Source of the DNA: Paracoccaceae bacterium
Lineage (GTDB): Bacteria; Pseudomonadota; Alphaproteobacteria; Rhodobacterales; Rhodobacteraceae
Reading direction: 5' to 3'
Assembly: GCA_012103375.1 (NCBI GenBank)
Contig: WLWX01000001.1
Span: 2,210,492 to 2,274,491 of the forward strand
DNA: 64,000 nt
Shown: in pieces, positions 1-64,000 of the stretch
Position numbering within the stretch: the first letter of the stretch is position 1
How the letters are laid out: each line of letters starts with the position of its first letter
Notes under the pieces: generated by a model
The model's database searches: none
The model's input: the letters and a program-made list of their open reading frames with translations, nothing else
What the model was told of the DNA's origin: nothing
Made by a program: the position numbers and the translations under genes

Positions 1-724
1 AGCGCAGCCTTAGAGCTTCCGTTCCGTGACGTACGCCCGTGTTTGCAAGGAACAAAACATAGTTCCGCAAGGTTTCGCGCGTCGCTGCCGCTTTCTTGTT
101 GTCTGTTTTTTCGTGCCACTTGCGCAGCGCAGTGTAGATCTTCCTATATTCCGCTTCTGTGAAACTGCCTCGACTTTCGCTTTTCACCCCTTTGTTCAAG
201 AGAGTAGGGCGCATAGATTTTACAATCCAACCATTCAGCTCGGCTTCGTCCAACACCCTGTTGAGTGCAGCGTTGTGGTTGTTAATACCGCTTTGTGTGA
301 AGGCTTTTCGATGCGTCTGTGTGCGCCATCCGTCAAATTCTACCAGTGCGCGCAGGTCGATCTTGTCGATATCCGTGTTGCCAAAATATGGGATCAGCCA
401 TCGCTGTAGCGCAGAGATGTAATCTTTGAACGCCTGCTTGCCGTGGCCATCATCTAGTTGGGCCTGCATGCGTTTGATTGCATGTTCAGCGACATGTTTG
501 AATTTGCGAGTTTGAGCCGGGAGTTTGTTGTCTATGCGGGCCTGAGTCTCATAATAGAGTTTGAGCGCGCGTTCCTTGGCTTGCTCAAAGTCTTCGGTTT
601 TAGCGCTGCGTACAATGCGCTTGCCGTTGTCGAGTGTCAGACGTGCATACCAATTTGAACTGTTTTTTCGTTTATCGAGCTTCAGTTTTTTGTGCACAGT
701 TATTGTTTTGACGTCGTAGCTCAT
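1..724 (-). CDS. tyrosine recombinase / phage-type integrase, first 241 codons (3' end runs off the window start)
   Basis: Absent from the ORF track because it is open at the window edge. Manual minus-strand translation from ATG 724 gives MSYDVKTITVHKKLKLDKRKNSSNWYARLTLDNGKRIVRSAKTEDFEQAKERALKLYYE...RNYVLFLANTGVRHGTEALRLR with no stop down to position 1. The ANTG(V)R..E...LRW box fits the first catalytic Arg of tyrosine integrases. Visibly AT-richer than the rest of the window. Starts 163 nt from the 3' end of tRNA-Cys. Confidence 0.75.
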   Translation of the reverse strand, partial: MSYDVKTITVHKKLKLDKRKNSSNWYARLTLDNGKRIVRSAKTEDFEQAKERALKLYYETQARIDNKLPAQTRKFKHVAEHAIKRMQAQLDDGHGKQAFKDYISALQRWLIPYFGNTDIDKIDLRALVEFDGWRTQTHRKAFTQSGINNHNAALNRVLDEAELNGWIVKSMRPTLLNKGVKSESRGSFTEAEYRKIYTALRKWHEKTDNKKAAATRETLRNYVLFLANTGVRHGTEALRLR

Positions 725-886
725 CTTGAGCAAAATCCATAAGTGTCTGTTGCAACAGACATTACTTCAAAATTGCGAAAACATCGACACAAAACTGCAC
801 GCGGACTGTGTACGAATTGTGTACAAAAATGCAGAAACTATATCTTGTGTTTTCTTGTTAAATTATGTGGAAAATACACAAGATAG

Positions 887-960
887 TGGAGGCGAGTATG
901 AGAATCGAACTCATGTACACGGATTTGCAATCCGCTGCGTAACCACTCCGCCAACTCGCC
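887..960 (-). tRNA. tRNA-Cys (anticodon GCA), CCA encoded
   Basis: The reverse complement folds by eye as a cloverleaf: acceptor GGCGAGT/ACTCGCC, anticodon stem GCGGA/TCCGT with loop TTGCAAA, T arm ATGAG-TTCGATT-CTCAT, 3' TCCA. Length 74 nt. Confidence 0.9.
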
Positions 961-1136
961 TCGGGTTGTGGTGGGGGCCTTCTACGGGCGTTTTGTGGTT
1001 GCTGCAAGACCGTGACGGTGGCCGTGGTGAAGGGCGACGGGTTGGGCCGGTGAAGCGGCGATTGATGCGGAATTGACATGCCCTGTGCGGCACTGTCTGC
1101 TGCGGGTCGGGGAATGATTGCGGGGGAGGCGGGGTA

Positions 1137-2597
1137 TTGGCATCCGGGGACGGCATTGTGCCGTACGGTGTTGCGTGTTTCGCGCGGCTGGATGGTTGGC
1201 AGGATCGGCCCTTGCTGGCCAATGGCCCGCGCGCGCTTTCCGCCCAGCAGATCGCCCGGCAAGCGGCATCCATCGCGCAGTATCTGCGTGATGCGGGTGT
1301 TCAAGAAGGCGATGTCGGGCTGATCTGCCTGCGCGATCCCATCGACACGATTCTGGCGTTCCTTGCGCATTGGTATCTTGGGGCCAGCCCGCTGGTGCTG
1401 GATTTTCGCCTGCGCCAGTTCCGTGCCTCGGGTGCACGGATTGCGCTGGTTGATCCGCGCGCGCCGGGCCGCGATCTGATGTCCACGCTCGCGTTTTCAC
1501 CCGATATGCTCCATGGTCCTGCGCCGCGTGACGGGCCGACGATGTCGCGGGTTGCGGCGGCGGCGCCGGCGATGATGCTCGCCTCGTCCGGGACGACCGG
1601 ATCGCCGAAAATCTATGCTGTGGATTTTCACGTGATGAAGGCCTGGGGGGCGGCGCGGGAGGTTGACTTGCCATTGCCACAGGGGCTGGCGCTATGCGCG
1701 CTTCCGCTTCAATATGTGGCGTCGCTGATGCTGGTTTTGCGCAACCTTCTTGAGGGGTTGCCGGTCCGCTTTCACCCCGTTCTGTCGGGCCATTCCGAGA
1801 TTACCGAGGCGCTGCTGCAGCACCCGGTGGTGCATACCGCGCTGCCGCCCAGCGTGATCCGGCGCATGGCCGCAGAGGTCGGGCCGCGCGATGTTCCGTT
1901 GCTAAATCACGTCCAGTCGCTTCGTTCGTCGGGCGGGCCTGCCTTGCCCGATGACAAGATCGCGGCCTTTCACAACCTGTCGAATGGATACAACATGTCC
2001 TTCGGGTCGGGCCTGTCCGGCTTTGTTTCCCTGCTGGCGGGGCAGGATGTGCTGGAGCGGCCCGAAACCTCGGGGCGCATCCATGCCGCAACACCTGTCG
2101 AGATCATTGGCCCCGACGGGCATGCGGTGCCTGCAGGAGAGTCCGGCGCGCTGCGCATCCATACCCGAACGCTCAGCCGGATCGTGGCGTCCGACCAGTC
2201 GACCAGTGAGCTTTTGGGCGATGGCTGGTGCATGACGGGCGACGTTGCGATGGTCGACGGCGACGGTTTTCTGACCATCCTGGGGCGTTCATCCGATATG
2301 ATCCTGCGCGGCGGTGTCAGCATCTCGGCGACCGAACTGGAAGCGGTTATCGCCGCCCTTGATGGTGTGCGAGAGGTTGCGGTGATCGGTGTGGATGACC
2401 CCGACCTTGGGCAAGAGGTTGGCGCGGTCGTGGTGGCACCAGGGCTGGAATTTCAGGCGCTGAGGCGGCATTGCGTTGAGCAGATTTCGCCTGACAAGCG
2501 GCCACGCCGCTTTGCGCTGGTCGACAGCCTGCCTTACAGCGCCAATGGCAAGTTGCTGCGGCGCAATATTGACGCGGCGATCTTTGGTTCGGGTTAG
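1137..2597 (+). CDS. AMP-dependent synthetase/ligase (class I adenylate-forming enzyme)
   Basis: ORF track, 486 aa. AMP-binding core motif LASSGTTGSPK. C-terminal GDGFLTILGRSSDMILRGG and ANGKLLRR are typical of acyl-CoA-synthetase-like enzymes. The TTG start at 1137 is uncertain. Confidence 0.7.
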   Translation: MASGDGIVPYGVACFARLDGWQDRPLLANGPRALSAQQIARQAASIAQYLRDAGVQEGDVGLICLRDPIDTILAFLAHWYLGASPLVLDFRLRQFRASGARIALVDPRAPGRDLMSTLAFSPDMLHGPAPRDGPTMSRVAAAAPAMMLASSGTTGSPKIYAVDFHVMKAWGAAREVDLPLPQGLALCALPLQYVASLMLVLRNLLEGLPVRFHPVLSGHSEITEALLQHPVVHTALPPSVIRRMAAEVGPRDVPLLNHVQSLRSSGGPALPDDKIAAFHNLSNGYNMSFGSGLSGFVSLLAGQDVLERPETSGRIHAATPVEIIGPDGHAVPAGESGALRIHTRTLSRIVASDQSTSELLGDGWCMTGDVAMVDGDGFLTILGRSSDMILRGGVSISATELEAVIAALDGVREVAVIGVDDPDLGQEVGAVVVAPGLEFQALRRHCVEQISPDKRPRRFALVDSLPYSANGKLLRRNIDAAIFGSG

Positions 2598-2843
2598 GCC
2601 TCATTGGTCCGGTATCCCGATTTCGACAGATTTTGTGTCGGGCAAGGTTAGTCGCAGAGGGCGCACCCCACTATAGCGTCAGCCAGAACACCGGACTCGC
2701 TTTCGATATGTCCTACGCTTGGCCAAGGGCGCACGTTCGCGCCGCGTATCCCGCGCCGGAAACGTCAGAGTTTTCCCATCCACCTCTGGACGCGGTCACA
2801 CCATCGGTTAGCATCCGCGCGACACCATCAAAGGACCCCGAGT

Positions 2844-3522
2844 ATGAAACGAACCCGGATCAACGACATCATGGCCGCCGCGGACGAGATGATCCGCCAC
2901 TACGGCTTTGTCCTTCCGCCCTTCGCCTATTGGTCCCCGGATGAGTTCCGCGCGCGCCGATAAGGACCGGATCTTCGCGTCCCGCATGGGCTGGGACATC
3001 ACCGACTATGGTGAGGGGCGCTTTGACCAGCTGGGGCTGTTCCTGTTCACGCTCAGAAACGGTGATCTGGCCGACCTGCAGCGCGGCGGCGGCATGTGTT
3101 ACGCCGAAAAGCTGCTGATCAGCCGCCAGGATCAGCTGAGCCCGATGCACACCCATGTGATCAAGGCCGAAGACATCATCAACCGGGGCGGGGCGACGCT
3201 GGCGATCCAGTTGTTCGGGTCCAACGACGATGGCAGCTGTTCCGACGACCGCGGCGGGCGGGTGATCTGCGACGGCATCCCGCGCGATTACGGTCCCGGA
3301 GAAGTGCTGAAATTCGCCCCCGGCGAAAGTGTCACCCTGATGCCCGGCGACTGGCACGCTTTCTGGGGTGAGGGTGGCGATGTGTTGATCGGAGAGGTTT
3401 CCACCGTCAACGACGACGTCACCGACAACCTCTTCCGCGAACCCATCGGCCGCTTTTCACAAATCGACGAAGACGTGGCCCCGACGCATCTGCTGGTCAG
3501 CGATTACGACCGCTGGCTGTGA
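2844..3522 (+). pseudogene. D-lyxose/D-mannose family sugar isomerase (cupin), apparent +1 frameshift
   Basis: Frame 1 (2844-2963) encodes MKRTRINDIMAAADEMIRHYGFVLPPFAYWSPDEFRARR*. The ORF-track frame 2908-3522 continues ...DKDRIFASRMGWDITDYGEGRFDQLGLFLFTLRNG...YAEKLLISRQDQLSPMHTHVIKAEDIINRGG...VNDDVTDNLF. Together the two frames cover the family end to end. The frame switch falls in the cgcgcgcgcc run at about 2949-2960. Confidence 0.7.
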
Positions 3523-4397
3523 TCCGGGCAACTGTTCAGCTGATCGGTGTGGCGCTGGTCTGTGCGCCGCTGGTCTGTGCGCCGCCGCTGCATGCGTCCG
3601 AAGGGCCGTGCGACAATCGCCATTTCTGTACCGTGGTCGAGGATGACGCCAGCGGAGCGCGTCTGGTGGGCGAGAATTTGAACCCGGTTGCGCCGGTGAC
3701 CGTCAAGCTTTGGCCCCAGGCGCAGGGGGATGACCTGCGCAAAGACCGCCGCGACCACGCCTTGCCGACCGTGGTGATTGATGCCGGAACGCGCAAAGTG
3801 CTGATGCCGCTCAGGCGTGATGCCGACGGTGTGGTCGAAGATCTGCCGCAGGTCGACTGGACCTTCGGCGACTATCGCGCCACGCCCGACCCGGACAAGC
3901 CGCACCTGCTGCCATGGCCCCAGAACGTGCTCTTTGGCAAGCTGCGCTATTTCGTTTCGCAAGGCTGTGATGAGGCGTTCAGCCATAACGGCAACCGCGC
4001 CAACGCCACTGATTTTTCGATGCCCGAAGGCGCGCGTATCGCCGCCGCACGTGGTGGCGTGGTGTTAGAGGTAGAGGAGCATTTCGACAAGGGCGGCGAG
4101 GATGAGGCGCTGGTGGACGCGGCAAATGTGGTTCAGATCCTGCACGAAGACGGCTCAATCAGTATGTATGCGCATTTGCAAAAAGACGGTGCGCTGGTGG
4201 ATGAAGGTGACCACGTGATCGCTGGCGATGTGATCGGGCTTGCCGGAAACACCGGATTCTCGACCGGTCCGCATCTGCATTTCGAACGCTATATCGCGGG
4301 CGAAGACGGTTTCATCCTGTCGCTACCCACCCGGTTCCGCCATTGGGGAGGGGAGGTTTCCTGCCCCAAGACCGGGTCGAGCCTGGGCGCGAAATAG
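3519..4397 (+). CDS. M23 (LytM-type) family metallopeptidase, secreted
   Basis: ORF track, 292 aa. Hydrophobic N-terminal signal-like segment. C-terminal LAGNTGFSTGPHLHFE and ATDFSMPEG signatures. The GTG start overlaps the upstream stop (GTGA). Confidence 0.8.
   Translation: MIRATVQLIGVALVCAPLVCAPPLHASEGPCDNRHFCTVVEDDASGARLVGENLNPVAPVTVKLWPQAQGDDLRKDRRDHALPTVVIDAGTRKVLMPLRRDADGVVEDLPQVDWTFGDYRATPDPDKPHLLPWPQNVLFGKLRYFVSQGCDEAFSHNGNRANATDFSMPEGARIAAARGGVVLEVEEHFDKGGEDEALVDAANVVQILHEDGSISMYAHLQKDGALVDEGDHVIAGDVIGLAGNTGFSTGPHLHFERYIAGEDGFILSLPTRFRHWGGEVSCPKTGSSLGAK
3554..3583 (+). repeat. perfect 15-bp tandem duplication (gctggtctgtgcgcc x2) inside the M23 signal peptide
   Basis: Read directly from the sequence. 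It encodes LVCAP-LVCAP and is in frame. Confidence 0.9.
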
Positions 4398-4573
4398 CGC
4401 GGTCGGGACAATTCGGCGCGCGCCGTCGCCGGGGTTGCCCGTGGTGCCAACAGAAAATTTCGTTACCGGGCCTGACCCTCTGGCAATGGACGCCCGGATT
4501 CTGATACACGGGGCTAACGACGCTGATGGCGCGACGCCCAAGGCGGCTGCGAGACGGAAAGAAGGTTGCAGGC

Positions 4574-5785
4574 ATGATGGACGGCAATTTCGATGACGCG
4601 CTGACCGGCGAACAGAAAATCCGCAACTTCAACATCAACTTCGGCCCGCAACACCCTGCGGCGCATGGGGTTTTGCGTCTGGTGCTGGAGCTGGACGGAG
4701 AGATTGTCGAACGCTGCGACCCCCACATCGGCCTGCTGCACCGTGGCACCGAAAAGCTGATGGAATCGCGGACCTATTTGCAGAACCTGCCGTATTTCGA
4801 CCGGTTGGATTACGTCGCGCCGATGAATCAGGAACATGCCTGGTGTCTGGCCATCGAAAAACTGACCGGAACGCCGGTGCCGCGCCGGGCCAGCTTGATC
4901 CGGGTGCTTTATTCCGAAATTGGCCGTATTCTCAATCACTTGCTGAACGTGACGACCCAGGCGATGGACGTCGGCGCGTTGACACCGCCGCTGTGGGGGT
5001 TCGAGGAGCGCGAAAAACTGATGGTGTTCTATGAACGTGCCTGCGGGGCGCGGCTTCACGCCGCCTATTTCCGCCCCGGCGGCGTGCATCAGGACCTGCC
5101 GCCCGAGCTGATCGACGATATCGAGGCTTGGGGCAAAGAGTTCCCTAAGGCGCTGAATGACATCGACGGGCTGCTGACCGAAAACCGGATATTCAAACAG
5201 CGCAACTGCGACATCGGCGTGGTGAGCGAGCAGGAGATCCTCGACTGGGGCTTCTCAGGCGTGATGGTGCGCGGATCGGGCCTGGCCTGGGATCTGCGGC
5301 GCAGCCAGCCGTATGAGCTTTATGACGAATTCGAATTTCAGATCCCGGTGGGCAAGAACGGCGATTGTTATGATCGCTATCTGTGCCGCATGGCCGAGAT
5401 GCGGGAAAGCCTGAAGATCATCCAGCAGACCATTGATAAACTGCGCGATTGTCCGGGGCCGGTGATGACCCGTGGCAAGATTTCCCCGCCTGATCGGGGC
5501 GAAATGAAAACCTCGATGGAGGCGCTGATCCATCACTTCAAGCTTTACACCGAAGGCTTCCACGTCCCGGCCGGCGAGGTGTATGCCGCCGTCGAAGCCC
5601 CGAAGGGCGAATTCGGCGTCTATCTGGTCGCCGACGGCACCAACAAACCCTACCGCGCCAAACTCCGCGCGCCGGGGTTCCTGCACCTGCAGGCGATGGA
5701 TCACGTCGCGACCGGGCATCAGCTGGCGGATGTGAGCGCGATTATCGGGACGATGGATATCGTGTTCGGAGAAGTGGATCGGTGA
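4574..5785 (+). CDS. nuoD: NADH-quinone oxidoreductase subunit D (49-kDa subunit)
   Basis: ORF 4526-5785 trimmed to ATG 4574 ([36 protein letters not shown]...), preceded by GGAAAGAAGG. Full length, ending [14 protein letters not shown]. Confidence 0.95.
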
Positions 5786-6237
5786 GCAGGCTGCGGATTG
5801 GCCTACTGTTTCTCATCCTCGCCGTAGGCGCTTTGATCGCGACCCCATTTATGCGCGGGACAACCACGCTCTATGAGGTTTCAGTCACCTGTAACATCTC
5901 CATGGAAGCGCTTGACCAACCTAGTGCTGCACTTACCCACGAAAATTCTGTATGTTTCACGAAAGAGTTGGCGGATGAATGGCGCTACATTATTGGTGAA
6001 TACGGCTGGTTCAGCGGCACAACCGTTATCTCGGATTCATTTCGGCCGGACGATCTGTTCGTGGCCATCGCAAATAGCCAAACACGCCTGAGTCCTGGTT
6101 ATGCGCGTTTTTGCAGTGAGATGATTCAGTCTGCTTTGGCAAATCAATCCGCTGAACTTGTTAATATTGCAAGATTGGACCCGCGTGGTGCGGCTTCATT
6201 GACGTGCCCATCCGAGGAGTCCAAAGGTGCCACGTAG
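5782..6237 (+). CDS. hypothetical membrane-anchored/secreted protein (URF between nuoD and nuoE)
   Basis: ORF track, 151 aa. GTG start overlaps the nuoD stop (GTGA). N-terminal hydrophobic segment [16 protein letters not shown]. Visibly lower GC than its neighbours. No family recognised. Confidence 0.5.
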
Positions 6238-6399
6238 CCATGTCTCAGATCAGCTTGATGACTTAATATTCGTTCGCTCCCAATTGGTACTTCGTCGAGA
6301 CGCGGGTAACTTTGTTGCTAACAGCCTGTCGGGCCAACACAATCCTAGGGACCTCGGGTATCTTCCACCGAGCACCGTTTCGATTGCTGTATTGACGGC

Positions 6400-6753
6400 A
6401 TGACCCTCCTCGTCACCCTCTGCGGGATCGTCACGATCCTGATCCTCGGCTACATGGCTTTCTTGTTCTGGCGCGACCCAGAGGACGGGTTGGCGCAGAC
6501 CACTCATCGGGTTGAATTGCTGCCCCGCGTGATGGCCGACCGATACACGGCCTTCGCGATCCTCGCGGTGGTTCTGACGCTTTACGGCAACCTCTGGCTT
6601 ATGGCGGCGCTGTTTGGTGTTTGCGCCTTCATGGGATTTGCGGATGGTCTGATCTACAAGCGGGCCGGGGTGGCGCATATGAAGCACACCGCCTCGGGCA
6701 TCTTGTCGGCGGGGGCTTTGGGGGTCACATTGATCGCGATTGCGCTGGGTTGA
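6400..6753 (+). CDS. small multi-pass membrane protein (URF in nuo cluster)
   Basis: ORF track, 117 aa with about four hydrophobic segments. Same strand as the nuo genes, in the nuoD-nuoE gap. Confidence 0.55.
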   Translation: MTLLVTLCGIVTILILGYMAFLFWRDPEDGLAQTTHRVELLPRVMADRYTAFAILAVVLTLYGNLWLMAALFGVCAFMGFADGLIYKRAGVAHMKHTASGILSAGALGVTLIAIALG

Positions 6754-6834
6754 GGCGCCGCAGATGTTGACACCGCCGCCGCTAGGGGCGACACGGATTA
6801 TCAACAAGAAAGACACGCTTTCCGGAGCCCGCCC

Positions 6835-7998
6835 ATGCTGCGCCGCCTTGCTGCTGAACAACCTGCTGCCTTTGCCTTCACGCCTGCGAACCAGAAATGG
6901 GCCGAAGCGCAGATCACCAAGTTTCCCGAAGGCCGCCAGGCCAGCGCGATCATCCCGCTTTTCTGGCGCGCGCAGGAGCAGGAGGGCTGGCTGTCCCGTC
7001 CGGCGATCGAGCATATCTCGGACATGCTGGGGTTGGCCCATATCCGGGGGCTGGAGGTTGCAACCTTTTACTTCATGTTCCAGCTGCATCTGGTTGGTTC
7101 TGTGGCAAATATCCAGATTTGCGGCACAACCTCGTGCATGATCTGCGGGGCCGAGGATCTGGTCGCCGTCTGTCAGGACAAGATTGCCGCCAAGCCGCAT
7201 ACATTGTCGGCGGATGGCAAGTTTTCCTGGGAAGAGGTTGAGTGTCTGGGCGCCTGCGCAAATGCGCCGATGGCGCAGATCGGCAAGGATTATTACGAAG
7301 ACCTGACCGCCGCCCGGTTGGGAGAGATCATTGACGAACTCGGCGCCGGGAAGGTTCCCGTTCCGGGACCGCAAAACGGGCGCTATGCGGCGGAACCCCT
7401 GTCGGGGCTGACCAGCCTGAAGGATCACGCGGCAGGTCGGGCGCAATATAACGCCTCGGTCCAGCGGGCGGTGGATCTGGGCGAAACGGTCAAGCGCATT
7501 GACGGAACCGAAGAACCGTTCCGCGCGCCCTGGCAGGGTGGGGCAGAACAGAAAACGCCAAAACACGCCGCGCGTGAACGTGGCGAGGGCGTGACCCGGG
7601 CCGAAGCGGATACCCTGGAAACCGCAAGGCCAACCGAAGGCAACGTCGCACCAGCACCCAAGACCAGTGCCGCGCGCCCGAAACCGACACCGGCCAGCGC
7701 GCCGCAGGCAAGCGCGTCCTCACCCGGGACAAAGCCTGAGATGCTCAGCGAATCGCGCGGTGGAGACGCCGATAACCTCAAACATATCAAAGGGGTCGGA
7801 CCGAAACTTGAAGCGTTGCTTCATCGCCTCGGCGTGTTCCATTTCGACCAGATCGCCGGTTGGTCGGCAGACGAAGTCGCCTGGGTGGATGACAACCTGG
7901 AAGGGTTCAAGGGCCGGGTTGAACGCGACAATTGGGTCTCACAGGCGAAAATCCTTGCCGATGGAGGCGAGACAGAATTCTCCGCACGCGCTAAGTAA
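6835..7998 (+). CDS. nuoE: NADH-quinone oxidoreductase subunit E with long C-terminal extension
   Basis: ORF track, 387 aa. 2Fe-2S cysteines [15 protein letters not shown] ... [12 protein letters not shown]. Followed by an Ala/Pro-rich linker and a terminal IKGVGPK...FHFDQIAGW...[14 protein letters not shown] domain. Confidence 0.9.
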
Positions 7999-8064
7999 GG
8001 GTGCTAAGGTATCACCCGGGCGTCTGAATTTCGGATACCTGACAGGGAGAGGACGGAGTTCAAC

Positions 8065-8673
8065 ATGGAAGATGAGAATACCCGCAGATTGGTAATCCCG
8101 GTTGGTGTAGGCATCGTGGTGTTTCTGCTGCTTTGGCTGCTTGGAATATTTGGGTTCTGGGGATCGCTGGCGATCGGTGCGCTGGTCGCATTGCTGATCC
8201 TGGCCTATCAGCGCTTCAGCGCGGCCGATGACGCTGGCGGAATGGGCGCAAGTTCCGGTGGCGCGATGACGCCGCAGTCCGAAGCCCCGCCCACAAGCGC
8301 CGCACCCAAGCCATCCGAACCGACCGAGCCGAACCCGGCCCCCGCACCGCCGCCCAAACCCGAGGCCCCTGCGCCCGAGCCCAAGCCAATGCCAGAACCC
8401 GATCCCGCGCCCGCCGCCCCGTCGTCTGGTGAGGCGGATCGCCCTGCGGCGCTGAGCGAGGCCCGCGCTGGCGGTGCCGACGATCTGACCAAGATCAAGG
8501 GTGTCGGTCCGAAGATGAACGCGATGCTGAACGGCATGGGGTTCTATCACTTCGACCAGATCGCCGCCTGGACCGAAAAGGAAGTCGCCTGGGTGGATGA
8601 TAACCTGGCAGGGTTCAAAGGCCGCGTCTCCCGTGACAAATGGGTCGAACAGGCCCGCGAACTGGCCAAGTAA
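8065..8673 (+). CDS. membrane protein with Pro-rich linker and a NuoE-C-terminal-like domain
   Basis: ORF track, 202 aa. RBS GGGAGAGGACGGAG. Two N-terminal TM segments. The C-terminal ~65 aa ([59 protein letters not shown]) closely parallel the NuoE tail. Confidence 0.65.
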   Translation: MEDENTRRLVIPVGVGIVVFLLLWLLGIFGFWGSLAIGALVALLILAYQRFSAADDAGGMGASSGGAMTPQSEAPPTSAAPKPSEPTEPNPAPAPPPKPEAPAPEPKPMPEPDPAPAAPSSGEADRPAALSEARAGGADDLTKIKGVGPKMNAMLNGMGFYHFDQIAAWTEKEVAWVDDNLAGFKGRVSRDKWVEQARELAK

Positions 8674-8676
8674 GTC

Positions 8677-8898
8677 TTGGCCGATGATCGCCAGCTTGCG
8701 ACTGCCCGGCGGGCGCGCACGGTAAGTCTGGTGATTGCCGGCACGATGCTGCTATGGCTTGCAGCACAGTGGATCGGCCCGGCGGCAGGGATGCCGGGGC
8801 GGTTCGCATTTCTGATCGACCTGGCGGCGCTGGCCGCGTTTAGCTGGGCGATAGTGAACATCTATTGGATCTGGCGGGAACGTCAGAAGGACAGCTGA
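8677..8898 (+). CDS. small two-TM membrane protein (DUF5337-like position between nuoE and nuoF)
   Basis: ORF track, 73 aa with a TTG start and two hydrophobic segments. The family name is from memory of Rhodobacterales nuo annotations and is unverified. Confidence 0.5.
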   Translation: MADDRQLATARRARTVSLVIAGTMLLWLAAQWIGPAAGMPGRFAFLIDLAALAAFSWAIVNIYWIWRERQKDS

Positions 8899-8910
8899 AA
8901 GTTAACGGCA

Positions 8911-10206
8911 ATGCTCGACGATAAAGACCGCATCTTTACAAACATCTACGGGATGCACGACCGGACCCTGGCGGGCGCGAAGGCGCGCGGGCATTGGGAC
9001 GGCACTGCGGGTCTGATCCAGAAGGGTCGCGACTGGATCGTGGAACAGATGAAGGCCTCGGGCTTGCGTGGTCGTGGCGGGGCAGGGTTTCCAACCGGCC
9101 TGAAGTGGAGCTTCATGCCCAAGGAAAGTGACGGCCGCCCGGCGTATCTGGTGGTCAATGCCGACGAATCCGAACCCGGCACCTGCAAAGACCGCGAAAT
9201 CATGCGCCACGATCCGCACACGCTGGTCGAAGGCTGCCTGATCGCCAGTTTCGCGATGAATGCGCACGCCTGCTATATCTACATTCGCGGAGAATACATC
9301 CGCGAGAAGGAAGCGCTTCAGACAGCAATTGACGAGGCGTATGACGCAGGGCTGGTTGGCAAGAACGCCTGTGGCAGCGGATGGGATTTCGACATCTATC
9401 TGACCCACGGCGCGGGCGCCTATATCTGTGGTGAGGAAACCGCGCTTCTGGAAAGTCTTGAAGGCAAGAAAGGCATGCCGCGGATGAAGCCTCCGTTCCC
9501 AGCCGGGGCCGGGCTTTATGGGTGCCCGACGACTGTGAATAATGTGGAATCGATTGCCGTGGTGCCGACGATCCTGCGGCGCGGACCGGAATGGTTCGCA
9601 GGCTTTGGCCGCCCCAACAACGCCGGCACCAAGCTGTTCGCGATCAGCGGTCACGTGAACAACCCCTGCGTCGTTGAAGAGGCGATGAGTATCAGTTTCG
9701 AGGAATTGATCGAAAAGCATTGCGGCGGCATTCGCGGTGGCTGGGACAACCTGAAAGCGGTGATCCCCGGCGGATCATCGGTCCCCTGTATTCGCGGTGA
9801 GCATATGCGCGAGGCGATCATGGATTTCGATTACCTGCGTGAACAGCGCAGCGGCCTTGGGACGGCTGCGGTGATCGTGATGGACAACGACACCGACATC
9901 ATCAAGGCGATCTGGCGGTTGGCGAAGTTCTACAAGCACGAGTCATGCGGCCAGTGCACGCCGTGCCGTGAAGGCACCGGCTGGATGATGCGGGTCATGG
10001 ACCGGCTGGTCACCGGAGAGGCCGAGGTCGAGGAAATCGACATGCTGCTGGACGTGACCAAACAGGTCGAAGGCCACACGATCTGCGCGCTAGGTGACGC
10101 AGCGGCCTGGCCGATCCAGGGCCTGATCCGCAACTTCCGCGATGAAATCGAAGATCGCATCAAGCACAAGCGCACCGGACGGATGAGTGCGATTGCGGCG
10201 GAATAG
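8911..10206 (+). CDS. nuoF: NADH-quinone oxidoreductase subunit F (51-kDa subunit)
   Basis: ORF track, 431 aa. [13 protein letters not shown] (NADH/FMN site) and [12 protein letters not shown] (4Fe-4S). Confidence 0.95.
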
Positions 10207-10253
10207 GAAACCGGGTCGCCGACCGGTTTGATCCCGGCTGACCACGGGGTGCA

Positions 10254-11156
10254 TCAGCAGTTGATAATCTCGTCCAGCGGGCTTCCCGGCGGCGCAGTCG
10301 AGCCTGAGATTTTGTGCCACAGGTGAAGTGCGTCTGTGCGTGGTGTTGTCAGATCCGCGATACAAAGCTCGGGATCGCTCAGCTGGACAGCATGCTGACA
10401 GTAGAGTGGATAGAAGCGATCGATCTTGGACACTTCCGTCCACAGATCCAGACGTTTGACCAGATGCGTAATCAAATGCGGCCCCCAGATACCCCAGCCA
10501 AGCGCCTCGACGCTGACCTTTTTGCCGAAGATGCGAGCGCGTTTCATCCTTCGCTGCCTTGATTCACGAAACCAGGGCGGGATGAAGTGATAATTTTGGG
10601 TCGCCTCACGCAGGAGTTCGGAAAACGGGCTGTTTGGTGGGTAGTTCAGAATGGCTCCGTTGACAAAATTCTCTCGCTCGGCCCCCATGATATAGGGCGT
10701 TTCCGTGATCGGACGCAGGCAAAATATGTCACAGTCCGCATAGGTGCCAAATCCTTCCGCGATAAGCCGATACCGGTAACGGTCTGATCCCAGCCACCCC
10801 GTCCGGCAGGTCGGCGGGGCGTTCGTAGCAATGCATCGTAACGGCGTGCCCGTGGCGCAGGAAGGATCGCACGCAGGCTGCGTGGATGGGGCCGATTGTG
10901 TTGAAAAACTCCGTTTTAGGGCCTGAACGATGATTTTTCTTTCCATGCAGCCCGATCCTAAATTTTTGGCGCGGGGGTCGGCCCAAATCGCCTACATGCG
11001 CTCACGCGCAGCCATGCGCTGTCTCGTGGTCAAAGCTTTCCGACTATTTCGCTTCATAGGTTTTCGCAAGAAATCCGCGACGCTCTGATTTCGGAGTTTT
11101 TCAACACAATCGGCCCAAAACAGACCCGTGCCAGAACATATTGATATCGGCGGGCA
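10254..11156 (-). pseudogene. DXD-motif sugar-binding glycosyltransferase, disrupted by MITE copy 1 plus an internal frame change
   Basis: ATG 11156 encodes MPADINMFWHGSVLG to the right of the MITE. Deleting the element plus one GGCC continues the frame as PIHAACVRSFLRHGHAVTMHCYERPADLPDGV, which then stops at 10729. The remaining ~210 codons (SDRYRYRLIAEGFGTYADCDIFCLRPI ... WGPHLITHLV) lie in another frame (ORF 10254-10946). The switch is near 10781-10806. Confidence 0.65.
10894..11110 (+). mobile_element. MITE-like element, copy 1 (217 bp)
   Basis: GATTGTGTTGAAAAACTCCG ... CGGAGTTTTCAACACAATC. One T shorter in the right TIR than the other copies. Flanked by GGCC/GGCC. Confidence 0.85.
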
Positions 11157-11398
11157 TAAATCTCTCAAACAAAACTGACGCGACCGACTAACAACAAGCG
11201 TCGGGCCGAAGTGCAAGGGCATTCTGCTGCGCCCAGGTCTGCGGTTTCGGTGCATTTGTGGCGGATTGGCGTGAAAGATTTTGCGCAGAAGGCCGCGCGT
11301 ACGAAATACCGGGGTGCGAAACCGCTGGTCTTCGCATTGTCGTCAGGTGACATTGTGGTTTAACCACACCAATCGGACGACACAGAACGCGAACAGTC

Positions 11399-11638
11399 AT
11401 GAAAAAACTCCGCAACCTTTGGGATTCCATCCTGTCGTTCATTGCCGCGATCCTGACGGGGGTGATCTGTTTCGTGCCGGTCTGGGCGTCTTACCGGGCG
11501 ATTGACGACGGGTTGGTGCCAATCTGGGTTTGGGGGGCGATCATTGCGCTGGGTCTGGTTGGTCTGGTGATGATCGCGGCGTTCCTGAGGAAGGCGCGCG
11601 ACGGGGTGTCGCCGTTGCGCGACAGAAAGCGAAGGTAA
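11399..11638 (+). CDS. small two-TM membrane protein, unknown function
   Basis: ORF track, 79 aa. Its stop overlaps the next start (TAATG). Confidence 0.45.
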   Translation: MKKLRNLWDSILSFIAAILTGVICFVPVWASYRAIDDGLVPIWVWGAIIALGLVGLVMIAAFLRKARDGVSPLRDRKRR

Positions 11639-12051
11639 TGATGAAATCGAAAATTCTTGCGGGGGCCGCGCTGGTGGCGCCCATACTGGCCGGTCAGGTG
11701 CAGGTTGACAGCCATCTGCCGGAGGCCCCGGAGTATTATCTTGAAACGGTGATCGGTGTGTCGCTGGCCGAGCAGTATGTCTGGCATTGCCCGGACTTGC
11801 GCGTGAACGCAGAGGCGTTCGGCGCGGCCTATGCCGTCGTGTTGGAGCGGCTGGCAGAGATCGGCGTGCCATCGGATGCGCCGCACGAGCACATGCTTTT
11901 GCCACCAGCCGAGGAAACCGACGCTGTCATCCGCGACATGCTGGCGCGGAACGAAGACGCGGATGATCCGGGTGCGGCCTTTTGCGCCGAGGCCCGTGCA
12001 GAAATGGCCGCCAGTTCCGTGGTCGGCACATTCTTGGCCGAGGGCGAATGA
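11638..12051 (+). CDS. secreted protein, DUF5333-like paralog 1
   Basis: In frame within ORF 11530-12051, starting at ATG 11638 (MMKSKILAGAALVAPILAG signal). Shares the ...C....(V/I)......DDP...(F/Y)CA..R.E(M/I)...S.VG..L layout with the 12736-13143 protein. Confidence 0.55.
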   Translation: MMKSKILAGAALVAPILAGQVQVDSHLPEAPEYYLETVIGVSLAEQYVWHCPDLRVNAEAFGAAYAVVLERLAEIGVPSDAPHEHMLLPPAEETDAVIRDMLARNEDADDPGAAFCAEARAEMAASSVVGTFLAEGE

Positions 12052-12506
12052 AACAGCCTGCTGGACATCATCTGGCGCAGCTGAACGTCGGGCGTCTGGT
12101 TGCGCCGACAAACGATCCGCGTGTTGCCGAATTCATGGCGAACCTCGATCGGATCAACGGCTTGGGCAAGCGGATGCCGGGGTTTGTCTGGATCATGGAG
12201 GGCTCGGGCGAGCCCGGGACCGGCAACACCGAGACGGGGCTGGATGGCGATCCGCAGTTCGTGGCCAATCTGACGGTGTGGGAGTCGCTCGCAGCGCTGG
12301 AAACCTTCGTTTTCAACACGCTCCACTTCAAGTTCTTTGAGCGCCGAAAGGCGTGGTTTGAACCGTCGGATGGGATGCATTTCGTCATGTGGTGGGTGCC
12401 GGAAGGCCATCGCCCGACGCTGGACGAAGCCCGCGCGCGGCTGGCGCATCGGGCGGAACATGGCGACAGCGATCACGCCTTTGGCTGGGATTGGGGTGCT
12501 GATTAG
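12048..12506 (+). CDS. DUF3291 domain protein, paralog 1
   Basis: ORF 11982-12506 trimmed to ATG 12048 (ATGA overlap with the upstream stop). HLAQLNVGRLVAP.NDPRVAEFMANLDRIN...PGFVW...NLTVWESLAALETFVF...WF...VMWWVPEGHRPTLDEARARL matches my recollection of the DUF3291 family. Confidence 0.75.
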   Translation: MKQPAGHHLAQLNVGRLVAPTNDPRVAEFMANLDRINGLGKRMPGFVWIMEGSGEPGTGNTETGLDGDPQFVANLTVWESLAALETFVFNTLHFKFFERRKAWFEPSDGMHFVMWWVPEGHRPTLDEARARLAHRAEHGDSDHAFGWDWGAD

Positions 12507-12735
12507 GCGGTGTGGTAAGCGGTCAATACGCTTGGGCCTGAAACGAACCTGCCCGATCACAGTGCCGAGGGTCACAGCCATCCGGAGACGGATCGCTCAG
12601 GCGCGCAAGTGCGCCGGGCCCTGGCCTTAAGCAATCGCGCGCCCATGAACGAAATTGTCATTGCCCTTCGGTTTCGCCATTCGATAGATTGGGCACGTTG
12701 TTGATGTGCCAGTATTATTTGTTCGGAGTGACCCC

Positions 12736-13143
12736 ATGCGTCCCTTTATCCTGTCGACCTGTCTTGCCGCCTGTATTGCCTTGCCTTTGTCGGCACAGGA
12801 CCGTCCGGGCCTGGAATTCGAGGCGGAGATTGATAACTCGCTGCTGATCGTGATGACGGCCGATCTGATCCGCAAGAATTGCGAGGCGATTGATGCCCGC
12901 AAGATCAAGGCAGTTTTGTATATCAAGGGGATCGAACGGCGGGCGCGCGCGCTCGGGTATTCGAAGAAAGAGATCGAGCATCACGTTGAAGATGAAGACC
13001 AGAAGGCGCGCCTGAAGAAGATCGCGCTTGGGTATCTTGGCTCCAAGGGGTTGGTGGCGGACGATCCGGCGAGTTATTGCGCGGTCGGACGCTCTGAAAT
13101 CTCGGCAAAAAGCACTGTTGGCAGGCTGCTGAAAGGTGGCTGA
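12736..13143 (+). CDS. secreted protein, DUF5333-like paralog 2
   Basis: ORF 12706-13143 trimmed to ATG 12736 (GGAG 8 nt upstream). Signal peptide MRPFILSTCLAACIALPLSAQ. The family name is from memory. Confidence 0.6.
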   Translation: MRPFILSTCLAACIALPLSAQDRPGLEFEAEIDNSLLIVMTADLIRKNCEAIDARKIKAVLYIKGIERRARALGYSKKEIEHHVEDEDQKARLKKIALGYLGSKGLVADDPASYCAVGRSEISAKSTVGRLLKGG

Positions 13144-13848
13144 GTGGACGCGCCGGACAAAACGACCGAGATCGCGCAGATCAACGTCGCCCGGTTGCTG
13201 CACCCCTGGGGCGACGCGCGGGTTTCGGGGTTTACCAATGCGCTGATTGTGTTGAAAAACTCCGTTTTAGGGCCTGAACGATGATTTTTCTTTCCATGCA
13301 GCCCGATCCTAAATTTTTGGCGCGGGGGTCGGCCCAAATCGCCTACATGCGCTCACGCGCAGCCATGCGCTGTCTCGTGGTCAAAGCTTTCCGACTATTT
13401 CGCTTCATAGGTTTTCGCAAGAAATCCGCGACGCTCTGATTTCGGAGTTTTTCAACACAATCCGCTGAACCGGGTCAGCCGGGTGGCGCATCGCTCGCCG
13501 GGGTTCGTGTGGCAGCTTGAGGTCGGTCAATCGGCCCGCCCTGACAATGATCCCGATCAGGTGTTTGGGGTGGACCCATGTTTGGCTGTGACCCTGTCAG
13601 TCTGGAAAACGGCTGCGGACTTGCGGCGTTTTGTCGAGGATACCGTGCATGGCACATTCACAAAGCGCCGTGCAGAGTGGTTTGTGGCGTCAAACGGGCC
13701 GGCCTACGCGCTGTGGCCGGTAGCGGCTGGGCGTCGCCCGATGCTGGCCGAGGGCAAGGCGCGGCTAGAGGATCTGGCAAAGAACGGCTCAACCGCGCGC
13801 GCGTTTGATTTTGAATGGGTTGAGCGTGCCGACGTGTTGCTGGGTTAG
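13144..13848 (+). pseudogene. DUF3291 domain protein, paralog 2, split by MITE copy 2
   Basis: GTG 13144 encodes VDAPDKTTEIAQINVARLLHPWGDARVSGFTNAL up to the MITE. After the MITE plus CGCT the same frame continues NRVSRVAHRSPGFVWQLEVGQ...LSVWKTAADLRRFVEDTVH...ALWPVAAGRRPMLAEGKARL to stop 13848. The whole aligns with paralog 1. Confidence 0.75.
13245..13462 (+). mobile_element. MITE-like element, copy 2 (218 bp)
   Basis: Perfect 20-bp TIRs. Flanked by CGCT/CGCT. Confidence 0.85.
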
Positions 13849-13948
13849 GTTTCTGCTGGGCATCGAGAACCGGATTTACGTGACCGAAGCCGGGCAGGGG
13901 CCTGCCTGGCGGCTTTCTGTCACTGGAATGGTGCCGCCTGAACGCGCC

Positions 13949-14710
13949 CTACGTCCCAAACCGCGCCTGAAACGCTTCGCGATCCGCGCCGCTCAGCGCA
14001 CGCAGCGGCGGGCGCATGGTTGTCCAACCGGGATCGCCGCTTTGTGCCATCAGGGCCGTTTTCAGCGCCGGGATGACCGGGTGGGCGACGATGAAGTCGA
14101 CGTCGGCGCTGAGCGCCGCATCCTCAGCCTGCGTTTCAAACAGCGTTTGCATCCGCCGGGGGTAGATATTCGCCATGCCACAGATTGACCCGGCACCGCC
14201 AAGTGCGGCGGCTTTGTGCAACAACCGCTCATCCCCGACCAGAACCGGGATCGTGCGGCTTTCCAGCAGGGTGCGCGTGAAATCCCACTGACCGGCGCTG
14301 TCTTTCAGGGCGATGATCCGGTCGGGGAATGCCTCGAACAGGCGTGCGACCAGCTTGGGCGACAGTGGCACCTGCGTGACCTGGGGGATGTGGTACAGGA
14401 TGAACCGGGCCTGCGGTGGGGCTGCGTCAAACACCGATTTGTGCCAGTCAAACAGCGCCGCATCGCCCGGATCCTTGAAATAGAACGGCGGCAGAAGCAG
14501 GAAATCCGTGATCCCAAAGCTGACCGCCTGCTGCACCTGCGCGAGTGTGTCGGCCACAGCGGATGCACACAGGCCGATGGTCATCACATCGGGCGACACG
14601 CCGCTGTCGATCATGGCTGCAATCGTCCGGGCGCGTTCGTCAAATCCGATGGATGCGCCTTCGCCTGTGGTTCCGAACAGCGTCACTCCATTGGCTCCGC
14701 TTTCCAGCAT
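13949..14710 (-). CDS. dihydrodipicolinate synthase/N-acetylneuraminate lyase family protein (5' end problematic)
   Basis: ORF track, 253 aa starting MLESGANGVTLFGTTGEGAS. The same frame stays open upstream to 14854 and there encodes the conserved ...FGLSAALLTPFHADFSLNL... N-terminus, but it contains no ATG/GTG/TTG. The nearest ATG (14823) is in another frame. Confidence 0.65.
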   Translation of the reverse strand: MLESGANGVTLFGTTGEGASIGFDERARTIAAMIDSGVSPDVMTIGLCASAVADTLAQVQQAVSFGITDFLLLPPFYFKDPGDAALFDWHKSVFDAAPPQARFILYHIPQVTQVPLSPKLVARLFEAFPDRIIALKDSAGQWDFTRTLLESRTIPVLVGDERLLHKAAALGGAGSICGMANIYPRRMQTLFETQAEDAALSADVDFIVAHPVIPALKTALMAQSGDPGWTTMRPPLRALSGADREAFQARFGT

Positions 14711-14938
14711 CGTCTTCGCGTGGCTGCAAAACAGGGGCAGATTCAGGCTGAAATCTGCATGAAACGGGGTCAGAAGCGCGGCTGAGAGTCCGAAATGTGC
14801 GATGTTGGTCCCCGTTCGATCATATTGAAGGATAAGTGAAATCTGCGCGTCATGCTATTGGCTGCGGGCGCGAGGTCAACGTATCATATTGGCATGGAAT
14901 GCTGCGCCCATGCGCGGCCTCATGCGGGGATCACCATT

Positions 14939-15820
14939 ATGCAAAGGGTCATTTGCGCCGGATTGATTGCCGCTGACCTTGTGTTTGATGTGGATGCGTT
15001 CCCTGTGAAAGGGTCGAAACACCGCGCGGGTGGGGCGCGGTTGATCACCGGTGGCGGGGCGCTGAATGCAGCCTCGGCAATTGCAGCACTTGGAGGGGTG
15101 GCCAGTCTGGCCGGGGTGGTCGGCGACGATATGTTCGGGGACTTCCTGCGCCGGGCGATCCATGATCGCGGGATTGACGACCGGTATCTGACCACCGTGA
15201 CCGGGGCGGGCACGTCGTGTTCGGCCAATCTGATCTCGCCCGATGAGGATCGGACCATCATCAATCATCGTGATGGCAGTCTGACGCCAGATCTTGCGGA
15301 TCTGCCAGCGAATTTCCCGTTCGATGCCGCATTGGTCGACACCCGCTGGGCGGAAGGGGCCGCGCATGTTGTCGCTGCGGCGCGCAAGGCGGGTAAGCCT
15401 GCCGTTGTGGACGCCGAGGCACCGGTGGCCCTTGCCCGCACAGCGTTAGAGGGTGCGAGCCATGTCGTCTTCTCTGAGCAGGGGTTGGCGGATTTTGCTG
15501 GGGCCTGCGACGGCGCGGCCCTGGCGCGCGCGACGACCCAACTGTCGGGTTGGTGCGCCGTCACCCGTGGTGGCGCGCCGGTCCTGAGCCATGACGGGCA
15601 GCGCTTGAGCCAGCATCCGGTGTTCCCGGCGGTTGCGCTGAATACGCTTGGGGCCGGTGATGTCTGGCACGGCGCATTCGCCCTGGCGCTGGCACGTCAG
15701 ATGCCAGAACCTGACGCGGTGCGCTTTGCAAATGCCGCCGCATCGTTGAAAGTGCGGCGTCCGGTTGATGATGAGACTTGGCCCGGCGCAGCGGAAGTTG
15801 CGGCCCTGATTGAAGGATGA
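14939..15820 (+). CDS. PfkB-family carbohydrate kinase
   Basis: ORF 14852-15820 trimmed to ATG 14939 (MQRVICAGLIAADLVFDV...). ...TGGGALNAA... and the C-terminal NTLGAGDVWHGAF signature fit ribokinase/KDG-kinase-like enzymes. Confidence 0.75.
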   Translation: MQRVICAGLIAADLVFDVDAFPVKGSKHRAGGARLITGGGALNAASAIAALGGVASLAGVVGDDMFGDFLRRAIHDRGIDDRYLTTVTGAGTSCSANLISPDEDRTIINHRDGSLTPDLADLPANFPFDAALVDTRWAEGAAHVVAAARKAGKPAVVDAEAPVALARTALEGASHVVFSEQGLADFAGACDGAALARATTQLSGWCAVTRGGAPVLSHDGQRLSQHPVFPAVALNTLGAGDVWHGAFALALARQMPEPDAVRFANAAASLKVRRPVDDETWPGAAEVAALIEG

Positions 15821-15827
15821 TCCCACA

Positions 15828-16742
15828 ATGCAAACGCCCGCGCAGGTGTTGACGCTGAAAGGCGCGCCCGTTCCGACCCAACAGGTGGGGGCGTTGCGTG
15901 ATGCAGATCCGGGTGGCGATCTGGATCAGCAACTTACCACTGACAGCTACCTGCTTTTGCGGGGTGCCCATGACCCGGTCGAGGTTGAGGCCGCACGCCA
16001 GGAAGTGCTGCACCGGCTGGACGAGGTTGGCGAAGTGGCCGCGCCCGTGGAGCAGGGTATCGCGTCGGGCGTTTCCACGCGCCGCGCGCAGTATCCGACG
16101 ACACAGGAACTGGGCGCGTTCTGGCGATCTGTCAGCGAAGGTGACGCACTGCGCCGGGTCATAAACGGGCCGCGCATCACGGGGCTGATGGACAGGCTGT
16201 TCGCAACCCCCTCCAAACCATTCGATTTTGCCTGGCTGCGCGCCATGACCGCCGGGCGGGCCAGCCCGTTGCATGTGGATCACCCCTATATGAACCGGGG
16301 CACCGTCCGTCTGGTCACTTGCTGGACGCCGTTGACACCGATCACCCCGAAGGACGGTCCGCTGTATGTTCTTGAGGGGTCGCACAACTGGGCAGACATC
16401 CGCCAGCAATTTGAAGGCCACGATGTGGATCGCGACCCATCCCGCCCCGGCCATATTGAGGGCGATGCGATCGCCCTGACCTCAGCCCGGCGCAGCCGGT
16501 TTCTGACCACCGAATTCGCGCAAGGCGATTGCCTGATCTTTGGCATGTTCACCGTGCACGGTTCCTTTGACAACAACTCAGCAAATAACCGGATCCGGTT
16601 GTCCTGCGATACCCGCTTCCAACCCGCAGACGCGCCAATGGACGAACGATTTGCGGGGCCGGATCCCTCAGCGCATGGCGGTCTGGGATATGGGTGCCTG
16701 TCAGCATCATTGCCGCTGAGCGAAGCCAGCACGGCGCGCTGA
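15828..16742 (+). CDS. phytanoyl-CoA dioxygenase (PhyH) family Fe(II)/2-oxoglutarate oxygenase
   Basis: ORF 15810-16742; ATG 15828 preferred. ...SPLHVDHPYM... (HxD) and ...FTVHGSFDN...R... are spaced as in PhyH/EctD-like enzymes. Confidence 0.7.
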   Translation: MQTPAQVLTLKGAPVPTQQVGALRDADPGGDLDQQLTTDSYLLLRGAHDPVEVEAARQEVLHRLDEVGEVAAPVEQGIASGVSTRRAQYPTTQELGAFWRSVSEGDALRRVINGPRITGLMDRLFATPSKPFDFAWLRAMTAGRASPLHVDHPYMNRGTVRLVTCWTPLTPITPKDGPLYVLEGSHNWADIRQQFEGHDVDRDPSRPGHIEGDAIALTSARRSRFLTTEFAQGDCLIFGMFTVHGSFDNNSANNRIRLSCDTRFQPADAPMDERFAGPDPSAHGGLGYGCLSASLPLSEASTAR

Positions 16743-16743
16743 G

Positions 16744-17643
16744 GTGGCGAATGCAGTGATGAGGGGCATTGTCCCCAGCCTAAACACCGCGTTCCTGGGT
16801 GATGGCAGCGTCGATCTGACCTCAATGCGCCGATTGGTCCATCACACGGTTGCGGCAGGCTGTGGCGGCATGCTGGGTCTTGCGGTCGCGGGCGAGCATG
16901 CGACCCTGTCCATGGATGAGAAGTTGCAGATCATCGACGCTGTAAGCGACGCCAATGCGCAGCGCATCGCCTTCATCGTCAGTGTGACAGCGCCGGATAT
17001 GGCGGACAGCATCGCGTTGTCGCAGGCAGCCCGCACCGCTGGCGCCGATGGGATCTGCGTTCAGATGCCCGACGGGCTTGACCGCGCCGGGATGCTGGGC
17101 TTCCTGCGCGAACTGGCCCCTCACGGGCCGGACACCCTTATGGTGCAGGATCTGGACTGGGTGGGGGGCGGTCTGTCGGTGGAAGACATCGTCTTTCTGT
17201 TCGAAAACGTCGCGCAGTTTTCCTGGCTGAAGATTGAAACGGCGCAGGCCGGTGCCAAATACTCGGCCGTGCTGAAGGCGACGGGCGGGGCGCTGAACGT
17301 CTGTGGCGGCTGGGCGGTGACCCAATTGATGGATGCAATGGCCCGGGGCGTGCATGCCTTCATCCCGACCGGGTTGGAAAGCATCTATGTCGAGATTTTC
17401 GACCGCTACCACAGCGGAGACCCCGAAGCGGCGCGCCAATTGTTCGAGCGTGTCTTGCCGATCCTCAACTTCTCGAACCAGCATATCGGCACTTCGATCC
17501 GGTTCTTCAAACAGCTGCGTAAGGCTGAAGGTCTGTTTGAACACGACGTCTGCCGGTCAAAGGATGCCCGGTTTGATGCGGTTCAGGAGGTCGAGGGGCG
17601 CCATGCCCTTGGATTGGCGCTGGACCTGCTGCGCCGGACCTGA
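16744..17643 (+). CDS. dihydrodipicolinate synthase family protein (second copy, divergent)
   Basis: ORF track, 299 aa with a GTG start 1 nt after the upstream stop. IVPSLNTAFLGDGSVDL...GCGGMLGLAVAGEHATLS matches the family N-terminus. Confidence 0.7.
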   Translation: MANAVMRGIVPSLNTAFLGDGSVDLTSMRRLVHHTVAAGCGGMLGLAVAGEHATLSMDEKLQIIDAVSDANAQRIAFIVSVTAPDMADSIALSQAARTAGADGICVQMPDGLDRAGMLGFLRELAPHGPDTLMVQDLDWVGGGLSVEDIVFLFENVAQFSWLKIETAQAGAKYSAVLKATGGALNVCGGWAVTQLMDAMARGVHAFIPTGLESIYVEIFDRYHSGDPEAARQLFERVLPILNFSNQHIGTSIRFFKQLRKAEGLFEHDVCRSKDARFDAVQEVEGRHALGLALDLLRRT

Positions 17644-17685
17644 CCTGCGCAAGCCGGGCCTGCGTTCCGGGCCTGTGGCCATGCG

Positions 17686-18006
17686 GTGGCCGCATGGAAC
17701 CGGATCGGACCCCGAACTGGGGCAGAATTCGACAACAATGGCCCCGAGTTCATTGCCGAAGCGATGCAAGACTGGTTGAGAAGGGTCGGCATCAAGCCGA
17801 TCGGTATTTACCCGCGATCGTCATGGGAAAACGGATACAACGAGAGGTTCAATGGAACCCTGCGCCGGGAGGTTCTCAGTGCGGAGTGGTTCACTACAAC
17901 GAAGCAGGCCCAGATCGTCATCAATCACTGGCTCAGGCAGTACAATCACACGCGCCCTCACCAAGCGCTCAACATCCGACCTCCAATGCCAGAAACTCTT
18001 GTCTGA
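17686..18006 (+). pseudogene. C-terminal fragment of a DDE (rve integrase-core) transposase, IS3/IS481 superfamily
   Basis: ORF track, 106 aa: ...DNNGPEFIAEAMQDWLRRVGIKPIGIYPRSSWENGYNERFNGTLRREVL...WLRQYNHTRPHQALN. Only the last ~100 residues of such a protein are present, and there is no upstream catalytic region. Confidence 0.7.
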
Positions 18007-18084
18007 CGTCAGCGCCTACCGGACAGATTTAGGTGTTTGATCAACGGAGGATTTCTGGTTCATCGAAGCCATTATGGAGCGAAG

Positions 18085-18459
18085 ATGAAACAGAAATCCG
18101 GAACATCGAAAGACGCCGCTGACAAGTTGGTCAGGGGTATCAAGCGGAAGACCCGCAAACACTATTCAGCAGAAGAGAAGATCAGGGTCGTGCTGGCCGG
18201 CCTGCGCGGCGAGGAGAGCATTGCCGCATTGTGCCGCCGCGAGGGCATCGCTGAGAGCCTATACTATTCGTGGTCGAAGGAGTTCCTGGAAGCGGGAAAG
18301 AACCGCTTGGCGGGCGACACGGCACTCCAAGCGACGTCTCCCGAAGTCAAAGAGCTACGGTCGGAATCTGCCGCCCTGAAGGAGGTAGTCGCCGAACTGA
18401 CGCTGGAGAACCGCCTGCTCAAAAAAAGCATGCTCGGGGATGGGGAGGCCGACGCATGA
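18085..18459 (+). CDS. IS3-family transposase OrfA (HTH)
   Basis: ORF 18037-18459 trimmed to ATG 18085: MKQKSGTSKDAADKLVRGIKRKTRKHYSAEEKIRVVLAGLRGEESIAALCRREGIAESLYYSWSKEFLEAGKNRLAGDT, followed by a leucine-zipper-like tail. Confidence 0.8.
   Translation: MKQKSGTSKDAADKLVRGIKRKTRKHYSAEEKIRVVLAGLRGEESIAALCRREGIAESLYYSWSKEFLEAGKNRLAGDTALQATSPEVKELRSESAALKEVVAELTLENRLLKKSMLGDGEADA
18421..18427 (+). other. A7 run, candidate programmed -1 frameshift site of the IS3-family orfAB
   Basis: ctc aaa aaa agc in the orfA frame. The orfB frame is -1 and is open across this point (ORF 18270-19139). Confidence 0.55.
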
Positions 18460-19066
18460 GGTATCCCGCATCCGAGAAGTTTGAAATCATCCGCACGGTG
18501 GAGGCATCCCATCTGCCTACGCGTCAAACCCTGAAGATGCTCGGCATTCCCAGCAGCACCTATTACGACTGGTACGCGCGTTGGAGCGATGGCGGCCTCG
18601 ATGGCCTAGCCGATCGTTCTCCCAAACCTGCGTCGGTCTGGAACCGCATCCCGGACACGGTTCGCGACGATGTCGTCGACTTTGCCCTGGAGCACGAAGA
18701 CCTGACACCGCGCGAGTTGGCGGTCAAATACACCGATGAGAAGCGCTACTTTGTGTCTGAGTCGTCTGTCTATCGCATCCTCAGCGCGGAGGATCTGATC
18801 ACGGCACCAGCCCATGTGGTAATCCGGGCCGCGGATGAGTTCAGGGACAAGACAGTCCGACCGAACGAACTGTGGCAAACCGACTTCACCTATCTCAAGG
18901 TCATCGGCTGGGGCTGGTTCTATCTCAGCACCATCCTTGACGATTACAGCCGGTACATCATCGCCTGGAAGCTCTGCACGACGATGAAGGCCCAGGATGT
19001 CACCGACACGCTGGAGCTGGCGTTGGAAGCCTCAGGCTGCGACAACGCTACGGTCGTGCACAAGCC
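18456..19066 (+). pseudogene. IS3-family transposase OrfB, truncated
   Basis: MRYPASEKFEIIRTVEASHLPTRQTLKMLGIPSSTYYDWY...ELWQTDFTYLKVIGWGWFYLSTILDDYSRYIIAWKL... It ends abruptly at about 19060-19070, where the reading frame fuses to unrelated sequence. Confidence 0.75.
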
Positions 19067-19437
19067 AAGCTCGGCACGCTCGACAAGCAGATCGAGGGCG
19101 TGCTGGAGCGGGTTCTCGGGGCCACCAATGCCACCGTGATCGGAACCTATGAGAAAAAGATCGGCGACCTCGAAAAGGAAAAGGCACGCCTTGGCGATAT
19201 GCTCGACCAACAAGGCGAACCCGGCGGCAGCTTCGAGGAAAAACTAGAACCCGTGCTCGCATTCCTCGCAAACCCCTGGAAACTCTGGGAAACAGGGCAA
19301 ACTAACCTGCGTAGACTGGTCCTGAAACTGACCTTTCCGGGGCGTATTCACTACTGCCGAAATAAGGGTGCTAGAACCCCGGAAATAGCGTTACCGTTCA
19401 AACTGTTAGAAGGGTTTCCAGACCAACGAGTCTGGTT
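19061..19437 (+). pseudogene. 3' fragment of a large serine recombinase (integrative-element recombinase)
   Basis: The frame of ORF 19100-19600 extended upstream reads ...QAKLGTLDKQIEGVLERVLGATNATVIGTYEKKIGDLEKEKARLGDML...LAFLANPWKLWETGQTNLRRLVLKLTFPGRIHYCRNKGARTPEIALPFKLLEG. This coiled-coil plus NPW.LW...R.VLKL.F...RT..L.LPFK tail matches my recollection of large serine recombinases. The frame runs on, antisense, into tRNA-Leu, so the true stop is unclear. Confidence 0.6.
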
Positions 19438-19523
19438 TGGTGCGGGCGGTGGGACTCGAACCCACACGGGGTTACCCCCTTCAGATTTTAAGTCTGATAT
19501 GTCTACCATTCCATCACGCCCGC
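19438..19523 (-). tRNA. tRNA-Leu (anticodon TAA), CCA encoded
   Basis: Reverse complement GCGGGCG-TG-ATGGAATGGTAGACAT-A-TCAGA-CTTAAAA-TCTGA, a long variable arm AGGGGGTAACCCCGT, GTGGG-TTCGAGT-CCCAC, CGCCCGC-A-CCA. Length 86 nt. Confidence 0.9.
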
Positions 19524-19589
19524 ACGGCGGCAGATGCATGATTAGTGCAAGATGTTCGGATGGGAAACCACAGAGGTGCGGATTTGGCC

Positions 19590-19807
19590 GATTGTGTTGA
19601 AAAACTCCGTTTTAGGGCCTGAACGATGATTTTTCTTTCCATGCAGCCCGATCCTAAATTTTTGGCGCGGGGGTCGGCCCAAATCGCCTACATGCGCTCA
19701 CGCGCAGCCATGCGCTGTCTCGTGGTCAAAGCTTTCCGACTATTTCGCTTCATAGGTTTTCGCAAGAAATCCGCGACGCTCTGATTTCGGAGTTTTTCAA
19801 CACAATC
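19590..19807 (+). mobile_element. MITE-like element, copy 3 (218 bp)
   Basis: Perfect 20-bp TIRs. Flanked by GGCC/GGCC. Intergenic, 66 nt from the 5' end of tRNA-Leu. Confidence 0.85.
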
Positions 19808-19952
19808 GGCCCGATGCAGACGTTGGCAGCGCGCATTCTTGCGTGCACAAGAAGGCCGAAGCTGCGGCCCCCCCTTTCAGTTCGGCGGGCGCACGGCTGC
19901 TGAGGGTGCGCAGGGTCGGTTTTCGCTGCAGGCCGAAGCCCTTGCCGTTCGA

Positions 19953-20786
19953 TCAGGTGCCTTCGCCGACAAACGCCTTTTCGACCACGTATTCCGCCGG
20001 GTCGCTGTTGGCGCCTTCGCGCAGGCCGAACCCTTCTAGGATCTCTTTCAGCTCGGTGTTCAGCGCCATTGATCCGCATACCATGGCGCGGTCGGTTTCG
20101 CGGCTGATTTGCGGCAGGCCCAGATCGGCGAAGATTTCGCCAGAGCGGAGCCTGTCGGTGACGCGGCCCATGACCGGGCTTTGTTCGCGGGTGGTTGTCG
20201 GATAATACGTCAGCTTGTCACCGACAAATTCGCCGATCAGCGGGTCATCGGCCAGACCCTCGACCAGTTGCTTGCCGTATTCCAGCTCGGCCACCTCGCG
20301 GCAAGTGTGGCACAGGATGACGCGCTCATAATTCTCATAGGTCTCGGGTTCGCGCACCAGGCTGGCGAAGGGTGCGATTCCGGTGCCGGTGGCGAAGAAC
20401 CACAGCGTCTTGCCCGGCAGCAAGGCATCGTGCACCAGCGTACCGACGGGCTTGGGGCGCAGGATAATTTGATCGCCCACCTCGATATGCTGCAACCGGC
20501 TGGTCAGCGGTCCATCGGGCACCTTGATCGAGTAGAACTCCAACTCATCATCCCAACTGGGCGAGGCGATGGAATAGGCCCTGAGCAGCGGCCGGCCGTT
20601 ATCGCCCATAAGGCCGATCATCACGAACTCACCCGAGCGGAAGCGCAAGGATTGCGGGCGCGTCACCCGGAACGAGAACAGCCGGTCCGTCCAGTGACGC
20701 ACCTGCGTCACGGTCTGGGCGTCGGGCAATACGGGGGCGGCCACAGGCTGGGCAGCGGAATCATTCACGGGCGTCTGGTCCGTCAT
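19953..20786 (-). CDS. fpr: ferredoxin--NADP(+) reductase
   Basis: ORF track, 277 aa. RAYSIASP FAD-binding motif and a ...FFATGTGIAPF... NADP-binding region. Confidence 0.85.
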   Translation of the reverse strand: MTDQTPVNDSAAQPVAAPVLPDAQTVTQVRHWTDRLFSFRVTRPQSLRFRSGEFVMIGLMGDNGRPLLRAYSIASPSWDDELEFYSIKVPDGPLTSRLQHIEVGDQIILRPKPVGTLVHDALLPGKTLWFFATGTGIAPFASLVREPETYENYERVILCHTCREVAELEYGKQLVEGLADDPLIGEFVGDKLTYYPTTTREQSPVMGRVTDRLRSGEIFADLGLPQISRETDRAMVCGSMALNTELKEILEGFGLREGANSDPAEYVVEKAFVGEGT

Positions 20787-20815
20787 TGTTCAGGTCTTTC
20801 CGGGTTCTAGGGCAG

Positions 20816-21253
20816 TCAGGCGCTGACCGAAAGGGCAGCAAGGCGTGATTGATAATCGCGGGCGGGTCCTGCGGGTGCGGGCGCGCGGGCGATCCACTGG
20901 GCTTCAGGCTGGCGGGACAGGATCTGTGGCGTCGGTTCGACTTCATCAAATCCAGACTTGCGGGCCAGGGGGTATTGATCGGCGATCAGCGGCCCGGCGG
21001 CGCGCAGGCGCACTTGAAAACCAAGGCGGCGCAATTGCCGCGCCAGCGTAAAGCCGCGCCCGTCCGCAAAACCGGAAAACCAGATGCGGATGAACCTTGC
21101 ATCCATATTGTCCTTCAACGCCGCAGCGTCACTGTCGCCCGGGACGTCCAGCGCGATCGAGGCTGGATGCGCTTCGTCCAGCGGGACAACAGGACCGTGG
21201 AAATCATCCACGTGGAAGCCATCGTCACGAACGATGGTGGCAGGGTGTGTCAT
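20816..21253 (-). CDS. DUF934 domain protein
   Basis: ORF track, 145 aa. ...FADGRGFTLARQLRRLGFQVRLRAAGPLIADQYPLARKSGFDEV matches my recollection of DUF934. It lies between cysH and fpr. Confidence 0.7.
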   Translation of the reverse strand: MTHPATIVRDDGFHVDDFHGPVVPLDEAHPASIALDVPGDSDAAALKDNMDARFIRIWFSGFADGRGFTLARQLRRLGFQVRLRAAGPLIADQYPLARKSGFDEVEPTPQILSRQPEAQWIARAPAPAGPARDYQSRLAALSVSA

Positions 21254-21273
21254 GGTATCAGCTCCGGAGTTAC

Positions 21274-22011
21274 TCAGGCCGCGCCGGGACGGATCGCCCC
21301 GTCAGCGTCAAAATGTATGCCGCATTCGGTTTTCGCCTTGCCGCGCCAACGGCCTGCGCGCGCGTCTTCATGGTCGCGCACCCGCGTGGTGCAGGGGTCG
21401 CAGCCGATGGATTTGAAACCCTTGTCGACCAGCGGATGTTTCGGCAGCCCGTTGCGGCGCATGTAGGTGGTGATTTCGGCAGGGCTCCACGCCGTTAGCG
21501 GGTTGATCTTCAGGCGGTTGCCGTCAGCTTCGTAAACCGGCAGATCGACGCGCCTGCCGCCGTGGATACGTTTGCGTCCGGTGATCCAGGCTTCGAACGG
21601 TTCCAGCGCACGGGCCAGCGGGCGGGTTTTGCGCAGGTCGCAGCAGGCATCAGGATTATTGCGATGAAGCTGTGCGTCCGGGTCGTTCAAAAACAGCTCT
21701 TCCCGATCCGGTTCGATCACGCGCAAATCAGTCAGGCGCAGCTTTGCGGCGACGCTGCGCTGATAGTCGCGGGTTTCGCGGAACAGGAACCCGGTGTTGA
21801 GGAAGATCACCGGCGTGGTGCGGTCGATCCGTGCCACCATATGCAGCAGGACGATGGATTCGGCCCCGAATGAGCTGACCAGCGCGGTGGTACCGATCTC
21901 GGCTGAATCGAGCGCATAGGCCAGCACGTCTTCCGCCGTATCCGCGCCCCAGCGGGCGGTCAGATCGGCGGCGCGTTCCCTGATCGGAAGCGGCGTGTAT
22001 TCAAGCGGCAT
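21274..22011 (-). CDS. cysH: phosphoadenylyl-/adenylyl-sulfate reductase (thioredoxin-dependent)
   Basis: ORF 21274-22059 trimmed to ATG 22011 (MPLEYTPLP...). The ECGIH motif plus CC...CxxC cysteines (ACCDLRK, SIGCDPCT) suggest the Fe-S APS-reductase type. Confidence 0.85.
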   Translation of the reverse strand: MPLEYTPLPIRERAADLTARWGADTAEDVLAYALDSAEIGTTALVSSFGAESIVLLHMVARIDRTTPVIFLNTGFLFRETRDYQRSVAAKLRLTDLRVIEPDREELFLNDPDAQLHRNNPDACCDLRKTRPLARALEPFEAWITGRKRIHGGRRVDLPVYEADGNRLKINPLTAWSPAEITTYMRRNGLPKHPLVDKGFKSIGCDPCTTRVRDHEDARAGRWRGKAKTECGIHFDADGAIRPGAA

Positions 22012-23665
22012 TGGCTTTCTCCTCTGGATAAAGCGCGGCTTTGAAGGGCGCGTGGCCAAGACGGGTCAACACTTGCAGGAAGGTTTCATCGTCGCTGGCG
22101 CGCAGGTCGAGGTAGGCGAAGATCAGGCGTTCGATGGCTGGCACGATCTGGTCGCCGGGAAAGCCGGGGCCAGATCGGGTGCCAATCGCGGCGGTTTCGG
22201 TGTGATCGCCGCCCAGCGTGATCTGGTAGTTCTCGACGCCCGCACGATCCAACCCCAGAATGCCGATATGCCCGACATGATGATGCCCGCAGGCGTTGAT
22301 GCAGCCAGAGATCTTGATCTTCAGCGGGCCAACCTCGTGCTCGATCTTCAGCACCTCGATCCGCTCGGCAATTTCCTGTGCGACAGGGATCGAGCGCGCG
22401 GTGGCCAGCGCGCAGTAATCCATGCCGGGGCAGGCGATGATGTCGCTGGCCAACCCGATGTTCGCCGTCGCCAGCCCGGCCAGCGCGAGGGCAGCATGGA
22501 GCGCGGGCAGGTCGTTTCTGTGAACATGGGGCAGGATGACGTTTTGTTCGTGGCTGATCCGTAATTCACCGAAAGAATAGGCTTCAGCCGCATCTGCCAG
22601 CGCACGCATCTGCGCGGCAGTGGCATCGCCGGGAACGCCGCCGTGGGGTTTCAGACTGACGGTGGCGATCATATGATCGGCCTGTTTGTGGTCGGTCAGG
22701 TTGGTGTCGCACCACGACCGGAACACCGGGTCCGAGGCATAGAAGGCAGCAAAACCATCCGTCGGGGCGGATTTGTAATCGGGCGCGGCGAAGTGGCGTT
22801 TGATCTGGGCTAGGATCGCCCGATCTGCGCCCTGCCATTCGGCGCGCAACTGGGCAAAACGTGCCTCGATCTGGGCGGTCAGGGCATCGGCCCCCGTCTC
22901 GCGCAGCAGGATCTTGATGCGGGCCTTGTATTTATTGTCGCGCCGTCCGTGCTGGTTGTAGACGGACAGGATCGCCTCGACATAGGGCAGCAATTCGGCT
23001 TCGGGCAGGAAGGGTTTGATGACCGTGCCGATGACCGGCGTGCGGCCAAGGCCGCCGCCGACGATAACCTCGAAGCCAGACTCGCCATCCTGCTCGACCA
23101 TCCTGAGGCCGATGTCATGGGCGCGGGTGACGGCGCGGTCGTTGGGCGACCCGGTCACGGCGATCTTGAACTTGCGCGGCAGGAACTGGAATTCCGGATG
23201 GTCTGTGGACCACTGGCGCAACAACTCGGCATAGGGGCGCGGGTCGGCGATTTCATCTGCTGCGGCCCCGGCGAAATGATCCGCAGTGACGTTCCTGACG
23301 GTGTTGCCGCTGGTCTGGATCGCGTGCATTTCGACGTCTGCCAGGGCTTGCAGCATGTCCGGCACATCAGCCAGCTTGGGCCAGTTGAACTGAATGTTCT
23401 GGCGGGTGGTGAAATGGCCATAGCCGCGATCCCATTTTTCCGAGATCGTCGCTAGCGCGCGCATCTGGGTGCTGTTCAGCGTGCCATAAGGGATCGCCAC
23501 CCGCAGCATGTAGGCGTGCAGTTGCAAGTAAAGACCGTTCATCAGGCGGAACGGCTTGAACTCATCCTCGGTGATCGAACCATCCAGTCGGCGCGCGACC
23601 TGGGTGCGGAATGTCTGGACCCGGTCGGCGACGGCGGTTTTGTCGAAGTCGTTGTAATGATACAT
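22001..23665 (-). CDS. cysI: sulfite reductase hemoprotein (nitrite/sulfite reductase family)
   Basis: ORF track, 554 aa. Siroheme/4Fe-4S cysteines ...ACPGMDYCALA... and ...SGCINACGHHHVGHIGILG... Confidence 0.85.
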   Translation of the reverse strand: MYHYNDFDKTAVADRVQTFRTQVARRLDGSITEDEFKPFRLMNGLYLQLHAYMLRVAIPYGTLNSTQMRALATISEKWDRGYGHFTTRQNIQFNWPKLADVPDMLQALADVEMHAIQTSGNTVRNVTADHFAGAAADEIADPRPYAELLRQWSTDHPEFQFLPRKFKIAVTGSPNDRAVTRAHDIGLRMVEQDGESGFEVIVGGGLGRTPVIGTVIKPFLPEAELLPYVEAILSVYNQHGRRDNKYKARIKILLRETGADALTAQIEARFAQLRAEWQGADRAILAQIKRHFAAPDYKSAPTDGFAAFYASDPVFRSWCDTNLTDHKQADHMIATVSLKPHGGVPGDATAAQMRALADAAEAYSFGELRISHEQNVILPHVHRNDLPALHAALALAGLATANIGLASDIIACPGMDYCALATARSIPVAQEIAERIEVLKIEHEVGPLKIKISGCINACGHHHVGHIGILGLDRAGVENYQITLGGDHTETAAIGTRSGPGFPGDQIVPAIERLIFAYLDLRASDDETFLQVLTRLGHAPFKAALYPEEKANAA

Positions 23666-23676
23666 GAGTTTCCTCC

Positions 23677-23961
23677 TCAGACGCCGTAGGGCACGGTCGG
23701 ACCCGTGGCGCGGATGCGTTCACGGATGTGGCTTGCGGCGGGTCCGGTGGGGGTGGGTTCTGCGTCGGCCAGATAGGCGCCGACGATGGCGTCAGGCTGA
23801 CTTTCGGCGAACAGCAGGCGCAGTTGACCATGGGCTTCGTCCTCGATCAACTCGGCCTCGGCAATGTCGCGGGTCCAGCGGTCATCCTCGGTCAGCCAGA
23901 TCGGGTCGCCCTCGATCAGGGCATTGGCGGTGATGACTTTCGCGGTGTAGGGGCGTGGCAT
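23677..23961 (-). CDS. DUF2849 domain protein
   Basis: ORF track, 94 aa. KVITANALIEGDPIWLTEDDRW fits my recollection of DUF2849. Its start shares one base with the cysG stop (TGATG). Confidence 0.65.
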   Translation of the reverse strand: MPRPYTAKVITANALIEGDPIWLTEDDRWTRDIAEAELIEDEAHGQLRLLFAESQPDAIVGAYLADAEPTPTGPAASHIRERIRATGPTVPYGV

Positions 23962-25337
23962 CAGGCGGTCCTCTGATTTGCGGTTTCCAAGCGCCGGGCA
24001 AGGCCCAGCATGATGACGGCGGGGCCGGTCAGATTGGCGGCGTTCAGGGTGCCGGGCAGGGCGGCCAATGTGGTCGAGATGACCCGTTCGTCGGGACGAG
24101 AGGCGTTTTCCACAATCCCCACGGGCGTTGCCGGGTCCGCGCCGTGCATCAGCAAACGCCCCTGCACAAACCGTGCGGCGCGCTTGCCCATATAGATCGC
24201 GGCAACCTCACCGGGGCGGGCCAGCGCGCGCCAGTCCTGTTCGGCGTAGCCCTTGGTGTCATGCGCGGTGATCAGTCGGGCGGCAGAGTTACGCCCCCGT
24301 TGCGTCAGGCTTTGACCCATGGTCGCGGCAGCGGCCGAGGCGGCGGTAAGGCCGGAAATGATCGAGAAGGCGATGCCTGCGGCGGTCAGCGCTTCGATTT
24401 CTTCATCCAGACGTCCGAAAACGGCGGGGTCACCGGACTTCAGGCGCACGACCTCCAAGCCTTTCGCGGCGTTTTCCACCATCGCGGCGTTGATGTCGCC
24501 CTGCGGGGTGGATTTGCCAAATCCGGTCTTGCCGACGGCGATCAGGGTCGCCTCACGCCGGGCAAGCTCCAGTATTTCGGGCGCGACAAGCCCGTCGTGG
24601 ATCACCACATCGGCGCGGTCCAGCGCTGTGCGGGCCTTCAGCGTCAGCAGTTCGGGGTCACCGGGGCCTGCGCCGACAAAGATCACGTGGCCGTCGCGGG
24701 CTTCGGTGTTCAGATGCGCGTTCAACAACTCCGGCAGCGCGTCCGCGGCGGCGACCTCACCCTGTTCCAGCGCCCTTGGCCCGGTGCGGAAAAAATAGTC
24801 TGCCCAGAAATCGCGGCGCGCCCGACCAAACGGAAGCGCCATCGCGGCCTGGCGGAACGCCTGCCCGATCTGCGTCAGACGGCCCAGTGAGGGCGGCAGG
24901 CGTTCTTCCAGATCGGCCTTGATCGCCCGGGCCAGAACCGGGGCCGCACCTTCGGTCCCGATGGCGACGGTCACCGGGTCACGATCCACGATTGCGGGGG
25001 TGATGAACTGACTGTCCGCCAGGTTGTCCACCATGTTGACCAGCGCGCCTTCGGCCCGGGCAATCGCGGCAGTGCGGGCATCTTCGCCATCATCCTCACT
25101 GGCGGCATAGAACAGCGCGGCTCCGATGACGTCGCCAGCGACCAGTGCGCGCCTGGTCAGCACCAGACGCCCTTCGGCGGCCCACTGCGTGATCTGCGGG
25201 TCGGGTGATTTGGCGAAAACCTCGATCTGCGCTTCGGTTTTCAGCAGCAGGCGCAGCTTGGCCAGCGCGGCCTCGGAACCGCCGGCCAGCACGATGCGCT
25301 GGCCCGCGACGTTCAGGAAGATCGGAAAATGCTTCAT
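23961..25337 (-). CDS. cysG: siroheme synthase (precorrin-2 dehydrogenase/ferrochelatase plus uroporphyrinogen-III C-methyltransferase)
   Basis: ORF track, 458 aa. N-terminal FPIFLNVAGQRIVLAGGSEAA Rossmann-type motif and the C-terminal methyltransferase motif VIFVGAGPGDPELLTLKA. Confidence 0.85.
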   Translation of the reverse strand: MKHFPIFLNVAGQRIVLAGGSEAALAKLRLLLKTEAQIEVFAKSPDPQITQWAAEGRLVLTRRALVAGDVIGAALFYAASEDDGEDARTAAIARAEGALVNMVDNLADSQFITPAIVDRDPVTVAIGTEGAAPVLARAIKADLEERLPPSLGRLTQIGQAFRQAAMALPFGRARRDFWADYFFRTGPRALEQGEVAAADALPELLNAHLNTEARDGHVIFVGAGPGDPELLTLKARTALDRADVVIHDGLVAPEILELARREATLIAVGKTGFGKSTPQGDINAAMVENAAKGLEVVRLKSGDPAVFGRLDEEIEALTAAGIAFSIISGLTAASAAAATMGQSLTQRGRNSAARLITAHDTKGYAEQDWRALARPGEVAAIYMGKRAARFVQGRLLMHGADPATPVGIVENASRPDERVISTTLAALPGTLNAANLTGPAVIMLGLARRLETANQRTA

Positions 25338-25474
25338 GGCGCGGCCTTTCGATTTCTTCCCTCCAATCTAGGATATTGTTCCGTTTTTACGCTAGTAGCG
25401 CTTGCGAATAAGAACAATTGTTCTATAAATGCGGTCAGAAGAACTGTTTTCACCGGAAAAGAGGGTTTGGCAGA

Positions 25475-25948
25475 ATGGCTGTTCGGATTGATGAGACGGA
25501 CAGGAAAATCCTGTCCGAGCTGCAGCGGGATGCCGGGCAGTCCCTGGACGAGATTGCTAGAAAAGTCGGGTCATCAAAGACGCCGGTGTGGAACCGGATT
25601 CGCAAGCTGCGCGAAGGCGGGGTTGTCGGCGCCACAACCGTTCTGCTGGATGCCGAGGCGTTGGGGTTTGATGCGTGTTTCTTCGTGCTTGTCCGCACCA
25701 GCGAGCATGAGGCTGACTGGCAGGCCAAATTCCTCAAGGCGCTGCGGGACCGACCCGAGGTGATGGAAGCGCACCGGCTGGCGGGCGATATCGACTATAT
25801 CCTGAAGGTCCGGGTGGCGAACGCGCGCGCCTATGACGAATTCTATCAGGCGCTGATCGCCGAAGTGCGGATATTCAACGTCACTGCACTGCTGAGCATG
25901 GAGGAGTTGAAATTCACCACCGCCCTACCGATTGTGGAAAAGGGGTAG
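25475..25948 (+). CDS. Lrp/AsnC family transcriptional regulator
   Basis: ORF 25418-25948 trimmed to ATG 25475: MAVRIDETDRKILSELQRDAGQSLDEIARKVGSSKTPVWNRIRKLRE. Confidence 0.85.
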   Translation: MAVRIDETDRKILSELQRDAGQSLDEIARKVGSSKTPVWNRIRKLREGGVVGATTVLLDAEALGFDACFFVLVRTSEHEADWQAKFLKALRDRPEVMEAHRLAGDIDYILKVRVANARAYDEFYQALIAEVRIFNVTALLSMEELKFTTALPIVEKG

Positions 25949-26081
25949 GGGCCAGGGGCGGCTGACCCGTTGATCCCTGTGGTGTGAAAATATTGGCGTT
26001 TTGCGCGCAGTTGGTCGGACTTCGTGGCGGTTGCACTGCGCGCGTTTCAGCCCACCTCCGCAAGACGGGCCGTTGCGCCGG

Positions 26082-26768
26082 TCACTTGATCGCCCAGCCC
26101 GATTCCAGTTTTTCGATGGCGGCGATACGTTCGGCCGTTTTTGGATGGCTCAGCAACCACGCCGGGGTCGCGGCACCGCGTGCGCCGGTCAGTTTTTCCA
26201 GCTTCTGAAACAGTGATTTCTGCGGCCCGGTTCCGATACCCGCCTTGACCAGCAGCGCACTGGCATAGGCGTCCGCCTCATACTCATCACCGCGTGACAG
26301 ACGTGCCGCCAGAAGCGTGCCAAGGAAATTGGCAATCATCACCCCAAAGCCCGGAATGAACCGGCCCAGCACCATCGCCAGCGCGGTTCTGAGGGCGTTT
26401 TGTCCCGAAAAATCGATCATCCGGCGGCGTGAATGCCCCAGCGCGACGTGACCGAGTTCATGGGCAATCACACTCGCCATTTCATCGGCGGTCACATCAC
26501 CGTTGCGGTATTTGTTGAAGAACCCCCGCGTGATGAAGATCCGCCCATCAGGTGCGGCCAGGCCGTTCACCGGCTCAATCTCGTAAATGTGAACCCGGAT
26601 GCGTTTCAGATCCAGGGCTTCGGCCATCCGATCCGTCAGCACTTTCAGCATCGGATCGGCCAGTTCGGTCGACTGTTCATCCAGTTGCTTGCCCATCCGC
26701 CAGGCGGAAAAGCGATACATCACAACGGCATAAAGGATTGCCAGCAGGATTGGGGTAAACTTGAGCAT
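26082..26768 (-). CDS. M48 family zinc metallopeptidase (membrane)
   Basis: ORF track, 228 aa. N-terminal TM segment, HELGH motif (IAHELGHVALGH) and downstream ...EYEAD... Confidence 0.8.
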   Translation of the reverse strand: MLKFTPILLAILYAVVMYRFSAWRMGKQLDEQSTELADPMLKVLTDRMAEALDLKRIRVHIYEIEPVNGLAAPDGRIFITRGFFNKYRNGDVTADEMASVIAHELGHVALGHSRRRMIDFSGQNALRTALAMVLGRFIPGFGVMIANFLGTLLAARLSRGDEYEADAYASALLVKAGIGTGPQKSLFQKLEKLTGARGAATPAWLLSHPKTAERIAAIEKLESGWAIK

Positions 26769-26810
26769 ATCTGCTATATGGGGGCGGGGGTGGCGTTTGT
26801 CACGTCTGCT

Positions 26811-27995
26811 TTAGGATAGCTTTTTCATCCCGCGCGCCAACCCGTCCAGAGTCAGCGGCACCATGCGGTCCGCGCCCCACAGTTCCTGCACCATGGCGAT
26901 GCTTTGGGTATAGCGCCAGTGATCCTCGGCCACCGGATTGATCCACAGGTGGCGGGGCCAGTGTTCCGCTGCACGGGTCAGCCAGGTGCTGCCCGCTTCG
27001 GCGTTCCAATGTTCGTTTGCGCCGCCTTTCACGGCAATTTCATAAGGGCTCATCGAGGCATCGCCGACGAAAATCGCGGTCCAGTCGGATCCGTATTTGT
27101 GCAGCAGGTCCGTGGTCGGAGTCTGGGCGTTCCAGCGGCGGTGGTTGTCGCGCCACACGCCCTCATAAAGGCAGTTGTGGAAATAGAACGCCTCAAGATG
27201 TTTGAATTCGCTGCGTGCTGCGCTGAACAGGTCTTCGACCATCCGGACATGCGGATCCATTGACCCACCGACGTCCAGAAACAGCAGGACGCGCACCGCG
27301 TTGCGTCGTTCAATGCGGGTTTTGACGTCCAGAAACCCCTCGCGCGCGGTGGCGCGGATGGTGCGGTCCAGGTCCAGTTCCTGATGCGCGCCCTCACGCG
27401 CCCAGCGGCGCAGGCGCTTCAGGGCGATTTTCATGGTCCGCGTGCCAAGTTCACGGGTGTCGTCCAGATTTGCAAACTCTCGCCGGTCCCAGACTTTGAC
27501 GGCGCGCTGATGGCGGCTTTCGTCCTGTCCGATCCGCACGCCTTCGGGGTTGTAGCCATAGGCCCCGAACGGCGATGTCCCGGCGGTCCCCACCCATTTG
27601 GAGCCGCCCTGATGCCGGCCCTTCTGTTCCTCCAGCCGTTTCTTCAACGTTTCCATCAGCTTATCGAAACCGCCGAGCGCCTCAACCTCCGCCCGTTCTT
27701 CGGCCGTCAGGTGCTTCTCGGCGAGTTTTTCCAACCAGTCGGTGGGCAGATCCAATGCGTCGATCACCGCCTCGGGCGTGATGTCCGCCAGCCCCTTGAA
27801 CGCATCCGAAAAGGCGCGGTCAAAGCGGTCGATCTTGGTTTCGTCTTTCACCAGCGTGGCACGGGCAAGGTAATAGAACGCGTCAACGTCATAGGTCGCC
27901 AGCCCGGCGTCCATGGCTTCCAGAAAGACCAGGTATTCGCGCGGTGTGACCGGAACGCCGGTGCGGCGCAGCGTGTCGAAGAAATGGCCGAACAT
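26811..27995 (-). CDS. VWA domain-containing CoxE-like protein
   Basis: ORF track, 394 aa. N-terminal MFGHFFDTLRRTGVPVTPREYLVFLEAM and a C-terminal VLLFLDVGGSM (DxSxS-like MIDAS) region. Confidence 0.75.
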   Translation of the reverse strand: MFGHFFDTLRRTGVPVTPREYLVFLEAMDAGLATYDVDAFYYLARATLVKDETKIDRFDRAFSDAFKGLADITPEAVIDALDLPTDWLEKLAEKHLTAEERAEVEALGGFDKLMETLKKRLEEQKGRHQGGSKWVGTAGTSPFGAYGYNPEGVRIGQDESRHQRAVKVWDRREFANLDDTRELGTRTMKIALKRLRRWAREGAHQELDLDRTIRATAREGFLDVKTRIERRNAVRVLLFLDVGGSMDPHVRMVEDLFSAARSEFKHLEAFYFHNCLYEGVWRDNHRRWNAQTPTTDLLHKYGSDWTAIFVGDASMSPYEIAVKGGANEHWNAEAGSTWLTRAAEHWPRHLWINPVAEDHWRYTQSIAMVQELWGADRMVPLTLDGLARGMKKLS

Positions 27996-28010
27996 CGTCA
28001 GGCCACCCGG

Positions 28011-28175
28011 CTATAGCAGGCGGTCGATGAACAGCGTAAGGAACAGCGCGACGATCCCGAAGGCGATGCCATAGGCGGCGGCGTATTGCGCCATATCCTT
28101 GCGATTGCCCTTGGCGCGTCGCGCCTGCGTTGCGCCAAAGACAGCGCCGATGATCAGGCCGGCGATGATAATCAT
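28011..28175 (-). CDS. 54-aa two-TM membrane protein
   Basis: Too short for the ORF track; translated manually as MIIIAGLIIGAVFGATQARRAKGNRKDMAQYAAAYGIAFGIVALFLTLFIDRLL*. Its ATG overlaps the upstream stop (ATGA). Confidence 0.4.
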   Translation of the reverse strand: MIIIAGLIIGAVFGATQARRAKGNRKDMAQYAAAYGIAFGIVALFLTLFIDRLL

Positions 28176-29551
28176 AACGGCACCCGGCCACGGCGTGGCG
28201 ACAGGGCCGCGATTTCGGATACGCGCGCGCGGACGACGCGGTCGGCTCCAAAGCCATATCGCGCCCAGCCCAATGCCTCGGTCCGCACGACGCGGGCTTC
28301 GGCAGCACGTTCGGTCAGGTCCAGCGCCTCGGCCTTGACCATCAGCAGCGTTGCCAGAAGGGCCGCATTCTCGGACCGCTCAACAACAGGGGCGTTGGCA
28401 TCAACGATGCTGATCGCCGCTTCTGCGTCTCCCGCAGACAGGGCAAAGGCCGCCAGTTGCATGGATACATGGGCCGCATGCAGATGGGTTTCGCTGCGCG
28501 CGGCATAGATCGAGCCGGAATGCAGGAAGGAGGCGAGCGCCAGATCGGGATCCGACGACAGCGTCAGCCGGCCAAGCGCGAACAGGCTGAAGGCCAGACG
28601 GTTGTCGTTCCAGCCCTCGCGTTTGGCAATTGCGACCGCGCGTTTGGCCGCCGCGCGCCGCCCACTGCTTGAAATGCTGGGCCCCAAAGCGCTTTCGATG
28701 GCATCAATCCAATCGCGATTGGTATCGGCGCGCACGGCGCGGCGCTTGTTCTGGCCAGCGGGATTGATCCGCGCAAGCACGGCGGGCAGCTTGGCGGCAA
28801 CTTCGGCGCGCGTCATGCCTGACCGCAACTCGGGCGCATAGAATGCGCGCAGGATCAGCATGTCAAAACCGGTCAGAACGGTGTGGAAATTGTCGCCATT
28901 GAAGACGCTGTCGCTGAGGCGATAGAGGTCGTTGAGGGGCCCGAGTGACTGTGCAACCTCTTCATGCAGGCAATCGCGGACCTCTTGCGGGGCGACGTCG
29001 CCGGGGATGAATATCGCCATCCGTTCGCGCACTTGCAGGGTGGTCCAATCGGTCAGCGCGCCGCGCCGGTTGCGGCGGAATTCGTCCCAGCTGCTGATAC
29101 GCGGCACGACGAAACAGGCGGCTTGCGGGACTGCGCGTTGCAGCTTGCCACGGGGCACAACCTCGACCGTGATGTTTGCAGCGGTGCCGGGGCTGACCTG
29201 AGTGATGTCGATCCCCGCCTCGCTGCGCAGCCGCGCCAGCAGTTTGCCCAGATCGCGGTTCAATCCGGCAGGCGGGCGCCCCGTGACGCGGATCGTAACC
29301 GGCCCTTCGAACCGGGTCAGCACCGGCAGGGTACGACCACTTTCCAACATGAACGCAAGATCCAGGAAGTCTTTGGCCAGCGCTGTATTTGAACGCGCGG
29401 GTCGCGCCGGGCGGGCCGTTGCGAATGTTTTCATCGCCGGAAGGGTCGAGGGGGAGGTATCGCGCCGCCCCGCAAAATCACTCAGCGGCAGGGTCACATC
29501 TGCGCAGGCGGTCATGGCCACCAGGGCGAAAAGGGCGAAAATCCGTGTCAT
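28172..29551 (-). CDS. lipoprotein, DUF2927-like N-terminal domain plus helical-repeat C-terminal half
   Basis: ORF track, 459 aa. Lipobox-like LVAMTAC. The family name is from memory. The start overlaps the GNAT stop (ATGA). Confidence 0.6.
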   Translation of the reverse strand: MTRIFALFALVAMTACADVTLPLSDFAGRRDTSPSTLPAMKTFATARPARPARSNTALAKDFLDLAFMLESGRTLPVLTRFEGPVTIRVTGRPPAGLNRDLGKLLARLRSEAGIDITQVSPGTAANITVEVVPRGKLQRAVPQAACFVVPRISSWDEFRRNRRGALTDWTTLQVRERMAIFIPGDVAPQEVRDCLHEEVAQSLGPLNDLYRLSDSVFNGDNFHTVLTGFDMLILRAFYAPELRSGMTRAEVAAKLPAVLARINPAGQNKRRAVRADTNRDWIDAIESALGPSISSSGRRAAAKRAVAIAKREGWNDNRLAFSLFALGRLTLSSDPDLALASFLHSGSIYAARSETHLHAAHVSMQLAAFALSAGDAEAAISIVDANAPVVERSENAALLATLLMVKAEALDLTERAAEARVVRTEALGWARYGFGADRVVRARVSEIAALSPRRGRVPL

Positions 29552-29991
29552 GCCGGGCGGTTATAGCGGATAAATGGCGTAAGACAGCCGACGCGGTCAT
29601 AAAGTCTGCGTGCTGTGGCATTAAAGTCCTGCGTCAGCCAGTAAACCGACGGGCATCCGGCAGCATCCGCAGCAGCATAGACGGCTTCGATCAGTGCGCG
29701 GCCCGCGCCGGTTCCGCGCACTGACGGATCGGTATAGAGATCTTGCAGATAACACACATTTTCCACTTTCCAGGCGTGGCGGTGAAACAGGTAGTGGGTA
29801 AGCCCGACAGGCACCCCGTCAACCTCAGCAATCAATCCGTGGAAATCCTGCGGGTCGTCGCCCAGAAGGTGCGCGAAAGTGGTCTGATACACCTCCTCAG
29901 TCACCGATGATTCGTAGTATTCCAGGTATCCGGTCCAGAGGCGGCGCCAATCGGCTTCGTCGGCAGCGGTCAGGGGGCGAATATGGATCAT
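29548..29991 (-). CDS. GNAT family N-acetyltransferase
   Basis: ORF 29548-30063 trimmed to ATG 29991 (MIHIRPLTAADEADW...). Acetyl-CoA site motif ...VRGTGAGRALI... Confidence 0.75.
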   Translation of the reverse strand: MIHIRPLTAADEADWRRLWTGYLEYYESSVTEEVYQTTFAHLLGDDPQDFHGLIAEVDGVPVGLTHYLFHRHAWKVENVCYLQDLYTDPSVRGTGAGRALIEAVYAAADAAGCPSVYWLTQDFNATARRLYDRVGCLTPFIRYNRPA

Positions 29992-30131
29992 CGGGGTTTC
30001 GTCTTGGCTGCAAGAGGATTGGTTCGCTTTGACTATCGCAATCGCGCGCGGATGGCCATTCAATCGGGTTTTGCCTGCCGCATTTCACTTACGTCGAAAA
30101 CCGTGCGGTAAAATTGAGGGGCCTGCGCGAC

Positions 30132-30971
30132 CTAACGCCCCGATCGAGCCATGAAGGCCAGACGTTCAAACAGTGCCACGTCCTGTTCGTTCTTCAGCAG
30201 CGCGCCATGCAGGCGGGGCAGGGCGTCCCTGGCATCCCCGCGCAGGTCTTCGGGGGCCAGATCCTCGGCCAGCAGCAGTTTCAGCCAGTCCAACACCTCA
30301 GAGGTTGAGGGTTTCTTTTTCAGCCCCGGCGTCTCGCGCACCTCATAAAATTGCGTCAGCGCGGCGGTCAGCAGGCGGTCTTTCAGGCCCGGAAAATGTA
30401 CCTCGACAATGCGTTTCATCGTCTCCATTTCCGGAAAGCGGATGTAATGGAAGAAGCAGCGGCGCAGGAACGCGTCAGGCAGTTCCTTTTCGTTGTTCGA
30501 AGTGATGATGACCACCGGGCGCTGGCGCGCGGTAACGGTTTCGCCGGTTTCGTAGACGTGGAATTCCATCCGGTCGAGTTCTTGCAGCAGGTCATTCGGA
30601 AACTCGATATCGGCCTTGTCGATCTCGTCAATCAGCAGCACAACGCGATTGTCTGCGGCGAAGGCCTGCCACAGCTTGCCGCGTTTGATGTAGTTGGCGA
30701 CATCATGCACGCGGTCTTCGCCCAACTGGCTGTCGCGCAACCGGCTGACAGCATCGTATTCATAAAGGCCTTGCTGCGCGCGTGTGGTGGATTTGACGTG
30801 CCACTCGATCAGCTCCATCCCCAGGGCACCCGCCACCTGGCGCGCAAGCTCGGTTTTGCCGGTGCCCGGTTCGCCCTTGACCAGCAGCGGGCGTTCCAGC
30901 GTAACGGCCGCATTCACCACGACAGTCAGGTCATCGGTCGCGACATAAGCATCGGTGCCAGTGAATTTCAT
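30132..30971 (-). CDS. MoxR-type AAA+ ATPase
   Basis: ORF 30132-31148 trimmed to ATG 30971 (MKFTGTDAYVATDDL...). Walker A GEPGTGKT and Walker B VLLIDEIDKA. Confidence 0.85.
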   Translation of the reverse strand: MKFTGTDAYVATDDLTVVVNAAVTLERPLLVKGEPGTGKTELARQVAGALGMELIEWHVKSTTRAQQGLYEYDAVSRLRDSQLGEDRVHDVANYIKRGKLWQAFAADNRVVLLIDEIDKADIEFPNDLLQELDRMEFHVYETGETVTARQRPVVIITSNNEKELPDAFLRRCFFHYIRFPEMETMKRIVEVHFPGLKDRLLTAALTQFYEVRETPGLKKKPSTSEVLDWLKLLLAEDLAPEDLRGDARDALPRLHGALLKNEQDVALFERLAFMARSGR

Positions 30972-31166
30972 ATGGGTTTTCCGTGGTTTCACGCCATTTT
31001 CCGGCGCCATTCCTATCGCGGCAATCACGAAGCGGCAACCACCCCCAAAGGGGGCGTGACAAGCCGCGCGCCATCCGGTATGCCCCGCCCAAAGCGACTG
31101 CCGCAGCGATCTGCCGGGCCGCCGTTGGCCCTCGGGACCGCCTGCCAATTAAAGTAAGGGGAAGCC

Positions 31167-31589
31167 ATGAAGGCCGAGGTTTTTTTACCGGAAGATTATC
31201 GTCCTGCCGAGGATGAGCCCTTCATGAACGACCGCCAGACTGAATATTTCCGCCGCAAACTGATGGCCTGGAAAGAAGAGCTTCTGGATGACAGCCGCAA
31301 CACGCTGGAAGGGTTGCAGGATACCACGCGAAATATCGCCGACGTTGCCGACCGTGCCAGCGAAGAGACGGATCGCTCGCTCGAGCTGCGGACCCGTGAT
31401 CGTCAGCGCAAGCTGGTGTCGAAAATCGACAGCGCGCTGCGACGGATTGATCAGGGCGAATACGGCTATTGCGAAGATACCGGAGAGCCGATTTCGCTCA
31501 AGCGGCTGGATGCGCGTCCCATCGCGACGCTGTCGCTAGAGGCGCAGGAACGTCATGAGCGGCGCGAAAAAGTCCACCGCGACGACTGA
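31167..31589 (+). CDS. dksA: RNA polymerase-binding transcription factor DksA
   Basis: ORF track, 140 aa. ...DRASEETDRSLELRTRDRQRKL... (DxxDxA coiled-coil tip). Only one Cys remains in the former zinc-finger region (GYCEDTGEPI...). Confidence 0.85.
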   Translation: MKAEVFLPEDYRPAEDEPFMNDRQTEYFRRKLMAWKEELLDDSRNTLEGLQDTTRNIADVADRASEETDRSLELRTRDRQRKLVSKIDSALRRIDQGEYGYCEDTGEPISLKRLDARPIATLSLEAQERHERREKVHRDD

Positions 31590-31691
31590 TCCCAGCGTCA
31601 TGCGATAGGTCAGGGCATCGGTGCAACGCGCGGGTGCCTTTCGTTTTTGCAGGCTTTGCATGGGCCGGGCGCGGCGGTATGACCAGATGAC

Positions 31692-33953
31692 ATGAAGTTG
31701 AATAATCGCAAGATTGCCGTTTTGGGCGCGGGTGTTGCCGGATTGGCGACGGCGCGGGCGCTTGCCCTGCTTGGGGCGCGCCCGATCGTTGTGGAACAGG
31801 CACCCGACCTTATCGAAATCGGGGCCGGGTTGCAGATCACCCCCAACGGCATGGCGGTTCTGGATGCGCTTGGCCTGGGCACACGCGCACGCGATGCGGG
31901 TTTGCCGCTGGACGATGTCAGCCTGCACGACCACCGCAAGGGCGCGTCGGTGCTGCGACTGGGGCTGAGTAAAAACCCGTCTGCGGGCAATTGGCTGGCG
32001 ATCCCGCGCACCGATCTGATCCGCATCATGCGCGAAGGTGTCGAACGGGTCGGGGCCGAAGTGCGCACTGGTGCGCGCGTTGTCCGTATCGAAACCCGGC
32101 CCCAGAAAACCATCCTCAACACAGCGGACGGGCGCACGATTGAAGCGGCAATCGTGATAGCGGCGGACGGGTTGCACTCGCTCGGGCGGCAGACGCTGGG
32201 CGGCGCGGCGACGCCGTTTTTCACCGGCCAGGTCGCCTGGCGCGCGTTGATCAGGGATGACGGTGACGCGCCCGCCGTCGCGCAGGTTTTCATGGCCCCG
32301 GGGCGGCATCTGGTCAGTTATCCCTTGCCCGGCGGGCGGCGCAACATCGTCGCGGTTGATGAGCGTGAAGACTGGGCCGAGGAAAGCTGGACCGCCAGCG
32401 GCGACCCCGACCAGATGCGCCGGGCGTTCAATCACTTCGGCGGGCCGGTGCCGGGTTGGCTTGCCAAGGTCGACAAGGCCCATTTGTGGGGGTTGTTCCG
32501 GCACGAGGTTCCGGCGCGCTGGCATGGCGGATCGCTGGTTCTGGTCGGCGACGCGGCACATCCGACGCTTCCGTTTCTGGCGCAGGGGGCAAATCTGGCG
32601 CTGGAAGATGCCTGGGTTCTGGCCGACACGCTGGCCGACGCGCCGGGCGTTTCGGCGGCCCTGACCACGTTTCAGGAACGCAGGGTCGAACGCGTCAAAC
32701 GCGCGATCCGTGCCGCCAATGCAAATGCGCGCAATTATCATCTGCGCAATCCGCTTCTGCGGTTCGCGGCCCACAATGGGCTGCGGCTGGGCAGCCTGTT
32801 CAGCCCCCGCGCGGCACTGGGCCGGTTTGACTGGCTGTACCGCCACGATGTGACCGCGGCGGCAGCGGACAAGCCGCAACATGTCTCGGTCCCCGAGGTG
32901 CCGCCGCTGGCTGTCGCGGGGGCGCCGGAAGAACCCAAACGCACACCCAAACCGGTGATCCCGCGCGCCAAGCCTGCGGTCGGGTCGCGGCTCAAGACCT
33001 CTCGGATCACGTTCGGGCGGACGGCGGGCGCGGAAGGGGCCGCGCAGGGAGCCGAGGCCGCAAAGCCTGCACCGCCCGAGCCTGCACCGCCTAGGCCAGA
33101 GCCGCAACGGCCCCTGACATTAACCACGCCCGTGCCGCCGTTGGCAGCGCGGCCTGCGCCCGAAGCCGAAAAGCCCGCATTTCCCAAAGCCCCGAAATCC
33201 GCGGCACCCCGGCCAGATGGGATCATCGGCGCGCCGATTGCGCGGGAATCCGGCCCGGCCCACTCGGTCAAGCCAGTGACAGCGCCCCCGGCAAGGCATC
33301 CGACAGACGACCCCGACAAATCCGGGCAACCCGCAGGTTCAGCCACGGCGGGGAGTGGTCCGGCGATGCCGAAAGCTCAGGTACCGCCAAATTCACCACC
33401 CCCGGCCAAGGCCGCACCCGCGCCCAAAGCGCCGCCACCGCGCATGCGGCCCTATGGCGATGATACGGCGGCGTCTCCGCGTAGGGCTGCTGGCAGCACC
33501 GCGCCGAAACGGGCCGATGTGGCGGATGCGGCGAGACCTGCCGCCAGGCCGACAGCGGCGACCACTGCGCGCGTGAAACCTGCAGCCGGAAAAGCCCCGC
33601 CTGTTGCCAAAGCAGAACCGGCCGGGAAACCTCGCGCCGCGAAAGCGCCCGCTGCTGGGATTGCGGATGCAAAGACGGCGCCATCCGCGGAACCGGCGAC
33701 AAAGACCGCTCAGGCGAAGAAACCCGCGGTCAAAAAACCGGCAGCGAAGAAGCCAGCGGAAAATAAGGCGGCTGCGAAGAAATCCCCAGCGAAGAAAACG
33801 ACGGCAAAGACGACGAAGGCAAAGCCGGCGAAGAAGTCGCCCGCGAAAAAGCCTGCCGCAAAGGCAACCGGAAATGCAGCCGATGCTGCAAACAAACCTG
33901 GCAAGAAGGTCGCGAAAAAGAAAACGCCAAAGCCGGACGACAAGCCCGCTTAG
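31692..33953 (+). CDS. FAD-dependent aromatic-ring-hydroxylase-like monooxygenase fused to a ~360-aa Pro/Ala/Lys-rich low-complexity tail
   Basis: ORF track, 753 aa. N-terminal IAVLGAGVAGLATARAL (GxGxxG). LVGDAAHPTLPFLAQGANLALEDA is the flavoprotein-hydroxylase fingerprint. From about aa 390 the sequence is only P/A/K/E-rich, ending in AKKPAVKKPAAKKPA...KKSPAKK repeats. Confidence 0.75.
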   Translation: MKLNNRKIAVLGAGVAGLATARALALLGARPIVVEQAPDLIEIGAGLQITPNGMAVLDALGLGTRARDAGLPLDDVSLHDHRKGASVLRLGLSKNPSAGNWLAIPRTDLIRIMREGVERVGAEVRTGARVVRIETRPQKTILNTADGRTIEAAIVIAADGLHSLGRQTLGGAATPFFTGQVAWRALIRDDGDAPAVAQVFMAPGRHLVSYPLPGGRRNIVAVDEREDWAEESWTASGDPDQMRRAFNHFGGPVPGWLAKVDKAHLWGLFRHEVPARWHGGSLVLVGDAAHPTLPFLAQGANLALEDAWVLADTLADAPGVSAALTTFQERRVERVKRAIRAANANARNYHLRNPLLRFAAHNGLRLGSLFSPRAALGRFDWLYRHDVTAAAADKPQHVSVPEVPPLAVAGAPEEPKRTPKPVIPRAKPAVGSRLKTSRITFGRTAGAEGAAQGAEAAKPAPPEPAPPRPEPQRPLTLTTPVPPLAARPAPEAEKPAFPKAPKSAAPRPDGIIGAPIARESGPAHSVKPVTAPPARHPTDDPDKSGQPAGSATAGSGPAMPKAQVPPNSPPPAKAAPAPKAPPPRMRPYGDDTAASPRRAAGSTAPKRADVADAARPAARPTAATTARVKPAAGKAPPVAKAEPAGKPRAAKAPAAGIADAKTAPSAEPATKTAQAKKPAVKKPAAKKPAENKAAAKKSPAKKTTAKTTKAKPAKKSPAKKPAAKATGNAADAANKPGKKVAKKKTPKPDDKPA

Positions 33954-34214
33954 CTGCACAATCCTGAAAACCTGAATCTCTTCAGGAATTCCCTGCGCCC
34001 TGTGCGCGCCAAAGGCGCGAGGCGCGCACGCCGGACCGGCCCCACCGGTCTGGCGCCGGTTCGAGGTGGTCACATCCGGGATAGTTGACGGCTAACACCT
34101 CCCCATAAATCATGCCCGTCAACCGTCGCTGCGCCAGCCCGCCGGTCCGGCGCGCGCCCTGCTAAGATCGGGCGATTGTCCTCGAACATTTTCGCCGATC
34201 AAATTGATGGCGCA

Positions 34215-35087
34215 CTAGCTGCGCTCGCGTCCCGCAAACCTTGGCAGCATTGCCGAGAAATCGCGCCCGGCGCCGCCCTCGGCCTCGACGAATTGCGCAT
34301 ATAGGTCACGCGCGGCGGCCCCAAGGGGGGTGTCGGCGTCGACCCCTTCGGCAGCCTCCTGCGACAGGCGCAGATCCTTCAGCATCAGATCGGCAGCAAA
34401 GCCGGGTTGATACCCGTTGTCGGCGGGCGAGGTTGGGCCGACGCCGGGGGCCGGGCAGTAGGTATTCATCGACCAGCTTTGCCCGGAAGAGGTTGAAACC
34501 ACGTCGAACATCGCCTGATTGTCAAGGCCCAACTTGTCGGCGAGCGCGAATGCCTCGCACGTTGCGATCATCGTCACACCCAGGATCATGTTGTTGCAGA
34601 TCTTTGCGGCCTGTCCGTTGCCCGCCGGGCCGCAATGTACCGCCCTCTGACCCATCACATCGAACAGCGGACGGACGGTTGCGAATGCCGCATCAGACCC
34701 GCCCACCATGAAAGTCAGCGTCCCAGCCGAGGCCCCGCCGGTGCCCCCGGACACGGGCGCATCCAAGGCATCGACGCCAAAATCCGCCGCCTGCGCCGCG
34801 ACGTCGCGCGCGCTTGTCACATCAACGGTCGAGCAATCCAGATGCACCGCCCCCCGCGCCATCGACGGTAATATTTCGTCGGCCACGGTGCGCAGGATCG
34901 CGCCGTTCGGCAGCATGGTTATGACCACCTCGGCATCCCTGGCTGCATTCGCGGCGCTCTCAGCAGGCGACACGCCCGCTGGGCAGGGGGCGGCGGTGTC
35001 GAACCCGCTGACCTGATGCCCGGCCGCCGCAAGGTTGGCCGCCATCGGTGCGCCCATGTTACCAAGCCCGATAAAGCCGATCTTCAT
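34215..35087 (-). CDS. mmsB: 3-hydroxyisobutyrate dehydrogenase
   Basis: ORF 34215-35339 trimmed to ATG 35087 (MKIGFIGLGNMGAPMAANL...). The upstream 84 codons of the track ORF are read-through from MITE copy 4. Confidence 0.85.
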   Translation of the reverse strand: MKIGFIGLGNMGAPMAANLAAAGHQVSGFDTAAPCPAGVSPAESAANAARDAEVVITMLPNGAILRTVADEILPSMARGAVHLDCSTVDVTSARDVAAQAADFGVDALDAPVSGGTGGASAGTLTFMVGGSDAAFATVRPLFDVMGQRAVHCGPAGNGQAAKICNNMILGVTMIATCEAFALADKLGLDNQAMFDVVSTSSGQSWSMNTYCPAPGVGPTSPADNGYQPGFAADLMLKDLRLSQEAAEGVDADTPLGAAARDLYAQFVEAEGGAGRDFSAMLPRFAGRERS

Positions 35088-36349
35088 GTCTGACCCCCTT
35101 CGAATGTCAGCCCGGTATCGCGCAGCGGCTGCATCATGGCCGCGACCTCGGCCATTTTCACGTCCCGCCAGGAGGCATGCCGCCACATCGGCGTGTCGTC
35201 CCGGTCGATGATCTTGGCGCGGATGCCTTCGATGAAGTCGCCATGTTCCATGGATCGCGCCGTGATGCGAAATTCCTGTTCCAGCGGATTGTGTTGAAAA
35301 ACTCCGTTTTAGGGCCTGAACGATGATTTTTCTTTCCATGCAGCCCGATCCTAAATTTTTGGCGCGGGGGTCGGCCCAAATCGCCTACATGCGCTCACGC
35401 GCAGCCATGCGCTGTCTCGTGGTCAAAGCTTTCCGACTATTTCGCTTCATAGGTTTTCGCAAGAAATCCGCGACGCTCTGATTTCGGAGTTTTTCAACAC
35501 AATCAGCGCATAGCGGATCTGGGGCCGTACGCGCACGCGGTGGATCAACTGCGTTGCGCAGAACAGCGACAGCGGTGCGATCCGTGCCAGTTTTCCGCGC
35601 GTTTGGCGGCTGAAATCGCCGTCGTCTGTTTCAAGCGAGCGCATGATGTCGCCAAAGGTCTCTCCGCCGAAATGGGTGTCGATGGCGGGCTGCATGGCGG
35701 CCAGGTTCGACGCGCCGGGGTCCGTCGCCACCGCGTCCACCGCTGTCCAGTCGCCGGTGTCGACAAGCGCGGCCTTCAACGCGTCCCAGCGGTCCTGGGG
35801 CACGACATAATCCGCGAACCCGGCGTGCACCGCATCCGCTGGCCCCATCCGGTCTGCCGTCAGCCCCAGATACTCGCCGCAGCGCCCGGGTGCCTGCGCC
35901 AGCAGGAGGGAGCCGCCGACGTCCGGCACAAGCCCGATGCCAACCTCTGGTATCGCGATCTTCGAGGTTTCGGCGACGATCCGGTGTGAGGCATGGCACC
36001 CGACCCCAACGCCGCCGCCCATGGTGAAGCCTTGCAAGAAGCTGGCGACGGGCTTCGGAAACTCGAACAGCCGCGCGTTCATCCGGTATTCATCGCGCCA
36101 GAACCGCTGGCCATAGGTGAAATCGCTCGCCAACCCGGCGCGATACATCTCGGTGATGTCGCCGCCCGCACAGAAGCTGCGGCCTTCGCCCTCGATCAGC
36201 AGCATCCTGATGTTTGGATCGTCGGCCCAGCCGACAAGCGCGGCGTCGATGTCCAGACACATCTGATGGGTCAGCGCATTCAGCGCATCAGGGCGGTTCA
36301 GCGTGATGCGGCCAAGCGCACCGTCGCGGCGGATGTGAATGTCACTCAT
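35084..36349 (-). pseudogene. 3-hydroxyisobutyryl-CoA hydrolase (crotonase superfamily), split by MITE copy 4
   Basis: N-terminal part from ATG 36349: MSDIHIRRDGALGRITLNRPDALNAL...EGEGRSFCAGGD...QGFTMGGGVG...RPQIRYAL, up to the MITE. After the MITE plus TSD the same frame continues EQEFRITARSMEHGDFIEGIRAKIIDRDDTPMWRHASWRDV...FEGGQT*, with its stop overlapping the mmsB ATG. Confidence 0.8.
35287..35504 (+). mobile_element. MITE-like element, copy 4 (218 bp)
   Basis: Perfect 20-bp TIRs. Flanked by AGCG/AGCG. Confidence 0.85.
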
Positions 36350-36435
36350 CGTTCTACCATCCCCCGCGCCACGATCAGGCACATGATTTCGTTCGTGGTT
36401 TTCACGTTCTTATCCACCTTGAGGTCGCGGACGAT
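36346..36435 (-). pseudogene. possible 3' remnant (about 29 codons) of an acyl-CoA dehydrogenase
   Basis: Manual translation gives IVRDLKVDKNVKTTNEIMCLIVARGMVER*, with its TGA overlapping the hydrolase ATG. It resembles the ACAD C-terminus (..RD.r...i.EGT.EI...iiAR..) with EG degraded to KT. An in-frame TAG lies immediately upstream. Confidence 0.3.
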
Positions 36436-36592
36436 CTATTCGATGCCAAAACTGGCGAGGTCCATGGCCGCATTGTCACTGCGCCGCATGCGGATGCAAG
36501 AGGGTAGGGCGCGAGGCACCGAAACCCGGTTCGGGGCGGAAACATCACCACCCTGCGCCGGGTTCGATGGCATGGGAGCATCCGCAGTACCG

Positions 36593-37996
36593 TCAGTTTG
36601 TTATCAGCTCGGGCCCCATGAAATACGTCGGCAGGAAGGTCGAGATGATGGGCACATAGGTCACCAGGATCAGGAAGACGAACAGCACCGCCAGGAACGG
36701 CAGGGCGGCGCGCACGACGGCCATCATCGACATGCCCGCAACGCCAGAGGTGACAAACAGGTTCAGCCCAACCGGCGGCGTGATCATACCAATCTCCATG
36801 TTCACCACCATGATGATGCCCAGGTGGATCGGATCGATGCCCAGTTCGATGGCAATCGGAAACACCAGCGGAGCGACGATCACCAACAGGCCTGATGGTT
36901 CCATGAATTGCCCGCCGATCAGCAGGATCACATTGACCATGATCAGGAACATCACCGGACCAAACCCGGCCGACAGCATGGCCTGCGCAATGTGCTGGGG
37001 GATCTGCTCGTCCGTCAGAACGTGTTTCAGGATCAACGCATTGGCAATCACGAAAAGCAGCGTGACGGTCAGGCGTCCGGCGTCGAACAACGCCCGCCTG
37101 GTGTCGCGGTGAAAAAACGACGGCACCAGATAGATCACCGCATCCAGCGCCATCCGCGGCAGCATAGCAACCGCTGCCCCCGGAGAGCCGGGAACAGGCC
37201 GATCCGTCAGCGGCCCCATGTCGCGATAGACGAAGGTCGCCACGAAGAAGGCATAGACGCTGGCGACGGCGGCAGCCTCGGTCGGGGTGAAAATGCCGCC
37301 ATAGATGCCGCCCAGAATGATCACGATCAGGAACAGGCCAAAGAAGGCGCTGGCCCCGGATGCGGCAATCTCGGTCCAGCCGCGCCATTCGCCCTTGGGC
37401 AGGTTCCTGATCTTGGCGATGGCATAGATCGTCACCATCAGCATCAGCCCCGCCAGCAGCCCCGACAACACCCCGGCCAGGAACATCCGACCGACCGAGA
37501 CCTCGACCGCTGCCGCATAAACCACCATGACGATGGACGGCGGGATCAGGATGCCCAGCGTACCCGCGTTGCAGATCACCCCGGCCGCGAATTCCTTGGA
37601 ATACCCGACCTGTCGCATGCCCGCGATCACGATCGAACCGATGGCCACAACGGTTGCGGGCGACGACCCGGACAATGCTGCAAACAGCATGCAGGCAAAC
37701 ACCCCGGCAATGGCCAGCCCACCGGGCAGATGCCCGACACAGGCAATGGAAAACCGGATGATCCGCTGCGCGACGCCGCCGGTCGTCATGAAGGACGACG
37801 CCAGGATGAAGAACGGAATGGCCAGAAGGGTGAAGTGCCCCTCGAACGCTTCGAACAGCGTCTGCGCGATCGAGGCCAGCGACGTGTCCGAGAACATCAG
37901 CAGGAACAGAGTCGAGCTTAGCCCCAGGCTGACCGCGATGGGCACACCGATCATCAGCAGGCCGATGACCAGTGCGAACAGAAATACGACCTCCAT
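36593..37996 (-). CDS. dctM: TRAP transporter large permease (DctM)
   Basis: ORF track, 467 aa. Polytopic membrane protein, last gene of the P-Q-M order. Confidence 0.85.
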   Translation of the reverse strand: MEVVFLFALVIGLLMIGVPIAVSLGLSSTLFLLMFSDTSLASIAQTLFEAFEGHFTLLAIPFFILASSFMTTGGVAQRIIRFSIACVGHLPGGLAIAGVFACMLFAALSGSSPATVVAIGSIVIAGMRQVGYSKEFAAGVICNAGTLGILIPPSIVMVVYAAAVEVSVGRMFLAGVLSGLLAGLMLMVTIYAIAKIRNLPKGEWRGWTEIAASGASAFFGLFLIVIILGGIYGGIFTPTEAAAVASVYAFFVATFVYRDMGPLTDRPVPGSPGAAVAMLPRMALDAVIYLVPSFFHRDTRRALFDAGRLTVTLLFVIANALILKHVLTDEQIPQHIAQAMLSAGFGPVMFLIMVNVILLIGGQFMEPSGLLVIVAPLVFPIAIELGIDPIHLGIIMVVNMEIGMITPPVGLNLFVTSGVAGMSMMAVVRAALPFLAVLFVFLILVTYVPIISTFLPTYFMGPELITN

Positions 37997-37999
37997 CGC

Positions 38000-38674
38000 T
38001 CAGACGTCCTTTGTTGCGGCGCGCTGCGCCGCTTCGATATCGTCGTCTTCAACTTCGTGGCTGGCGACGATCCGGTCGATATCTCCGCGCCAGATCGCGA
38101 TGGCTGCCTGGAAGAAACGCAGCATCAGCAGCGCGGCGGACAGCGGCAGGATGAAATAGGGCACGACCTTTGGCAGCTTTTCATATGCTTCGCCATAGTT
38201 GATCGCGCCTTCCAGGAAGCCGAAAATGCCGATCATTGGTATGTCGTCTACTTCGTAAAAACTCTGGCTGCGGAACTTGTCTTCAAAGCCGGTGGGGAAC
38301 CAGCGCCCGCTGGTCGGGGGCAGATCGGCAAAGACCGACCAATAGTCATAGGCCCCTTTCAGCAGCAATACCGAGAAGATCATGCAGGCCACGACCGAGA
38401 TCAGGCCCAATGCACGACGCGCCGCTGGCGGCAACAGGTTGACGATCGCATCCACGCCCAGATGCGCGCCCTTCTTGACCGCATAGGGTGCGCCCAGAAG
38501 TACCAGCCAGCCGAACAGGAACACAGTGGTTTCCAGCGCCCAGAGGATATTGGAGTTAAAGAAATACCGCGCCAAGACATTGGCGAATGTGATGGCCACC
38601 ATCAGCCCCAGGATGCCGACGATCAGCGTTTCCTCCAGCTGGTCCACAAAGCCGGAGCTTTCATGCGTCTGCAT
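38000..38674 (-). CDS. dctQ: TRAP transporter small permease (DctQ)
   Basis: ORF track, 224 aa with four hydrophobic segments. Lies 3 nt upstream of dctM. Confidence 0.8.
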   Translation of the reverse strand: MQTHESSGFVDQLEETLIVGILGLMVAITFANVLARYFFNSNILWALETTVFLFGWLVLLGAPYAVKKGAHLGVDAIVNLLPPAARRALGLISVVACMIFSVLLLKGAYDYWSVFADLPPTSGRWFPTGFEDKFRSQSFYEVDDIPMIGIFGFLEGAINYGEAYEKLPKVVPYFILPLSAALLMLRFFQAAIAIWRGDIDRIVASHEVEDDDIEAAQRAATKDV

Positions 38675-38750
38675 GCCGTCCCCCCCGATTGCCCCTGTCG
38701 TTATTTTTGATGCGGGCCTGCCAAATGACCGGCAGGCCCGCTGTTTTGGT

Positions 38751-39767
38751 TCAGCTTCCGGCGTTGAAGCTTTGGGCCGCGTCGATCATGTCCTGACCAA
38801 CGTCACCGGCGAACTTGTCCCAAACCGGCTTCATCGCTTCGACCCAGGCCGCGCGCTGTGCGTCGTCCAGCTGGCGAATGACGCCACCGGCGTCCAGGAT
38901 CGACTGTTTGGCGGCCTCGTTCACGGCGAAAGCCTCTCCGTTGCGAAGCTCGGTCACTTCGTTAAGGATGGTGGTGAACTGGTCACGCACCGCCGGATCA
39001 AGACTGTCCAGCCAGTCAACGCTGGCTACCACCAGATAGTCGATGATGCCGTGGTTGGTTTCGGTCACGCCGTCCTGAACTTCGAAGAACTTGCGTCCGA
39101 AGATGTTCGACCAGGTGTTTTCCTGCCCGTCCACAACGCCCTGCTGCAACGCGCCGTAAACTTCCGAGAACGCCATTTTCTGCGGCGACCCGCCAATGGC
39201 TTCCATCTGCGCGACCAGCACGTCCGAGGATTGCACGCGGAACTTCAGGCCGTTGGCGTCGGTGGGCAGAACCAGCGGCACATTGGCCGACATTTGCTTC
39301 ATACCGTTGTGCCAGAACGCCATGCCCTGCAGGCCACGGCGCTGCATGCTGTCCTTCATCGCCTGACCGGCATCCGAGGCCTGAAATCCGTCGACCGCTT
39401 CGATGTCCTTGAACATGAACGGCAGGTCGAACAGGCGGAATTGCTTGGTGAACTTCTCGAACTTCGACAAGCTGGGTGCGGCCAGCTGAACGTCGCCCTG
39501 AAGCATCGCCTCAAGCACTTTGTCGTCGTTGTAGAGGGTCGAGTTCGGGAACACCTCCATACAGGCGGTGCCGTCCATTTCGGTGTTCACACGTTCCATC
39601 AGAAGGGTCGCGGCGATGCCCTTTGGATGCTTGTCGGTGTTGGTGACGTGGCTGAATTTGATGACAATTTCACCGTCGTCGCATCCGCCCGCATGGCTGG
39701 CAGCATGCGCGGCACCGGCACTGGCAGCCAGTGCTGCGGCAGCAACTGTGTGAATGATGTGTTTCAT
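38751..39767 (-). CDS. dctP: TRAP transporter substrate-binding protein, DctP type (C4-dicarboxylate-like)
   Basis: ORF track, 338 aa with a signal peptide. IVIKFSHVTNTDKHPKG...LAAPSLSKF...FDLPFMFKD...FWHNGMKQMSAN...MAFSEVYGALQQGVVDGQEN closely parallels my recollection of Rhodobacter capsulatus DctP. Confidence 0.85.
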   Translation of the reverse strand: MKHIIHTVAAAALAASAGAAHAASHAGGCDDGEIVIKFSHVTNTDKHPKGIAATLLMERVNTEMDGTACMEVFPNSTLYNDDKVLEAMLQGDVQLAAPSLSKFEKFTKQFRLFDLPFMFKDIEAVDGFQASDAGQAMKDSMQRRGLQGMAFWHNGMKQMSANVPLVLPTDANGLKFRVQSSDVLVAQMEAIGGSPQKMAFSEVYGALQQGVVDGQENTWSNIFGRKFFEVQDGVTETNHGIIDYLVVASVDWLDSLDPAVRDQFTTILNEVTELRNGEAFAVNEAAKQSILDAGGVIRQLDDAQRAAWVEAMKPVWDKFAGDVGQDMIDAAQSFNAGS

Positions 39768-39947
39768 GTCGGTATTCTCCCATGGTTGGTCGTCCCCGTT
39801 TGGCCGGGGTGATGCGTTTTTTTATCTGACAGGCGCGGGTATTGATATGGAAATCTTGCGGGCGATTGCCCGGGCACATGAAATGCGTGTGCTTTGCGTT
39901 CCGAGCCCTTGCATTAGTTAACACAAGCAGGTCACTTTGGCGCCGGG

Positions 39948-41126
39948 ATGAAACACATTCAGCAAGATCCGACCGATCCGGCATTCGTGCAGGATCCTTA
40001 TCCGTTCTATGAACGCGCCCGCAGCCTGGGCGATGTTGTGTTCTGGGACGACTACGACATGCCCGTCGCCCTTGGTCTTGGGGCCGTCAACGCGATTTTC
40101 AAAGCCCGAACAATGGGGCGCGAACCGCCCAAGCGCCCGCCCGCGCAGGCCCATCTGGCCGACTTCGACCGGGTCGAGGCCTATTCCCTGCTGGAGTTGG
40201 AGCCGCCCGACCACACCCGGTTGCGCCGCATGGTCCAACATGCGTTTTCGACCCGGCGGATCGCGGCGATGTCGCTCGATATCTCGGTTCTGACCTACAC
40301 CATGATCGACAGGTTGCCGTGGGCCGAGGATTTTGACCTGATCGACTGCTTTGCGGGGCCTCTGCCGGTATTGGTTATCACGCGTCTGATGGGGTTGCCC
40401 GACGAAGATGCGCCCCAGTTGCAGGCTTGGTCGAACGCCATGGTGGCGATGTATCAGGCGCGGCGCGACCGCGCTGTTGAAGACGCCGCCTCGGCCGCGG
40501 CCGCAGCGTTTGAGGATTACCTGCGCCACGCCATTGCCGCCAAACGCTCGGACCTGGGCGAAGACCTGATCAGCGATCTGATCCGGGTGCGCGAAAAGGA
40601 TGACAGCCTCAGCGACGGCGAAATGATCTCGACCTGTGTGCTTTTGCTGAACGCGGGGCACGAGGCGACCGTGCACACCATCGCCAACGGCGTGAAGACG
40701 CTGCTAGAGCGCAAAACCCCGGTGGCCGCGCTGGAACCGACATCCATTGAAGGCACGGTTGAGGAGATTTTGCGTTTCGATCCGCCGCTGCACAAGTTCA
40801 CCAGATATGTCTACGAAGCCACCACGGTTTCGGGCGTTGAACTGAAGGCAGGTTCCGAGGTTGGTTGTTTGCTGGCAGCCGCCAACCGGGATCCCACAGT
40901 CTGGCCCGGTGCGCGCCTGTTTGACCCCACGCGCAAAGTCACCAAAAACGCCAGTTTCGGTGCTGGCATCCACTTTTGCCTTGGTGCGGCGCTGGCAAGG
41001 TTGGAAATGCAGATTGCCCTGCCGGCCCTGTTCACCCGCTGCCCGAACCTGAAACTGGCCGGGGCGCCCGAATACGCGGACACCTATCATTTTCACGGGC
41101 TGAAACGGCTGATGGTGACGCGCTGA
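39948..41126 (+). CDS. cytochrome P450
   Basis: ORF track, 392 aa. Heme loop FGAGIHFCLGAALAR, EILRF (ExxR) and an I-helix LLNAGHEAT. Confidence 0.85.
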   Translation: MKHIQQDPTDPAFVQDPYPFYERARSLGDVVFWDDYDMPVALGLGAVNAIFKARTMGREPPKRPPAQAHLADFDRVEAYSLLELEPPDHTRLRRMVQHAFSTRRIAAMSLDISVLTYTMIDRLPWAEDFDLIDCFAGPLPVLVITRLMGLPDEDAPQLQAWSNAMVAMYQARRDRAVEDAASAAAAAFEDYLRHAIAAKRSDLGEDLISDLIRVREKDDSLSDGEMISTCVLLLNAGHEATVHTIANGVKTLLERKTPVAALEPTSIEGTVEEILRFDPPLHKFTRYVYEATTVSGVELKAGSEVGCLLAAANRDPTVWPGARLFDPTRKVTKNASFGAGIHFCLGAALARLEMQIALPALFTRCPNLKLAGAPEYADTYHFHGLKRLMVTR

Positions 41127-41180
41127 AGCGCCATGCGGACCATCAGAAATGCTGTTGGAATGGCCTCCGCCCGGCGCGCG

Positions 41181-42602
41181 CTACAACAGCCCCGGCAGCC
41201 ACAGCACAATCGCCGGGAAGGCGATCAGCACGCCGACCGTCACCACGTCGGCAATGAAGAAGGGTGAGGCACCGCGGAACACGTCCTGCACCGATATATC
41301 CATCTTCGCGTCCTGCGACACGCCCGCCACCACGAAACAGTTCAGGCCGATGGGTGGCGTAATCAGACAGAGCTCGGCCATTTTCACCACGATGATCCCG
41401 AACCAGATCGCGCATTCCTCGGCCGTTATGCCAAGCGCCGAGTCGGCCCGCAGCACGTCTGCGCCCCCGTTCAGCGCGATGACCGCCGGAAAAGTAATCG
41501 GCAGCGTCAGGATCAGCATGCCGATGGCGTCCATGAACATCCCCAGGATGACATAGGCCCCAAGGATCAACAGCAGGGTCACCAGCGCCGGTTGCTCCAG
41601 CCCCGCGATCCAGTCGGCGAAGGCGTTTGGCAGCTTGGCGAAGCCCAGAAAACGCACATAGATCAGCACCCCCCAGATCATCGTGAAGATCATCACGGTC
41701 AGCTTGGCGGCTTCCATCAGCGCGCCTTTCAACTGACCCCAGCGCATGCCCTGCCACAACGCCATTGCCAGCACGACGCCTGCGCCCAGGGCCCCAGCCT
41801 CGGTCGGGGTCGCCCAGCCGAAATAGATCGAATAGACGATGATGAAGACGACCAGCAGGATCGGCATCGCGCCGGGCAGGGCGGTGAACCGCTGTTTCCA
41901 GGTGAACCCCCCGACGGGCGGGCCAAGGCTGGGGCGAAACCGCGCCATGCCGGTGATCAGCCCGGCATAGATCAACGCCGAGACGACGCCCGGAATGAAG
42001 CCCGCCAGCAACAGCTTGCCGACGCTTTCCTCAACGATAATGGCATAGATCACCAGGATCGCCGAGGGCGGGATCAGCGAGGCAAGCGTCCCACCGGCGG
42101 CGACAACCCCGGCAGCGAAGCGTTTGTCATAGCCGACTTTCAGCATCTCAGGGATGGCGATGCGCGCGAATACGGCCGAGGTTGCGACGGATGCGCCAGA
42201 CACAGCGGCAAACCCGGCGGTGGCAAAGACCGTGGCAACGCCAAGCCCGCCCGGCAGCCATCCGACCCAGCGTTTTGCGGCCTCAAACAGATACCCGGTC
42301 AGCCCGGCGTAATAGGCAAGGTAACCGATCAGAATGAATGTCGGAATCAGGCTAAGCGCATAGGTCGTCGATTTCGAATGCGGCACTTGCCCGGCAAGCT
42401 TCATCGCCGTGATCAGGCCTTTGTCAAACCCCTGTTTCTGCATGAAAAACAGACAAAGACCCAGAAAGCCGATGAACGCCGTCGCAAAGGCCACCCGCAC
42501 CCCGATGATGACAAGAACCAGCATCGCCCCCGTCAGCCAGAGCGAGACGGTAAAGATATCCATCCCCGCCAGCAGCACCTTCATGTCGACAAGGTTATCC
42601 AT
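41181..42602 (-). CDS. TRAP transporter large permease (second system)
   Basis: ORF 41181-42674 trimmed to ATG 42602 (GGAAGG 9 nt upstream). The alternative start at 42674 is not excluded. Confidence 0.8.
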   Translation of the reverse strand: MDNLVDMKVLLAGMDIFTVSLWLTGAMLVLVIIGVRVAFATAFIGFLGLCLFFMQKQGFDKGLITAMKLAGQVPHSKSTTYALSLIPTFILIGYLAYYAGLTGYLFEAAKRWVGWLPGGLGVATVFATAGFAAVSGASVATSAVFARIAIPEMLKVGYDKRFAAGVVAAGGTLASLIPPSAILVIYAIIVEESVGKLLLAGFIPGVVSALIYAGLITGMARFRPSLGPPVGGFTWKQRFTALPGAMPILLVVFIIVYSIYFGWATPTEAGALGAGVVLAMALWQGMRWGQLKGALMEAAKLTVMIFTMIWGVLIYVRFLGFAKLPNAFADWIAGLEQPALVTLLLILGAYVILGMFMDAIGMLILTLPITFPAVIALNGGADVLRADSALGITAEECAIWFGIIVVKMAELCLITPPIGLNCFVVAGVSQDAKMDISVQDVFRGASPFFIADVVTVGVLIAFPAIVLWLPGLL

Positions 42603-42716
42603 CACGCGAAGCCTTCCGAAATACGGCAGCGCAAGCCGTGCACTCGCCAATCCGTCGGGGCGACCGTCGAGCAACCGACAAATCCAGCCTTCGGTGCGTC
42701 CATGGAAAATGCCGCG

Positions 42717-43346
42717 TTATCCATCGGCACCAACTACAGACTCCGCTTCCTTATTGGCCTGCGTCGCCGGATCCTCGATCAGCGGCACCGCCACGGGCAC
42801 ATCGGCATCGTCGCGCAGCGCCCGCCCAAACCCCCAGAGTTGTAGCGCAAGCCGCACCCACAGCACCGCCATCGAAAACGGCACGATCAGCTTGGCGGGC
42901 CAGAGCGGCAGGGCGATGTCGATCGAACTGTCGGTGGACCAGTTTGGCGCGCCCCAGTCGAACGAGCGCAGGAAATGGAAGAACGTGCCATAGATCAACG
43001 CCGTGGTCAGCAGCAGTATGAACAGAATCGACAACCACTCGGCCAGCCACAGCGGTCGGCGGCGCAACCGGCCGACGACGATATCCATGCGGATATGACC
43101 ACCTTCCCGCTGGCAGAACGCCAGCCCAAGGAAGGCGAAAGCGGCCATGAATTGCTCGGTCCAGTCGACGTAGCCGGGCACAGGAATGTTCAGAAATTTG
43201 CGCCCCAGAACATTGGTGATCGCCAATAGCACCAGCATGAAGATCACCACGCCGGACAGCAGATTCAATCCGCTTTCCAGCTTCAACCAGCCACGATCCG
43301 CCCGTGACAGGATAGTATCATCGCTTTGAACGGAAGAGGTGCTCAT
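42717..43346 (-). CDS. TRAP transporter small permease (second system)
   Basis: ORF track, 209 aa with four hydrophobic segments. Lies between the binding-protein and large-permease genes. Confidence 0.7.
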   Translation of the reverse strand: MSTSSVQSDDTILSRADRGWLKLESGLNLLSGVVIFMLVLLAITNVLGRKFLNIPVPGYVDWTEQFMAAFAFLGLAFCQREGGHIRMDIVVGRLRRRPLWLAEWLSILFILLLTTALIYGTFFHFLRSFDWGAPNWSTDSSIDIALPLWPAKLIVPFSMAVLWVRLALQLWGFGRALRDDADVPVAVPLIEDPATQANKEAESVVGADG

Positions 43347-43409
43347 ACAGGGGTCAGGTCAGATCGAGGCCCCGGAATGCACCGGGGCCACAATCATCAA
43401 CCGTTTGGC

Positions 43410-44423
43410 TCAGTTCGCCATCCGGGTTTTTTCCAGGGTCGAGATCACAAGGTCATACAACTCCTGACCCGGCAGGCCCTGTGCGGTCATGTCGTCGATC
43501 CACTGCTGGTGGATCGGCAGGCTGGCCTCGCGGAACTTGGCAATCTCGGCCTCGTCCACGGTGACCTTGGTGACGTTCTTCTCGGCCAGAATGCTCTCCC
43601 ACTTCTGAAGAAGTTCGCCATAGTTGGTCAGATAATGGTCGATGCTTTCGCCGACAGCCGCATCCAATGCGGCGCGATGCTCATCACTCAGCGCCTCATA
43701 GGCGTCGGTGTTCACAACCACCGGGCAGTTCACCGTGCCGGGGTTCAGGTTTTCGGTCCACCAATCAGCAATGTCGATAGTGCGGAACGACAGGTGGGCG
43801 TGCTGCGCAAAGGCCACCGTATCCACTACGCCGCTTTCCATGGCGTTATAGGCTTCGGTCGCGGTGACCGAGGTCGGCACCCCGCCCACGGATTCAAACG
43901 CCTGACCCAGGCCACCGGTGGCGCGCACGCGCATGCCATCGAATTCCGACAGCTCATCACGCGGATCGCCGGTGCCAACCAGATTGTACTGCGGCATCGG
44001 GCTGGTCATCAGCAGTTTCGCGTTCCACTGCGCCATTTCTTCCTGCACGGCGGGGTGCGCGTAAACTGCGGCTGAAACGGCGACCTCCTCGTCCAGGTTC
44101 GCTACGCCCAGGAACGGCAGTTCCAGCACGGTGATCGCGCGGTTCTTGTCGCGGTGATAGCCGGCACAGAACTGCGCCATCTCGAAAGCCCCGATCGAGA
44201 TCCCGTCCAGATTCTCGCGGTTCATGGACAGCCCGCCATAGCTGACGTTCATGGTGAAATCGCCGCCGGTCTTCTCGCTGACCAGTTCAGCCATCTTTTC
44301 GATATGCTCGGTAAAGGCGCGCCGCTTGCCCCAGACGCTGACATTCCATTCGACAGCGACGGCTTCGCCTGCAAACGCGGCGACGATCCCGGCCAGTGCC
44401 AGGCGTGAAAGTGTTGTGTTCAT
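43410..44423 (-). CDS. TRAP transporter substrate-binding protein (second system)
   Basis: ORF 43410-44504 trimmed to ATG 44423 (MNTTLSRLALAGIVAAFAGEAVA signal). First gene of a P-Q-M ordered operon. Confidence 0.75.
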   Translation of the reverse strand: MNTTLSRLALAGIVAAFAGEAVAVEWNVSVWGKRRAFTEHIEKMAELVSEKTGGDFTMNVSYGGLSMNRENLDGISIGAFEMAQFCAGYHRDKNRAITVLELPFLGVANLDEEVAVSAAVYAHPAVQEEMAQWNAKLLMTSPMPQYNLVGTGDPRDELSEFDGMRVRATGGLGQAFESVGGVPTSVTATEAYNAMESGVVDTVAFAQHAHLSFRTIDIADWWTENLNPGTVNCPVVVNTDAYEALSDEHRAALDAAVGESIDHYLTNYGELLQKWESILAEKNVTKVTVDEAEIAKFREASLPIHQQWIDDMTAQGLPGQELYDLVISTLEKTRMAN

Positions 44424-44691
44424 GATGTCCTCCCAGACGTTACGGGTTTCAGTCCCGCTGACACCGTGCATCGTAACGGCACGAGTTGGGAGCGCCAACA
44501 CCAAATCGACCCGAACACCACGACCAGCGCCGGGGCAGGCTTTCAGGCAAACACCCTTCGGATTTACCGATTGTCTTTTCGCCGAAAATACTCCGGGGAG
44601 GTCTGGAGGGGCTGGCCCCTCCAGCCATCGCTCGCAGCCACGTACCGCACGATTTCATATCGTGCGGCCCCTCCCAATGGAACGGACCGGA

Positions 44692-45006
44692 TCAGGCTTC
44701 GTCGATCAGCATCGCCTTGGCTTCGGCCATCATGGCGACCATCTGCGCGCGGATATCGGCTTCCGAGGCTTTGTCCCCAAGATCGCCGGACAGCTTGCGA
44801 TAGACGTCTTCGTCGCCAGCCTCTTCAAAATCCGCCTTGACCACCTCGGACGCATAGGCCGCGGCGGCGTCGCCGGTTTTTCCCAGCAATCCGGCTGCCC
44901 ATAGACCCAGCAGCTTGTTCCTGCGCGCTTCGGCCTTGAACTGCATATCCGCGTCATGGGCAAATTTGGCTTCGAATGCGGTTTCGCGGTCGTCGAATGT
45001 GGACAT
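44692..45006 (-). CDS. F1Fo-ATP synthase inhibitor zeta subunit (DUF1476)
   Basis: ORF 44692-45225 trimmed to ATG 45006: [46 protein letters not shown]... This parallels my recollection of the Paracoccus denitrificans zeta subunit almost residue for residue at the N-terminus. Confidence 0.8.
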
Positions 45007-45155
45007 GGGGGTCGCCTCTGATTGATCTCGGTTCCCTTTCATATGCCCACGCCGCGGCCAATTGCCAAGAGGGTGTTCTTGCCGCCCCAGCGCCTTTGCC
45101 CTATGGGGAAGGCCAAAGTGGCGGGAACTCTGCCAAAACGGGGGGGCGGGACGGC

Positions 45156-45917
45156 ATGGCGCGACGCAAGAAGGTGTACGAGGGCAAGGCAAAGATCCTC
45201 TATGAAGGTCCTGAGCCCGGCACATTGGTGCAATATTTCAAGGATGACGCCACTGCGTTCAACGCCCAGAAAAAGGCGGTGATCGACGGCAAGGGCGTGC
45301 TGAACAACCGCCTCAGCGAATATTTCATGACCGGTCTTGGCCAGATCGGCATTCCGACCCATTTCATCCGCCGCCTGAATATGCGCGAACAGCTGATCCG
45401 CCAGGTCGAGATCATTCCGCTGGAGGTCATCGTTCGCAATTTCGCAGCCGGAACATTGTCCGAACGGCTCGCCATAGAGGAGGGGACGCCGCTGCCCCGT
45501 CCGATTGTCGAATTCTGCCTGAAAGATGACAAGCTGGGCGACCCGCTGGTGACGGAGGAACACATCAGCGCCTTCGGCTGGGCCAGCCAGCAGGATCTGG
45601 ATGACATGGTCTCGATGGCGCTACGCGTCAACGATTTCATGTCCGGTCTGATGCTGGGGATCGGGATCAAACTGATCGATTTCAAGATCGAGATTGGCCG
45701 CGTCTGGGACGGCGATTTTCAGCGCCTGATTCTGGCTGATGAGATCAGCCCGGATTCGTGCCGCCTGTGGGACATGGAAACCGGCGACAAGCTGGATAAG
45801 GACGTTTTCCGCCGCGATTTGGGCGATCTGGCCGATGCCTATCGTGAAGTCGCCAAACGATTGGGCGTGCTGCCGTCAAACGTGACACACGCGGTGAAAC
45901 CGACGCTGATCAACTAG
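45156..45917 (+). CDS. purC: phosphoribosylaminoimidazole-succinocarboxamide (SAICAR) synthase
   Basis: ORF 44976-45917 trimmed to ATG 45156 ([36 protein letters not shown]...). Confidence 0.9.
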
Positions 45918-45983
45918 CGGCGGATTGCGGGGGCAAGGGTCGGAATTGAGTATTTGGGAAAAGAAGACGGTGAGGGGTCGCAC

Positions 45984-46226
45984 ATGAAGGCACGGGTGCA
46001 TGTGATGCTGAAGGATGGCGTGCTCGACCCGCAGGGTGAAGCGGTGCGCCATGCGCTGAGCACGCTGGGGTTTGAGGGCGTCAACGGGGTCCGGCAGGGC
46101 AAGGTGATCGAGCTGGACTTGGATGCCCCAGACAAAGCGGGTGCCGAGGCGCAGGTCGACGCGATGTGTCAAAAGCTGCTCGCCAATACGGTCATCGAAC
46201 GCTACGACGTGGAAATCCTGACATGA
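45984..46226 (+). CDS. purS: phosphoribosylformylglycinamidine synthase subunit PurS
   Basis: ORF 45954-46226 trimmed to ATG 45984 ([21 protein letters not shown]...). Confidence 0.85.
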
Positions 46227-46891
46227 AGGCGGCGGTTCTGGTCTTTCCGGGGTCCAACTGCGACCGCGACCTGGCCGAAGGGTTTCGCAGCATCGGGGCC
46301 GAGGTGTCGATGGTCTGGCACAAGGATACCTCGCTGCCCGAGGGGGTGGATATCGTCGGGGTGCCGGGCGGTTTTTCGTTCGGGGATTACCTGCGCTGCG
46401 GCGCGATTGCGGCGCAGTCGCCGATCACCAGGGCGCTGGTCGCCCATGCCGGGCGCGGCGGCTATGTTTTGGGCATCTGCAACGGGTTTCAGGTGCTGAC
46501 CGAAACCGGCCTGCTGCCAGGCGCCCTGATGCGCAACGGCGCACTGAAATTCGTCTGTCGCACTGTCGGGTTACGGGTCGAAACGTCCGAAAGCGCGTTT
46601 ACGGAAACCTACGGCAAGGGCGCGCAAATCCGCCTGCCGGTGGCGCATCACGATGGCAATTATGTCGCTGACGACGAGACCCTGACCCGGCTCAACGCCG
46701 AGGCGCGTGTCGCCTTGCGCTACACCGAACAGGTGAACGGCTCGGTCGAGGATATCGCCGGTGTCCTCAGCGAAAATCGCCGGGTTCTGGGGCTGATGCC
46801 GCATCCGGAACGTGCGATCGAGGCCGTGCAGGGCAACACCGATGGCGCGGCGATGTTCACCAGCCTGACGGGTGCGCTGGCACTGGTCTGA
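46223..46891 (+). CDS. purQ: phosphoribosylformylglycinamidine synthase subunit PurQ (glutaminase)
   Basis: ORF 46166-46891 trimmed to ATG 46223 (ATGA overlap with purS). [16 protein letters not shown]..., GICNGFQ catalytic Cys, and MPHPER. Confidence 0.9.
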
Positions 46892-46939
46892 ACGCGCGCC
46901 GCTTGAGTGATCCGGGCGCAGGCCCTATCTTGCACCGAC

Positions 46940-48733
46940 ATGGCTGAAACCAGCGCCCCCGCCCGGTCAGAGGCTGCGCCCAAGCGCGCGGCCCGCCGCA
47001 AATCGCTCCGCAAGGGGCTCAGCTGGCGTGCGCGGGCGGCTTTCCTGATTGTTGTGGTCATGGCGATCGCGGTGGTCTGGTTCACAAATTCACTGCTGAC
47101 CGAACGCTTTACCGAAAACACGCGGTCACGCGCGCACGTCCGGCTGGCGCTCTATTCCGGCAACATGCTGAGTGAGCTTCAGCGCGCCTCGATCGTACCA
47201 CTGCTGCTGTCGCGCGATCCGTCGCTGATCGGGGCGCTGAACTCGGCAGATTATTCGCAATCGACCCAGCGCCTGATTTCGTACCGAGAGGAGATTGAGG
47301 CCGCATCGCTGATGCTTCTGGATGCGTCTGGCCGGGTCGTGGCGGCGACGGACCGCACGTTGCTAGGATCCCTCCACCGCAGCGCGCCCTACTTTATTGA
47401 GGCTTTGCGCGCCTCGGGCACAGTTTTCACGACTTTCAAACAGGACAGCGGCGCACGCGTGTTCAGCTATACCCGCAAGATCGAAGCGGGCGGGGAAACC
47501 GCAGGTGTCATCGTCGTCGGGGTGGATCTGGCCAAGTTTGAATCGTCCTGGGCCGGGTTCTCGGACGCGGTTCTGGTGACCGATAGTGAAGGCGAGATCA
47601 TTCTGGCCACTGAAAGCCGCTGGCGCGGCCTGACCGAGGAGGACGCGCTGGCCGTGCGCTCGGCCCCATCGGCCATTCAGCGCGCGATCCAGGCTACCGC
47701 CGAATGGGCGGCCTTGCCCATCGGGGCCTATCTTCAGGGTGATTCGGTGATGCGCCAGGAAGCGCGCATTCCGTTCCAGGGCTGGCGGATGGCCAGCTTC
47801 ACCACCTATGCGGGCGTGCGCGAACGCGTGAACGGTGTCATCGCGCTAGAGATTATGGGATTTGCCATCCTGCTGGCACTGGCGCTGTACCTGACGACCC
47901 GCAAAGCGGTGCTGCGATCGCGGTTTTTCCAGCGCGAGTCGGCAGAGCTTCGCCAGTTGAACCAGGCCCTACAGCGGGAAGTTGCCGAGCGGCAGCGGGC
48001 GGAAAAGCACCTGGAAGTGGCCGAACAGACGGTGGCGCAAACCTCAAAACTCGCCGCTTTGGGCGAGATGTCGGCGGCTGTCAGTCACGAGTTGAACCAG
48101 CCACTGGCGGCGATGAAGACCTATATCGCCGGCGCCAAGCTGTTGTTGAACCGCAAGCGCCCGGAAGAGGCGATGTCATCCTTCAACCGGGTCGATGATC
48201 TGATTGAACGCATGGGCGCAATCACCAAGCAGTTGAAGAGCTATGCGCGCAAGGGCGAAGAGGCGGTCGAGCCTTTGGATGCAAGGGCTTCTGTCAGTAC
48301 GGCGGTCTCGCTGATGGAACCGCAGCTTAGGAAACGCGACATTGCGATCACCACCACTTTGCCGCGTGAAGCGGTGATGGTGATGGCGGATCGTATCCGG
48401 TTGGAACAAGTGCTCATCAACCTCTTGCGCAATGCGCTGGACGCCACCAAATCCATAGACACGCCCGAAATTCATGTGCTTTTGAATGCCGGGGAAGATG
48501 CGGTTTTGACAGTGCGCGATAACGGCGGCGGAATCGAGGATCTGGAAGCCCTGTTCGAGCCATTTTACACTACCAAGGCCCCCGGCGACGGCGTCGGTCT
48601 GGGGCTTGCCATCTCCTCGTCTATCGTGAACGACTTGGGTGGAAGGCTGACAGCAAGAAACGGTCGGGACGGTGGGGCAGTGTTCGAGGTCAGATTGCCG
48701 CTTCTGGATCGTGTTCAGGTCGCGGCCGAGTAG
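46940..48733 (+). CDS. DctB-like sensor histidine kinase (periplasmic sensor domain between two TM segments)
   Basis: ORF 46907-48733; ATG 46940 preferred. H-box LGEMSAAVSHELNQPLAAM, N-box LLRNALDA, G-boxes DNGGGI and GVGLGL. Confidence 0.8.
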   Translation: MAETSAPARSEAAPKRAARRKSLRKGLSWRARAAFLIVVVMAIAVVWFTNSLLTERFTENTRSRAHVRLALYSGNMLSELQRASIVPLLLSRDPSLIGALNSADYSQSTQRLISYREEIEAASLMLLDASGRVVAATDRTLLGSLHRSAPYFIEALRASGTVFTTFKQDSGARVFSYTRKIEAGGETAGVIVVGVDLAKFESSWAGFSDAVLVTDSEGEIILATESRWRGLTEEDALAVRSAPSAIQRAIQATAEWAALPIGAYLQGDSVMRQEARIPFQGWRMASFTTYAGVRERVNGVIALEIMGFAILLALALYLTTRKAVLRSRFFQRESAELRQLNQALQREVAERQRAEKHLEVAEQTVAQTSKLAALGEMSAAVSHELNQPLAAMKTYIAGAKLLLNRKRPEEAMSSFNRVDDLIERMGAITKQLKSYARKGEEAVEPLDARASVSTAVSLMEPQLRKRDIAITTTLPREAVMVMADRIRLEQVLINLLRNALDATKSIDTPEIHVLLNAGEDAVLTVRDNGGGIEDLEALFEPFYTTKAPGDGVGLGLAISSSIVNDLGGRLTARNGRDGGAVFEVRLPLLDRVQVAAE

Positions 48734-48753
48734 AATTCTTAACGGAGGGACCA

Positions 48754-50085
48754 ATGGGTCAAGCCATGAAAATCGCCATCGTCGATGACGAACAGGATAT
48801 GCGCCAGTCGATCAGCCAGTGGCTGGCCCTCAGCGGGTTCGACACGGTGACCTACGCCAGCGCCGAAGATGCGTTGAAGAACGTCGGGCAGGATTGGCCC
48901 GGTGTCGTGGTCAGCGATATCCGCATGCCCGGCATGGACGGCATGGCCTTCCTGAAACGCCTGATGAGTGTTGATTCAGCGCTGCCCGTCATCATGATCA
49001 CCGGCCACGGCGACGTGCCCATGGCGGTCGAGGCGATGCGCGTCGGCGCCTATGATTTCCTCGAAAAGCCATTCAACCCGGATCGGATGACCGAACTGGC
49101 CAAGAAGGCGACGTCGAACCGCCGCTTGACGCTGGATAACCGTGCGCTGCGTCGCGAACTGTCCGATGGCACCGGGCTGATGAAAAAGCTGGTTGGTTCG
49201 TCGCCGGTGATGGAGCGGTTGCGCGAAGACATTCTTGATCTGGGGCAGGCCGATGGCCACGTACTGATCGAGGGTGAGACCGGCACCGGCAAGACCCTGG
49301 TGGCCCATGCGCTGCATGCAGTCGGGGCGAAGTCCGGTAAGAAGTTCGTGATATTCTCCTGCGCGTCCATGGACGAGGCTGATCTGTCCGCCCGCCTGTT
49401 CGGCCCGATGGAAAATGGCGAAGCGCAGCCGCTGCTGGAAGAAGCCCGTGGCGGAACGCTGGTGCTGGAAGACATTGACGCGCTGCCCAAGGCGCTGCAG
49501 GCGCGGCTGCTGACCTGGATCAACGATCAGGGCACCCCGGCCGAAACCCGCATTGTCGGCATCAGCAACCTGCAGGAACAGGGCAAAAGCAGCGAAGATG
49601 TGCTGCGGCCGGACCTCTACTATCGCCTGGCCGCGATGAAGATCGTGCTGCCGCCGCTACGCTCGCGCGGGGAAGACGTGCTGACGCTGTTCACCCGGTT
49701 TTCCGAACAGTTCAGCGAAGAATACGGCTGTGATGCGCCCGAGGTTTCGGCGCAGGAGGCGGCGCAGCTGTTGCAGGCCCCGTGGCCCGGCAATATCCGC
49801 CAGCTGGTCAATGTGGCCGAACGTGCTGTGCTGCAAAACCGGCGTGGCAGCGGCACAATCGCCAGCCTGCTGATGGCCGAAAGCGACGACTCTGAACCGG
49901 CAATGACGACCGAGGGCAAACCGCTGAAAGAATACGTCGAAGCGTTCGAGCGGATGCTGATCGACAACACGATGCGGCGCCACAAGGGATCCATCGTCGG
50001 CGTGATGGAAGAATTATGCCTGCCGCGCCGTACCTTGAACGAGAAGATGGCCAAATACGGATTGATGCGCGGCGACTACCTATAG
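48754..50085 (+). CDS. NtrC/DctD-family response regulator (receiver + AAA+ + HTH) lacking the GAFTGA loop
   Basis: ORF track, 443 aa. RBS GGAGGG. Receiver domain DDEQD...SDIRMPGMDG. Walker A GETGTGKT and Walker B TLVLEDID. Between LFG and GGTL there are only 15 residues (PMENGEAQPLLEEAR) and no GAFTGA. Confidence 0.85.
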   Translation: MGQAMKIAIVDDEQDMRQSISQWLALSGFDTVTYASAEDALKNVGQDWPGVVVSDIRMPGMDGMAFLKRLMSVDSALPVIMITGHGDVPMAVEAMRVGAYDFLEKPFNPDRMTELAKKATSNRRLTLDNRALRRELSDGTGLMKKLVGSSPVMERLREDILDLGQADGHVLIEGETGTGKTLVAHALHAVGAKSGKKFVIFSCASMDEADLSARLFGPMENGEAQPLLEEARGGTLVLEDIDALPKALQARLLTWINDQGTPAETRIVGISNLQEQGKSSEDVLRPDLYYRLAAMKIVLPPLRSRGEDVLTLFTRFSEQFSEEYGCDAPEVSAQEAAQLLQAPWPGNIRQLVNVAERAVLQNRRGSGTIASLLMAESDDSEPAMTTEGKPLKEYVEAFERMLIDNTMRRHKGSIVGVMEELCLPRRTLNEKMAKYGLMRGDYL

Positions 50086-50554
50086 CCGCGACAGGCGTCG
50101 CCCGGAGTCCCTTAAACCGGGCGCCGGGCGCGCGCCAGCGCCCGGTCTGGGCTGTAACTTCATCCGTCTTCGTCGCTTTCCCCATTGTCATTTGACGTCA
50201 GCCCCCATTATGGTCCGCCTATCAGGTTTCGGCCTGAGTTTGGTTTCGCTGTATTTGAGGATGTGCCGGGCATAGCGCCCCACTGGCTCAGAACAGAAAG
50301 ATCGGCCGCAAGGCCAAATACGAACGCCCGCGGCTGGCAACTGTCACTGTGGGATTGGAAATCGACGCTGTGCCAATCCGGTTCGCGTCGGGAAAGAAAC
50401 GCAATGAAACGCGACGCGTCGATCACACAGAGGGGGGTGGCCACAGATGCCGCCGGGCCCCGCGTGACGACCCAGCGCATTGCCCGAAACAGACACCTTA
50501 CCCGTTCCTGCGCCCCCCGGGGGCCGGATTGCGGCGAAGGTGCATTGGAATATC

Positions 50555-53221
50555 ATGGCAAAGAAGATGCTTATTGACGCCACCCATGCGGAGGAAACCC
50601 GCGTCGTGGTGGTTGACGGAAACAAGGTCGAAGAATTCGACTTTGAATCGGAAAACAAACGCCAGCTTGCTGGCAACATCTACCTCGCAAAAGTAACGCG
50701 CGTCGAACCGTCGCTTCAGGCGGCATTCGTCGACTATGGCGGCAACCGCCACGGTTTCCTTGCGTTCAGCGAAATCCACCCGGATTACTATCAGATCCCT
50801 GTCGCGGATCGCGAGGCCCTGCTGGCCGAGGAAATGGAGTTTGCCAAAGAGCAGGCGGAAGAAGACGAAAAGCCCAAAAAGGCCACGCGCTCGCGCCGGG
50901 GCAGGGGGCGCGGCAAGGCTGCTGCGGCCAAGACCGATGACGCCGTTGTCACGGCCGAGGTTGAGGAACCCGCAAACGACGACACGAATGCCGAAGGCAA
51001 TGACGTCGCCGAAGCCGTCGCACCCGCAACAGACGCCCAATCCGAAGCGGATGAGATGGCAAAGGCGCAAACCGCCGAAGTCATCGCCGACATCCCTGGC
51101 ATGGACGTCGTCGATCTGGAAGGCGAGGCTGCACCAGAAGACGATACCGCCGATGATGCCTCCGAAAATGACGGCACCGAAGCACCTGACGAAGACGAAC
51201 CCGTCAATGCCGCCGCCCGTGACGAGAATGTCGAAAGCGTCGGTGATGACGTCACCGAAGAGGTCCGCGCCCCGCGCCGACAGCGCGCCCGCAAATACAA
51301 GATTCAAGAGGTTATCAAGGTCCGCCAGATCCTGCTGGTTCAGGTCGTCAAGGAAGAACGCGGCAACAAGGGCGCGGCGCTGACAACCTACCTCAGCCTT
51401 GCCGGTCGCTACTGCGTGCTGATGCCCAACACCGCGCGCGGCGGCGGGATTTCCCGCAAGATCACCAACGCCCCCGACCGCAAGAAACTCAAAGAAATCG
51501 CCAGCGAAATTGACGTGCCCAAGGGCGCGGGGCTGATCATTCGTACGGCGGGGTCGCAACGCACCCGGACCGAGATCAAACGCGATTATGAATACCTGCA
51601 ACGCCTGTGGGAGCAGATCCGCGAACTGACCCTGAAATCGACGGCGCCGACGCAGATTTACGAAGAAGGCAACCTGATCAAACGCTCGATCCGCGACCTC
51701 TATAATCGTGAGATTGACGAGGTTCTGGTCGAAGGGGCCGAAGGCTATAAGATGGCCAAGGACTTCATGAAGATGATCATGCCGTCCCACGCCAAGAACG
51801 TGAAACTCTACGCCGATCCGCAGCCGCTGTTTGCGCGCTATCAAGTCGAAACCTACCTGGGTGCGATGTTCAACCCGACGGTGCAGCTGCCCTCGGGCGG
51901 GTATATTGTGATTGGGGTGACCGAAGCGCTGGTGGCGATTGACGTCAACTCGGGCAGGGCGACCAAGGAAGGGTCGATTGAGCAGACCGCGCTCAAGACC
52001 AACCTGGAAGCTTCGGACGAAGTGGCGCGCCAGTTGCGCCTGCGTGACCTCGCCGGGCTGATCGTCATCGACTATATCGACATGGACGAGCGTAAGAATA
52101 ACACCGCCGTCGAAAAGCGTTTCAAGGACAAGCTCAAGACCGACCGCGCCCGCATTCAGGTGGGCCGGATCAGCGCCTTTGGCCTGCTTGAGATGTCGCG
52201 CCAGCGTCTGCGCCCCGGCATGATCGAGGCGACAACCCAGCCCTGTTCGCATTGCCACGGCACCGGGTTGCTGCGCAGTGACGACAGCCTGTCGCTGGCC
52301 ATCCTGCGCCAGCTTGAAGAAGAAGGCGTGCGCCGTCGTTCGCGCGAGGTACTGGTCAAAGCACCGGTCGCCTTCGCCAACTATCTGATGAACCAGAAGC
52401 GCGAGCATGTGGCCCAGATCGAAGTCCGTTATGGCATGGCCGTTCGCATCGAAGGCGACCCGGCGCTGGTCAGCCCGGATTTCTCGGTCGAGAAGTTCAA
52501 GACCGCAACGCGCAATGTCAAAGCGGTCAGCGCGGCGGTTGTGTCGGTCGATGCCTCGCTGATGGATGACTTCGACGATGCGGTCGACCTGGTCGCCGAC
52601 GAAGCCTCCGCAGCGCCTGGTGCGCCCGATGAACCGTCAGCCGAAGAAGGCCAGCCCAAGAAACGCCGCCGCCGTCGGCGCCGGGGACGCGGCCGTGGCA
52701 ACTCGGGCGAGAACCGGGATGGTGACGCTTCAGGCAATGACAACCGTGACAGCAACGCCCGCCAACAGGCCGGGGATGCGGCGCAGTCAGCCGACGGCGA
52801 TGCCAAACCCGCCGAAGCTGCGGAGGGTGCAGAAGGCGGCGATGCGCCCGCTGACGAAGCGCCCAAGAAGCGCACGGCGACACGCAGCCGGTCGCGCGCC
52901 GCAAAGCCAAAAGCCAACGGAGCGGCGGCGGCTGATGTAACCCAGGGTGATGGCGACATCGCTGTGGCCGCGCCATCCGAAGCCCCCGCAGCGGAAACCC
53001 CTGAAGCGGAAGCCCCCGCGCCGGAAGCAGACGTGGCCGAGAAGCCCAAGCGCAAGACCCGCAGCCGTGCCAAGAAGGCAGCGGAGCCCGAAGTTACGGC
53101 AGACGCGGCAGATGCGGCCGCCACGGAACAAGCCGCCGAAGTCGCCGCAGCACCGGTGGCCAAGGTTGCCGCCGACGACTCCAAACCCAAGCGCAAGGGC
53201 TGGTGGTCGCTGGGGCGCTAA
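50555..53221 (+). CDS. rne: ribonuclease E
   Basis: ORF 50480-53221 trimmed to ATG 50555 (MAKKMLIDATHAEETRVVVVDGNKVEEFDFES...NIYLAKVTRVEPSLQAAFVDYGGNRHGFL, S1 domain). CSHCHGTG Zn-link. Acidic insert and Arg/Pro/Ala-rich tail. Confidence 0.9.
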   Translation: MAKKMLIDATHAEETRVVVVDGNKVEEFDFESENKRQLAGNIYLAKVTRVEPSLQAAFVDYGGNRHGFLAFSEIHPDYYQIPVADREALLAEEMEFAKEQAEEDEKPKKATRSRRGRGRGKAAAAKTDDAVVTAEVEEPANDDTNAEGNDVAEAVAPATDAQSEADEMAKAQTAEVIADIPGMDVVDLEGEAAPEDDTADDASENDGTEAPDEDEPVNAAARDENVESVGDDVTEEVRAPRRQRARKYKIQEVIKVRQILLVQVVKEERGNKGAALTTYLSLAGRYCVLMPNTARGGGISRKITNAPDRKKLKEIASEIDVPKGAGLIIRTAGSQRTRTEIKRDYEYLQRLWEQIRELTLKSTAPTQIYEEGNLIKRSIRDLYNREIDEVLVEGAEGYKMAKDFMKMIMPSHAKNVKLYADPQPLFARYQVETYLGAMFNPTVQLPSGGYIVIGVTEALVAIDVNSGRATKEGSIEQTALKTNLEASDEVARQLRLRDLAGLIVIDYIDMDERKNNTAVEKRFKDKLKTDRARIQVGRISAFGLLEMSRQRLRPGMIEATTQPCSHCHGTGLLRSDDSLSLAILRQLEEEGVRRRSREVLVKAPVAFANYLMNQKREHVAQIEVRYGMAVRIEGDPALVSPDFSVEKFKTATRNVKAVSAAVVSVDASLMDDFDDAVDLVADEASAAPGAPDEPSAEEGQPKKRRRRRRRGRGRGNSGENRDGDASGNDNRDSNARQQAGDAAQSADGDAKPAEAAEGAEGGDAPADEAPKKRTATRSRSRAAKPKANGAAAADVTQGDGDIAVAAPSEAPAAETPEAEAPAPEADVAEKPKRKTRSRAKKAAEPEVTADAADAAATEQAAEVAAAPVAKVAADDSKPKRKGWWSLGR

Positions 53222-53225
53222 GCCC

Positions 53226-53456
53226 TCAGCCGGATTTCCGTATGAAGAAGGTGTTGATCGTCCCCTCGGGGACGGTCGCAATCAAGGCATGCCCGGCTTC
53301 GGCACAGAAATGCGGCACGTCAATCACCGCCGCCGGATCATCCGATTGCAGACGCAGCACCGAACGCGGCGCCATTGCGCCAAGACGTTTGCGTGCACGC
53401 AGAACGGGCAGGGGGCACAGCAGGCCAATCGCATCGCAGGTGTCGTCATAATCCAT
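53226..53456 (-). CDS. TusA/SirA-family sulfurtransferase-like protein
   Basis: ORF 53226-53573 trimmed to ATG 53456. CPxP motif in DAIGLLCPLPVLRARKRL. Confidence 0.75.
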   Translation of the reverse strand: MDYDDTCDAIGLLCPLPVLRARKRLGAMAPRSVLRLQSDDPAAVIDVPHFCAEAGHALIATVPEGTINTFFIRKSG

Positions 53457-53614
53457 TGCATTCCCATATCGCAGGGCACCGCCGAACCATACCCCCCCAA
53501 ACACATCCCGGCGTCGTGATGTTACAACACCGCCACCGCATCGTGACAATGCGTTGAGTGACGCGGCGGCCACCCTGTCATATGTCTCGGGCAGGCCAAT
53601 CCGGGGACCGTATC

Positions 53615-54367
53615 ATGTTCGGTATAGAAATCATCGACGCCTCACTTCTGCCCGCCATGCTGGTGGCGCTTGTGGCGGGGCTGCTGAGTTTCCTCAGCCC
53701 ATGCGTGCTGCCCATCGTGCCGCCCTATCTGGCCTATATGGGCGGGATCAGCCTGAACGAGATGCAGGCCGAAGGGTCGGGCCGACGCAAGGCCATCACC
53801 TCGGCCGTGTTCTTTGTTCTTGGCCTGTCGACGGTGTTCTTACTGCTGGGCTTTACGGCGTCGGCGTTCGGGGCGTTCTTTTTGCAGAATCAGGTCTGGT
53901 TTTCCCGCGCCTCGGGCGTGGTCATCATCATTTTCGGGCTGCATTTCCTGTCGATCTGGCGGATCGGCTTTCTGGATCGTGAGGCTCGTCTGGATGCAGG
54001 CAACCGGGGCGGATCGTCTTTCGGGGCCTATGTCCTGGGCCTGGCCTTCGCCTTCGGGTGGACGCCCTGCATCGGGCCGCAACTGGGCGCGATCCTGTCG
54101 CTTGCGGCGAGCGAGCAAAACGTCACGCGCGGCACTGCCCTATTGGCGGTCTATGCGCTTGGCCTGGGCATCCCGTTCCTGCTGGCAGCCATGTTCATCC
54201 AGCGCGCCATGGGCGTGATGAACCGCCTGAAACGCCACATGGGAACGATCGAAAAGGCCATGGGCGCATTGCTGATCCTTGTCGGCATCGCTTTGCTGAC
54301 CGGGGCATTCACCCGGTTCAGCTGGTGGCTGTTGGAGGTGTTCCCGGCGCTGAGTTATCTGGGCTAA
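53615..54367 (+). CDS. ccdA: cytochrome c biogenesis thiol:disulfide transporter CcdA/DsbD-family
   Basis: ORF 53558-54367 trimmed to ATG 53615. FLSPCVLPIVPPYL and a second ...GWTPCIGP... motif. Six TM segments. Confidence 0.8.
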   Translation: MFGIEIIDASLLPAMLVALVAGLLSFLSPCVLPIVPPYLAYMGGISLNEMQAEGSGRRKAITSAVFFVLGLSTVFLLLGFTASAFGAFFLQNQVWFSRASGVVIIIFGLHFLSIWRIGFLDREARLDAGNRGGSSFGAYVLGLAFAFGWTPCIGPQLGAILSLAASEQNVTRGTALLAVYALGLGIPFLLAAMFIQRAMGVMNRLKRHMGTIEKAMGALLILVGIALLTGAFTRFSWWLLEVFPALSYLG

Positions 54368-54509
54368 CGCACGATCCTGACTATCCAAAATGGAACCGGA
54401 AGTGCGCGGGGGGGGGCGAGGTGGGCGCATTTGCGCAAGTTGACGGCAAACGCCCCCCGATAAATGGCACACTTACACGGGGTGCCTCGCCCGCCCGCCG
54501 GACTGCTGA

Positions 54510-56021
54510 TCAGCGATTGCGCCCTTGGGCAAAGCGCCCGGCCTCGGCCGCGGCGCGGCGGATTGCCTGGCTTTTGTTGACGGTTTCCTGAAACTCCGCC
54601 TCGGGGTCGCTGTCCCAGACCACGCCGCCACCGGCCTGGATGTACAATGTCTCGTCCTGCACCACTGCTGTACGCAGCGCGATACACATATCCATATCGC
54701 CACCGGCGCTGAAATAGCCGACGCCGCCGCCGTAAACGCCGCGCTTTTCGGGCTCCAGTTCGTCGATGATCTGCATCGCCCTGACCTTGGGTGCGCCCGA
54801 AACGGTGCCCGCAGGCAGACCGGCAAGCAAGGCGGACAGGGCGTCGTGGTCTTCCGAAAGCTCTCCGACGACGTTACTGACGATGTGCATGACATGAGAG
54901 TATCGTTCGACGATAAATTCCTCGGTCGGGTGAACAGTGCCGATTTTTGCCACCCGGCCCACATCATTGCGCCCCAGATCCAGCAGCATCAGGTGTTCGG
55001 CCAGCTCTTTTTCATCCGACAACAGGTCGGCTTCCAGGGCGCGGTCTTCTTCCGGGGTGGCGCCGCGCTTGCGGGTGCCGGCGATGGGGCGGATCGTCAC
55101 CTCGCCATCCATGGTGCGCACCAGAATCTCGGGGCTGGCCCCGATGACCTGAAAGCCGCCGAAATTGAAGTAGAACATGAAAGGTGACGGGTTCGTGCGG
55201 CGTAACGAACGATAGAGCGTGAACGGCGGCAGGCTGAAGTCCTGCGCCCAGCGTTGGGACGGGACCACCTGAAAGATATCACCGGCGCGGATATAGTCCC
55301 GCGCCTTGTCCACAGCGGCCAGGTAATCGGGTTTGGCAAAATTTGACACCGGCGCGGCTTCGGCTGCGGCCTGACCCAGATCCCGCGTTTCGGTGAAAGC
55401 GGCGCGTTCCAGATCGCGCACCGCGTCCATCACCCGTTCCGCGGCCTGCGCATAAGCCGAACGCGCCGACAACCCGCCCGAGGCCCAGGCCGGGGCGACG
55501 ACGATAACCTCGCCCTTTACGCCGTCCAGCACCGCAATGACCGACGGGCGCAGCATGATCGCATCGGGCAGGCCCAGCGGATCAGGGTTCACATCAGGCA
55601 GATGTTCAACCAGCCGGATCATGTCATAGCCAAGATATCCGAACAGGCCCGCGCTGGCAGGTGGCAGACCTTCGGGAATGTCGATCCGGCTTTCCGCGAT
55701 CAGGGCGCGCAGGGCGGTCAGGGGGTCGTCGTCGCAATCCTGCCACTGGTCACGTTCGAACCGGGCCTGCCGGTTGATGCGGCTTTCGGTGCCGCGACAT
55801 TCCCAGACCAGATCGGGTTTCATGCCGATGATCGAATAGCGCCCGCGCACTTCGCCGCCGGTGACACTTTCCAGGATGAACGAGTCCGCGCGCGCCTCGG
55901 CCAGTTTCAGCATCAGCGATACCGGCGTGTCGAGGTCGGCCGCCAGCCGGGTCCAGACCAACTGGTTCGCGCCGGTTTTCCAGGCGGCCTCAAAATCCTC
56001 GAAACTGGGGGTCAGGGCCAT
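54510..56021 (-). CDS. trpE: anthranilate synthase component I
   Basis: ORF track, 503 aa. ...LMLLDLGRNDVGRV..., ...GAPKVRAMQIIDELE..., ...GGVGYFSAGGDMD... Confidence 0.9.
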   Translation of the reverse strand: MALTPSFEDFEAAWKTGANQLVWTRLAADLDTPVSLMLKLAEARADSFILESVTGGEVRGRYSIIGMKPDLVWECRGTESRINRQARFERDQWQDCDDDPLTALRALIAESRIDIPEGLPPASAGLFGYLGYDMIRLVEHLPDVNPDPLGLPDAIMLRPSVIAVLDGVKGEVIVVAPAWASGGLSARSAYAQAAERVMDAVRDLERAAFTETRDLGQAAAEAAPVSNFAKPDYLAAVDKARDYIRAGDIFQVVPSQRWAQDFSLPPFTLYRSLRRTNPSPFMFYFNFGGFQVIGASPEILVRTMDGEVTIRPIAGTRKRGATPEEDRALEADLLSDEKELAEHLMLLDLGRNDVGRVAKIGTVHPTEEFIVERYSHVMHIVSNVVGELSEDHDALSALLAGLPAGTVSGAPKVRAMQIIDELEPEKRGVYGGGVGYFSAGGDMDMCIALRTAVVQDETLYIQAGGGVVWDSDPEAEFQETVNKSQAIRRAAAEAGRFAQGRNR

Positions 56022-56027
56022 CGGCGG

Positions 56028-57932
56028 TCAGGGAAACTGAGCGTGAACAGCGCTGATGGCATGCTGGTTGATCGTGATGCCGGCCTGGTTCTGCACCGAA
56101 TTGGTGAAGGCCGTCAGCATGTCGATGGCCATTGATTCCGCCGTCTGCCGGGCAAAGCCATCTTTCAGCGCAGTCGCCTCGACGTCTGCGTCGTCGGGTT
56201 CCTTGATCGCGTCCAGACGCACCGCAATGACGGTGCCGTCGCCCGAAGGGATGCTGACCACGTCGCCCGGCACCTCCATCGAAAAGACGGTTTCGACCAG
56301 CGCGGTGCTGCCGCCTTCGATGAAACCATCGCGCAGAAGATCGGTTTCGGGGGTTGAAGAGGCACCAAACGGCCCGGCGTCGCCCAATTCTTCAGAACCG
56401 CCACCGCCAACCCGGTTGATCGCAGGCAGATCATCAACAGCGGGGGCAACCGGCAGGTTGGCAATCTGCTCTGCCAGGCGTTTTTCGGTTTCGGCGTTTT
56501 CCCAATCCTGAATGACCTGTTCTTTCACCTCATCCAGCGGGCGCAGGGTGGGGGGGATCAGGGCGTCCAGGCGTAGGGCGAACAGGCTGCCGTCGGGGGC
56601 CTGGATCACCTCGGGGAAGTCGCCCTCCTGCACGGCGGCCGCGGCTTCGCGGAATTCGGCAAAGGCGGCGATGTCGTCGCTGGACGCGGGCGTCCAGTCG
56701 AGTGTGCCAAGCTCCATCTTCGCTTCGGCGGCCAGTTCTTCCAGCGTCGCGCCCCCGGCCAGCAGATCGTCGATCGGGTCAACCTCATCCTCGATCTGGC
56801 GGCGGGCGGTGTCGATGGCATATTCGTCCAGCAGGTCCTGGCGCACATCCTCGAACGTGGTTTCCTGCGCGGTCAGGATGGCGTTCACCCGGAACAGGGC
56901 TGGGCCAAGATCGGTGTCGACCGGCCCGGCAATACCAGGATTGTCGAGTGCGAATACAACCGCGCCCGCGTTGCCGAGTTCGTCTTCTGAGGGGTCGCCG
57001 AAATCGACGTCATCCAGTTCCAGGCCGCGTTCGGCCACAAGATCTTCAAACTCCGCCTCGCCCGCGTCCAGCCGGGCGCGAGCCGCGTCTGCGGCGCCCT
57101 GATCGGGATAGACCAGACGTTCGACAAGCCGGCGTTCCGGGCGGACGTACTCTTCGATCCGATCATCATACATGGCGCGCAGGGCGTCTTCGTCGGCTGC
57201 AATCGTATCCACCAGCATATCCGGCGACAGCCACACATAGGTCAGCTGTTTGGTTTCCGGGTTGGTATAGTCTTCCGGGTTCGCCTCGTAATGTGCCAGA
57301 AGATCCGCGTCGGAGGGTTCGGCAACGGGGGCGGTCAGATCAGCTGCGCCAAGCCTTGCCCAGGTGAAATCGCGACGCTCGCGCGCATAGGAAAACAACG
57401 TGTCGGTAAAGGTCGCGGGCGTTTGTGCTCCGCCCAGCACGGCGCTTTGTAGGATCGCGCGCGACGCCTCGGCGCGGATGATGTCTTCAAACTCGCTTAC
57501 GCTGGAACCGTTCTGGCGCAGGCGCGCCTCATAGGTTGTGCGGTCGAATGCCCCGTCGAGACCTTGAAACCCCGGAATTTCGCGCACCCGGCGACCCACT
57601 TCGGTGTCGCCAACTGACAGGCCGATGGCGCTGGCCTCGTTGTCGATGGCAGCGTCGGCCACCAGCCGCTGTAAGACCCGCCGGTCGATGCCGAATGCCT
57701 GTGCCTGAGCCATTGGAAAGACCTGACCGGTCTGCGATTGCAGCACGTTCAATTCGCTTTGCAAGGCGCGGGCATAGTCGTTCACGGTGATCTCGGATTC
57801 ACCGACTTTGCCAACCGCCTGGTTCGAGCCGCCAAAGTTCGTCACGCTGAAACCGGCCAGACCGACGATCAGCAGAATGAGGATGATCCAGACGACGATA
57901 TTGCTCGCCTTTTTGCCTGCGGATTTTGCCAT
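56028..57932 (-). CDS. periplasmic chaperone / peptidyl-prolyl isomerase, PpiD/SurA-N family
   Basis: ORF track, 634 aa. N-terminal TM anchor IVVWIILILLIVGLAGF, followed by a long acidic periplasmic domain. Confidence 0.7.
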   Translation of the reverse strand: MAKSAGKKASNIVVWIILILLIVGLAGFSVTNFGGSNQAVGKVGESEITVNDYARALQSELNVLQSQTGQVFPMAQAQAFGIDRRVLQRLVADAAIDNEASAIGLSVGDTEVGRRVREIPGFQGLDGAFDRTTYEARLRQNGSSVSEFEDIIRAEASRAILQSAVLGGAQTPATFTDTLFSYARERRDFTWARLGAADLTAPVAEPSDADLLAHYEANPEDYTNPETKQLTYVWLSPDMLVDTIAADEDALRAMYDDRIEEYVRPERRLVERLVYPDQGAADAARARLDAGEAEFEDLVAERGLELDDVDFGDPSEDELGNAGAVVFALDNPGIAGPVDTDLGPALFRVNAILTAQETTFEDVRQDLLDEYAIDTARRQIEDEVDPIDDLLAGGATLEELAAEAKMELGTLDWTPASSDDIAAFAEFREAAAAVQEGDFPEVIQAPDGSLFALRLDALIPPTLRPLDEVKEQVIQDWENAETEKRLAEQIANLPVAPAVDDLPAINRVGGGGSEELGDAGPFGASSTPETDLLRDGFIEGGSTALVETVFSMEVPGDVVSIPSGDGTVIAVRLDAIKEPDDADVEATALKDGFARQTAESMAIDMLTAFTNSVQNQAGITINQHAISAVHAQFP

Positions 57933-58020
57933 GCGGTGCGCTGCCTTCTGCGGTGGTTTTGTCGTCCGGGGACGGGGCTGTCTAAGCCAGCAGGATCAGG
58001 GGGGCAAGGCCGCGCAGGCC

Positions 58021-59199
58021 TCAGCCGGTCACAGATTGAAGCCGGTCCATCAGCGTCGATATTCCGGCGCGGTCGATGTTGGCAAACGCGATGCGCATTT
58101 CGCGCGCGCCTGCGGGGTCATCGGCGGGGCGAAACATGGTTCCCGGCAGGGCCAAGATGCCCGCGTCGCGGACCAGCCGTTTCGCAAGCGCGTCGGATCG
58201 GTCGTCAAACGGGTGTTCGGCATAGGCGAAATAGGCGCCGCAGCCCTTCAGCGTCCAGCCCGACAGGCGTGGGAAATTTTCTGCGATCGCGGCGCGCCGG
58301 TCCAGGATTTCCGCCCGTTCCCCGGCCAGCCATTGCGTCAGGTTCCGCATCCCCCAAAGCGCTGCACGCTGGCCCAGTTGCGGCGGGCAGATCGCCACAG
58401 TGTCGAGGAATTTTTCAACCTCGCCCAAGCGCGCACGAGAGGCGACCATCGCCCCGACCCGGTGGCCCGTCAGACGGTACGCCTTGGAGAAGGAATAGAG
58501 CTGGATCAGCGTGTCATCCCAATCGGGATCGCGGAACAGATCATGCGGCGCGCCGCTGCGGCTGTCAAAATCGCGGTAGGTTTCATCGACGATCAGCGCT
58601 AGACCATGCGCACGCGCCAGATCGCGAAACGCGTTCAGCGTGTCGGCTGGATATTCCGCACCCGTTGGGTTGTTCGGCGTCACCAGAACGATCGCGCGGG
58701 TGCGATCGCTGATCAGCGCGGCGGCAGAGGTCGCATCCGGCACCATATTCGCGCCGCAGGGCAGCGGCACAGCGCGCACCCCGGCCATGTCGCACCACAT
58801 TTTGTGATTGAAATACCAAGGGGTTGGCAGGATCACCTCGTCCCCGGCGGCGGCCAGTGTCGCAAGTGCTGCGCAGAACGCCTGATTACAGCCCGAGGTT
58901 ATGGCGACGTTCTCGGCATGCAGGTCCCCGCCATAGGCCGCAGACCATTGGCTGGCGACCTCTGCGCGCAAATCGGGCAGGCCCAGAACCGGCCCATAGA
59001 GGTGCGCGGACGCATCGGTCAGGATCGCGTCGGCCATTGCGGCGCGCAGCGGTTCGGGCGGCGGGTCAACCGGGGCGGCCTGGCTGACGTTCAGCAGGGG
59101 GCGTTCGGGCGGAAAAGTTGCACCGTCCAGCCAGCGCCGCGCCTCCATCACAGGGGGCGGGTCAGTGGCGGCAAGGGCGGGGGCAAGCGGGCGTGTCAT
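58021..59199 (-). CDS. pyridoxal-phosphate-dependent aminotransferase (class I/II)
   Basis: ORF track, 392 aa. ...LVTPNNPTGAEY..., ...YSFSKAYRLTGHRVG... (PLP lysine). Confidence 0.8.
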   Translation of the reverse strand: MTRPLAPALAATDPPPVMEARRWLDGATFPPERPLLNVSQAAPVDPPPEPLRAAMADAILTDASAHLYGPVLGLPDLRAEVASQWSAAYGGDLHAENVAITSGCNQAFCAALATLAAAGDEVILPTPWYFNHKMWCDMAGVRAVPLPCGANMVPDATSAAALISDRTRAIVLVTPNNPTGAEYPADTLNAFRDLARAHGLALIVDETYRDFDSRSGAPHDLFRDPDWDDTLIQLYSFSKAYRLTGHRVGAMVASRARLGEVEKFLDTVAICPPQLGQRAALWGMRNLTQWLAGERAEILDRRAAIAENFPRLSGWTLKGCGAYFAYAEHPFDDRSDALAKRLVRDAGILALPGTMFRPADDPAGAREMRIAFANIDRAGISTLMDRLQSVTG

Positions 59200-59492
59200 G
59201 CTGCGCGAGATTAGTTATTTTCGCAGGCGTGTCGATTGCGAATATCGCGGTCTGACTCTCCATGCGGCAGGGGTGGGCATTTGAAGTGATCCAAACGCAA
59301 ACCGGTCGCCTTACTGGCTTCAATTCAGGCGGTTAAGCCACGCGATCTAACGTTCCTCGCAGCCCATAAAGTCATCGCATCGCCGGATTGCGCAGGCATC
59401 AGTAGGGCCATTCGGTCGGAAGGGTGATGTTGTGCACAACGCCCTCCTCCTGCGCGGTGCACGACAGGCCGCCGATGCTGCTGACCCTGGCT

Positions 59493-59710
59493 GATTGTGT
59501 TGAAAAACTCCGAAATCAGAGCGTCGCGGATTTCTTGCGAAAACCTATGAAGCGAAATAGTCGGAAAGCTTTGACCACGAGACAGCGCATGGCTGCGCGT
59601 GAGCGCATGTAGGCGATTTGGGCCGACCCCCGCGCCAAAAATTTAGGATCGGGCTGCATGGAAAGAAAAATCATCGTTCAGGCCCTAAAACGGAGTTTTT
59701 CAACACAATC
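59493..59710 (-). mobile_element. MITE-like element, copy 5 (218 bp, inverted relative to copies 1-4)
   Basis: Perfect 20-bp TIRs. Flanked by GGCT/GGCC (3 of 4 matching). Confidence 0.85.
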
Positions 59711-61849
59711 GGCCGAAAGCCGCATCTTGCCGCCAAAATACAGCCCCATCCAGTCGGCCTTGTAGATGCCCACACGCGGTCCGGCGGTCTGATACTTGTT
59801 CCATTCCTTGATCATCCAGGGAAACCCGTACCAGTTCACTTGCAGCGACGTTGCGATGGTCACGCTTTCGCCGGGTGCCATCGCGACGTCCAGCGGGAAG
59901 GACGCGCCCTTATACAGCGATCCGATCACATCCTGCGCTGGCAGATCAATCGAACGCGCTGGCTGGGTGCCGATCCACCAACGCTGGGCCGGAAATGACT
60001 TGCTGACAGAGTTCGCGATACTCAGCCCGCATTGCCCGTCCCAATAAAGGTGTTCCGGGCGCGGTGCGACATTGGTGCGGGTCACCTTGACCTGCACATA
60101 GGGCAAGGTGGTTTCTGCCCCCGGCGCCGGGCGCGCAATGACCGTGGGCGGCAGGCACAACGGTTCAGACCCGTGGCGATGCGCCTCCTTCTCGTCGACG
60201 CAGCCGGGCATATCGCTGGTGCGCTTCAACTCGTCAGCGAAATGCGACAACCCGGCGCGCAGGGCGTCTTCGCAGGGACCGATGCAGGGCACGCCGGTGC
60301 GAGATTCGATTTCCGCGACCGCCAGTTCAACGGCATAGTCGACGCCCTTGTCTATCAACTCGTTGTAATTCGGGATCGTTGGCGGCAGGCCTAGGGCCGA
60401 GGCTCCGGCGGCAACGGCCACGTCGGCCACGCCTTCGCAGAACGCCTCGATATCGCTTTCATTGGCCAGTTCGGCCAGCGCTTTGCATTGCAGCCCGAAG
60501 GGCGTGTAATCCATGATGATATCGCTGGCCAGTTCCAGCAACGATTCATAAGCCCCGCCCAGCCAGTCAAAGCTGTCCAGCGCCCAGTTGGCGAAGTCTT
60601 CCAGGCTTTCGACGCGGGTTCCCTCGCCGCGATATGGTGCCGGGCAGAACTCCTTCCCGATCGGGTACAGGTCTTTCCCGATCGGGTACAGGTCTTTGTG
60701 AATGTCGCTGATGAACGGGCTGACGCCTTCGAATTTGTGCCCGGCGACCACGACGCAGCCCCAGCGACCTTCGTCATAGAAATCGGGAAGTTTGAAATCC
60801 GTGATCTCGACCTCGAACAGGTCCAGAGGGCTGGTGTCGAATTCGATGAAGGTGAAGTCAGGCGGGGCCGGTTCGTTTGCGCCGTACAGCACCTGAATCG
60901 GATTGGTGGGCAACGCGCCGAAATCCGAGCCGATCAATTGGCGCAGCGGGATTACCCGGACATAGACGTTCGACAGGTAATCGAAGGGCGAGTTTGCCAC
61001 CGCCGCGTCCAGATCGACGCGGAAAGTCTGCTTACCGCCGGACACCAGGCCAAAGTCCAGCAATCCGGTGAATTTTGCGTCATTGGCGTTGCCCTGAAAC
61101 GCCGGAAAGGGGCGGTCGCTGACCTGCCACATGCCCGCCTTGGCCCAGGGAATGGCCGTCAGATTGGACAGAAACTGTTCGGACTTGGCGTTGCCGGGCG
61201 TTACCTTCATCGGCGCGTCCGTGGCGACATCACAGCCCGAGGTCTGGCACCAGAACAGCTCCGCCCCTTTGGCGAAGAATTTCAGCGGAATGATCGGCAC
61301 AAACGGTTCGTCCGCGGGCTTGCTGCCGGGACTGACCACGCTGACCAGCGGGCGCGGCGCGGGCCGCGGAGAGGTCGTGGGCGCGGTCTTCGGGGCCTGC
61401 GGCGAGGGGGTCTCGGCCTGTTGCGGCGCAGGCACCTTTGGAATGGGTTTGGGCGTCGGTTGTGGCTGCGGGGCGGGGGCCGGTTGCGGGGCGGGGGCCG
61501 GTTGCGGCGCGGGTTCCGCGACACGCTTGACGCAAAGGATCGACCCGAAGGCTTGGCACTGCGGTCCGTTGCACAGCATCCCGTCACCGAAAATCACCGA
61601 TTGCACGCCGCGCGCCCCGGCGCGGGGGTCGTGCTGGAATGTCTGGGCCCGGTCAAATCCGTTCTGGGTACAAAATAGATCGGCGGCTGGCTGGCCGCAG
61701 GGGCCGTTTTGATGTTTGCACCAGTTCAGCGTCACACCGCGCACGGTCGGCGGCTGGAAATTTCGGGGCTCGGTGGCGGCGATTGCCAGGGTCGGGACCA
61801 GCAGAATCCCAAGCGTTAGGGCGGTCAGAAAGCGGCTGAGTGGGGGCAT
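59678..61849 (-). CDS. orphan secreted protein (~720 aa as it now reads), 3' end replaced by MITE copy 5
   Basis: ORF 59678-61903 trimmed to ATG 61849 (MPPLSRFLTALTLGILLVPTLAIAA signal). Cys-rich ~80-aa N-domain, (PAPQPA)n linker, and a ~560-aa region with no recognised motif. The last 10 codons (DCVEKLRFRA*) are MITE sequence. The displaced original 31-codon end lies at 59399-59492. Confidence 0.65.
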   Translation of the reverse strand: MPPLSRFLTALTLGILLVPTLAIAATEPRNFQPPTVRGVTLNWCKHQNGPCGQPAADLFCTQNGFDRAQTFQHDPRAGARGVQSVIFGDGMLCNGPQCQAFGSILCVKRVAEPAPQPAPAPQPAPAPQPQPTPKPIPKVPAPQQAETPSPQAPKTAPTTSPRPAPRPLVSVVSPGSKPADEPFVPIIPLKFFAKGAELFWCQTSGCDVATDAPMKVTPGNAKSEQFLSNLTAIPWAKAGMWQVSDRPFPAFQGNANDAKFTGLLDFGLVSGGKQTFRVDLDAAVANSPFDYLSNVYVRVIPLRQLIGSDFGALPTNPIQVLYGANEPAPPDFTFIEFDTSPLDLFEVEITDFKLPDFYDEGRWGCVVVAGHKFEGVSPFISDIHKDLYPIGKDLYPIGKEFCPAPYRGEGTRVESLEDFANWALDSFDWLGGAYESLLELASDIIMDYTPFGLQCKALAELANESDIEAFCEGVADVAVAAGASALGLPPTIPNYNELIDKGVDYAVELAVAEIESRTGVPCIGPCEDALRAGLSHFADELKRTSDMPGCVDEKEAHRHGSEPLCLPPTVIARPAPGAETTLPYVQVKVTRTNVAPRPEHLYWDGQCGLSIANSVSKSFPAQRWWIGTQPARSIDLPAQDVIGSLYKGASFPLDVAMAPGESVTIATSLQVNWYGFPWMIKEWNKYQTAGPRVGIYKADWMGLYFGGKMRLSADCVEKLRFRA
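60654..60695 (-). repeat. perfect 21-bp tandem duplication (ttcccgatcgggtacaggtct x2 on + strand) inside the orphan protein gene
   Basis: Read directly from the sequence. It encodes KDLYPIG-KDLYPIG and is in frame. Confidence 0.9.
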
Positions 61850-62095
61850 GGCGATACTCTCGCGTTGTTTTGGGTGCTGCCTGTATGTCTGCAACCATAC
61901 CACAATCGTTCAATTTTCAGAAGGTTGCGCCCCTGGGTGACCGGGGGTGGTCCGGGAATGACCCGGATAGCCCGGGGAATCGCGCCCGAATGGCCGGCGT
62001 CGGGGCCGCCCCTGACCCCACACATCGCGCGTGACTTGACAGGACACGGGCATGGCGGCGACCTTGGTGGCAGAACCGCGCGAAAGGAATGCCAC

Positions 62096-62530
62096 ATGCT
62101 CGTCCGCCAGATTCTGAATGCCAAGCCTGAAGGAAACGTCCTGACCCTGCCGCCCGGCACCAGTGTGCCCGATGCTGTGGCCCTGCTGTCATCGAAAAAG
62201 ATCGGTGCCGTCATCATCTCTCCGGATGGGGAACAAGCGCTGGGGATCCTGTCTGAACGCGACATCGTGCGCGAGTTGGGCAAACGCGGCACCGGCTGTC
62301 TGACAGACACGGTGGACGATCTGATGACCCGAAACCTGCAAAGCTGTACCAGCAGTTCGACCGCTGACGAGGTTCTGGCCCAGATGACAGACGGGCGTTT
62401 CCGCCACCTGCCGGTGATCGAAGATGGCAAGATGATCGGGCTTATTTCGATCGGGGACGTGGTCAAGGCCCGCCTGAGTGAGCTTTCCATGGAACGCGAT
62501 GCGCTGGCCGATATGGTGATGGGCCACTAG
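62096..62530 (+). CDS. CBS-pair domain protein
   Basis: ORF 61865-62530 trimmed to ATG 62096 (MLVRQILNAKPEGNVLTLPPGTSVPDAVALLSSKKIGAVII...GILSERDIV...FRHLPVIEDGKMIGLISIGDVV). Confidence 0.8.
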   Translation: MLVRQILNAKPEGNVLTLPPGTSVPDAVALLSSKKIGAVIISPDGEQALGILSERDIVRELGKRGTGCLTDTVDDLMTRNLQSCTSSSTADEVLAQMTDGRFRHLPVIEDGKMIGLISIGDVVKARLSELSMERDALADMVMGH

Positions 62531-62596
62531 GGCTTGCAAATCGCGGTGCGATCAGGTTGCGTCACGCCCACCTGAAACGCGCCGAAAGGGACGCCC

Positions 62597-63094
62597 ATGC
62601 GCATCGGCCTATACCCCGGCACGTTCGACCCGATCACGCTTGGGCACCTCGATATCATTCACCGCGCATCCACACTGGTGGACCGGTTGGTCATCGGGGT
62701 GGCGATCAACGAAGACAAGGGACCATTGTTCAACCTGGATGAACGGGTGGCCATGGTGCAGGCGGAATGCAAACGCATCACCGCTCAGACCGGGATGGAA
62801 TGCCAGGTACACCCGTTCGACAATCTGCTGATCGATTGCGCCCGCGATGTCGGGGCCAGCATGATCGTGCGCGGCCTGCGCGCTGTGGCGGACTTCGAAT
62901 ACGAATACCAGATGGTCGGGATGAACCGCGCGCTGGATGACGGGATCGAGACGGTGTTTCTGATGGCGGACGCCGAATATCAGGCGATCGCCTCGAAACT
63001 GGTGAAAGAGATTGCGCGGCTGGGCGGCGATGTGTCCAAATTTGTGACAACGGACGTGCGCGCCGCACTGCATGCGAAATTGGTCAGCGGTTGA
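62597..63094 (+). CDS. coaD: pantetheine-phosphate adenylyltransferase
   Basis: ORF track, 165 aa. YPGTFDPITLGHLDII nucleotidyltransferase motif. Confidence 0.9.
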   Translation: MRIGLYPGTFDPITLGHLDIIHRASTLVDRLVIGVAINEDKGPLFNLDERVAMVQAECKRITAQTGMECQVHPFDNLLIDCARDVGASMIVRGLRAVADFEYEYQMVGMNRALDDGIETVFLMADAEYQAIASKLVKEIARLGGDVSKFVTTDVRAALHAKLVSG

Positions 63095-63534
63095 TGCGCC
63101 GCCTCGTCCTGTCGAGCGACCACGCCGCAATTGACCTGCGCCAAGCCATCGCCGCCCACTGCACCGCGCTGGGGTGGCAGGTTGCGGATATCGGCCCAAC
63201 CTCCGCCGAAAGCACACATTACCCGGCCCATGGCGAAGCTGCCGCGCGGCGTGTCGCCTCGGGCGATTGCCAATTGGGCATCATCCTGTGCGGCACCGGG
63301 CAGGGGATCATGATGGCGGCGAACAAGGTCCGGGGCATCCGCTACGGCGTCTGCGCCGACACGTTCTCGGCCCGGATGATCCGCCAGCACAATGACGCCA
63401 ACATGCTGGCGCTTGGTGCGCGCGTCATCGGCGAAGGACTGGCGCTTGATATTGTCGAGGCGTTCCTGAGCGCCGATTTCGAAGGCGGACGGCACGCAAC
63501 CCGGGTGGACATGATCGCCGCGCTGGAAGGCTGA
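63094..63534 (+). CDS. rpiB: ribose-5-phosphate isomerase B (RpiB/LacAB family)
   Basis: ORF 63091-63534; ATG 63094 overlaps the coaD stop. ...ILCGTGQGIMMAANKVRGIR... Confidence 0.85.
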   Translation: MRRLVLSSDHAAIDLRQAIAAHCTALGWQVADIGPTSAESTHYPAHGEAAARRVASGDCQLGIILCGTGQGIMMAANKVRGIRYGVCADTFSARMIRQHNDANMLALGARVIGEGLALDIVEAFLSADFEGGRHATRVDMIAALEG

Positions 63535-63672
63535 GCGCGATTCGGATTGCATGACGCGCGCGGTCGGTCGTGCAAAGCCGCATCTGGGGATGACAAAGGC
63601 TCCACTACCGTGAAGATCCGGCCCGTCGCACACCGTGCCCGCACCAAAAGACACTCGCCCCAGGATGTGAAA

Positions 63673-63701
63673 ACGGCGCCCTGAAGATTCCAGGACGCCG
63701 T
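63673..63701. terminator. candidate bidirectional intrinsic terminator between rpiB and gap
   Basis: Hairpin acggcgccctg-aagattc-caggacgccgt (11-bp stem, one mismatch), flanked by aaa on the left (3 bases) and tcaaat on the right. On the minus strand the stem is followed by a short T-run (ttt). Confidence 0.45.
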
Positions 63702-63760
63702 CAAATATCGGATCATTCGCGCCTGATCACGCCCCTTCGGGGATGACCCTGCGCCGCCCG

Positions 63761-64000
63761 TTACATCAGTTTGCCCATGGCAACCGCCGTATCGGACATC
63801 CGGTTCGAGAAGCCCCATTCATTGTCATACCAGGTCAGAATACGCACGAAATTGCCCGGCAGCACTTTGGTTTGTTCGCTCGCGAAGTTCGAGCTTTCGG
63901 GATCGTGGTTGAAGTCGCTGGAAACCAGCGGTTCATTGGTATACCCCAGAACGCCCTTCAGACGCCCCTCCGACGCCTCTTTCATCGCGTTGTTCACATC
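63761..64000 (-). CDS. gap: glyceraldehyde-3-phosphate dehydrogenase, C-terminal part (5' end beyond window)
   Basis: ORF track 63761-63997 reads ...LKGVLGYTNEPLVSSDFNHDP.SS.F...TWYDNEWGFSNRM... The frame is open to the window end. Confidence 0.85.
   Translation of the reverse strand, partial: DVNNAMKEASEGRLKGVLGYTNEPLVSSDFNHDPESSNFASEQTKVLPGNFVRILTWYDNEWGFSNRMSDTAVAMGKLM

Follow-up and report, generated by a model that had tools for sequence, protein, structure and literature searches.

The canonical alphaproteobacterial gene cluster for complex I carries URFs among its structural genes, as in nqo1-14 of Paracoccus denitrificans and nuoA-N of Rhodobacter capsulatus. Classic split sets of complex I genes are those of Rickettsiales and Aquifex aeolicus and the cyanobacterial ndh genes. 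Genomes that were reshuffled following the expansion of IS or MITE copies are represented by Orientia, Shigella and Bordetella pertussis, where breakpoints normally lie at IS copies. A catalogue across prokaryotes reported that most clades mix split and single-cluster complex I (PMC12361115). In E. coli, complex I assembly reportedly does not depend on the order of the nuo genes (Oppermann et al. 2022, BBA Bioenergetics 1863:148592, as cited in PMC12361115).

Here we describe the genome of a marine roseobacter of the Paracoccaceae (G000; GCA_012103375.1) in which the contiguity of the nuo cluster is lost. The window, that is, the whole stretch of DNA analysed, comprises 64,000 nt (WLWX01000001.1:2210492-2274491). 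For comparison we mainly used a genome of the same genus (G001) and a genome of another genus (G002).

Complex I genes at three loci of one chromosome

The window contains nuoD, nuoE and nuoF, full-length and single-copy with URFs interspersed, at 4571-10206 (Table 1). Pfam and NCBIfam profiles bore out the initial annotation, which had placed the three full-length genes and their URFs at 4574-10206 and had claimed that nuoABC and nuoG-N are missing from the window. No further nuo genes besides these three were found in the 64 kb; nuoC and nuoH are at C1:1287213 and C1:3649402, respectively. Both nuoA-C and nuoG-N were located on the same 4.01-Mb contig, and the first of the two earlier alternatives, a cluster broken into at least three pieces, was correct. 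On the plus strand of this contig, nuoA-B-C with a sulfotransferase-like URF lies at 1.286 Mb; the nuoDEF piece is found at 2.215 Mb, and the nuoG-N piece at 3.647 Mb. The gaps are 0.93 Mb (nuoABC-nuoDEF) and 1.42 Mb (nuoDEF-nuoG-N), so that the genes form three separate loci rather than a single co-directional cluster. A foreign island that entered the operon and left it locally linked was considered and rejected, because the intervening 0.93 and 1.42 Mb are core chromosome, homologous to other regions of G001 and G002.

All 14 complex I subunits are intact, full-length and single-copy. NCBIfam equivalog or subfamily matches of NuoA-NuoM span essentially the whole profile, and the PF00361 match of NuoN covers the full domain. 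There is one orthologous nuo set, with a single match each for nuoC and nuoH. A tblastn search of the whole genome detected NuoD, NuoE and NuoF once each and no second copies; the sole other match, at 3.383 Mb, was a NuoE/F-like pair that is only distantly similar (26-38% identity). NuoD is 93% identical to its G001 counterpart, which argues for vertical inheritance.

Table 1. Features of the window that surround and make up the nuoDEF fragment (positions counted from the first letter of the window).
Feature	Position	Strand	Remarks
Tyrosine integrase, 3' part	1..733	-	PF00589, E 3e-8; near tRNA-Cys
tRNA-Cys(GCA)	887..960	-	Part of ancestral Q locus
AMP-dependent acyl-CoA ligase	1137..2597	+	Q locus, left side
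D-lyxose/mannose isomerase pseudogene	2841..3522	+	Q locus, left side; frameshift near 2935-2957
M23 peptidase gene	3519..4397	+	Now immediate upstream neighbour of nuoD, co-oriented
Left junction, Q-left / nuoD	4398..4450		Unique sequence, repeat-free
Retained ancestral spacer 5' of nuoD	4451..4570	+	Alignable to G001 sulfotransferase-nuoD spacer
nuoD	4571..5785	+	NF004739, 618 bits (Pfam/NCBIfam search)
URF, 151 aa	5782..6237	+	Start overlaps nuoD stop
URF, 117 aa	6400..6753	+	DUF4267 match, weak
nuoE, long 387-aa form	6835..7998	+	PRK12373, 579 bits
URF, 202 aa	8065..8673	+	Between nuoE and nuoF
nuoF	8911..10206	+	PRK13596, 852 bits
MITE copy, 224 bp	10891..11114	+	In degraded opposite-strand gene just past nuoF
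Ancestral nuoF-nuoG spacer URFs (small URF, DUF3291, DUF5333)	11375..13143	+	Kept in G001 between nuoF and nuoG
Second DUF3291 paralog	13144..13848	+	Abuts previous URF; last gene of nuoDEF fragment
Right junction, nuo URFs / R-right	13849..13948		Unique; GC-rich hairpin 13889-13910
Strain-specific island adjoining tRNA-Leu	13949..19069		DHDPS-like gene, PfkB kinase, PhyH gene, 1.3-kb IS
tRNA-Leu(TAA)	19438..19523	-	Anchor of ancestral R locus

The nuoD start is likely the ATGATG at 4571/4574, which matches relatives, within a longest ORF that begins at 4526. The 151-aa URF matched no family among the Pfam and NCBIfam profiles. The C-terminal extension of the long NuoE is Ala/Pro-rich, and the C-terminal domain of the 202-aa URF is 53-55% identical to it. 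Homology to the contiguous G001 cluster runs from about 4450/4474 to 13143 of the window; the second DUF3291 paralog, which is interrupted at ~13245-13460 by a MITE with a CGCT target-site duplication, extends the nuoDEF fragment to 13848.

On the left flank, profile and tRNA annotation confirmed the upstream genes listed earlier (M23 peptidase, lyxose isomerase pseudogene, ligase, tRNA-Cys and integrase). The full integrase ORF has 425 aa and extends past the window start. The frameshift of the lyxose isomerase is real, with the N-terminus in a different frame at 2841-2957. The tRNA-Cys, the ligase and the lyxose isomerase make up the Q locus in G001 too, and a counterpart of the M23 peptidase is absent from the G001 Q locus. 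On the right flank, the island is absent from G001, and a search of G001 DNA with window 13480-17700 gave no match because that DNA is strain-specific island. The other half of the island (TRAP transporter genes dctPQM) now stands upstream of nuoG at 3.643-3.647 Mb. The TRAP gene dctP was tried as an anchor in G001 and was uninformative, its sole match being 71% identical and in an unrelated context. The tRNA-Leu served as the anchor instead: on its other side, it is joined in G001 and G002 to DNA that precedes nuoG in this genome.

Ancestral cluster and reciprocal junctions

The cluster is contiguous in G001 (C9:328693-354200), and blastn of G002 against G001 gave a single collinear nuo block of 34.5 kb. 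All 80 loci of the Roseobacter group are contiguous as far as the contigs reach, and the genes labelled X precede nuoA in 43-53 of them. Among the loci of 29 other relatives, nuoC adjoins nuoD in 28; the one remaining locus is on a contig that stops just 5' of nuoD. In agreement with the initial view of a broken cluster, a synteny comparison with close relatives revealed no shared split: the cluster is contiguous in G001 as well as in over 100 further genomes. The ancestral order was presumably the X genes, nuoABC with the sulfotransferase URF, nuoD-URF-nuoE-URF-nuoF with more URFs, nuoG-N, birA and coaX, an order that survives in G001 and G002. It is highly probable that the split is derived and lineage-specific, a single-copy, vertically inherited nuoA-N cluster having been broken by chromosome reshuffling.

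The first cut is upstream of nuoA and its predicted promoter, the second between the sulfotransferase-like URF and nuoD, and the third between the last post-nuoF URF and nuoG. The partner sites are Yend/Z, Q (lyxose isomerase / kynA, 3.4 kb from tRNA-Cys) and R (within the tRNA-Leu island). The resulting six reciprocal junctions (nhaA-nuoA, X-Z, sulfotransferase-DUF1761, M23-nuoD, DUF3291-DHDPS and dctM-nuoG) are each present once in the assembly, and no gene is truncated at any of them. Outside the window, X-Z maps to 1511267-1511303, sulfotransferase-DUF1761 to 1288635-1288652 and dctM-nuoG to 3646740-3646877. The junction positions proposed at first in the window (4398-4573 and 13849-13948) were essentially right, judging from homology to the G001 cluster, and the left breakpoint falls within ~50 nt past the M23 stop codon. 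A relic of the nuoC 3' end in the nuoD spacer was sought and rejected (best match 12 aa, E 0.74, not significant).

The uncut partner sites can be read in G001. Its contig C18 joins G000 1305052-1289910 to G000 2214013-2211375; C11 joins G000 3629719-3642210 to tRNA-Leu and G000 2230448 onward, as does G002; and C9 joins G000 1282765-1283898 to G000 1511303 onward. Since both uncut parent sites are kept in G001 for each cut, each cut represents a reciprocal exchange between two intergenic spacers in direct orientation. The three cuts are clean and orientation-preserving, with a GC-rich hairpin near each and a repeat at none.

Reshuffling of the chromosome and possible causes

The genome harbors 187 copies of a 224-bp MITE (mean identity 99.1%), of which there are none in 504 kb of G001, as well as ~180 IS copies and pseudogenes. 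A 1.08-kb IS has ~99 copies, several further families have 24-29 copies, and repeats make up 8.8% of the genome. GC skew is irregular; it reaches its global minimum near 0.27 Mb, and there is a second, local minimum near dnaA at 3.52 Mb. A 384-kb contig of G001 corresponds to ~30 blocks in this genome, 30 of 36 aligned pieces having the same orientation, and the breakpoint density is ~80 per Mb. G001 and G002 likewise share little gene order, and therefore the reshuffling is partly a family trait.

We propose that each exchange was an illegitimate recombination independent of repeats, and that the exchanges belong to a genome-wide reshuffling on the kilobase scale in a lineage that also had IS/MITE bursts and pseudogene formation. 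The surviving events would be those that cut URF-containing spacers and left the 14 structural genes whole. Reversing the three exchanges leaves a 1.42-Mb segment (2224440-3646739) closed on itself. This implies more unseen rearrangements or another mechanism.

A bolder reading takes the three clean exchanges and the ~30 further small-block breaks per 384 kb as traces of an unrecognised recombination process that shuffles kilobase blocks in this roseobacter lineage, rather than of IS-driven or ori/ter-symmetric inversions, with complex I wired to foreign promoters as a consequence; we regard this as improbable. If it were true, nuoDEF would be under the promoter of the M23 peptidase gene and nuoG-N under the TRAP operon of a sugar-acid island.

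Homologous recombination between IS or MITE copies, with the junction elements later lost or decayed, is quite unlikely. In its favour, the genome bears a huge load of repeats, four of the junction sides have one at a distance of 4-5 kb, and breakpoints show a slight enrichment within 500 bp of present-day repeats. However, BLAST with word sizes of 9-11 detected no repeats at any of the six junctions, and the enrichment (25% vs 16% at random) is not significant with 36 breakpoints; this does not demonstrate a causal link from repeat bursts to reshuffling. The only MITE near a junction, located 86 nt inward of the right end, represents a simple insertion that splits an ORF cleanly and has an intact CGCT target-site duplication. 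The MITE burst is recent, as its sequence identity indicates, and decay beyond recognition is therefore implausible. The link to repeat load that the initial annotation had suggested was thus not upheld at the junctions. When partner junctions were compared for a common core or for microhomology, they had only one 9-mer in common, in reverse orientation, which is about chance level (~0.05 by our own estimate).

Another explanation, very unlikely on the indirect evidence available, is a chimeric contig in which the assembler joined unrelated regions and the true nuo cluster is contiguous. Such an error might be expected of an extremely repeat-rich genome, but the junctions are in unique sequence, outside the repeats where assemblers err, and each of the six reciprocal junctions occurs exactly once. 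In addition, the assembly resolves hundreds of repeats with 99-100% identity, and its contig ends share 24.5 kb of sequence at 100% identity, which together indicate a long-read assembly; with two contigs, its completeness reaches 99.96%. If the joins were undone, the segments would close into several circles instead of a single chromosome.

Fusion of replicons, in which the closed 1.42-Mb segment was once a separate circle that entered the nuoF-nuoG spacer when a single crossover took place at the R site, is hardly credible: the segment does self-close via the Rl/Rr adjacency of G001 and G002 with the remaining segments forming one circle, and such a crossover yields exactly the direct-orientation junction pair seen, but G001 C9 interleaves blocks of the segment (2.25-2.53 and 2.95 Mb) with blocks of the remaining chromosome, the segment carries dnaA, and unseen rearrangements are a simpler account of the closed circle at this breakpoint density.

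Expression units and comparison with known systems

Under our preferred reading, a cluster broken by chromosome reshuffling, complex I would now be made from three transcription units, as judged from gene arrangement. The nuoABC unit retains a promoter-like TTGACC-N17-CTAGGT upstream of nuoA, conserved with G001. The M23 peptidase gene is directly 5' of nuoDEF and dctM directly 5' of nuoG-N, both co-oriented, and neither the M23-nuoD gap nor the dctM-nuoG gap has a predicted terminator-like hairpin. Presumably, nuoDEF and nuoG-N are transcribed via read-through or from promoters in the 100-120 nt of retained ancestral spacer. Promoter and terminator scans and an alignment of the regions 5' of nuoD in 13 URF-carrying relatives gave no conserved internal promoter, and most of these relatives have just 16-24 nt between the URF and nuoD.

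The case suggests that the operon linkage of a large, stoichiometric membrane enzyme can be lost entirely, over megabases, within one species' lifetime. It is a natural experiment on the worth of operon integrity, in which a congener still shows both parent sites of each of the three cuts. It could show whether expression stays balanced over three units and whether cuts fall only where URF-containing spacers leave room.

Split nuo sets have been described before in other lineages, and the present one is not a new kind of system. As in Orientia, Shigella and B. pertussis, hundreds of near-identical mobile elements occur together with pseudogenes, irregular GC skew and loss of synteny; unlike in those genomes, the nuo breakpoints here are repeat-free. 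With the clusters of P. denitrificans and R. capsulatus, the genome shares all 14 subunits and their internal order, URFs after nuoC, nuoD, nuoE, nuoF, nuoG, nuoH and nuoI, and birA and coaX downstream, whereas contiguity is lost here and each piece is in a foreign neighbourhood. The finding that nuo gene order can be changed in E. coli, as far as it is cited in PMC12361115, fits an intact enzyme encoded at three loci; that reordering was engineered, whereas the separation here is natural, on the megabase scale and would remove co-transcription. Like the catalogued split sets (PMC12361115), the complex I genes are intact and dispersed over several loci. Unlike those sets, the split is recent and confined to one species, more than 100 sampled genomes of the family keep the cluster, and both parent sites of every cut can be identified in the congener.

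Three separate nuo pieces

The initial annotation had described nuoD, nuoE and nuoF, with interspersed unidentified reading frames (URFs), as standing alone at 4574-10206, and had proposed either a cluster broken into at least three pieces or a chimeric contig. Profile searches confirmed the three genes and their URFs, and no further nuo gene was found within the 64-kb window; the others sit elsewhere on the chromosome contig C1. The nuoD start of relatives is the ATGATG at 4571/4574, inside the longer ORF. All of the genes reported upstream of nuoD were present, and the frameshift in the lyxose isomerase gene (lyx) is genuine.

The assembly has two contigs, of 4.01 Mb and 10.8 kb, with a completeness of 99.96%; the window corresponds to C1:2210492-2274491. 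nuoABC, nuoDEF and nuoG-N were located at separate C1 loci, all on the + strand, and the proposed division into at least three pieces thus held. NuoD, NuoE and NuoF were each single-copy by tblastn, and 14 of 14 complex I subunits matched their family profiles end to end. The genome encodes one complete complex I gene set, divided in three pieces.

nuoA retains a promoter-like TTGACC-N17-CTAGGT, conserved with the congener G001. nuoDEF and nuoG-N each lie directly downstream of a co-oriented gene with no predicted terminator in between, which would allow read-through transcription into both.

The C-terminus of the 202-aa URF is 53-55% identical to the C-terminal extension of NuoE (7700-7998). 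This domain of ~65-120 aa recurs at a third locus (C1:3925415-3925615), with 53-57% identity over the shared copies, and NCBIfam detects it C-terminally in some L21, S2 and phasin models.

Features of the nuo pieces, their neighbours and the cuts (numbers without prefix are window positions, except in the cut rows, where they are C1 positions; X, genes before nuoA in G001; Yend/Z, second parent site of cut 1; Q, lyx/kynA site near tRNA-Cys; R, site inside an island by tRNA-Leu)
Feature	Position	Strand	Detail
nuoA, nuoB, nuoC, 269-aa sulfotransferase-like URF	C1:1286219-1288634	+	
Tyrosine integrase gene	upstream of nuoD		extends past window start
tRNA-Cys	upstream of nuoD		
AMP-dependent ligase gene	upstream of nuoD		
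M23 peptidase gene	3519-4397		upstream of nuoD
nuoD ORF	4526-5785	+	profile searches
URF, 151 aa	5782-6237		overlaps nuoD stop
URF, 117 aa	6400-6753		
nuoE, long form, 387 aa	6835-7998	+	profile searches
URF, 202 aa	8065-8673		
nuoF	8911-10206	+	profile searches
MITE copies	10891-11114, 13245-13460, 19587-19810, 35284-35507, 59480-59713		
nuoG-URF-nuoH-URF-nuoI-URF-nuoJ-K-L-M-N, then birA, coaX, RNase J	C1:3646983-3661481	+	
Cut 1	G001 C9 links 1282765-1283898 to 1511303 onward		parents X/nuoA × Yend/Z; new junctions nhaA/nuoA, X/Z
Cut 2	G001 C18 links 1305052-1289910 to 2214013-2211375		parents URF/nuoD × Q; new junctions URF/DUF1761, M23/nuoD
Cut 3	G001 C11 order 3629719-3642210, 8-kb variable stretch, tRNA-Leu, 2230448 onward; G002 concurs		parents URFs/nuoG × R; new junctions DUF3291/DHDPS-like, dctM/nuoG

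Relatives and the anatomy of the cuts

In G001, contig C9 carries a contiguous cluster (nuoABC, sulfotransferase URF, nuoDEF, URFs, nuoG-N, birA) with 80-89% nucleotide identity to the three pieces. The nuo region of G002, a genome of another genus, forms one collinear 34.5-kb block with G001 and falls on four separate places in the source genome. Among 29 loci from other relatives, 28 have nuoC adjoining nuoD, the remaining contig ending just upstream of nuoD, and the order nuoA-B-C-D-E-F-G-H-I is kept, as far as contigs extend, in all 80 Roseobacter-group loci, which are regions retrieved around nuoF. Block X now lies at 1.499-1.511 Mb; its homologues precede nuoA in 43-53 of the 80 loci, and nhaA, the present neighbour of nuoA, does so in none of them. 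These arrangements indicate that the source genome carries three derived cuts, at X/nuoA, URF/nuoD and URFs/nuoG. The split is not shared by close relatives, and the nuo neighbourhood is stable in all sampled genomes but this one.

G001 still keeps a second, uncut parent site for each cut. Its possession of both parent sites argues that each cut is a reciprocal exchange in direct orientation. All junctions are intergenic and no gene was truncated; the URF/DUF1761 junction measures at most 20 nt and X/Z about 25-36 nt, and nuoD and nuoG retain ~100-120 nt and 106 nt, respectively, of ancestral upstream spacer. The cuts do not correspond to the functional modules of the enzyme: D is no longer with B and C, nor is G with E and F. 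The cuts are located where the genus has long or URF-containing spacers; the URF-nuoD gap is ~150 nt in G001 versus 16-24 nt in most relatives.

The partner sites have features of their own. The Na+/H+ antiporter gene nhaA (C1:1284763-1286178), directly upstream of nuoA, carries a frameshift that leaves ORFs of 292 and 176 aa; it is one more pseudogene at a rearranged junction in this genome. The uncut Q site of G001 (C18, L118 17915-20000) holds genes for an HxlR-type regulator and a DUF1330 protein; in the source genome, the cut has the M23 peptidase gene to one side, and DUF1761 with an AHSA1/SRPBCC gene to the other. The Q site was variable already before the exchange. The R site lies inside a strain-specific island of sugar-acid type next to tRNA-Leu, now split by the same exchange that parted nuoF from nuoG. 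The half now before nuoG (C1:3642732-3646739) carries a fucosyltransferase-like gene and TRAP dctPQM, and the half still by tRNA-Leu (13949-17700) carries DHDPS-like (N-terminally short), PfkB kinase and PhyH genes. A highly acidic protein of 346 aa, conserved in both G001 and G002, is encoded at the border of the ancestral R locus (C1:3641170-3642210); it contains about ten TEAATEMAED-type repeats in tandem.

Genome-wide reshuffling and the integrity of the contig

G001 C9 (384 kb) fell on ~30 separate blocks of the source genome, with a median of ~7 kb, scattered over 0.58-3.68 Mb. Orientation was kept in 30 of 36 aligned pieces, and translocation of small blocks without inversion dominates between the two. 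Cumulative GC skew of the chromosome follows a very irregular course: the global minimum lies at ~0.27 Mb, the maximum at ~2.45 Mb, and several blocks have the wrong sign, including 3.55-3.70 Mb, the site of nuoG-N; dnaA, at 3.52 Mb, is distant from the minimum. G002 and G001 are also poorly collinear outside the nuo neighbourhood, so low synteny is partly a trait of the family. At a break density of ~80 per Mb, about one chance break is expected over the 12 kb between nuoA and nuoG. A count of three is high but not extraordinary, with a Poisson probability of ~0.06 by our own estimate. The simplest reading is that this drifting lineage, laden with repeats, is under relaxed selection for cluster cohesion.

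C1:1-24491 is repeated at 3986732-4011077 (24.5 kb, 100% identity except for a 139-bp indel at 12849-12987). This suggests a circle of about 3.987 Mb with an untrimmed overlap, from a long-read assembly. When the three exchanges were undone, all segments joined into one circle except 2224440-3646739, which closed on itself. Further rearrangements, beyond those seen, likely link this segment to the others, because of the break density and block interleaving between G001 C9 and the source genome; an alternative of low probability is that the nuoF-nuoG spacer took up a large circle. A contig chimera is a very improbable cause of the split, since the joins fall in unique sequence, every reciprocal junction occurs exactly once, undoing the joins does not recover a single chromosome, and the hundreds of near-identical repeats resolved, together with the contig-end overlap, suggest long-read assembly.

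Repeats and known split clusters

The initial annotation had linked the breakage to repeat load. [quoted passage not shown] In the comparison with G001 C9, most block ends lie away from repeats; 25% (n=36) have a multi-copy repeat no more than 500 bp away, versus 16% of random positions, an enrichment that is weak at best. A causal link between the nuo cuts and repeat load is therefore unsupported. The nearest MITE (13245-13460), at 86 nt from the point where homology to the congener ends on the right, was rejected as a recombination scar; it is an insertion, given the CGCT duplication on both sides and the simply interrupted DUF3291 paralog, which abuts the preceding URF.

Repeats account for 8.8% of the chromosome, among them a 1.08-kb IS in ~99 copies and IS families of ~24-29 copies (1.2-1.56 kb). 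The 224-bp MITE has terminal inverted repeats GATTGTGTTGAAAAACTCCG ... CGGAGTTTTTCAACACAATC and 4-bp target duplications. Its 187 full-length copies genome-wide, with a mean identity of 99.1%, represent a very recent, lineage-specific burst; 504 kb of G001 and the 80 outgroup loci contain no copy.

According to a 2025 survey, most clades mix split and single-cluster complex I (PMC12361115), and the survey cites a work which, by its title, finds the order of the nuo genes non-essential for complex I assembly in E. coli. The split described here is less notable in itself than as a marker of extreme fine-scale reshuffling of the genome. Compared with known split complex I sets, it is unusually recent and well resolved, but it belongs to a known kind.

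Follow-up and report, generated by a model that had tools for sequence, protein, structure and literature searches.

A recently amplified 218-bp MITE with IS1182-type ends in a sponge-associated Rhodobacteraceae bacterium

The window (the whole 64-kb stretch of DNA that was analysed, in whose coordinates all positions are given) contains five copies of a 218-bp element, four on the forward strand and one inverted, some of which lie inside protein-coding genes. The first copy (10894..11111, +) is found near the 5' end of a putative 230-codon ORF belonging to no Pfam family (10254..10946, −), whose annotated start and first 53 nt are inside the element; a stop-free frame of 288 codons runs across the reconstructed junction. 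The second copy (13245..13462, +) splits a DUF3291 gene into a 5' part of about 34 codons (13144..13244, +, from the reconstructed frame) and a 3' part (13463..13848, +), where positions 13483-13848 are annotated as a 121-aa protein. The third copy (19590..19807, +) is intergenic, being located 66 bp from a tRNA-Leu(taa) gene (19438-19523, −) and adjoining IS3/IS481-like transposase fragments. The fourth copy (35287..35504, +) interrupts an ECH_2 gene of the 3-hydroxyisobutyryl-CoA hydrolase-like type. The N-terminal part of this gene, placed by gene calls and Pfam (35505..36349, −), is called 19 codons into the element, with a 300-aa product, and the C-terminal part (35084..35286, −) is called as a 55-aa fragment. 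The fifth copy (59493..59710, −) provides the last 10 codons and the stop of a 723-codon ORF, also with no Pfam family (59678..61849, −); without the insertion the frame is about 30 codons longer, and the copy substitutes 10 codons of its own at the 3' end. Besides these five copies, no further large repeat family was found in the window.

Each copy is delimited by the 20-mer GATTGTGTTGAAAAACTCCG and its inverted counterpart. The window contains this 20-mer 10 times, in five inverted pairs that each span 218 bp (no occurrence is expected, from 100 shuffles), and it forms a perfect 20-bp terminal inverted repeat (TIR) in all five copies (in the second, at 13245-13264 and 13443-13462). When the copies are aligned together with 30 bp of flank, 218 of 218 columns are invariant (100% identity). 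The 20-mer pairs and the alignment bear out the first-pass annotation, which had described five 218-bp copies with perfect 20-bp TIRs, four one way and one inverted, but two of its details had to be corrected: the first copy, said to end at 11110, ends at 11111, and the T reported as missing from its right end is present, the copies being identical and not near-identical. The flanking 4-mers, interpreted as target-site duplications (TSDs), are as that annotation gave them, with perfect direct repeats at four of the five copies: GGCC for the first (10890-10893 and 11112-11115), CGCT for the second (13241-13244 and 13463-13466), GGCC on both sides of the third and AGCG for the fourth (35283-35286 and 35505-35508). 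At the fifth copy three of the four bases match (GGCT at 59489-59492 and GGCC at 59711-59714, in the window orientation). The G+C content of the element is 49.5%, versus 61.6% for the window. As already noticed at first pass, no transposase-sized ORF exists inside the element; its sole internal ORF (13281..13439, +, in the second copy) has 52 codons and, despite being called by gene finders, is probably spurious. The 218-bp repeat is a bacterial MITE, given its size (below about 500 bp), the lack of a transposase gene, the TIRs, the fixed 4-bp TSD and the dispersed copies, and its initial description as MITE-like (small, TIR-bounded, TSD-flanked and non-coding) was appropriate.

Contigs WLWE01000199 and WLWE01001283 (GCA_012267655.1) match the window at 100% identity, as do the MGnify scaffolds STOR20-1_SAMN12718690/91. 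The sponge Mycale hentscheli was the subject of the two independent metagenomic studies (PMC7157528, PMC7196800) from which these accessions, together with JAAHTG, come. The proteins carry the label "Rhodobacteraceae bacterium" in the sources, and the longest contig with these proteins measures 4,011,077 bp; the host is a Rhodobacteraceae bacterium associated with this sponge. A search of the two papers by term gave nothing on MITEs, insertion sequences or Rhodobacter. Using an internal 22-mer and the exact 52-aa product of the internal ORF as probes, we collected 29 distinct complete insertions, which show no mismatches and no gaps over 29 x 218 bp; given that De Bruijn-graph assemblies of short reads collapse near-identical repeats, this absence of differences means that the copies are too similar to be resolved, and their identity may be overstated. 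As a proxy for copy number we took the contigs for which this exact ORF product is recorded, 121 of them; one variant of the product (P0122) also exists, and a single 69-kb contig carries at least five copies. Fifteen of the collected contigs end inside a copy, as expected of a repeat that breaks assemblies. The density in the window, about one copy per 13 kb (five in 64 kb), would correspond to a few hundred copies if extended to 4 Mb.

Repeats of such length do break short-read contigs, and the collapse of near-identical repeats by graph assemblers could in principle have generated the copies as an artefact of assembly or polishing. We give this explanation virtually no credence: the assemblies of two studies carried out independently (WLWE/WLWI and JAAHTG/JAAHTH), and also the MGnify re-assemblies, repeat these insertions between identical unique flanks, TSDs and a sequence-specific target are not products of assembly artefacts, and related elements are present in the genomes of isolates. 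We take the copies to be real.

The effect of the insertions on genes was assessed by removing the element together with one copy of the TSD, and then checking the reading frame and its Pfam matches. Removal of the fourth copy restores a 347-aa protein that matches positions 2-334 of the 335 in the ECH_2 profile in a single stretch (344.6 bits), and removal of the second copy restores a 160-codon frame matching, also in a single stretch, positions 1-137 of the 139 in the DUF3291 profile (124.5 bits); the annotated claim that the element had entered otherwise intact ORFs is, in these two cases, confirmed. The same operation at six sites outside the window yields Glycos_transf_1, GatZ_KbaZ-like, ECH_1, PfkB, Glyco_tranf_2_4 and AMP-binding domains, each of them spanning the junction. 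Since at least eight of the 29 insertions (two of them, ECH_2 and DUF3291, in the window) fall inside and split recognisable genes, the element is creating pseudogenes.

A comparison with orthologous loci in sister strains, proposed in the first-pass annotation, was possible for the fourth copy. In a contig from a related organism (L151), the ECH_2 protein is 84% identical to the reconstructed one, and the orthologous site is uninterrupted and has a single 4-mer. Because this site is empty in the relative, the insertion is the derived state. Within the sponge samples, on the other hand, no empty allele was seen for any of the 29 sites, all of which are occupied, and for this reason the insertions look fixed there. 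We conclude that the 218-bp element amplified very recently in the sponge bacterium. Of the "recent or ongoing burst" previously suggested, the first adjective stands (29 identical insertions and an empty sister site), but the second goes further than the data, every site checked being occupied in all assemblies and the search for the autonomous partner having found none.

The identity of all 29 copies and the lack of empty alleles in the sponge samples are also what one would see if the repeats had been fixed long ago and gene conversion (concerted evolution) had since kept them uniform, with no recent burst. We nevertheless consider this improbable, with only a slim chance of being correct, given that the sister contig lacks the fourth insertion and that the split genes still give full-length, stop-free frames with complete Pfam matches, which is unexpected after a long residence as pseudogenes. 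Furthermore, the insertion sites fit the target model of a transposase (see below).

The family of this transposase was approached through the ends of the element. The exact TIR was searched in one genome per GTDB species, with at least 120 stretches matching, and each match was paired with its inverted partner, allowing up to five mismatches. Among the matches listed, the exact TIR occurs in Rhodobacterales, Rhizobiales, Caulobacterales, Sphingomonadales and Rhodospirillales, in the Betaproteobacteria Variovorax, Burkholderia, Ramlibacter and Thiobacillus, and in single MAGs labelled Steroidobacteraceae and Rubricoccaceae. The pairing resolves two kinds of elements. The short ones span 129-247 bp among the matches listed and fall into discrete classes of about 129, 138, 158, 166, 169, 190 and 217-219 bp. 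The long ones, at least 13 in number, have 1503-1589 bp, one exact end and another with 1-5 mismatches, and a single ORF of 459-467 aa with DUF772 and DDE_Tnp_1_6/DDE_Tnp_1 domains; their transposase scores 420-429 bits on the NCBIfam model NF033551, "IS1182 family transposase" (cut-off 270). Plasmids carry homologous elements as well, which their annotations place in the IS1182 family (some as ISMno9-, ISShsp2- or ISGdi16-like), and the seven plasmid copies examined have this same end type (GATTnTGTTGAAAAAC... or TATTTTGTTGAAAAAC...), with a 4-bp duplication in six of the seven. The copy on Yoonia pSS15 agrees with the TIR at 19 of 20 bases.

Because the TIR coincides with the ends of insertion sequences (ISs) of about 1.5 kb which encode an IS1182 transposase, the parent family is assignable as IS1182, and the window element is, judging from its sequence, a non-autonomous member of an IS1182-family clade. 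The first-pass annotation had considered that the parent IS could not be assigned, and had advised looking for an IS with the same 20-bp ends; such elements were found in other genomes, and the matching ends and the NF033551 scores settle the family. The individual parent is a different matter. The window element aligns with the sampled full-length ISs over the first 20-46 bp and the last 20 bp or so only, and local alignment of its interior to the subterminal regions of 18 full-length ISs gives a mean z of approximately 0. An origin by internal deletion from any of the sampled ISs is thus not supported by these alignments, and the true parent may be unsampled. The 218-mer had no match among the PLSDB plasmids, and the TIR string was not found in the searchable literature.

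The insertion sites provide a second line of evidence. Across the ISs and MITEs of the clade, the 4-bp duplication (usually RGCC/GGCC) sits at the centre of a palindromic target of about 36 bp, with a consensus that reads gCgAAcGtCcGCTtTG, then the central GGCC, then CAaAGCgGaCaTTcGc, covering about 19 nt per side and containing about 15.5 bits of information. In the elements from other species, the duplication is perfect in 62 of the 89 cases among the matches listed, most commonly AGCC, CGCC, GACC or GGCC. A weight matrix for this target, trained on other species alone, was scored at every position of the window after removal of the MITEs. The five reconstructed window sites score 22.6, 13.1, 7.7, 6.5 and -0.5 bits, against a background mean of -17.8 and a 99.9th percentile of 5.1, and four of the five are in the top 0.1% of window positions. 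The site of the third copy (22.6 bits) is the best of the MITE-free window, with no higher-scoring position in 63 kb, and that of the fourth is about second-ranked (3e-5 of positions score as high). For the first, fifth and second copies, the fractions of window positions scoring as high are 3e-4 (top 0.03%), 6e-4 (top 0.06%) and 1e-2 (top 1%), respectively. Since a matrix derived from other species ranks the window sites this high, the window copies appear to have been placed by the same enzyme family as the IS1182-type ISs, for which the target scores are independent evidence.

We also considered whether the palindromic flanks could be a separate REP-like repeat into which the element had inserted, and rejected it, as no uninterrupted consensus was found in the window (with up to three mismatches) or in 143 loci. 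The conservation of the flanks ends about 19 nt from the element, and we read it as a target preference rather than as a repeat family. A target half-site agrees at 14 of 20 bases with the stretch from position 10 to position 29 of the element's end, a resemblance to the inner part of the TIR that is suggestive only.

The TSDs themselves, whose consistency beyond the window was in question at first pass, are 4 bp long and perfect in 22 of the 29 insertions, leaving seven without a perfect TSD. One of these (L160) has no TSD at all, and the other six have a single mismatch, always at TSD position 1 or 4, with the odd base touching the element end in six out of six. In other species, all ten single-mismatch TSDs also have the mismatch at position 1 or 4; taken together, 16 of 16 mismatches are at the outer two positions (p ~1.5e-5 if mismatches were spread evenly over the four positions). 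Exchange of flanks between copies is possible for L160, but it is excluded as the source of the imperfect TSD of at least one copy (L141:1911), whose flanks form one continuous frame of 397 codons. The mismatches could instead correspond to one nucleotide of the donor flank, carried on the non-transferred strand, or to conversion tracts spilling 1 nt into the flank. The latter possibility is the third observation that the gene conversion explanation can accommodate, since single-base departures touching the element end are what such tracts would give. A combined model, in which the IS1182 clade selects its targets through a palindrome of about 36 bp, with half-sites that imitate the internal portion of the clade's TIR, and additionally carries one donor-flank nucleotide on the non-transferred strand, can be put forward only tentatively, and we regard it as rather doubtful in its entirety.

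The interior of the element raises the question of whether its spread could have been selected rather than parasitic. Elements of 217-219 bp are found, among the matches listed, in about 25 Rhodobacterales species with constant length and polarity, and they have in common an internal 16-mer, GAGGGG(G/T)TCGGCCAAA, at position 77-79 from the left end. This conservation would suit a functional module (a small structured RNA, a 52-aa peptide or a regulatory cassette at the 16-mer), as would the predicted RNA fold, more stable than that of shuffled sequences (-77.1 kcal/mol, z = -4.3). However, it is the TIR stem that gives the fold its energy, and this stem is all that RNAalifold supports; there is no conserved internal helix, a compensatory change is seen in one of 19 pairs, and the element has no Rfam match even at E <= 1 (two tRNAs alone reach the gathering thresholds in the window), so that we rejected a structured RNA. 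A coding role fares no better: in 11 of 29 related elements, stop codons break both the 52-codon ORF, whose frame is not conserved, and the reading frame that runs across the conserved motif (..ARGSA..). A look for regulatory signals gave no promoter-like site and a single terminator-like one, which is in the flank, outside the element. Considering also that many copies destroy genes, we find a functional module even harder to defend than gene conversion. The 16-mer resembles by eye a relic of the ribosome-binding site and start of a transposase gene, but this candidate found no support in the alignments (mean z ~0 versus the 18 full-length ISs). In sum, the search for an account of the 16-mer returned no conserved ORF, RNA helix or demonstrable IS homology in the elements compared.

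A related MITE has already been published, which bears on the doubt initially expressed about whether the family was catalogued. MITEPye1, from Paracoccus yeei (Front Microbiol 2024, in ISfinder), has 159 bp and copies that are 96-100% identical; its 18-bp TIRs resemble the ends of the IS1182-family ISPye18, it is flanked by 4-bp direct repeats and predicted to form a long stem-loop, and it is found in 1-3 intergenic copies per chromosome, with mobilisation in trans having been proposed (PMC11578231). Similarly to MITEPye1, the window element is non-coding, resides in a Rhodobacterales host and has IS1182-type ends and 4-bp repeats; it departs from MITEPye1 (going by the published description) in its length of 218 bp, its 20-bp TIR and presumably its interior, as well as in its density of one copy per 13 kb or so, the identity of its copies and the many of them that lie in genes. 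Our genome scan also contains a 157-160-bp size class that carries the TIR of the window element. Compared by description alone, MITEPye1 is the published element closest to the one studied here, and both probably belong to the same TIR group.

Among the autonomous elements, the IS1182-family ISs (ISMno9-, ISShsp2- and ISGdi16-like) have the same 20-bp ends (0-6 mismatches), a 4-bp TSD and palindromic flanks, and differ from the MITE in having 1.5 kb and a transposase, with approximately 20-46 bp in common at each end. Insertion into palindromes has been described for other members of the family: IS1272/TnSha1 of staphylococci insert into inverted-repeat or hairpin targets, a preference of the family which these sources (PMC4923244, PMC5678879) also credit to the 2015 review of Siguier and colleagues. 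Nevertheless, IS1272 has no primary-sequence preference, leaves no TSD and removes some of the hairpin (PMC4923244, PMC5678879), whereas in the present clade the palindromic consensus is sequence-specific and the 4-bp TSD is clean.

Other families offer partial parallels. The IS30 family targets palindromic hot spots and its own inverted repeats, having in common with the present clade a long symmetric target consensus; the transposase family differs, and the likeness between target and TIR is, in our case, of the suggestive kind mentioned above. Correia elements, with a TA duplication and 26-bp TIRs, are, like NEMIS and ERIC, short, multi-copy and hairpin-forming sequences with TIRs and a TSD, as is the window element, but with no sequence relationship to it and no Rfam match here. 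REP/BIME sequences are short imperfect palindromes, without TSD, spread by a RAYT, and the discrete TIRs, the TSD and the empty site in the relative rule out this identity for the window element.

Taking all of this into account, the reading that we favor, with a probability of roughly 90%, is that the element is a non-autonomous MITE of an IS1182 clade, recently amplified, with the ends, TSD and target of IS1182-type elements. In the mechanism that we envisage, an IS1182 DDE transposase, whose gene either lies at another place in the genome or has since been lost from it, would bind both TIRs and integrate the element through 4-bp staggered cuts centred on RGCC, in palindrome-like sites, the gaps being subsequently filled to give the TSD. 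Mobilisation would have to occur in trans, because the window has no IS1182 transposase. The earlier suggestion of an autonomous IS acting from outside the window holds on this point, but the partner is also missing from the 310 kb available from the organism (by tblastn), and the 4.01-Mb contig contributes nothing to the 120 best-scoring homologues of a close IS1182 transposase.

On the practical side, the element accounts for the breaks in the short-read assemblies of this genome, about every 13 kb, as well as for fragmentary gene calls such as the 300-aa and 55-aa pieces of ECH_2 and the truncated DUF3291. The kind of element is already known, and what is notable is how extensive and how recent the burst is in a sponge-associated bacterium, the number of genes hit and the mechanistic leads. 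A burst in which the copies are identical and at least eight of 29 sampled insertions disrupt recognisable genes is compatible with a recent population bottleneck, or with selection having been relaxed, in this sponge-associated bacterium, whose genome would be useful for the study of early genome erosion. IS1182 is a large family on which, to our knowledge, almost no mechanistic work exists; how its members transpose could be tested starting from the conserved 20-bp end, the 4-bp TSD, the strong palindromic target and the TSD mismatches next to the junctions. If the palindrome reading and the carriage of a donor nucleotide were both true, the identical copies would be a natural record of the transposition chemistry of the family, and would also exemplify gene loss driven by MITEs in a bacterium associated with a sponge.

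Wherever the 4-bp target-site duplication (TSD) flanking the MITE or a related element carried a single mismatch, this fell at TSD position 1 or 4 (16 of 16 cases) and never at position 2 or 3 (0 of 16). These 16 duplications comprise ten elements in L002-L076, stretches from other species with the exact terminal inverted repeat (TIR), and six of the 29 burst insertion sites, namely window copy 5 (59493-59710) and those at L141:1911, L143:58, L143:2263, L158:1465 and L161:1465, on contigs with sequence of the sponge-associated burst organism. In our reading of the flanks of these six burst sites, the deviating base adjoins the element end, and no substitution was found within the 29 MITE copies.

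Inside the 217-219-bp elements of L002-L120, a 16-mer, GAGGGG(G/T)TCGGCCAAA, begins 77-79 nt from the left end (the window instance of this internal-motif region lies at 13321-13340). In about 25 species of Rhodobacterales this 16-mer is conserved and the element length constant, with a variable remaining interior; a second group of 218-219-bp elements, from Caulobacterales and Beijerinckiaceae MAGs, is without the motif. Shorter members of the same TIR group also occur, with three elements of 168-169 bp lying in direct orientation within a single locus (L086:475-2119), at start-to-start spacings of 711 and 766 bp. Transposases of this IS1182 clade, whose ISs have ends that match the MITE TIR, have matches at <60% identity on several hundred Klebsiella and Escherichia plasmids of the plasmid collection, as judged at the level of the transposase.

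Turning to the surroundings of the window copies, the ORF interrupted by copy 1 (10254-11160) looks by eye like a putative glycosyltransferase, and had no Pfam match; its N-terminal 14 codons lie, again by eye, beyond the MITE, and the ORF seems to be frameshifted some 100 nt away from the junction. The neighboring NADH dehydrogenase cluster (4574-10206) looks rearranged or broken: its only genes in the window are nuoD (4574-5785), nuoE (6835-7998; unusually long, at 387 aa) and nuoF (8911-10206), and no nuoG was found downstream of nuoF in the gene annotation of the window. Upstream of these genes are an M23 peptidase gene and a Lyx_isomer gene, the latter in two pieces of 39 and 193 aa. A 212-nt direct repeat with 72% identity (7735-7946 and 8443-8654) has one unit in the 3' part of nuoE and the other in the next ORF (202 aa).

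Copy 3 (19590-19807) directly follows a stretch (17686-19523) with degenerate mobile-element remnants, in which an rve_3 fragment lies at 17686-18006 and a truncated IS3/IS481-like transposase at 18270-19139, its rve profile match limited to positions 3-64 of 102. A further frame resembles, by eye, the C-terminus of a recombinase and reaches tRNA-Leu(taa) (19438-19523, minus strand). A second tRNA gene, tRNA-Cys(gca), lies at 887-960 on the minus strand, and in L126, a contig matching the window, a phage-type integrase gene is located immediately upstream of the window start and extends into its first ~720 bases; positions 1-960 possibly mark the border of an integrated element.

Follow-up and report, generated by a model that had tools for sequence, protein, structure and literature searches.

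The question raised by this locus is whether the crotonase-type gene directly upstream of mmsB still encodes a working 3-hydroxyisobutyryl-CoA hydrolase, and what its interruption would mean for mmsB itself. Both genes lie on the minus strand of the window, by which we mean the whole stretch of 64,000 nucleotides that was analysed, and all coordinates refer to it. An earlier note on this DNA had proposed that the fourth copy of a MITE splits the hydrolase gene. The details that it gave are all borne out: the break after ...RPQIRYAL, the CGCT duplication, the resumed frame and the ATGA overlap at position 35087. On the evidence presented below, we regard it as very probable that a recent MITE insertion has made the hydrolase gene an insertional pseudogene, most likely moved by an IS1182-family transposase, and that mmsB is left intact in a decaying operon.

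Structure of the insertion and of the split gene

The MITE is 218 bp long (35287..35504, not assigned to a strand) and is bounded by perfect 20-bp terminal inverted repeats, GATTGTGTTGAAAAACTCCG. The insertion point is inside codon L282 of the crotonase-type gene on the minus strand. On both sides, the element is flanked by the target-site duplication CGCT (coding strand), with the upstream copy at 35505..35508 and the downstream copy at 35283..35286, both on the minus strand. The insertion adds 222 bases to the locus (218 + 4), and the downstream reading frame is thereby preserved. The window holds five identical copies of the MITE, the one in the hydrolase gene being the fourth, and the terminal 20-mer occurs 10 times in the window (0.00 expected from shuffles). 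All six frames of the MITE contain stops, and no ORF exceeds 52 aa; the element has no transposase gene. It displays the inverted repeats, fixed-length duplication, small size, dispersed copies and empty site in relatives that are expected of a MITE.

In its RNA fold (−77.9 kcal/mol, z = −3.9), the MITE forms a terminal stem of 20 bp, and no covariation was found beyond this stem in six members of the MITE family. A structured RNA of a known family was considered and rejected, as there is no meaningful Rfam match (mir-148, E = 0.21). A tolerated in-frame insert of 74 residues, of the Rickettsia palindromic element type, is ruled out by the stops in all six frames. No promoter-like sites were found in or near the MITE, and terminator-like sites occur there on the plus strand only, with none on the coding strand.

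The 5′ part of the hydrolase gene (35505..36349, minus strand) comprises codons 1-281 and the first two bases of codon L282, and includes the crotonase core with E135 and D143. From the ATG at 36349, the ORF reads to ...RPQIRYAL, continues through 18 MITE codons (IVLKNSEIRASRISCENL) and is ended by a premature TGA within the MITE (35447..35449, minus strand). The encoded product is therefore 300 aa long, consisting of 282 native and 18 MITE-coded residues. Past the MITE, the hydrolase frame continues as EQEFRITARSMEHGDFIEGIRAKIIDRDDTPMW... to the stop TGA at 35086-35084. This stranded 3′ part (35084..35282, minus strand) holds codons 283-347 and the stop. Beyond the last MITE stop, M293 (ATG 35251) offers the sole in-frame start, and it is not preceded by a Shine-Dalgarno sequence.

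When the two flanks are joined, they encode a 347-aa protein that scores 362 bits against the NCBIfam profile NF004127 (3-hydroxyisobutyryl-CoA hydrolase; cut-off 274 bits) and covers profile positions 10-353 of 356. HIBCH structures include PDB 4hdt and 3bpt. Over its full length, the joined protein can be aligned with 4hdt (E = 1e-81) and with 4j2u (residues 23-361, E = 3e-101), its closest solved chain. In contrast to these enzymes, the gene here is split and the encoded protein lacks the last 65 residues. The truncated 300-aa product nevertheless reaches 295 bits, above the family cut-off, over profile positions 10-288 of 356. E135 and D143, which are located upstream of the break, occupy invariant columns in an alignment of seven protein sequences. 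By reference to the human and rat enzymes, we take them to be the catalytic Glu/Asp pair, spaced by eight residues in the motif PE.GIGL.PDVGG. The lost 65-residue C-terminal segment holds 24 invariant columns of the same alignment. One unbroken frame including the C-terminal helical segment is not present at this locus, where 65 residues are stranded downstream. Because the TGA falls after 18 MITE codons and leaves these residues stranded, we designate the locus as a pseudogene of the hydrolase family and not as a working member.

Relatives and the empty site

The comparison with the empty site in relatives, which the earlier note had suggested, supports this assignment. The congener has an uninterrupted hydrolase gene that aligns without gaps to the joined flanks over 120 nt, and more distant genera also carry an uninterrupted site. 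The seven-sequence protein alignment is unbroken across A281-L282-E285-R287, and more invariant columns lie downstream at D297-W315. The proposal of a split gene would have been undermined by orthologues that naturally end at ...IRYAL. None exists among the relatives examined, all of which run through the insertion point. The possibility that the downstream EQEFR... segment lies outside the family C-terminus is refuted by the conserved columns within it. For 553 relatives found in genome contigs, 80 loci were kept, and each of these covers residues 1-335 or more. Among the best 120 matches in a search of 5.8 billion proteins, 118 are 338-363 aa long, and the other two are a 340-aa congener protein and the 300-aa truncated form. 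The MITE itself was found in none of 30 relatives.

The only near-identical cluster among the matches listed from the 5.8 billion proteins is P0001, which is the 300-aa truncated form, and no full-length hydrolase cluster of more than 84% identity is among them. The exact joined protein, which would represent the intact allele of the species, is absent from the record. A tblastn search of the genome found no second hydrolase paralogue; the other matches cover only residues 1-194, at no more than 34% identity. Inactivation of the hydrolase, which the earlier note had put forward, is thus a strongly supported prediction in view of the uninterrupted congener gene, the full-length relatives and the invariant columns of the lost segment. 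The enzyme activity would presumably be lost as well.

MITE copies in the genome and the candidate mobiliser

The genome contains 185 full copies of the MITE, 184 of which (the copy in the hydrolase gene among them) are identical, with a single substitution in the whole set. Perfect 4-bp target-site duplications flank 145 of the 185 copies, whereas 4 have 5-bp duplications and 36 have unequal flanks (mostly NGCN); the target consensus is NGCN. When the sites were restored, 77 of the 185 copies fell within gene-like ORFs, as compared with 69-73% of random sites. This census used a home-made coding score calibrated only on random sites and nine Pfam checks, and it assigns roughly 40% of the copies to genes. 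All nine restored ORFs that were checked have real Pfam domains. The orientation of the MITEs within genes is unbiased (40 versus 37). Related elements of the same length and 67-71% identity are present in other Rhodobacteraceae genera. No papers on MITEs in Rhodobacteraceae were found in a limited literature set.

The same genome carries an IS1182-family insertion sequence of 1535 bp in approximately 27 copies, as counted by end sequences. The transposase that it encodes reaches 428 bits with NF033551 (the IS1182 family; cut-off 270), and the element generates 4-bp duplications (GGCG/GGCC). Its ends agree with those of the MITE at 17 and 16 of 20 positions, and at 19 of 20 in one copy. The two are alike in their GTTGAAAAAC-type ends and in the 4-bp duplications at NGCN targets, but only approximately 20 bp per end are similar, and the MITE is no internal-deletion derivative. 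No similarity was found between the MITE interior and the IS1182 element beyond the ends. Because the interiors are unlike, only the ends and the duplication point to this mobiliser. Mobilisation in trans by the IS1182-family transposase appears most likely. Another candidate for an autonomous parent, at C1:978605-979877, was rejected because it is in fact an IS630-family element sitting at a TA within a copy of the MITE. Duplicate matches had hinted that the two ends of contig C1 overlap; this was not confirmed, the identity being 60% at the corresponding offset, and those regions contain no MITE copies.

In the mechanism that we propose, a non-autonomous DDE transposon (the 218-bp MITE) would have inserted into codon L282 of the only HIBCH-type hydrolase gene of the genome, duplicating the target CGCT. 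The transposition would have occurred in trans, most likely by the IS1182-family enzyme. Translation would then halt 18 codons into the MITE and yield a 300-aa protein that has the crotonase core and lacks the conserved C-terminal segment.

mmsB and the decay of the operon

mmsB (34215..35087, minus strand) is intact and encodes a 290-aa 3-hydroxyisobutyrate dehydrogenase. Against TIGR01692, the product reaches 371 bits (cut-off 291.6), and its residues 5-281 align to profile positions 1-284 of 288. The hydrolase stop (TGA 35086-35084) overlaps the mmsB start (ATG 35087-35085) as ATGA. This overlap is conserved in the congener, and in one genome (G016) the hydrolase and mmsB form one open frame. 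Translational coupling of the two genes is therefore plausible. The nearest in-frame stop now lies 360 nt away, so that ribosomes would no longer be delivered to mmsB from upstream. A Shine-Dalgarno-like sequence, GAAGGGGGT, is located 5 nt before the mmsB ATG (35093..35101, minus strand), and in the congener this place is taken by GAAAGGGAA. With this site of its own, mmsB can still be translated wherever transcripts read through the MITE. The effect on mmsB translation that the earlier note considered likely would be no more than a possibility.

Upstream of the hydrolase, the 3′ end of the acyl-CoA dehydrogenase gene of the operon persists as a relic (36356..36471, minus strand) with 80% nucleotide identity to the congener. 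This relic of approximately 115 bp has lost 2 nt and carries a TAG in frame, and the remainder of the gene is deleted. No orthologue of the lost dehydrogenase was found elsewhere in the genome, where the best match is 36% identical. The cost of losing the hydrolase was probably small, because the operon was already decaying and this dehydrogenase had been reduced to a relic. Relative to the congener, dN/dS is 0.108 in the hydrolase gene, 0.088 in mmsB and 0.062 in a gene nearby. The insertion into the hydrolase gene is very recent, because 184 of the 185 MITE copies are identical and the dN/dS of the hydrolase (0.11) is low.

Alternative explanations

The same junction is present in four metagenome assemblies. 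Three of them carry the labels of two BioSamples, both of which are metagenomes of the sponge Mycale hentscheli (PMC7157528); these metagenomes contain sequence identical to that of the present Rhodobacteraceae genome. One independent metagenome scaffold is 100% identical over 6873 bp including the junction, and three further contigs end inside the MITE at the hydrolase site. An assembly error is hard to reconcile with these data, and inverted ends with a target duplication are what DDE transposition typically leaves. For an intron-like or bypassed insert or a minority allele, nothing positive can be cited except that the 222 nt preserve the frame; the stops in all six frames, the lack of an Rfam match and the absence of an intact allele from the record speak against such readings. 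We consider an artefact or a removable element of any of these kinds extremely unlikely. Retention of function by the split gene, either because the 300-aa protein is active or because it reassembles with a 55-aa fragment starting at M293, is also very unlikely. The crotonase core and the E135/D143 pair precede the break, and the family cut-off is still passed, so that residual activity of the truncated product would be formally possible. In metagenome contig L101, where the 300-aa gene was also called, gene callers annotated the 55-aa ORF as ECH_2. However, the lost segment carries the 24 invariant columns, natural homologues without it are absent among the matches listed (80 kept loci of 553; best 120 proteins), and ATG 35251 has no preceding Shine-Dalgarno sequence.

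The remaining alternatives concern mmsB. Strong polarity, in which 360 nt of untranslated RNA and the MITE hairpin would cut transcription short or make translation fail and so effectively silence mmsB too, is compatible with the insertional pseudogene that we favour, and we hold it to be possible though doubtful. It would be consistent with the ATGA overlap kept in the congener and the fusion in G016, which suggest normally coupled translation, with the terminal stem of the MITE RNA and with a C/G ratio of 1.1-1.4 in the stretch of approximately 35370-35250. This C-over-G bias is weak, however, and the coding strand has no terminator-like site. In addition, mmsB is equipped with its own good Shine-Dalgarno sequence, is fully intact and is identical between samples. 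Alternatively, the MITE might supply a start codon. A candidate ATG inside the element (35337..35339, minus strand), with AGGA 9 nt upstream, opens a 374-aa ORF (35339..34215) that reads into mmsB in frame; its use would hold ribosomes on the mRNA and add 84 N-terminal residues to MmsB. The ATGG is invariant in all six MITE relatives from other genera, and in five of the six no stop interrupts the outward frame before the element ends, as read from the alignment. These observations are offset by the variation of the AGGA among the same relatives, by the number of genome-wide exit ORFs of at least 100 codons (35, versus 43 for another open frame) and by the unbiased orientation of the MITEs in genes. 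A 66-codon out-of-frame open stretch is also unremarkable at 61% G+C. An extended MmsB initiated in the MITE is thus improbable, and that the MITE rewires mmsB by using its outward ATG as a portable restart for an N-terminally extended protein seems quite improbable.

Relation to known systems and significance

Several bacterial MITEs are derived from or moved by IS elements, including Correia in Neisseria, RUP in Streptococcus pneumoniae, MITEAba12 in Acinetobacter, Nezha and Chunjie. The MITE described here resembles them in its short length (218 bp), perfect inverted repeats and fixed-length duplication, in having many copies at genic and intergenic sites without a transposase gene, and in sharing its genome with a full-length IS that has similar ends. 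In contrast to them, it is extremely uniform (184 of 185 copies), lies in coding sequence in a high share of cases (crudely 40-50%), has an interior with no relation to the candidate parent IS, and belongs to a family whose members in other Rhodobacteraceae genera are equally long and 67-71% identical to it. The single insertion in the hydrolase gene is an ordinary event of a known kind, whereas the genome-wide burst is noteworthy.

Expansion of IS elements and MITEs together with pseudogene formation is a general pattern in recently host-restricted bacteria. The present marine, sponge-associated bacterium shares with them many identical mobile elements and many disrupted genes, and its source, sponge metagenomes, is host-associated. 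Unlike theirs, its genome is still 4.0 Mb in size and 99.96% complete by marker genes, and any genome erosion must therefore be very early.

The 300-aa fragment remains above the family cut-off, and for this reason annotation pipelines should mark the hydrolase locus as a pseudogene. With 185 copies, one substitution and dozens of insertions in recognisable genes, the genome looks as if a MITE burst had been captured before selective clean-up. Such a burst would be a natural transposon-mutagenesis record of the functions that are dispensable in the present niche of the bacterium. The valine/3-hydroxyisobutyrate branch, with its dehydrogenase deleted, its hydrolase split and mmsB still intact, appears to be among them.

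Structure of the split hydrolase gene

The crotonase-type open reading frame (ORF) of the hydrolase starts on the minus strand at ATG 36349, and its native part ends ...VRVRPQIRYAL at a 218-bp MITE (35504 down to 35287) with perfect 20-bp inverted-repeat ends, GATTGTGTTGAAAAACTCCG. Both flanks of the element carry the target duplication CGCT (35508-35505 and 35286-35283, minus-strand reading). In the hydrolase frame, 18 MITE codons (IVLKNSEIRASRISCENL) are followed by a premature TGA stop at 35449-35447 on the same strand. Because the MITE and the duplication together comprise 222 nt, the frame is kept across the insertion; beyond the element it resumes on the minus strand with EQEFRITARSMEHGDFIEGIRAKIIDRDDTPMW... 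and stops at TGA 35086-35084, in an ATGA overlap with the mmsB start codon at 35087. Re-reading the minus strand showed that all coordinates and sequence statements of the earlier note on this junction are correct. The 20-mer of the MITE ends occurs 10 times in the window and not at all in shuffled sequence, which corresponds to five elements that are mutually 100% identical.

The joined flanks encode a 347-aa protein that matches profile positions 10-353 of 356 in NCBIfam NF004127 (3-hydroxyisobutyryl-CoA hydrolase) with 362 bits (cut-off 274), and among solved structures 4j2u (E = 3e-101, aligned over 1-343), 4hdt, and human 3bpt are nearest to it. In the congener (genome G001, contig L013; MAG 'uncultured Rhodobacteraceae bacterium K_MB387'), one unbroken gene encodes the hydrolase, with 84% identity over residues 2-343. 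A stretch of 120 nt of the joined flanks aligns with that gene without a gap, which supplies the empty-site comparison suggested in the earlier note. An alignment of seven hydrolase proteins, including five further genera, shows invariant A281, L282, E285, R287, T289, and R291 around the break, and an invariant block downstream (D297, F298, E300, G301, I302, R303, A304, I306, I307, D308, D310, P313, and W315). Residues 1-335 or more are covered by all 80 kept relatives, out of 553 found in genome contigs. Among the matches listed from a collection of 5.8 billion proteins, the sole near-identical cluster is the organism's own 300-aa truncated form, followed by the 340-aa congener protein (84%); the remaining 118 listed have 338-363 aa. 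Judged by these alignments, the segment downstream of the MITE is the C-terminus of the same hydrolase protein. The earlier note had named two observations that would speak against a split, namely homologues ending at ...IRYAL and a downstream segment foreign to the family; no such homologue was found, and the relatives are continuous through that segment.

Consequences for the hydrolase and MmsB

The encoded product consists of 282 native and 18 MITE-coded residues. The crotonase core is still present, and with it the invariant residues E135 and D143, which we take to be the counterparts of the catalytic Glu/Asp pair of HIBCH, but 65 family-conserved residues are missing. Past the last MITE stop, translation could restart in frame only at M293 (ATG 35251), and no Shine-Dalgarno sequence precedes this codon. 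Since the truncated product scores 295 bits against NF004127, automatic annotation would still label it as a hydrolase. A tblastn search of the 4.02-Mb genome revealed no second gene that extends over the family's C-terminal half; the other matches are ordinary crotonases, aligned over residues 1-194 with at most 34% identity. The enzyme is predicted to be inactive, and the inactivation claimed in the earlier note stands. By a genuine and recent insertion, the MITE has turned the sole HIBCH-type hydrolase gene into a pseudogene.

Against TIGR01692 (3-hydroxyisobutyrate dehydrogenase), the mmsB product reaches 371 bits. The ATGA overlap of mmsB with the hydrolase is also present in the congener, and in a further relative (G016, locus L007, C1:2809348-... 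of that genome) the two genes are continuous as one 658-aa open frame (...LTFDEEATTMKIAFIGLGNMG...), in which enzymes of two successive pathway steps would be naturally fused. Therefore, coupled translation, previously proposed as probable, is likely the normal state.

After the insertion, the closest in-frame stop upstream of mmsB is 360 nt away. A strong effect on mmsB would be disfavored by its own Shine-Dalgarno sequence, with GAAGGGGGT 5 nt before the ATG (GAAAGGGAA at the same position in the congener), by the weak C-over-G bias of the untranslated stretch before mmsB, and by the finding of neither a coding-strand terminator-like site nor a sigma-70-like promoter in or near the MITE. The element might instead supply a start of its own: from the MITE-internal ATG 35339, with AGGA 9 nt upstream, a frame exits the element and joins mmsB as a 374-aa ORF, and in an alignment of six MITE family members the ATGG is invariant and five members keep the outward frame open. 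However, the AGGA is not conserved in the family members, and genome-wide the exit ORFs from this ATG do not exceed those of another frame in length, which makes such a start quite improbable. An effect of the insertion on mmsB through the lost coupling is a reasonable expectation, weakened by the gene's own ribosome-binding site.

Operon around the hydrolase

The congener has the gene order acyl-CoA dehydrogenase (382 aa), hydrolase, mmsB. In the window, the dehydrogenase is reduced to a relic of its last roughly 115 nt (36471-36356), 80% identical to the congener and carrying a 2-nt deletion and an in-frame TAG. No orthologue of it was found elsewhere in the genome (best match, 36% identity), and two intact mmsA genes that pass the family cut-off are present elsewhere. 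The same strand carries a dctPQM operon for a TRAP transporter upstream of the relic. The hydrolase-mmsB pair is now directly downstream of dctPQM (36472-39767), with no terminator-like site between them, and may be co-transcribed with it. On the other side of mmsB, the congener has a gene for a 242-aa multi-pass membrane protein (L013 4959-5687) before the flavin monooxygenase, where the window has only 260 bp (33954-34214), indicating that the locus lost more than the dehydrogenase.

In comparison with the congener, dN/dS is 0.108 (hydrolase), 0.088 (mmsB), and 0.062 (a neighboring monooxygenase). The hydrolase value indicates purifying selection during most of the time since the split from the congener, at a dS near 1 that would leave a recent relaxation invisible.

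The MITE burst and its candidate mobilizer

The genome holds 185 full-length MITE copies, 184 identical and one with a single mismatch, a divergence of one substitution per about 40 kb of element DNA. Stops occur in all six frames. Perfect 4-bp duplications flank 145 of the 185 copies, with the target preference NGCN (GGCC 42, AGCC 17, GGCT 17, CGCC 12, CGCT/AGCG 7), and four copies have 5-bp duplications. The flanks of 36 copies are unequal, mostly with NGCN on both sides (TGCA/GGCA and AGCC/GGCC, for example, or GGCT/GGCC at window 59493-59710). Such flanks would be expected if identical copies had recombined and swapped them; sloppy duplication is the alternative. One tandem pair lies in the same orientation 4 bp apart (C1:522979-523418; C1 is the contig of this genome used for coordinates outside the window), and other tight clusters are found at C1 1909-1911 kb, 2076-2082 kb, 3801 kb, and 3892 kb.

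The MITE is absent from all 30 relatives searched, including the congener. Among 400 family genomes, elements of the same length (216-218 bp) with 67-71% identity were found in several other Rhodobacteraceae genera (loci L094, L095, L097, and others; genomes G333, G322, G090, G402, G056, and G263), and they share the conserved block TTTTGGCGAGGGGGTCGGCCAAA. G090, with 66 first-look candidates, may hold another expansion.

The candidate mobilizer is a 1535-bp insertion sequence (IS) with roughly 27 copies, as counted from end sequences; the NF033551 profile (IS1182 family) gives its transposase 428 bits. The IS ends, AATTTTGTTGAAAAACTCCT and GATTCTGTGGAAAAACAACG, agree with those of the MITE at 17/20 and 16/20 positions, and the IS duplications are likewise 4 bp (GGCG and GGCC). 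Inside their ends, the IS and the MITE showed no similarity in a sequence comparison. The left end of the copy at C1:3260401-3262157 has two base differences from the remaining copies, raising the match to 19/20; this copy directly adjoins a MITE, with the GGCC between them shared. A second set of about 25 sites genome-wide has related ends, GATACTGTTGAAAAAGTCCG, and a degenerate 1235-bp IS1182-like copy with a broken transposase frame lies at C1:2708144-2709378, so the genome holds several related element lineages. An IS630-family element with two ORFs and an A7 slippery run interrupts one MITE copy at a TA (C1:978605-979877), which gives a relative order of activity.

Genes disrupted genome-wide

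Sites were restored in silico and searched for a spanning gene-like ORF, using a codon log-odds score trained on the long ORFs of the genome. Gene-like ORFs contain 77 of the 185 MITE sites, compared with 69-73% of random or NGCN-matched sites in the same test; the count is conservative because the classifier misses insertions near gene starts. The orientation relative to the host gene is unbiased (40 same, 37 opposite). Strong mid-gene cases number 48 of the 77. Nine of these restored ORFs were checked against Pfam and all are real proteins, with the junction inside the matched domain in at least four. They comprise a family-5 solute-binding protein, a DHDPS-family enzyme, a nucleotidyl-transferase with a hexapeptide domain, an ABC ATPase, an alpha/beta hydrolase fused to LuxR, two GMC oxidoreductases, an ornithine/aspartate carbamoyltransferase, and a B12-dependent acyl-CoA mutase (MM_CoA_mutase, C1 about 959-962 kb). 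The mutase gene contains two MITEs (960378 and 961013), and removal of both yields a 654-aa frame. In the carbamoyltransferase, the MITE (C1:748365-748582) lies in the carbamoyl-phosphate-binding domain; the restored frame begins only at profile position 58, and there may be a second lesion upstream.

Independent assemblies and significance

Nine contigs from public assemblies code for exactly this MmsB protein. Over 6873 bp, scaffold L101 shows 100% identity to the window, with the MITE at the same site, and contigs L102-L104 begin inside the MITE at the hydrolase junction, in the way that short-read assemblies break at repeats. Three of the four assemblies with the junction are labelled SAMN12718690 and SAMN12718692, two entries that Storey et al. 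2020 (PMC7157528) list for metagenome assemblies from the marine sponge Mycale hentscheli; the fourth is the Logan assembly of SRR10987117. That paper discusses neither the bacterium nor its mobile elements. A look-up of the exact joined protein found no record, and the matches listed from the 5.8-billion-protein collection include no intact allele of the organism. A single MITE insertion into a hydrolase gene is a known kind of event. What is worth following is the near-clonal burst of 185 MITE copies, which reaches dozens of genes in the genome of a sponge-associated member of the Rhodobacteraceae.
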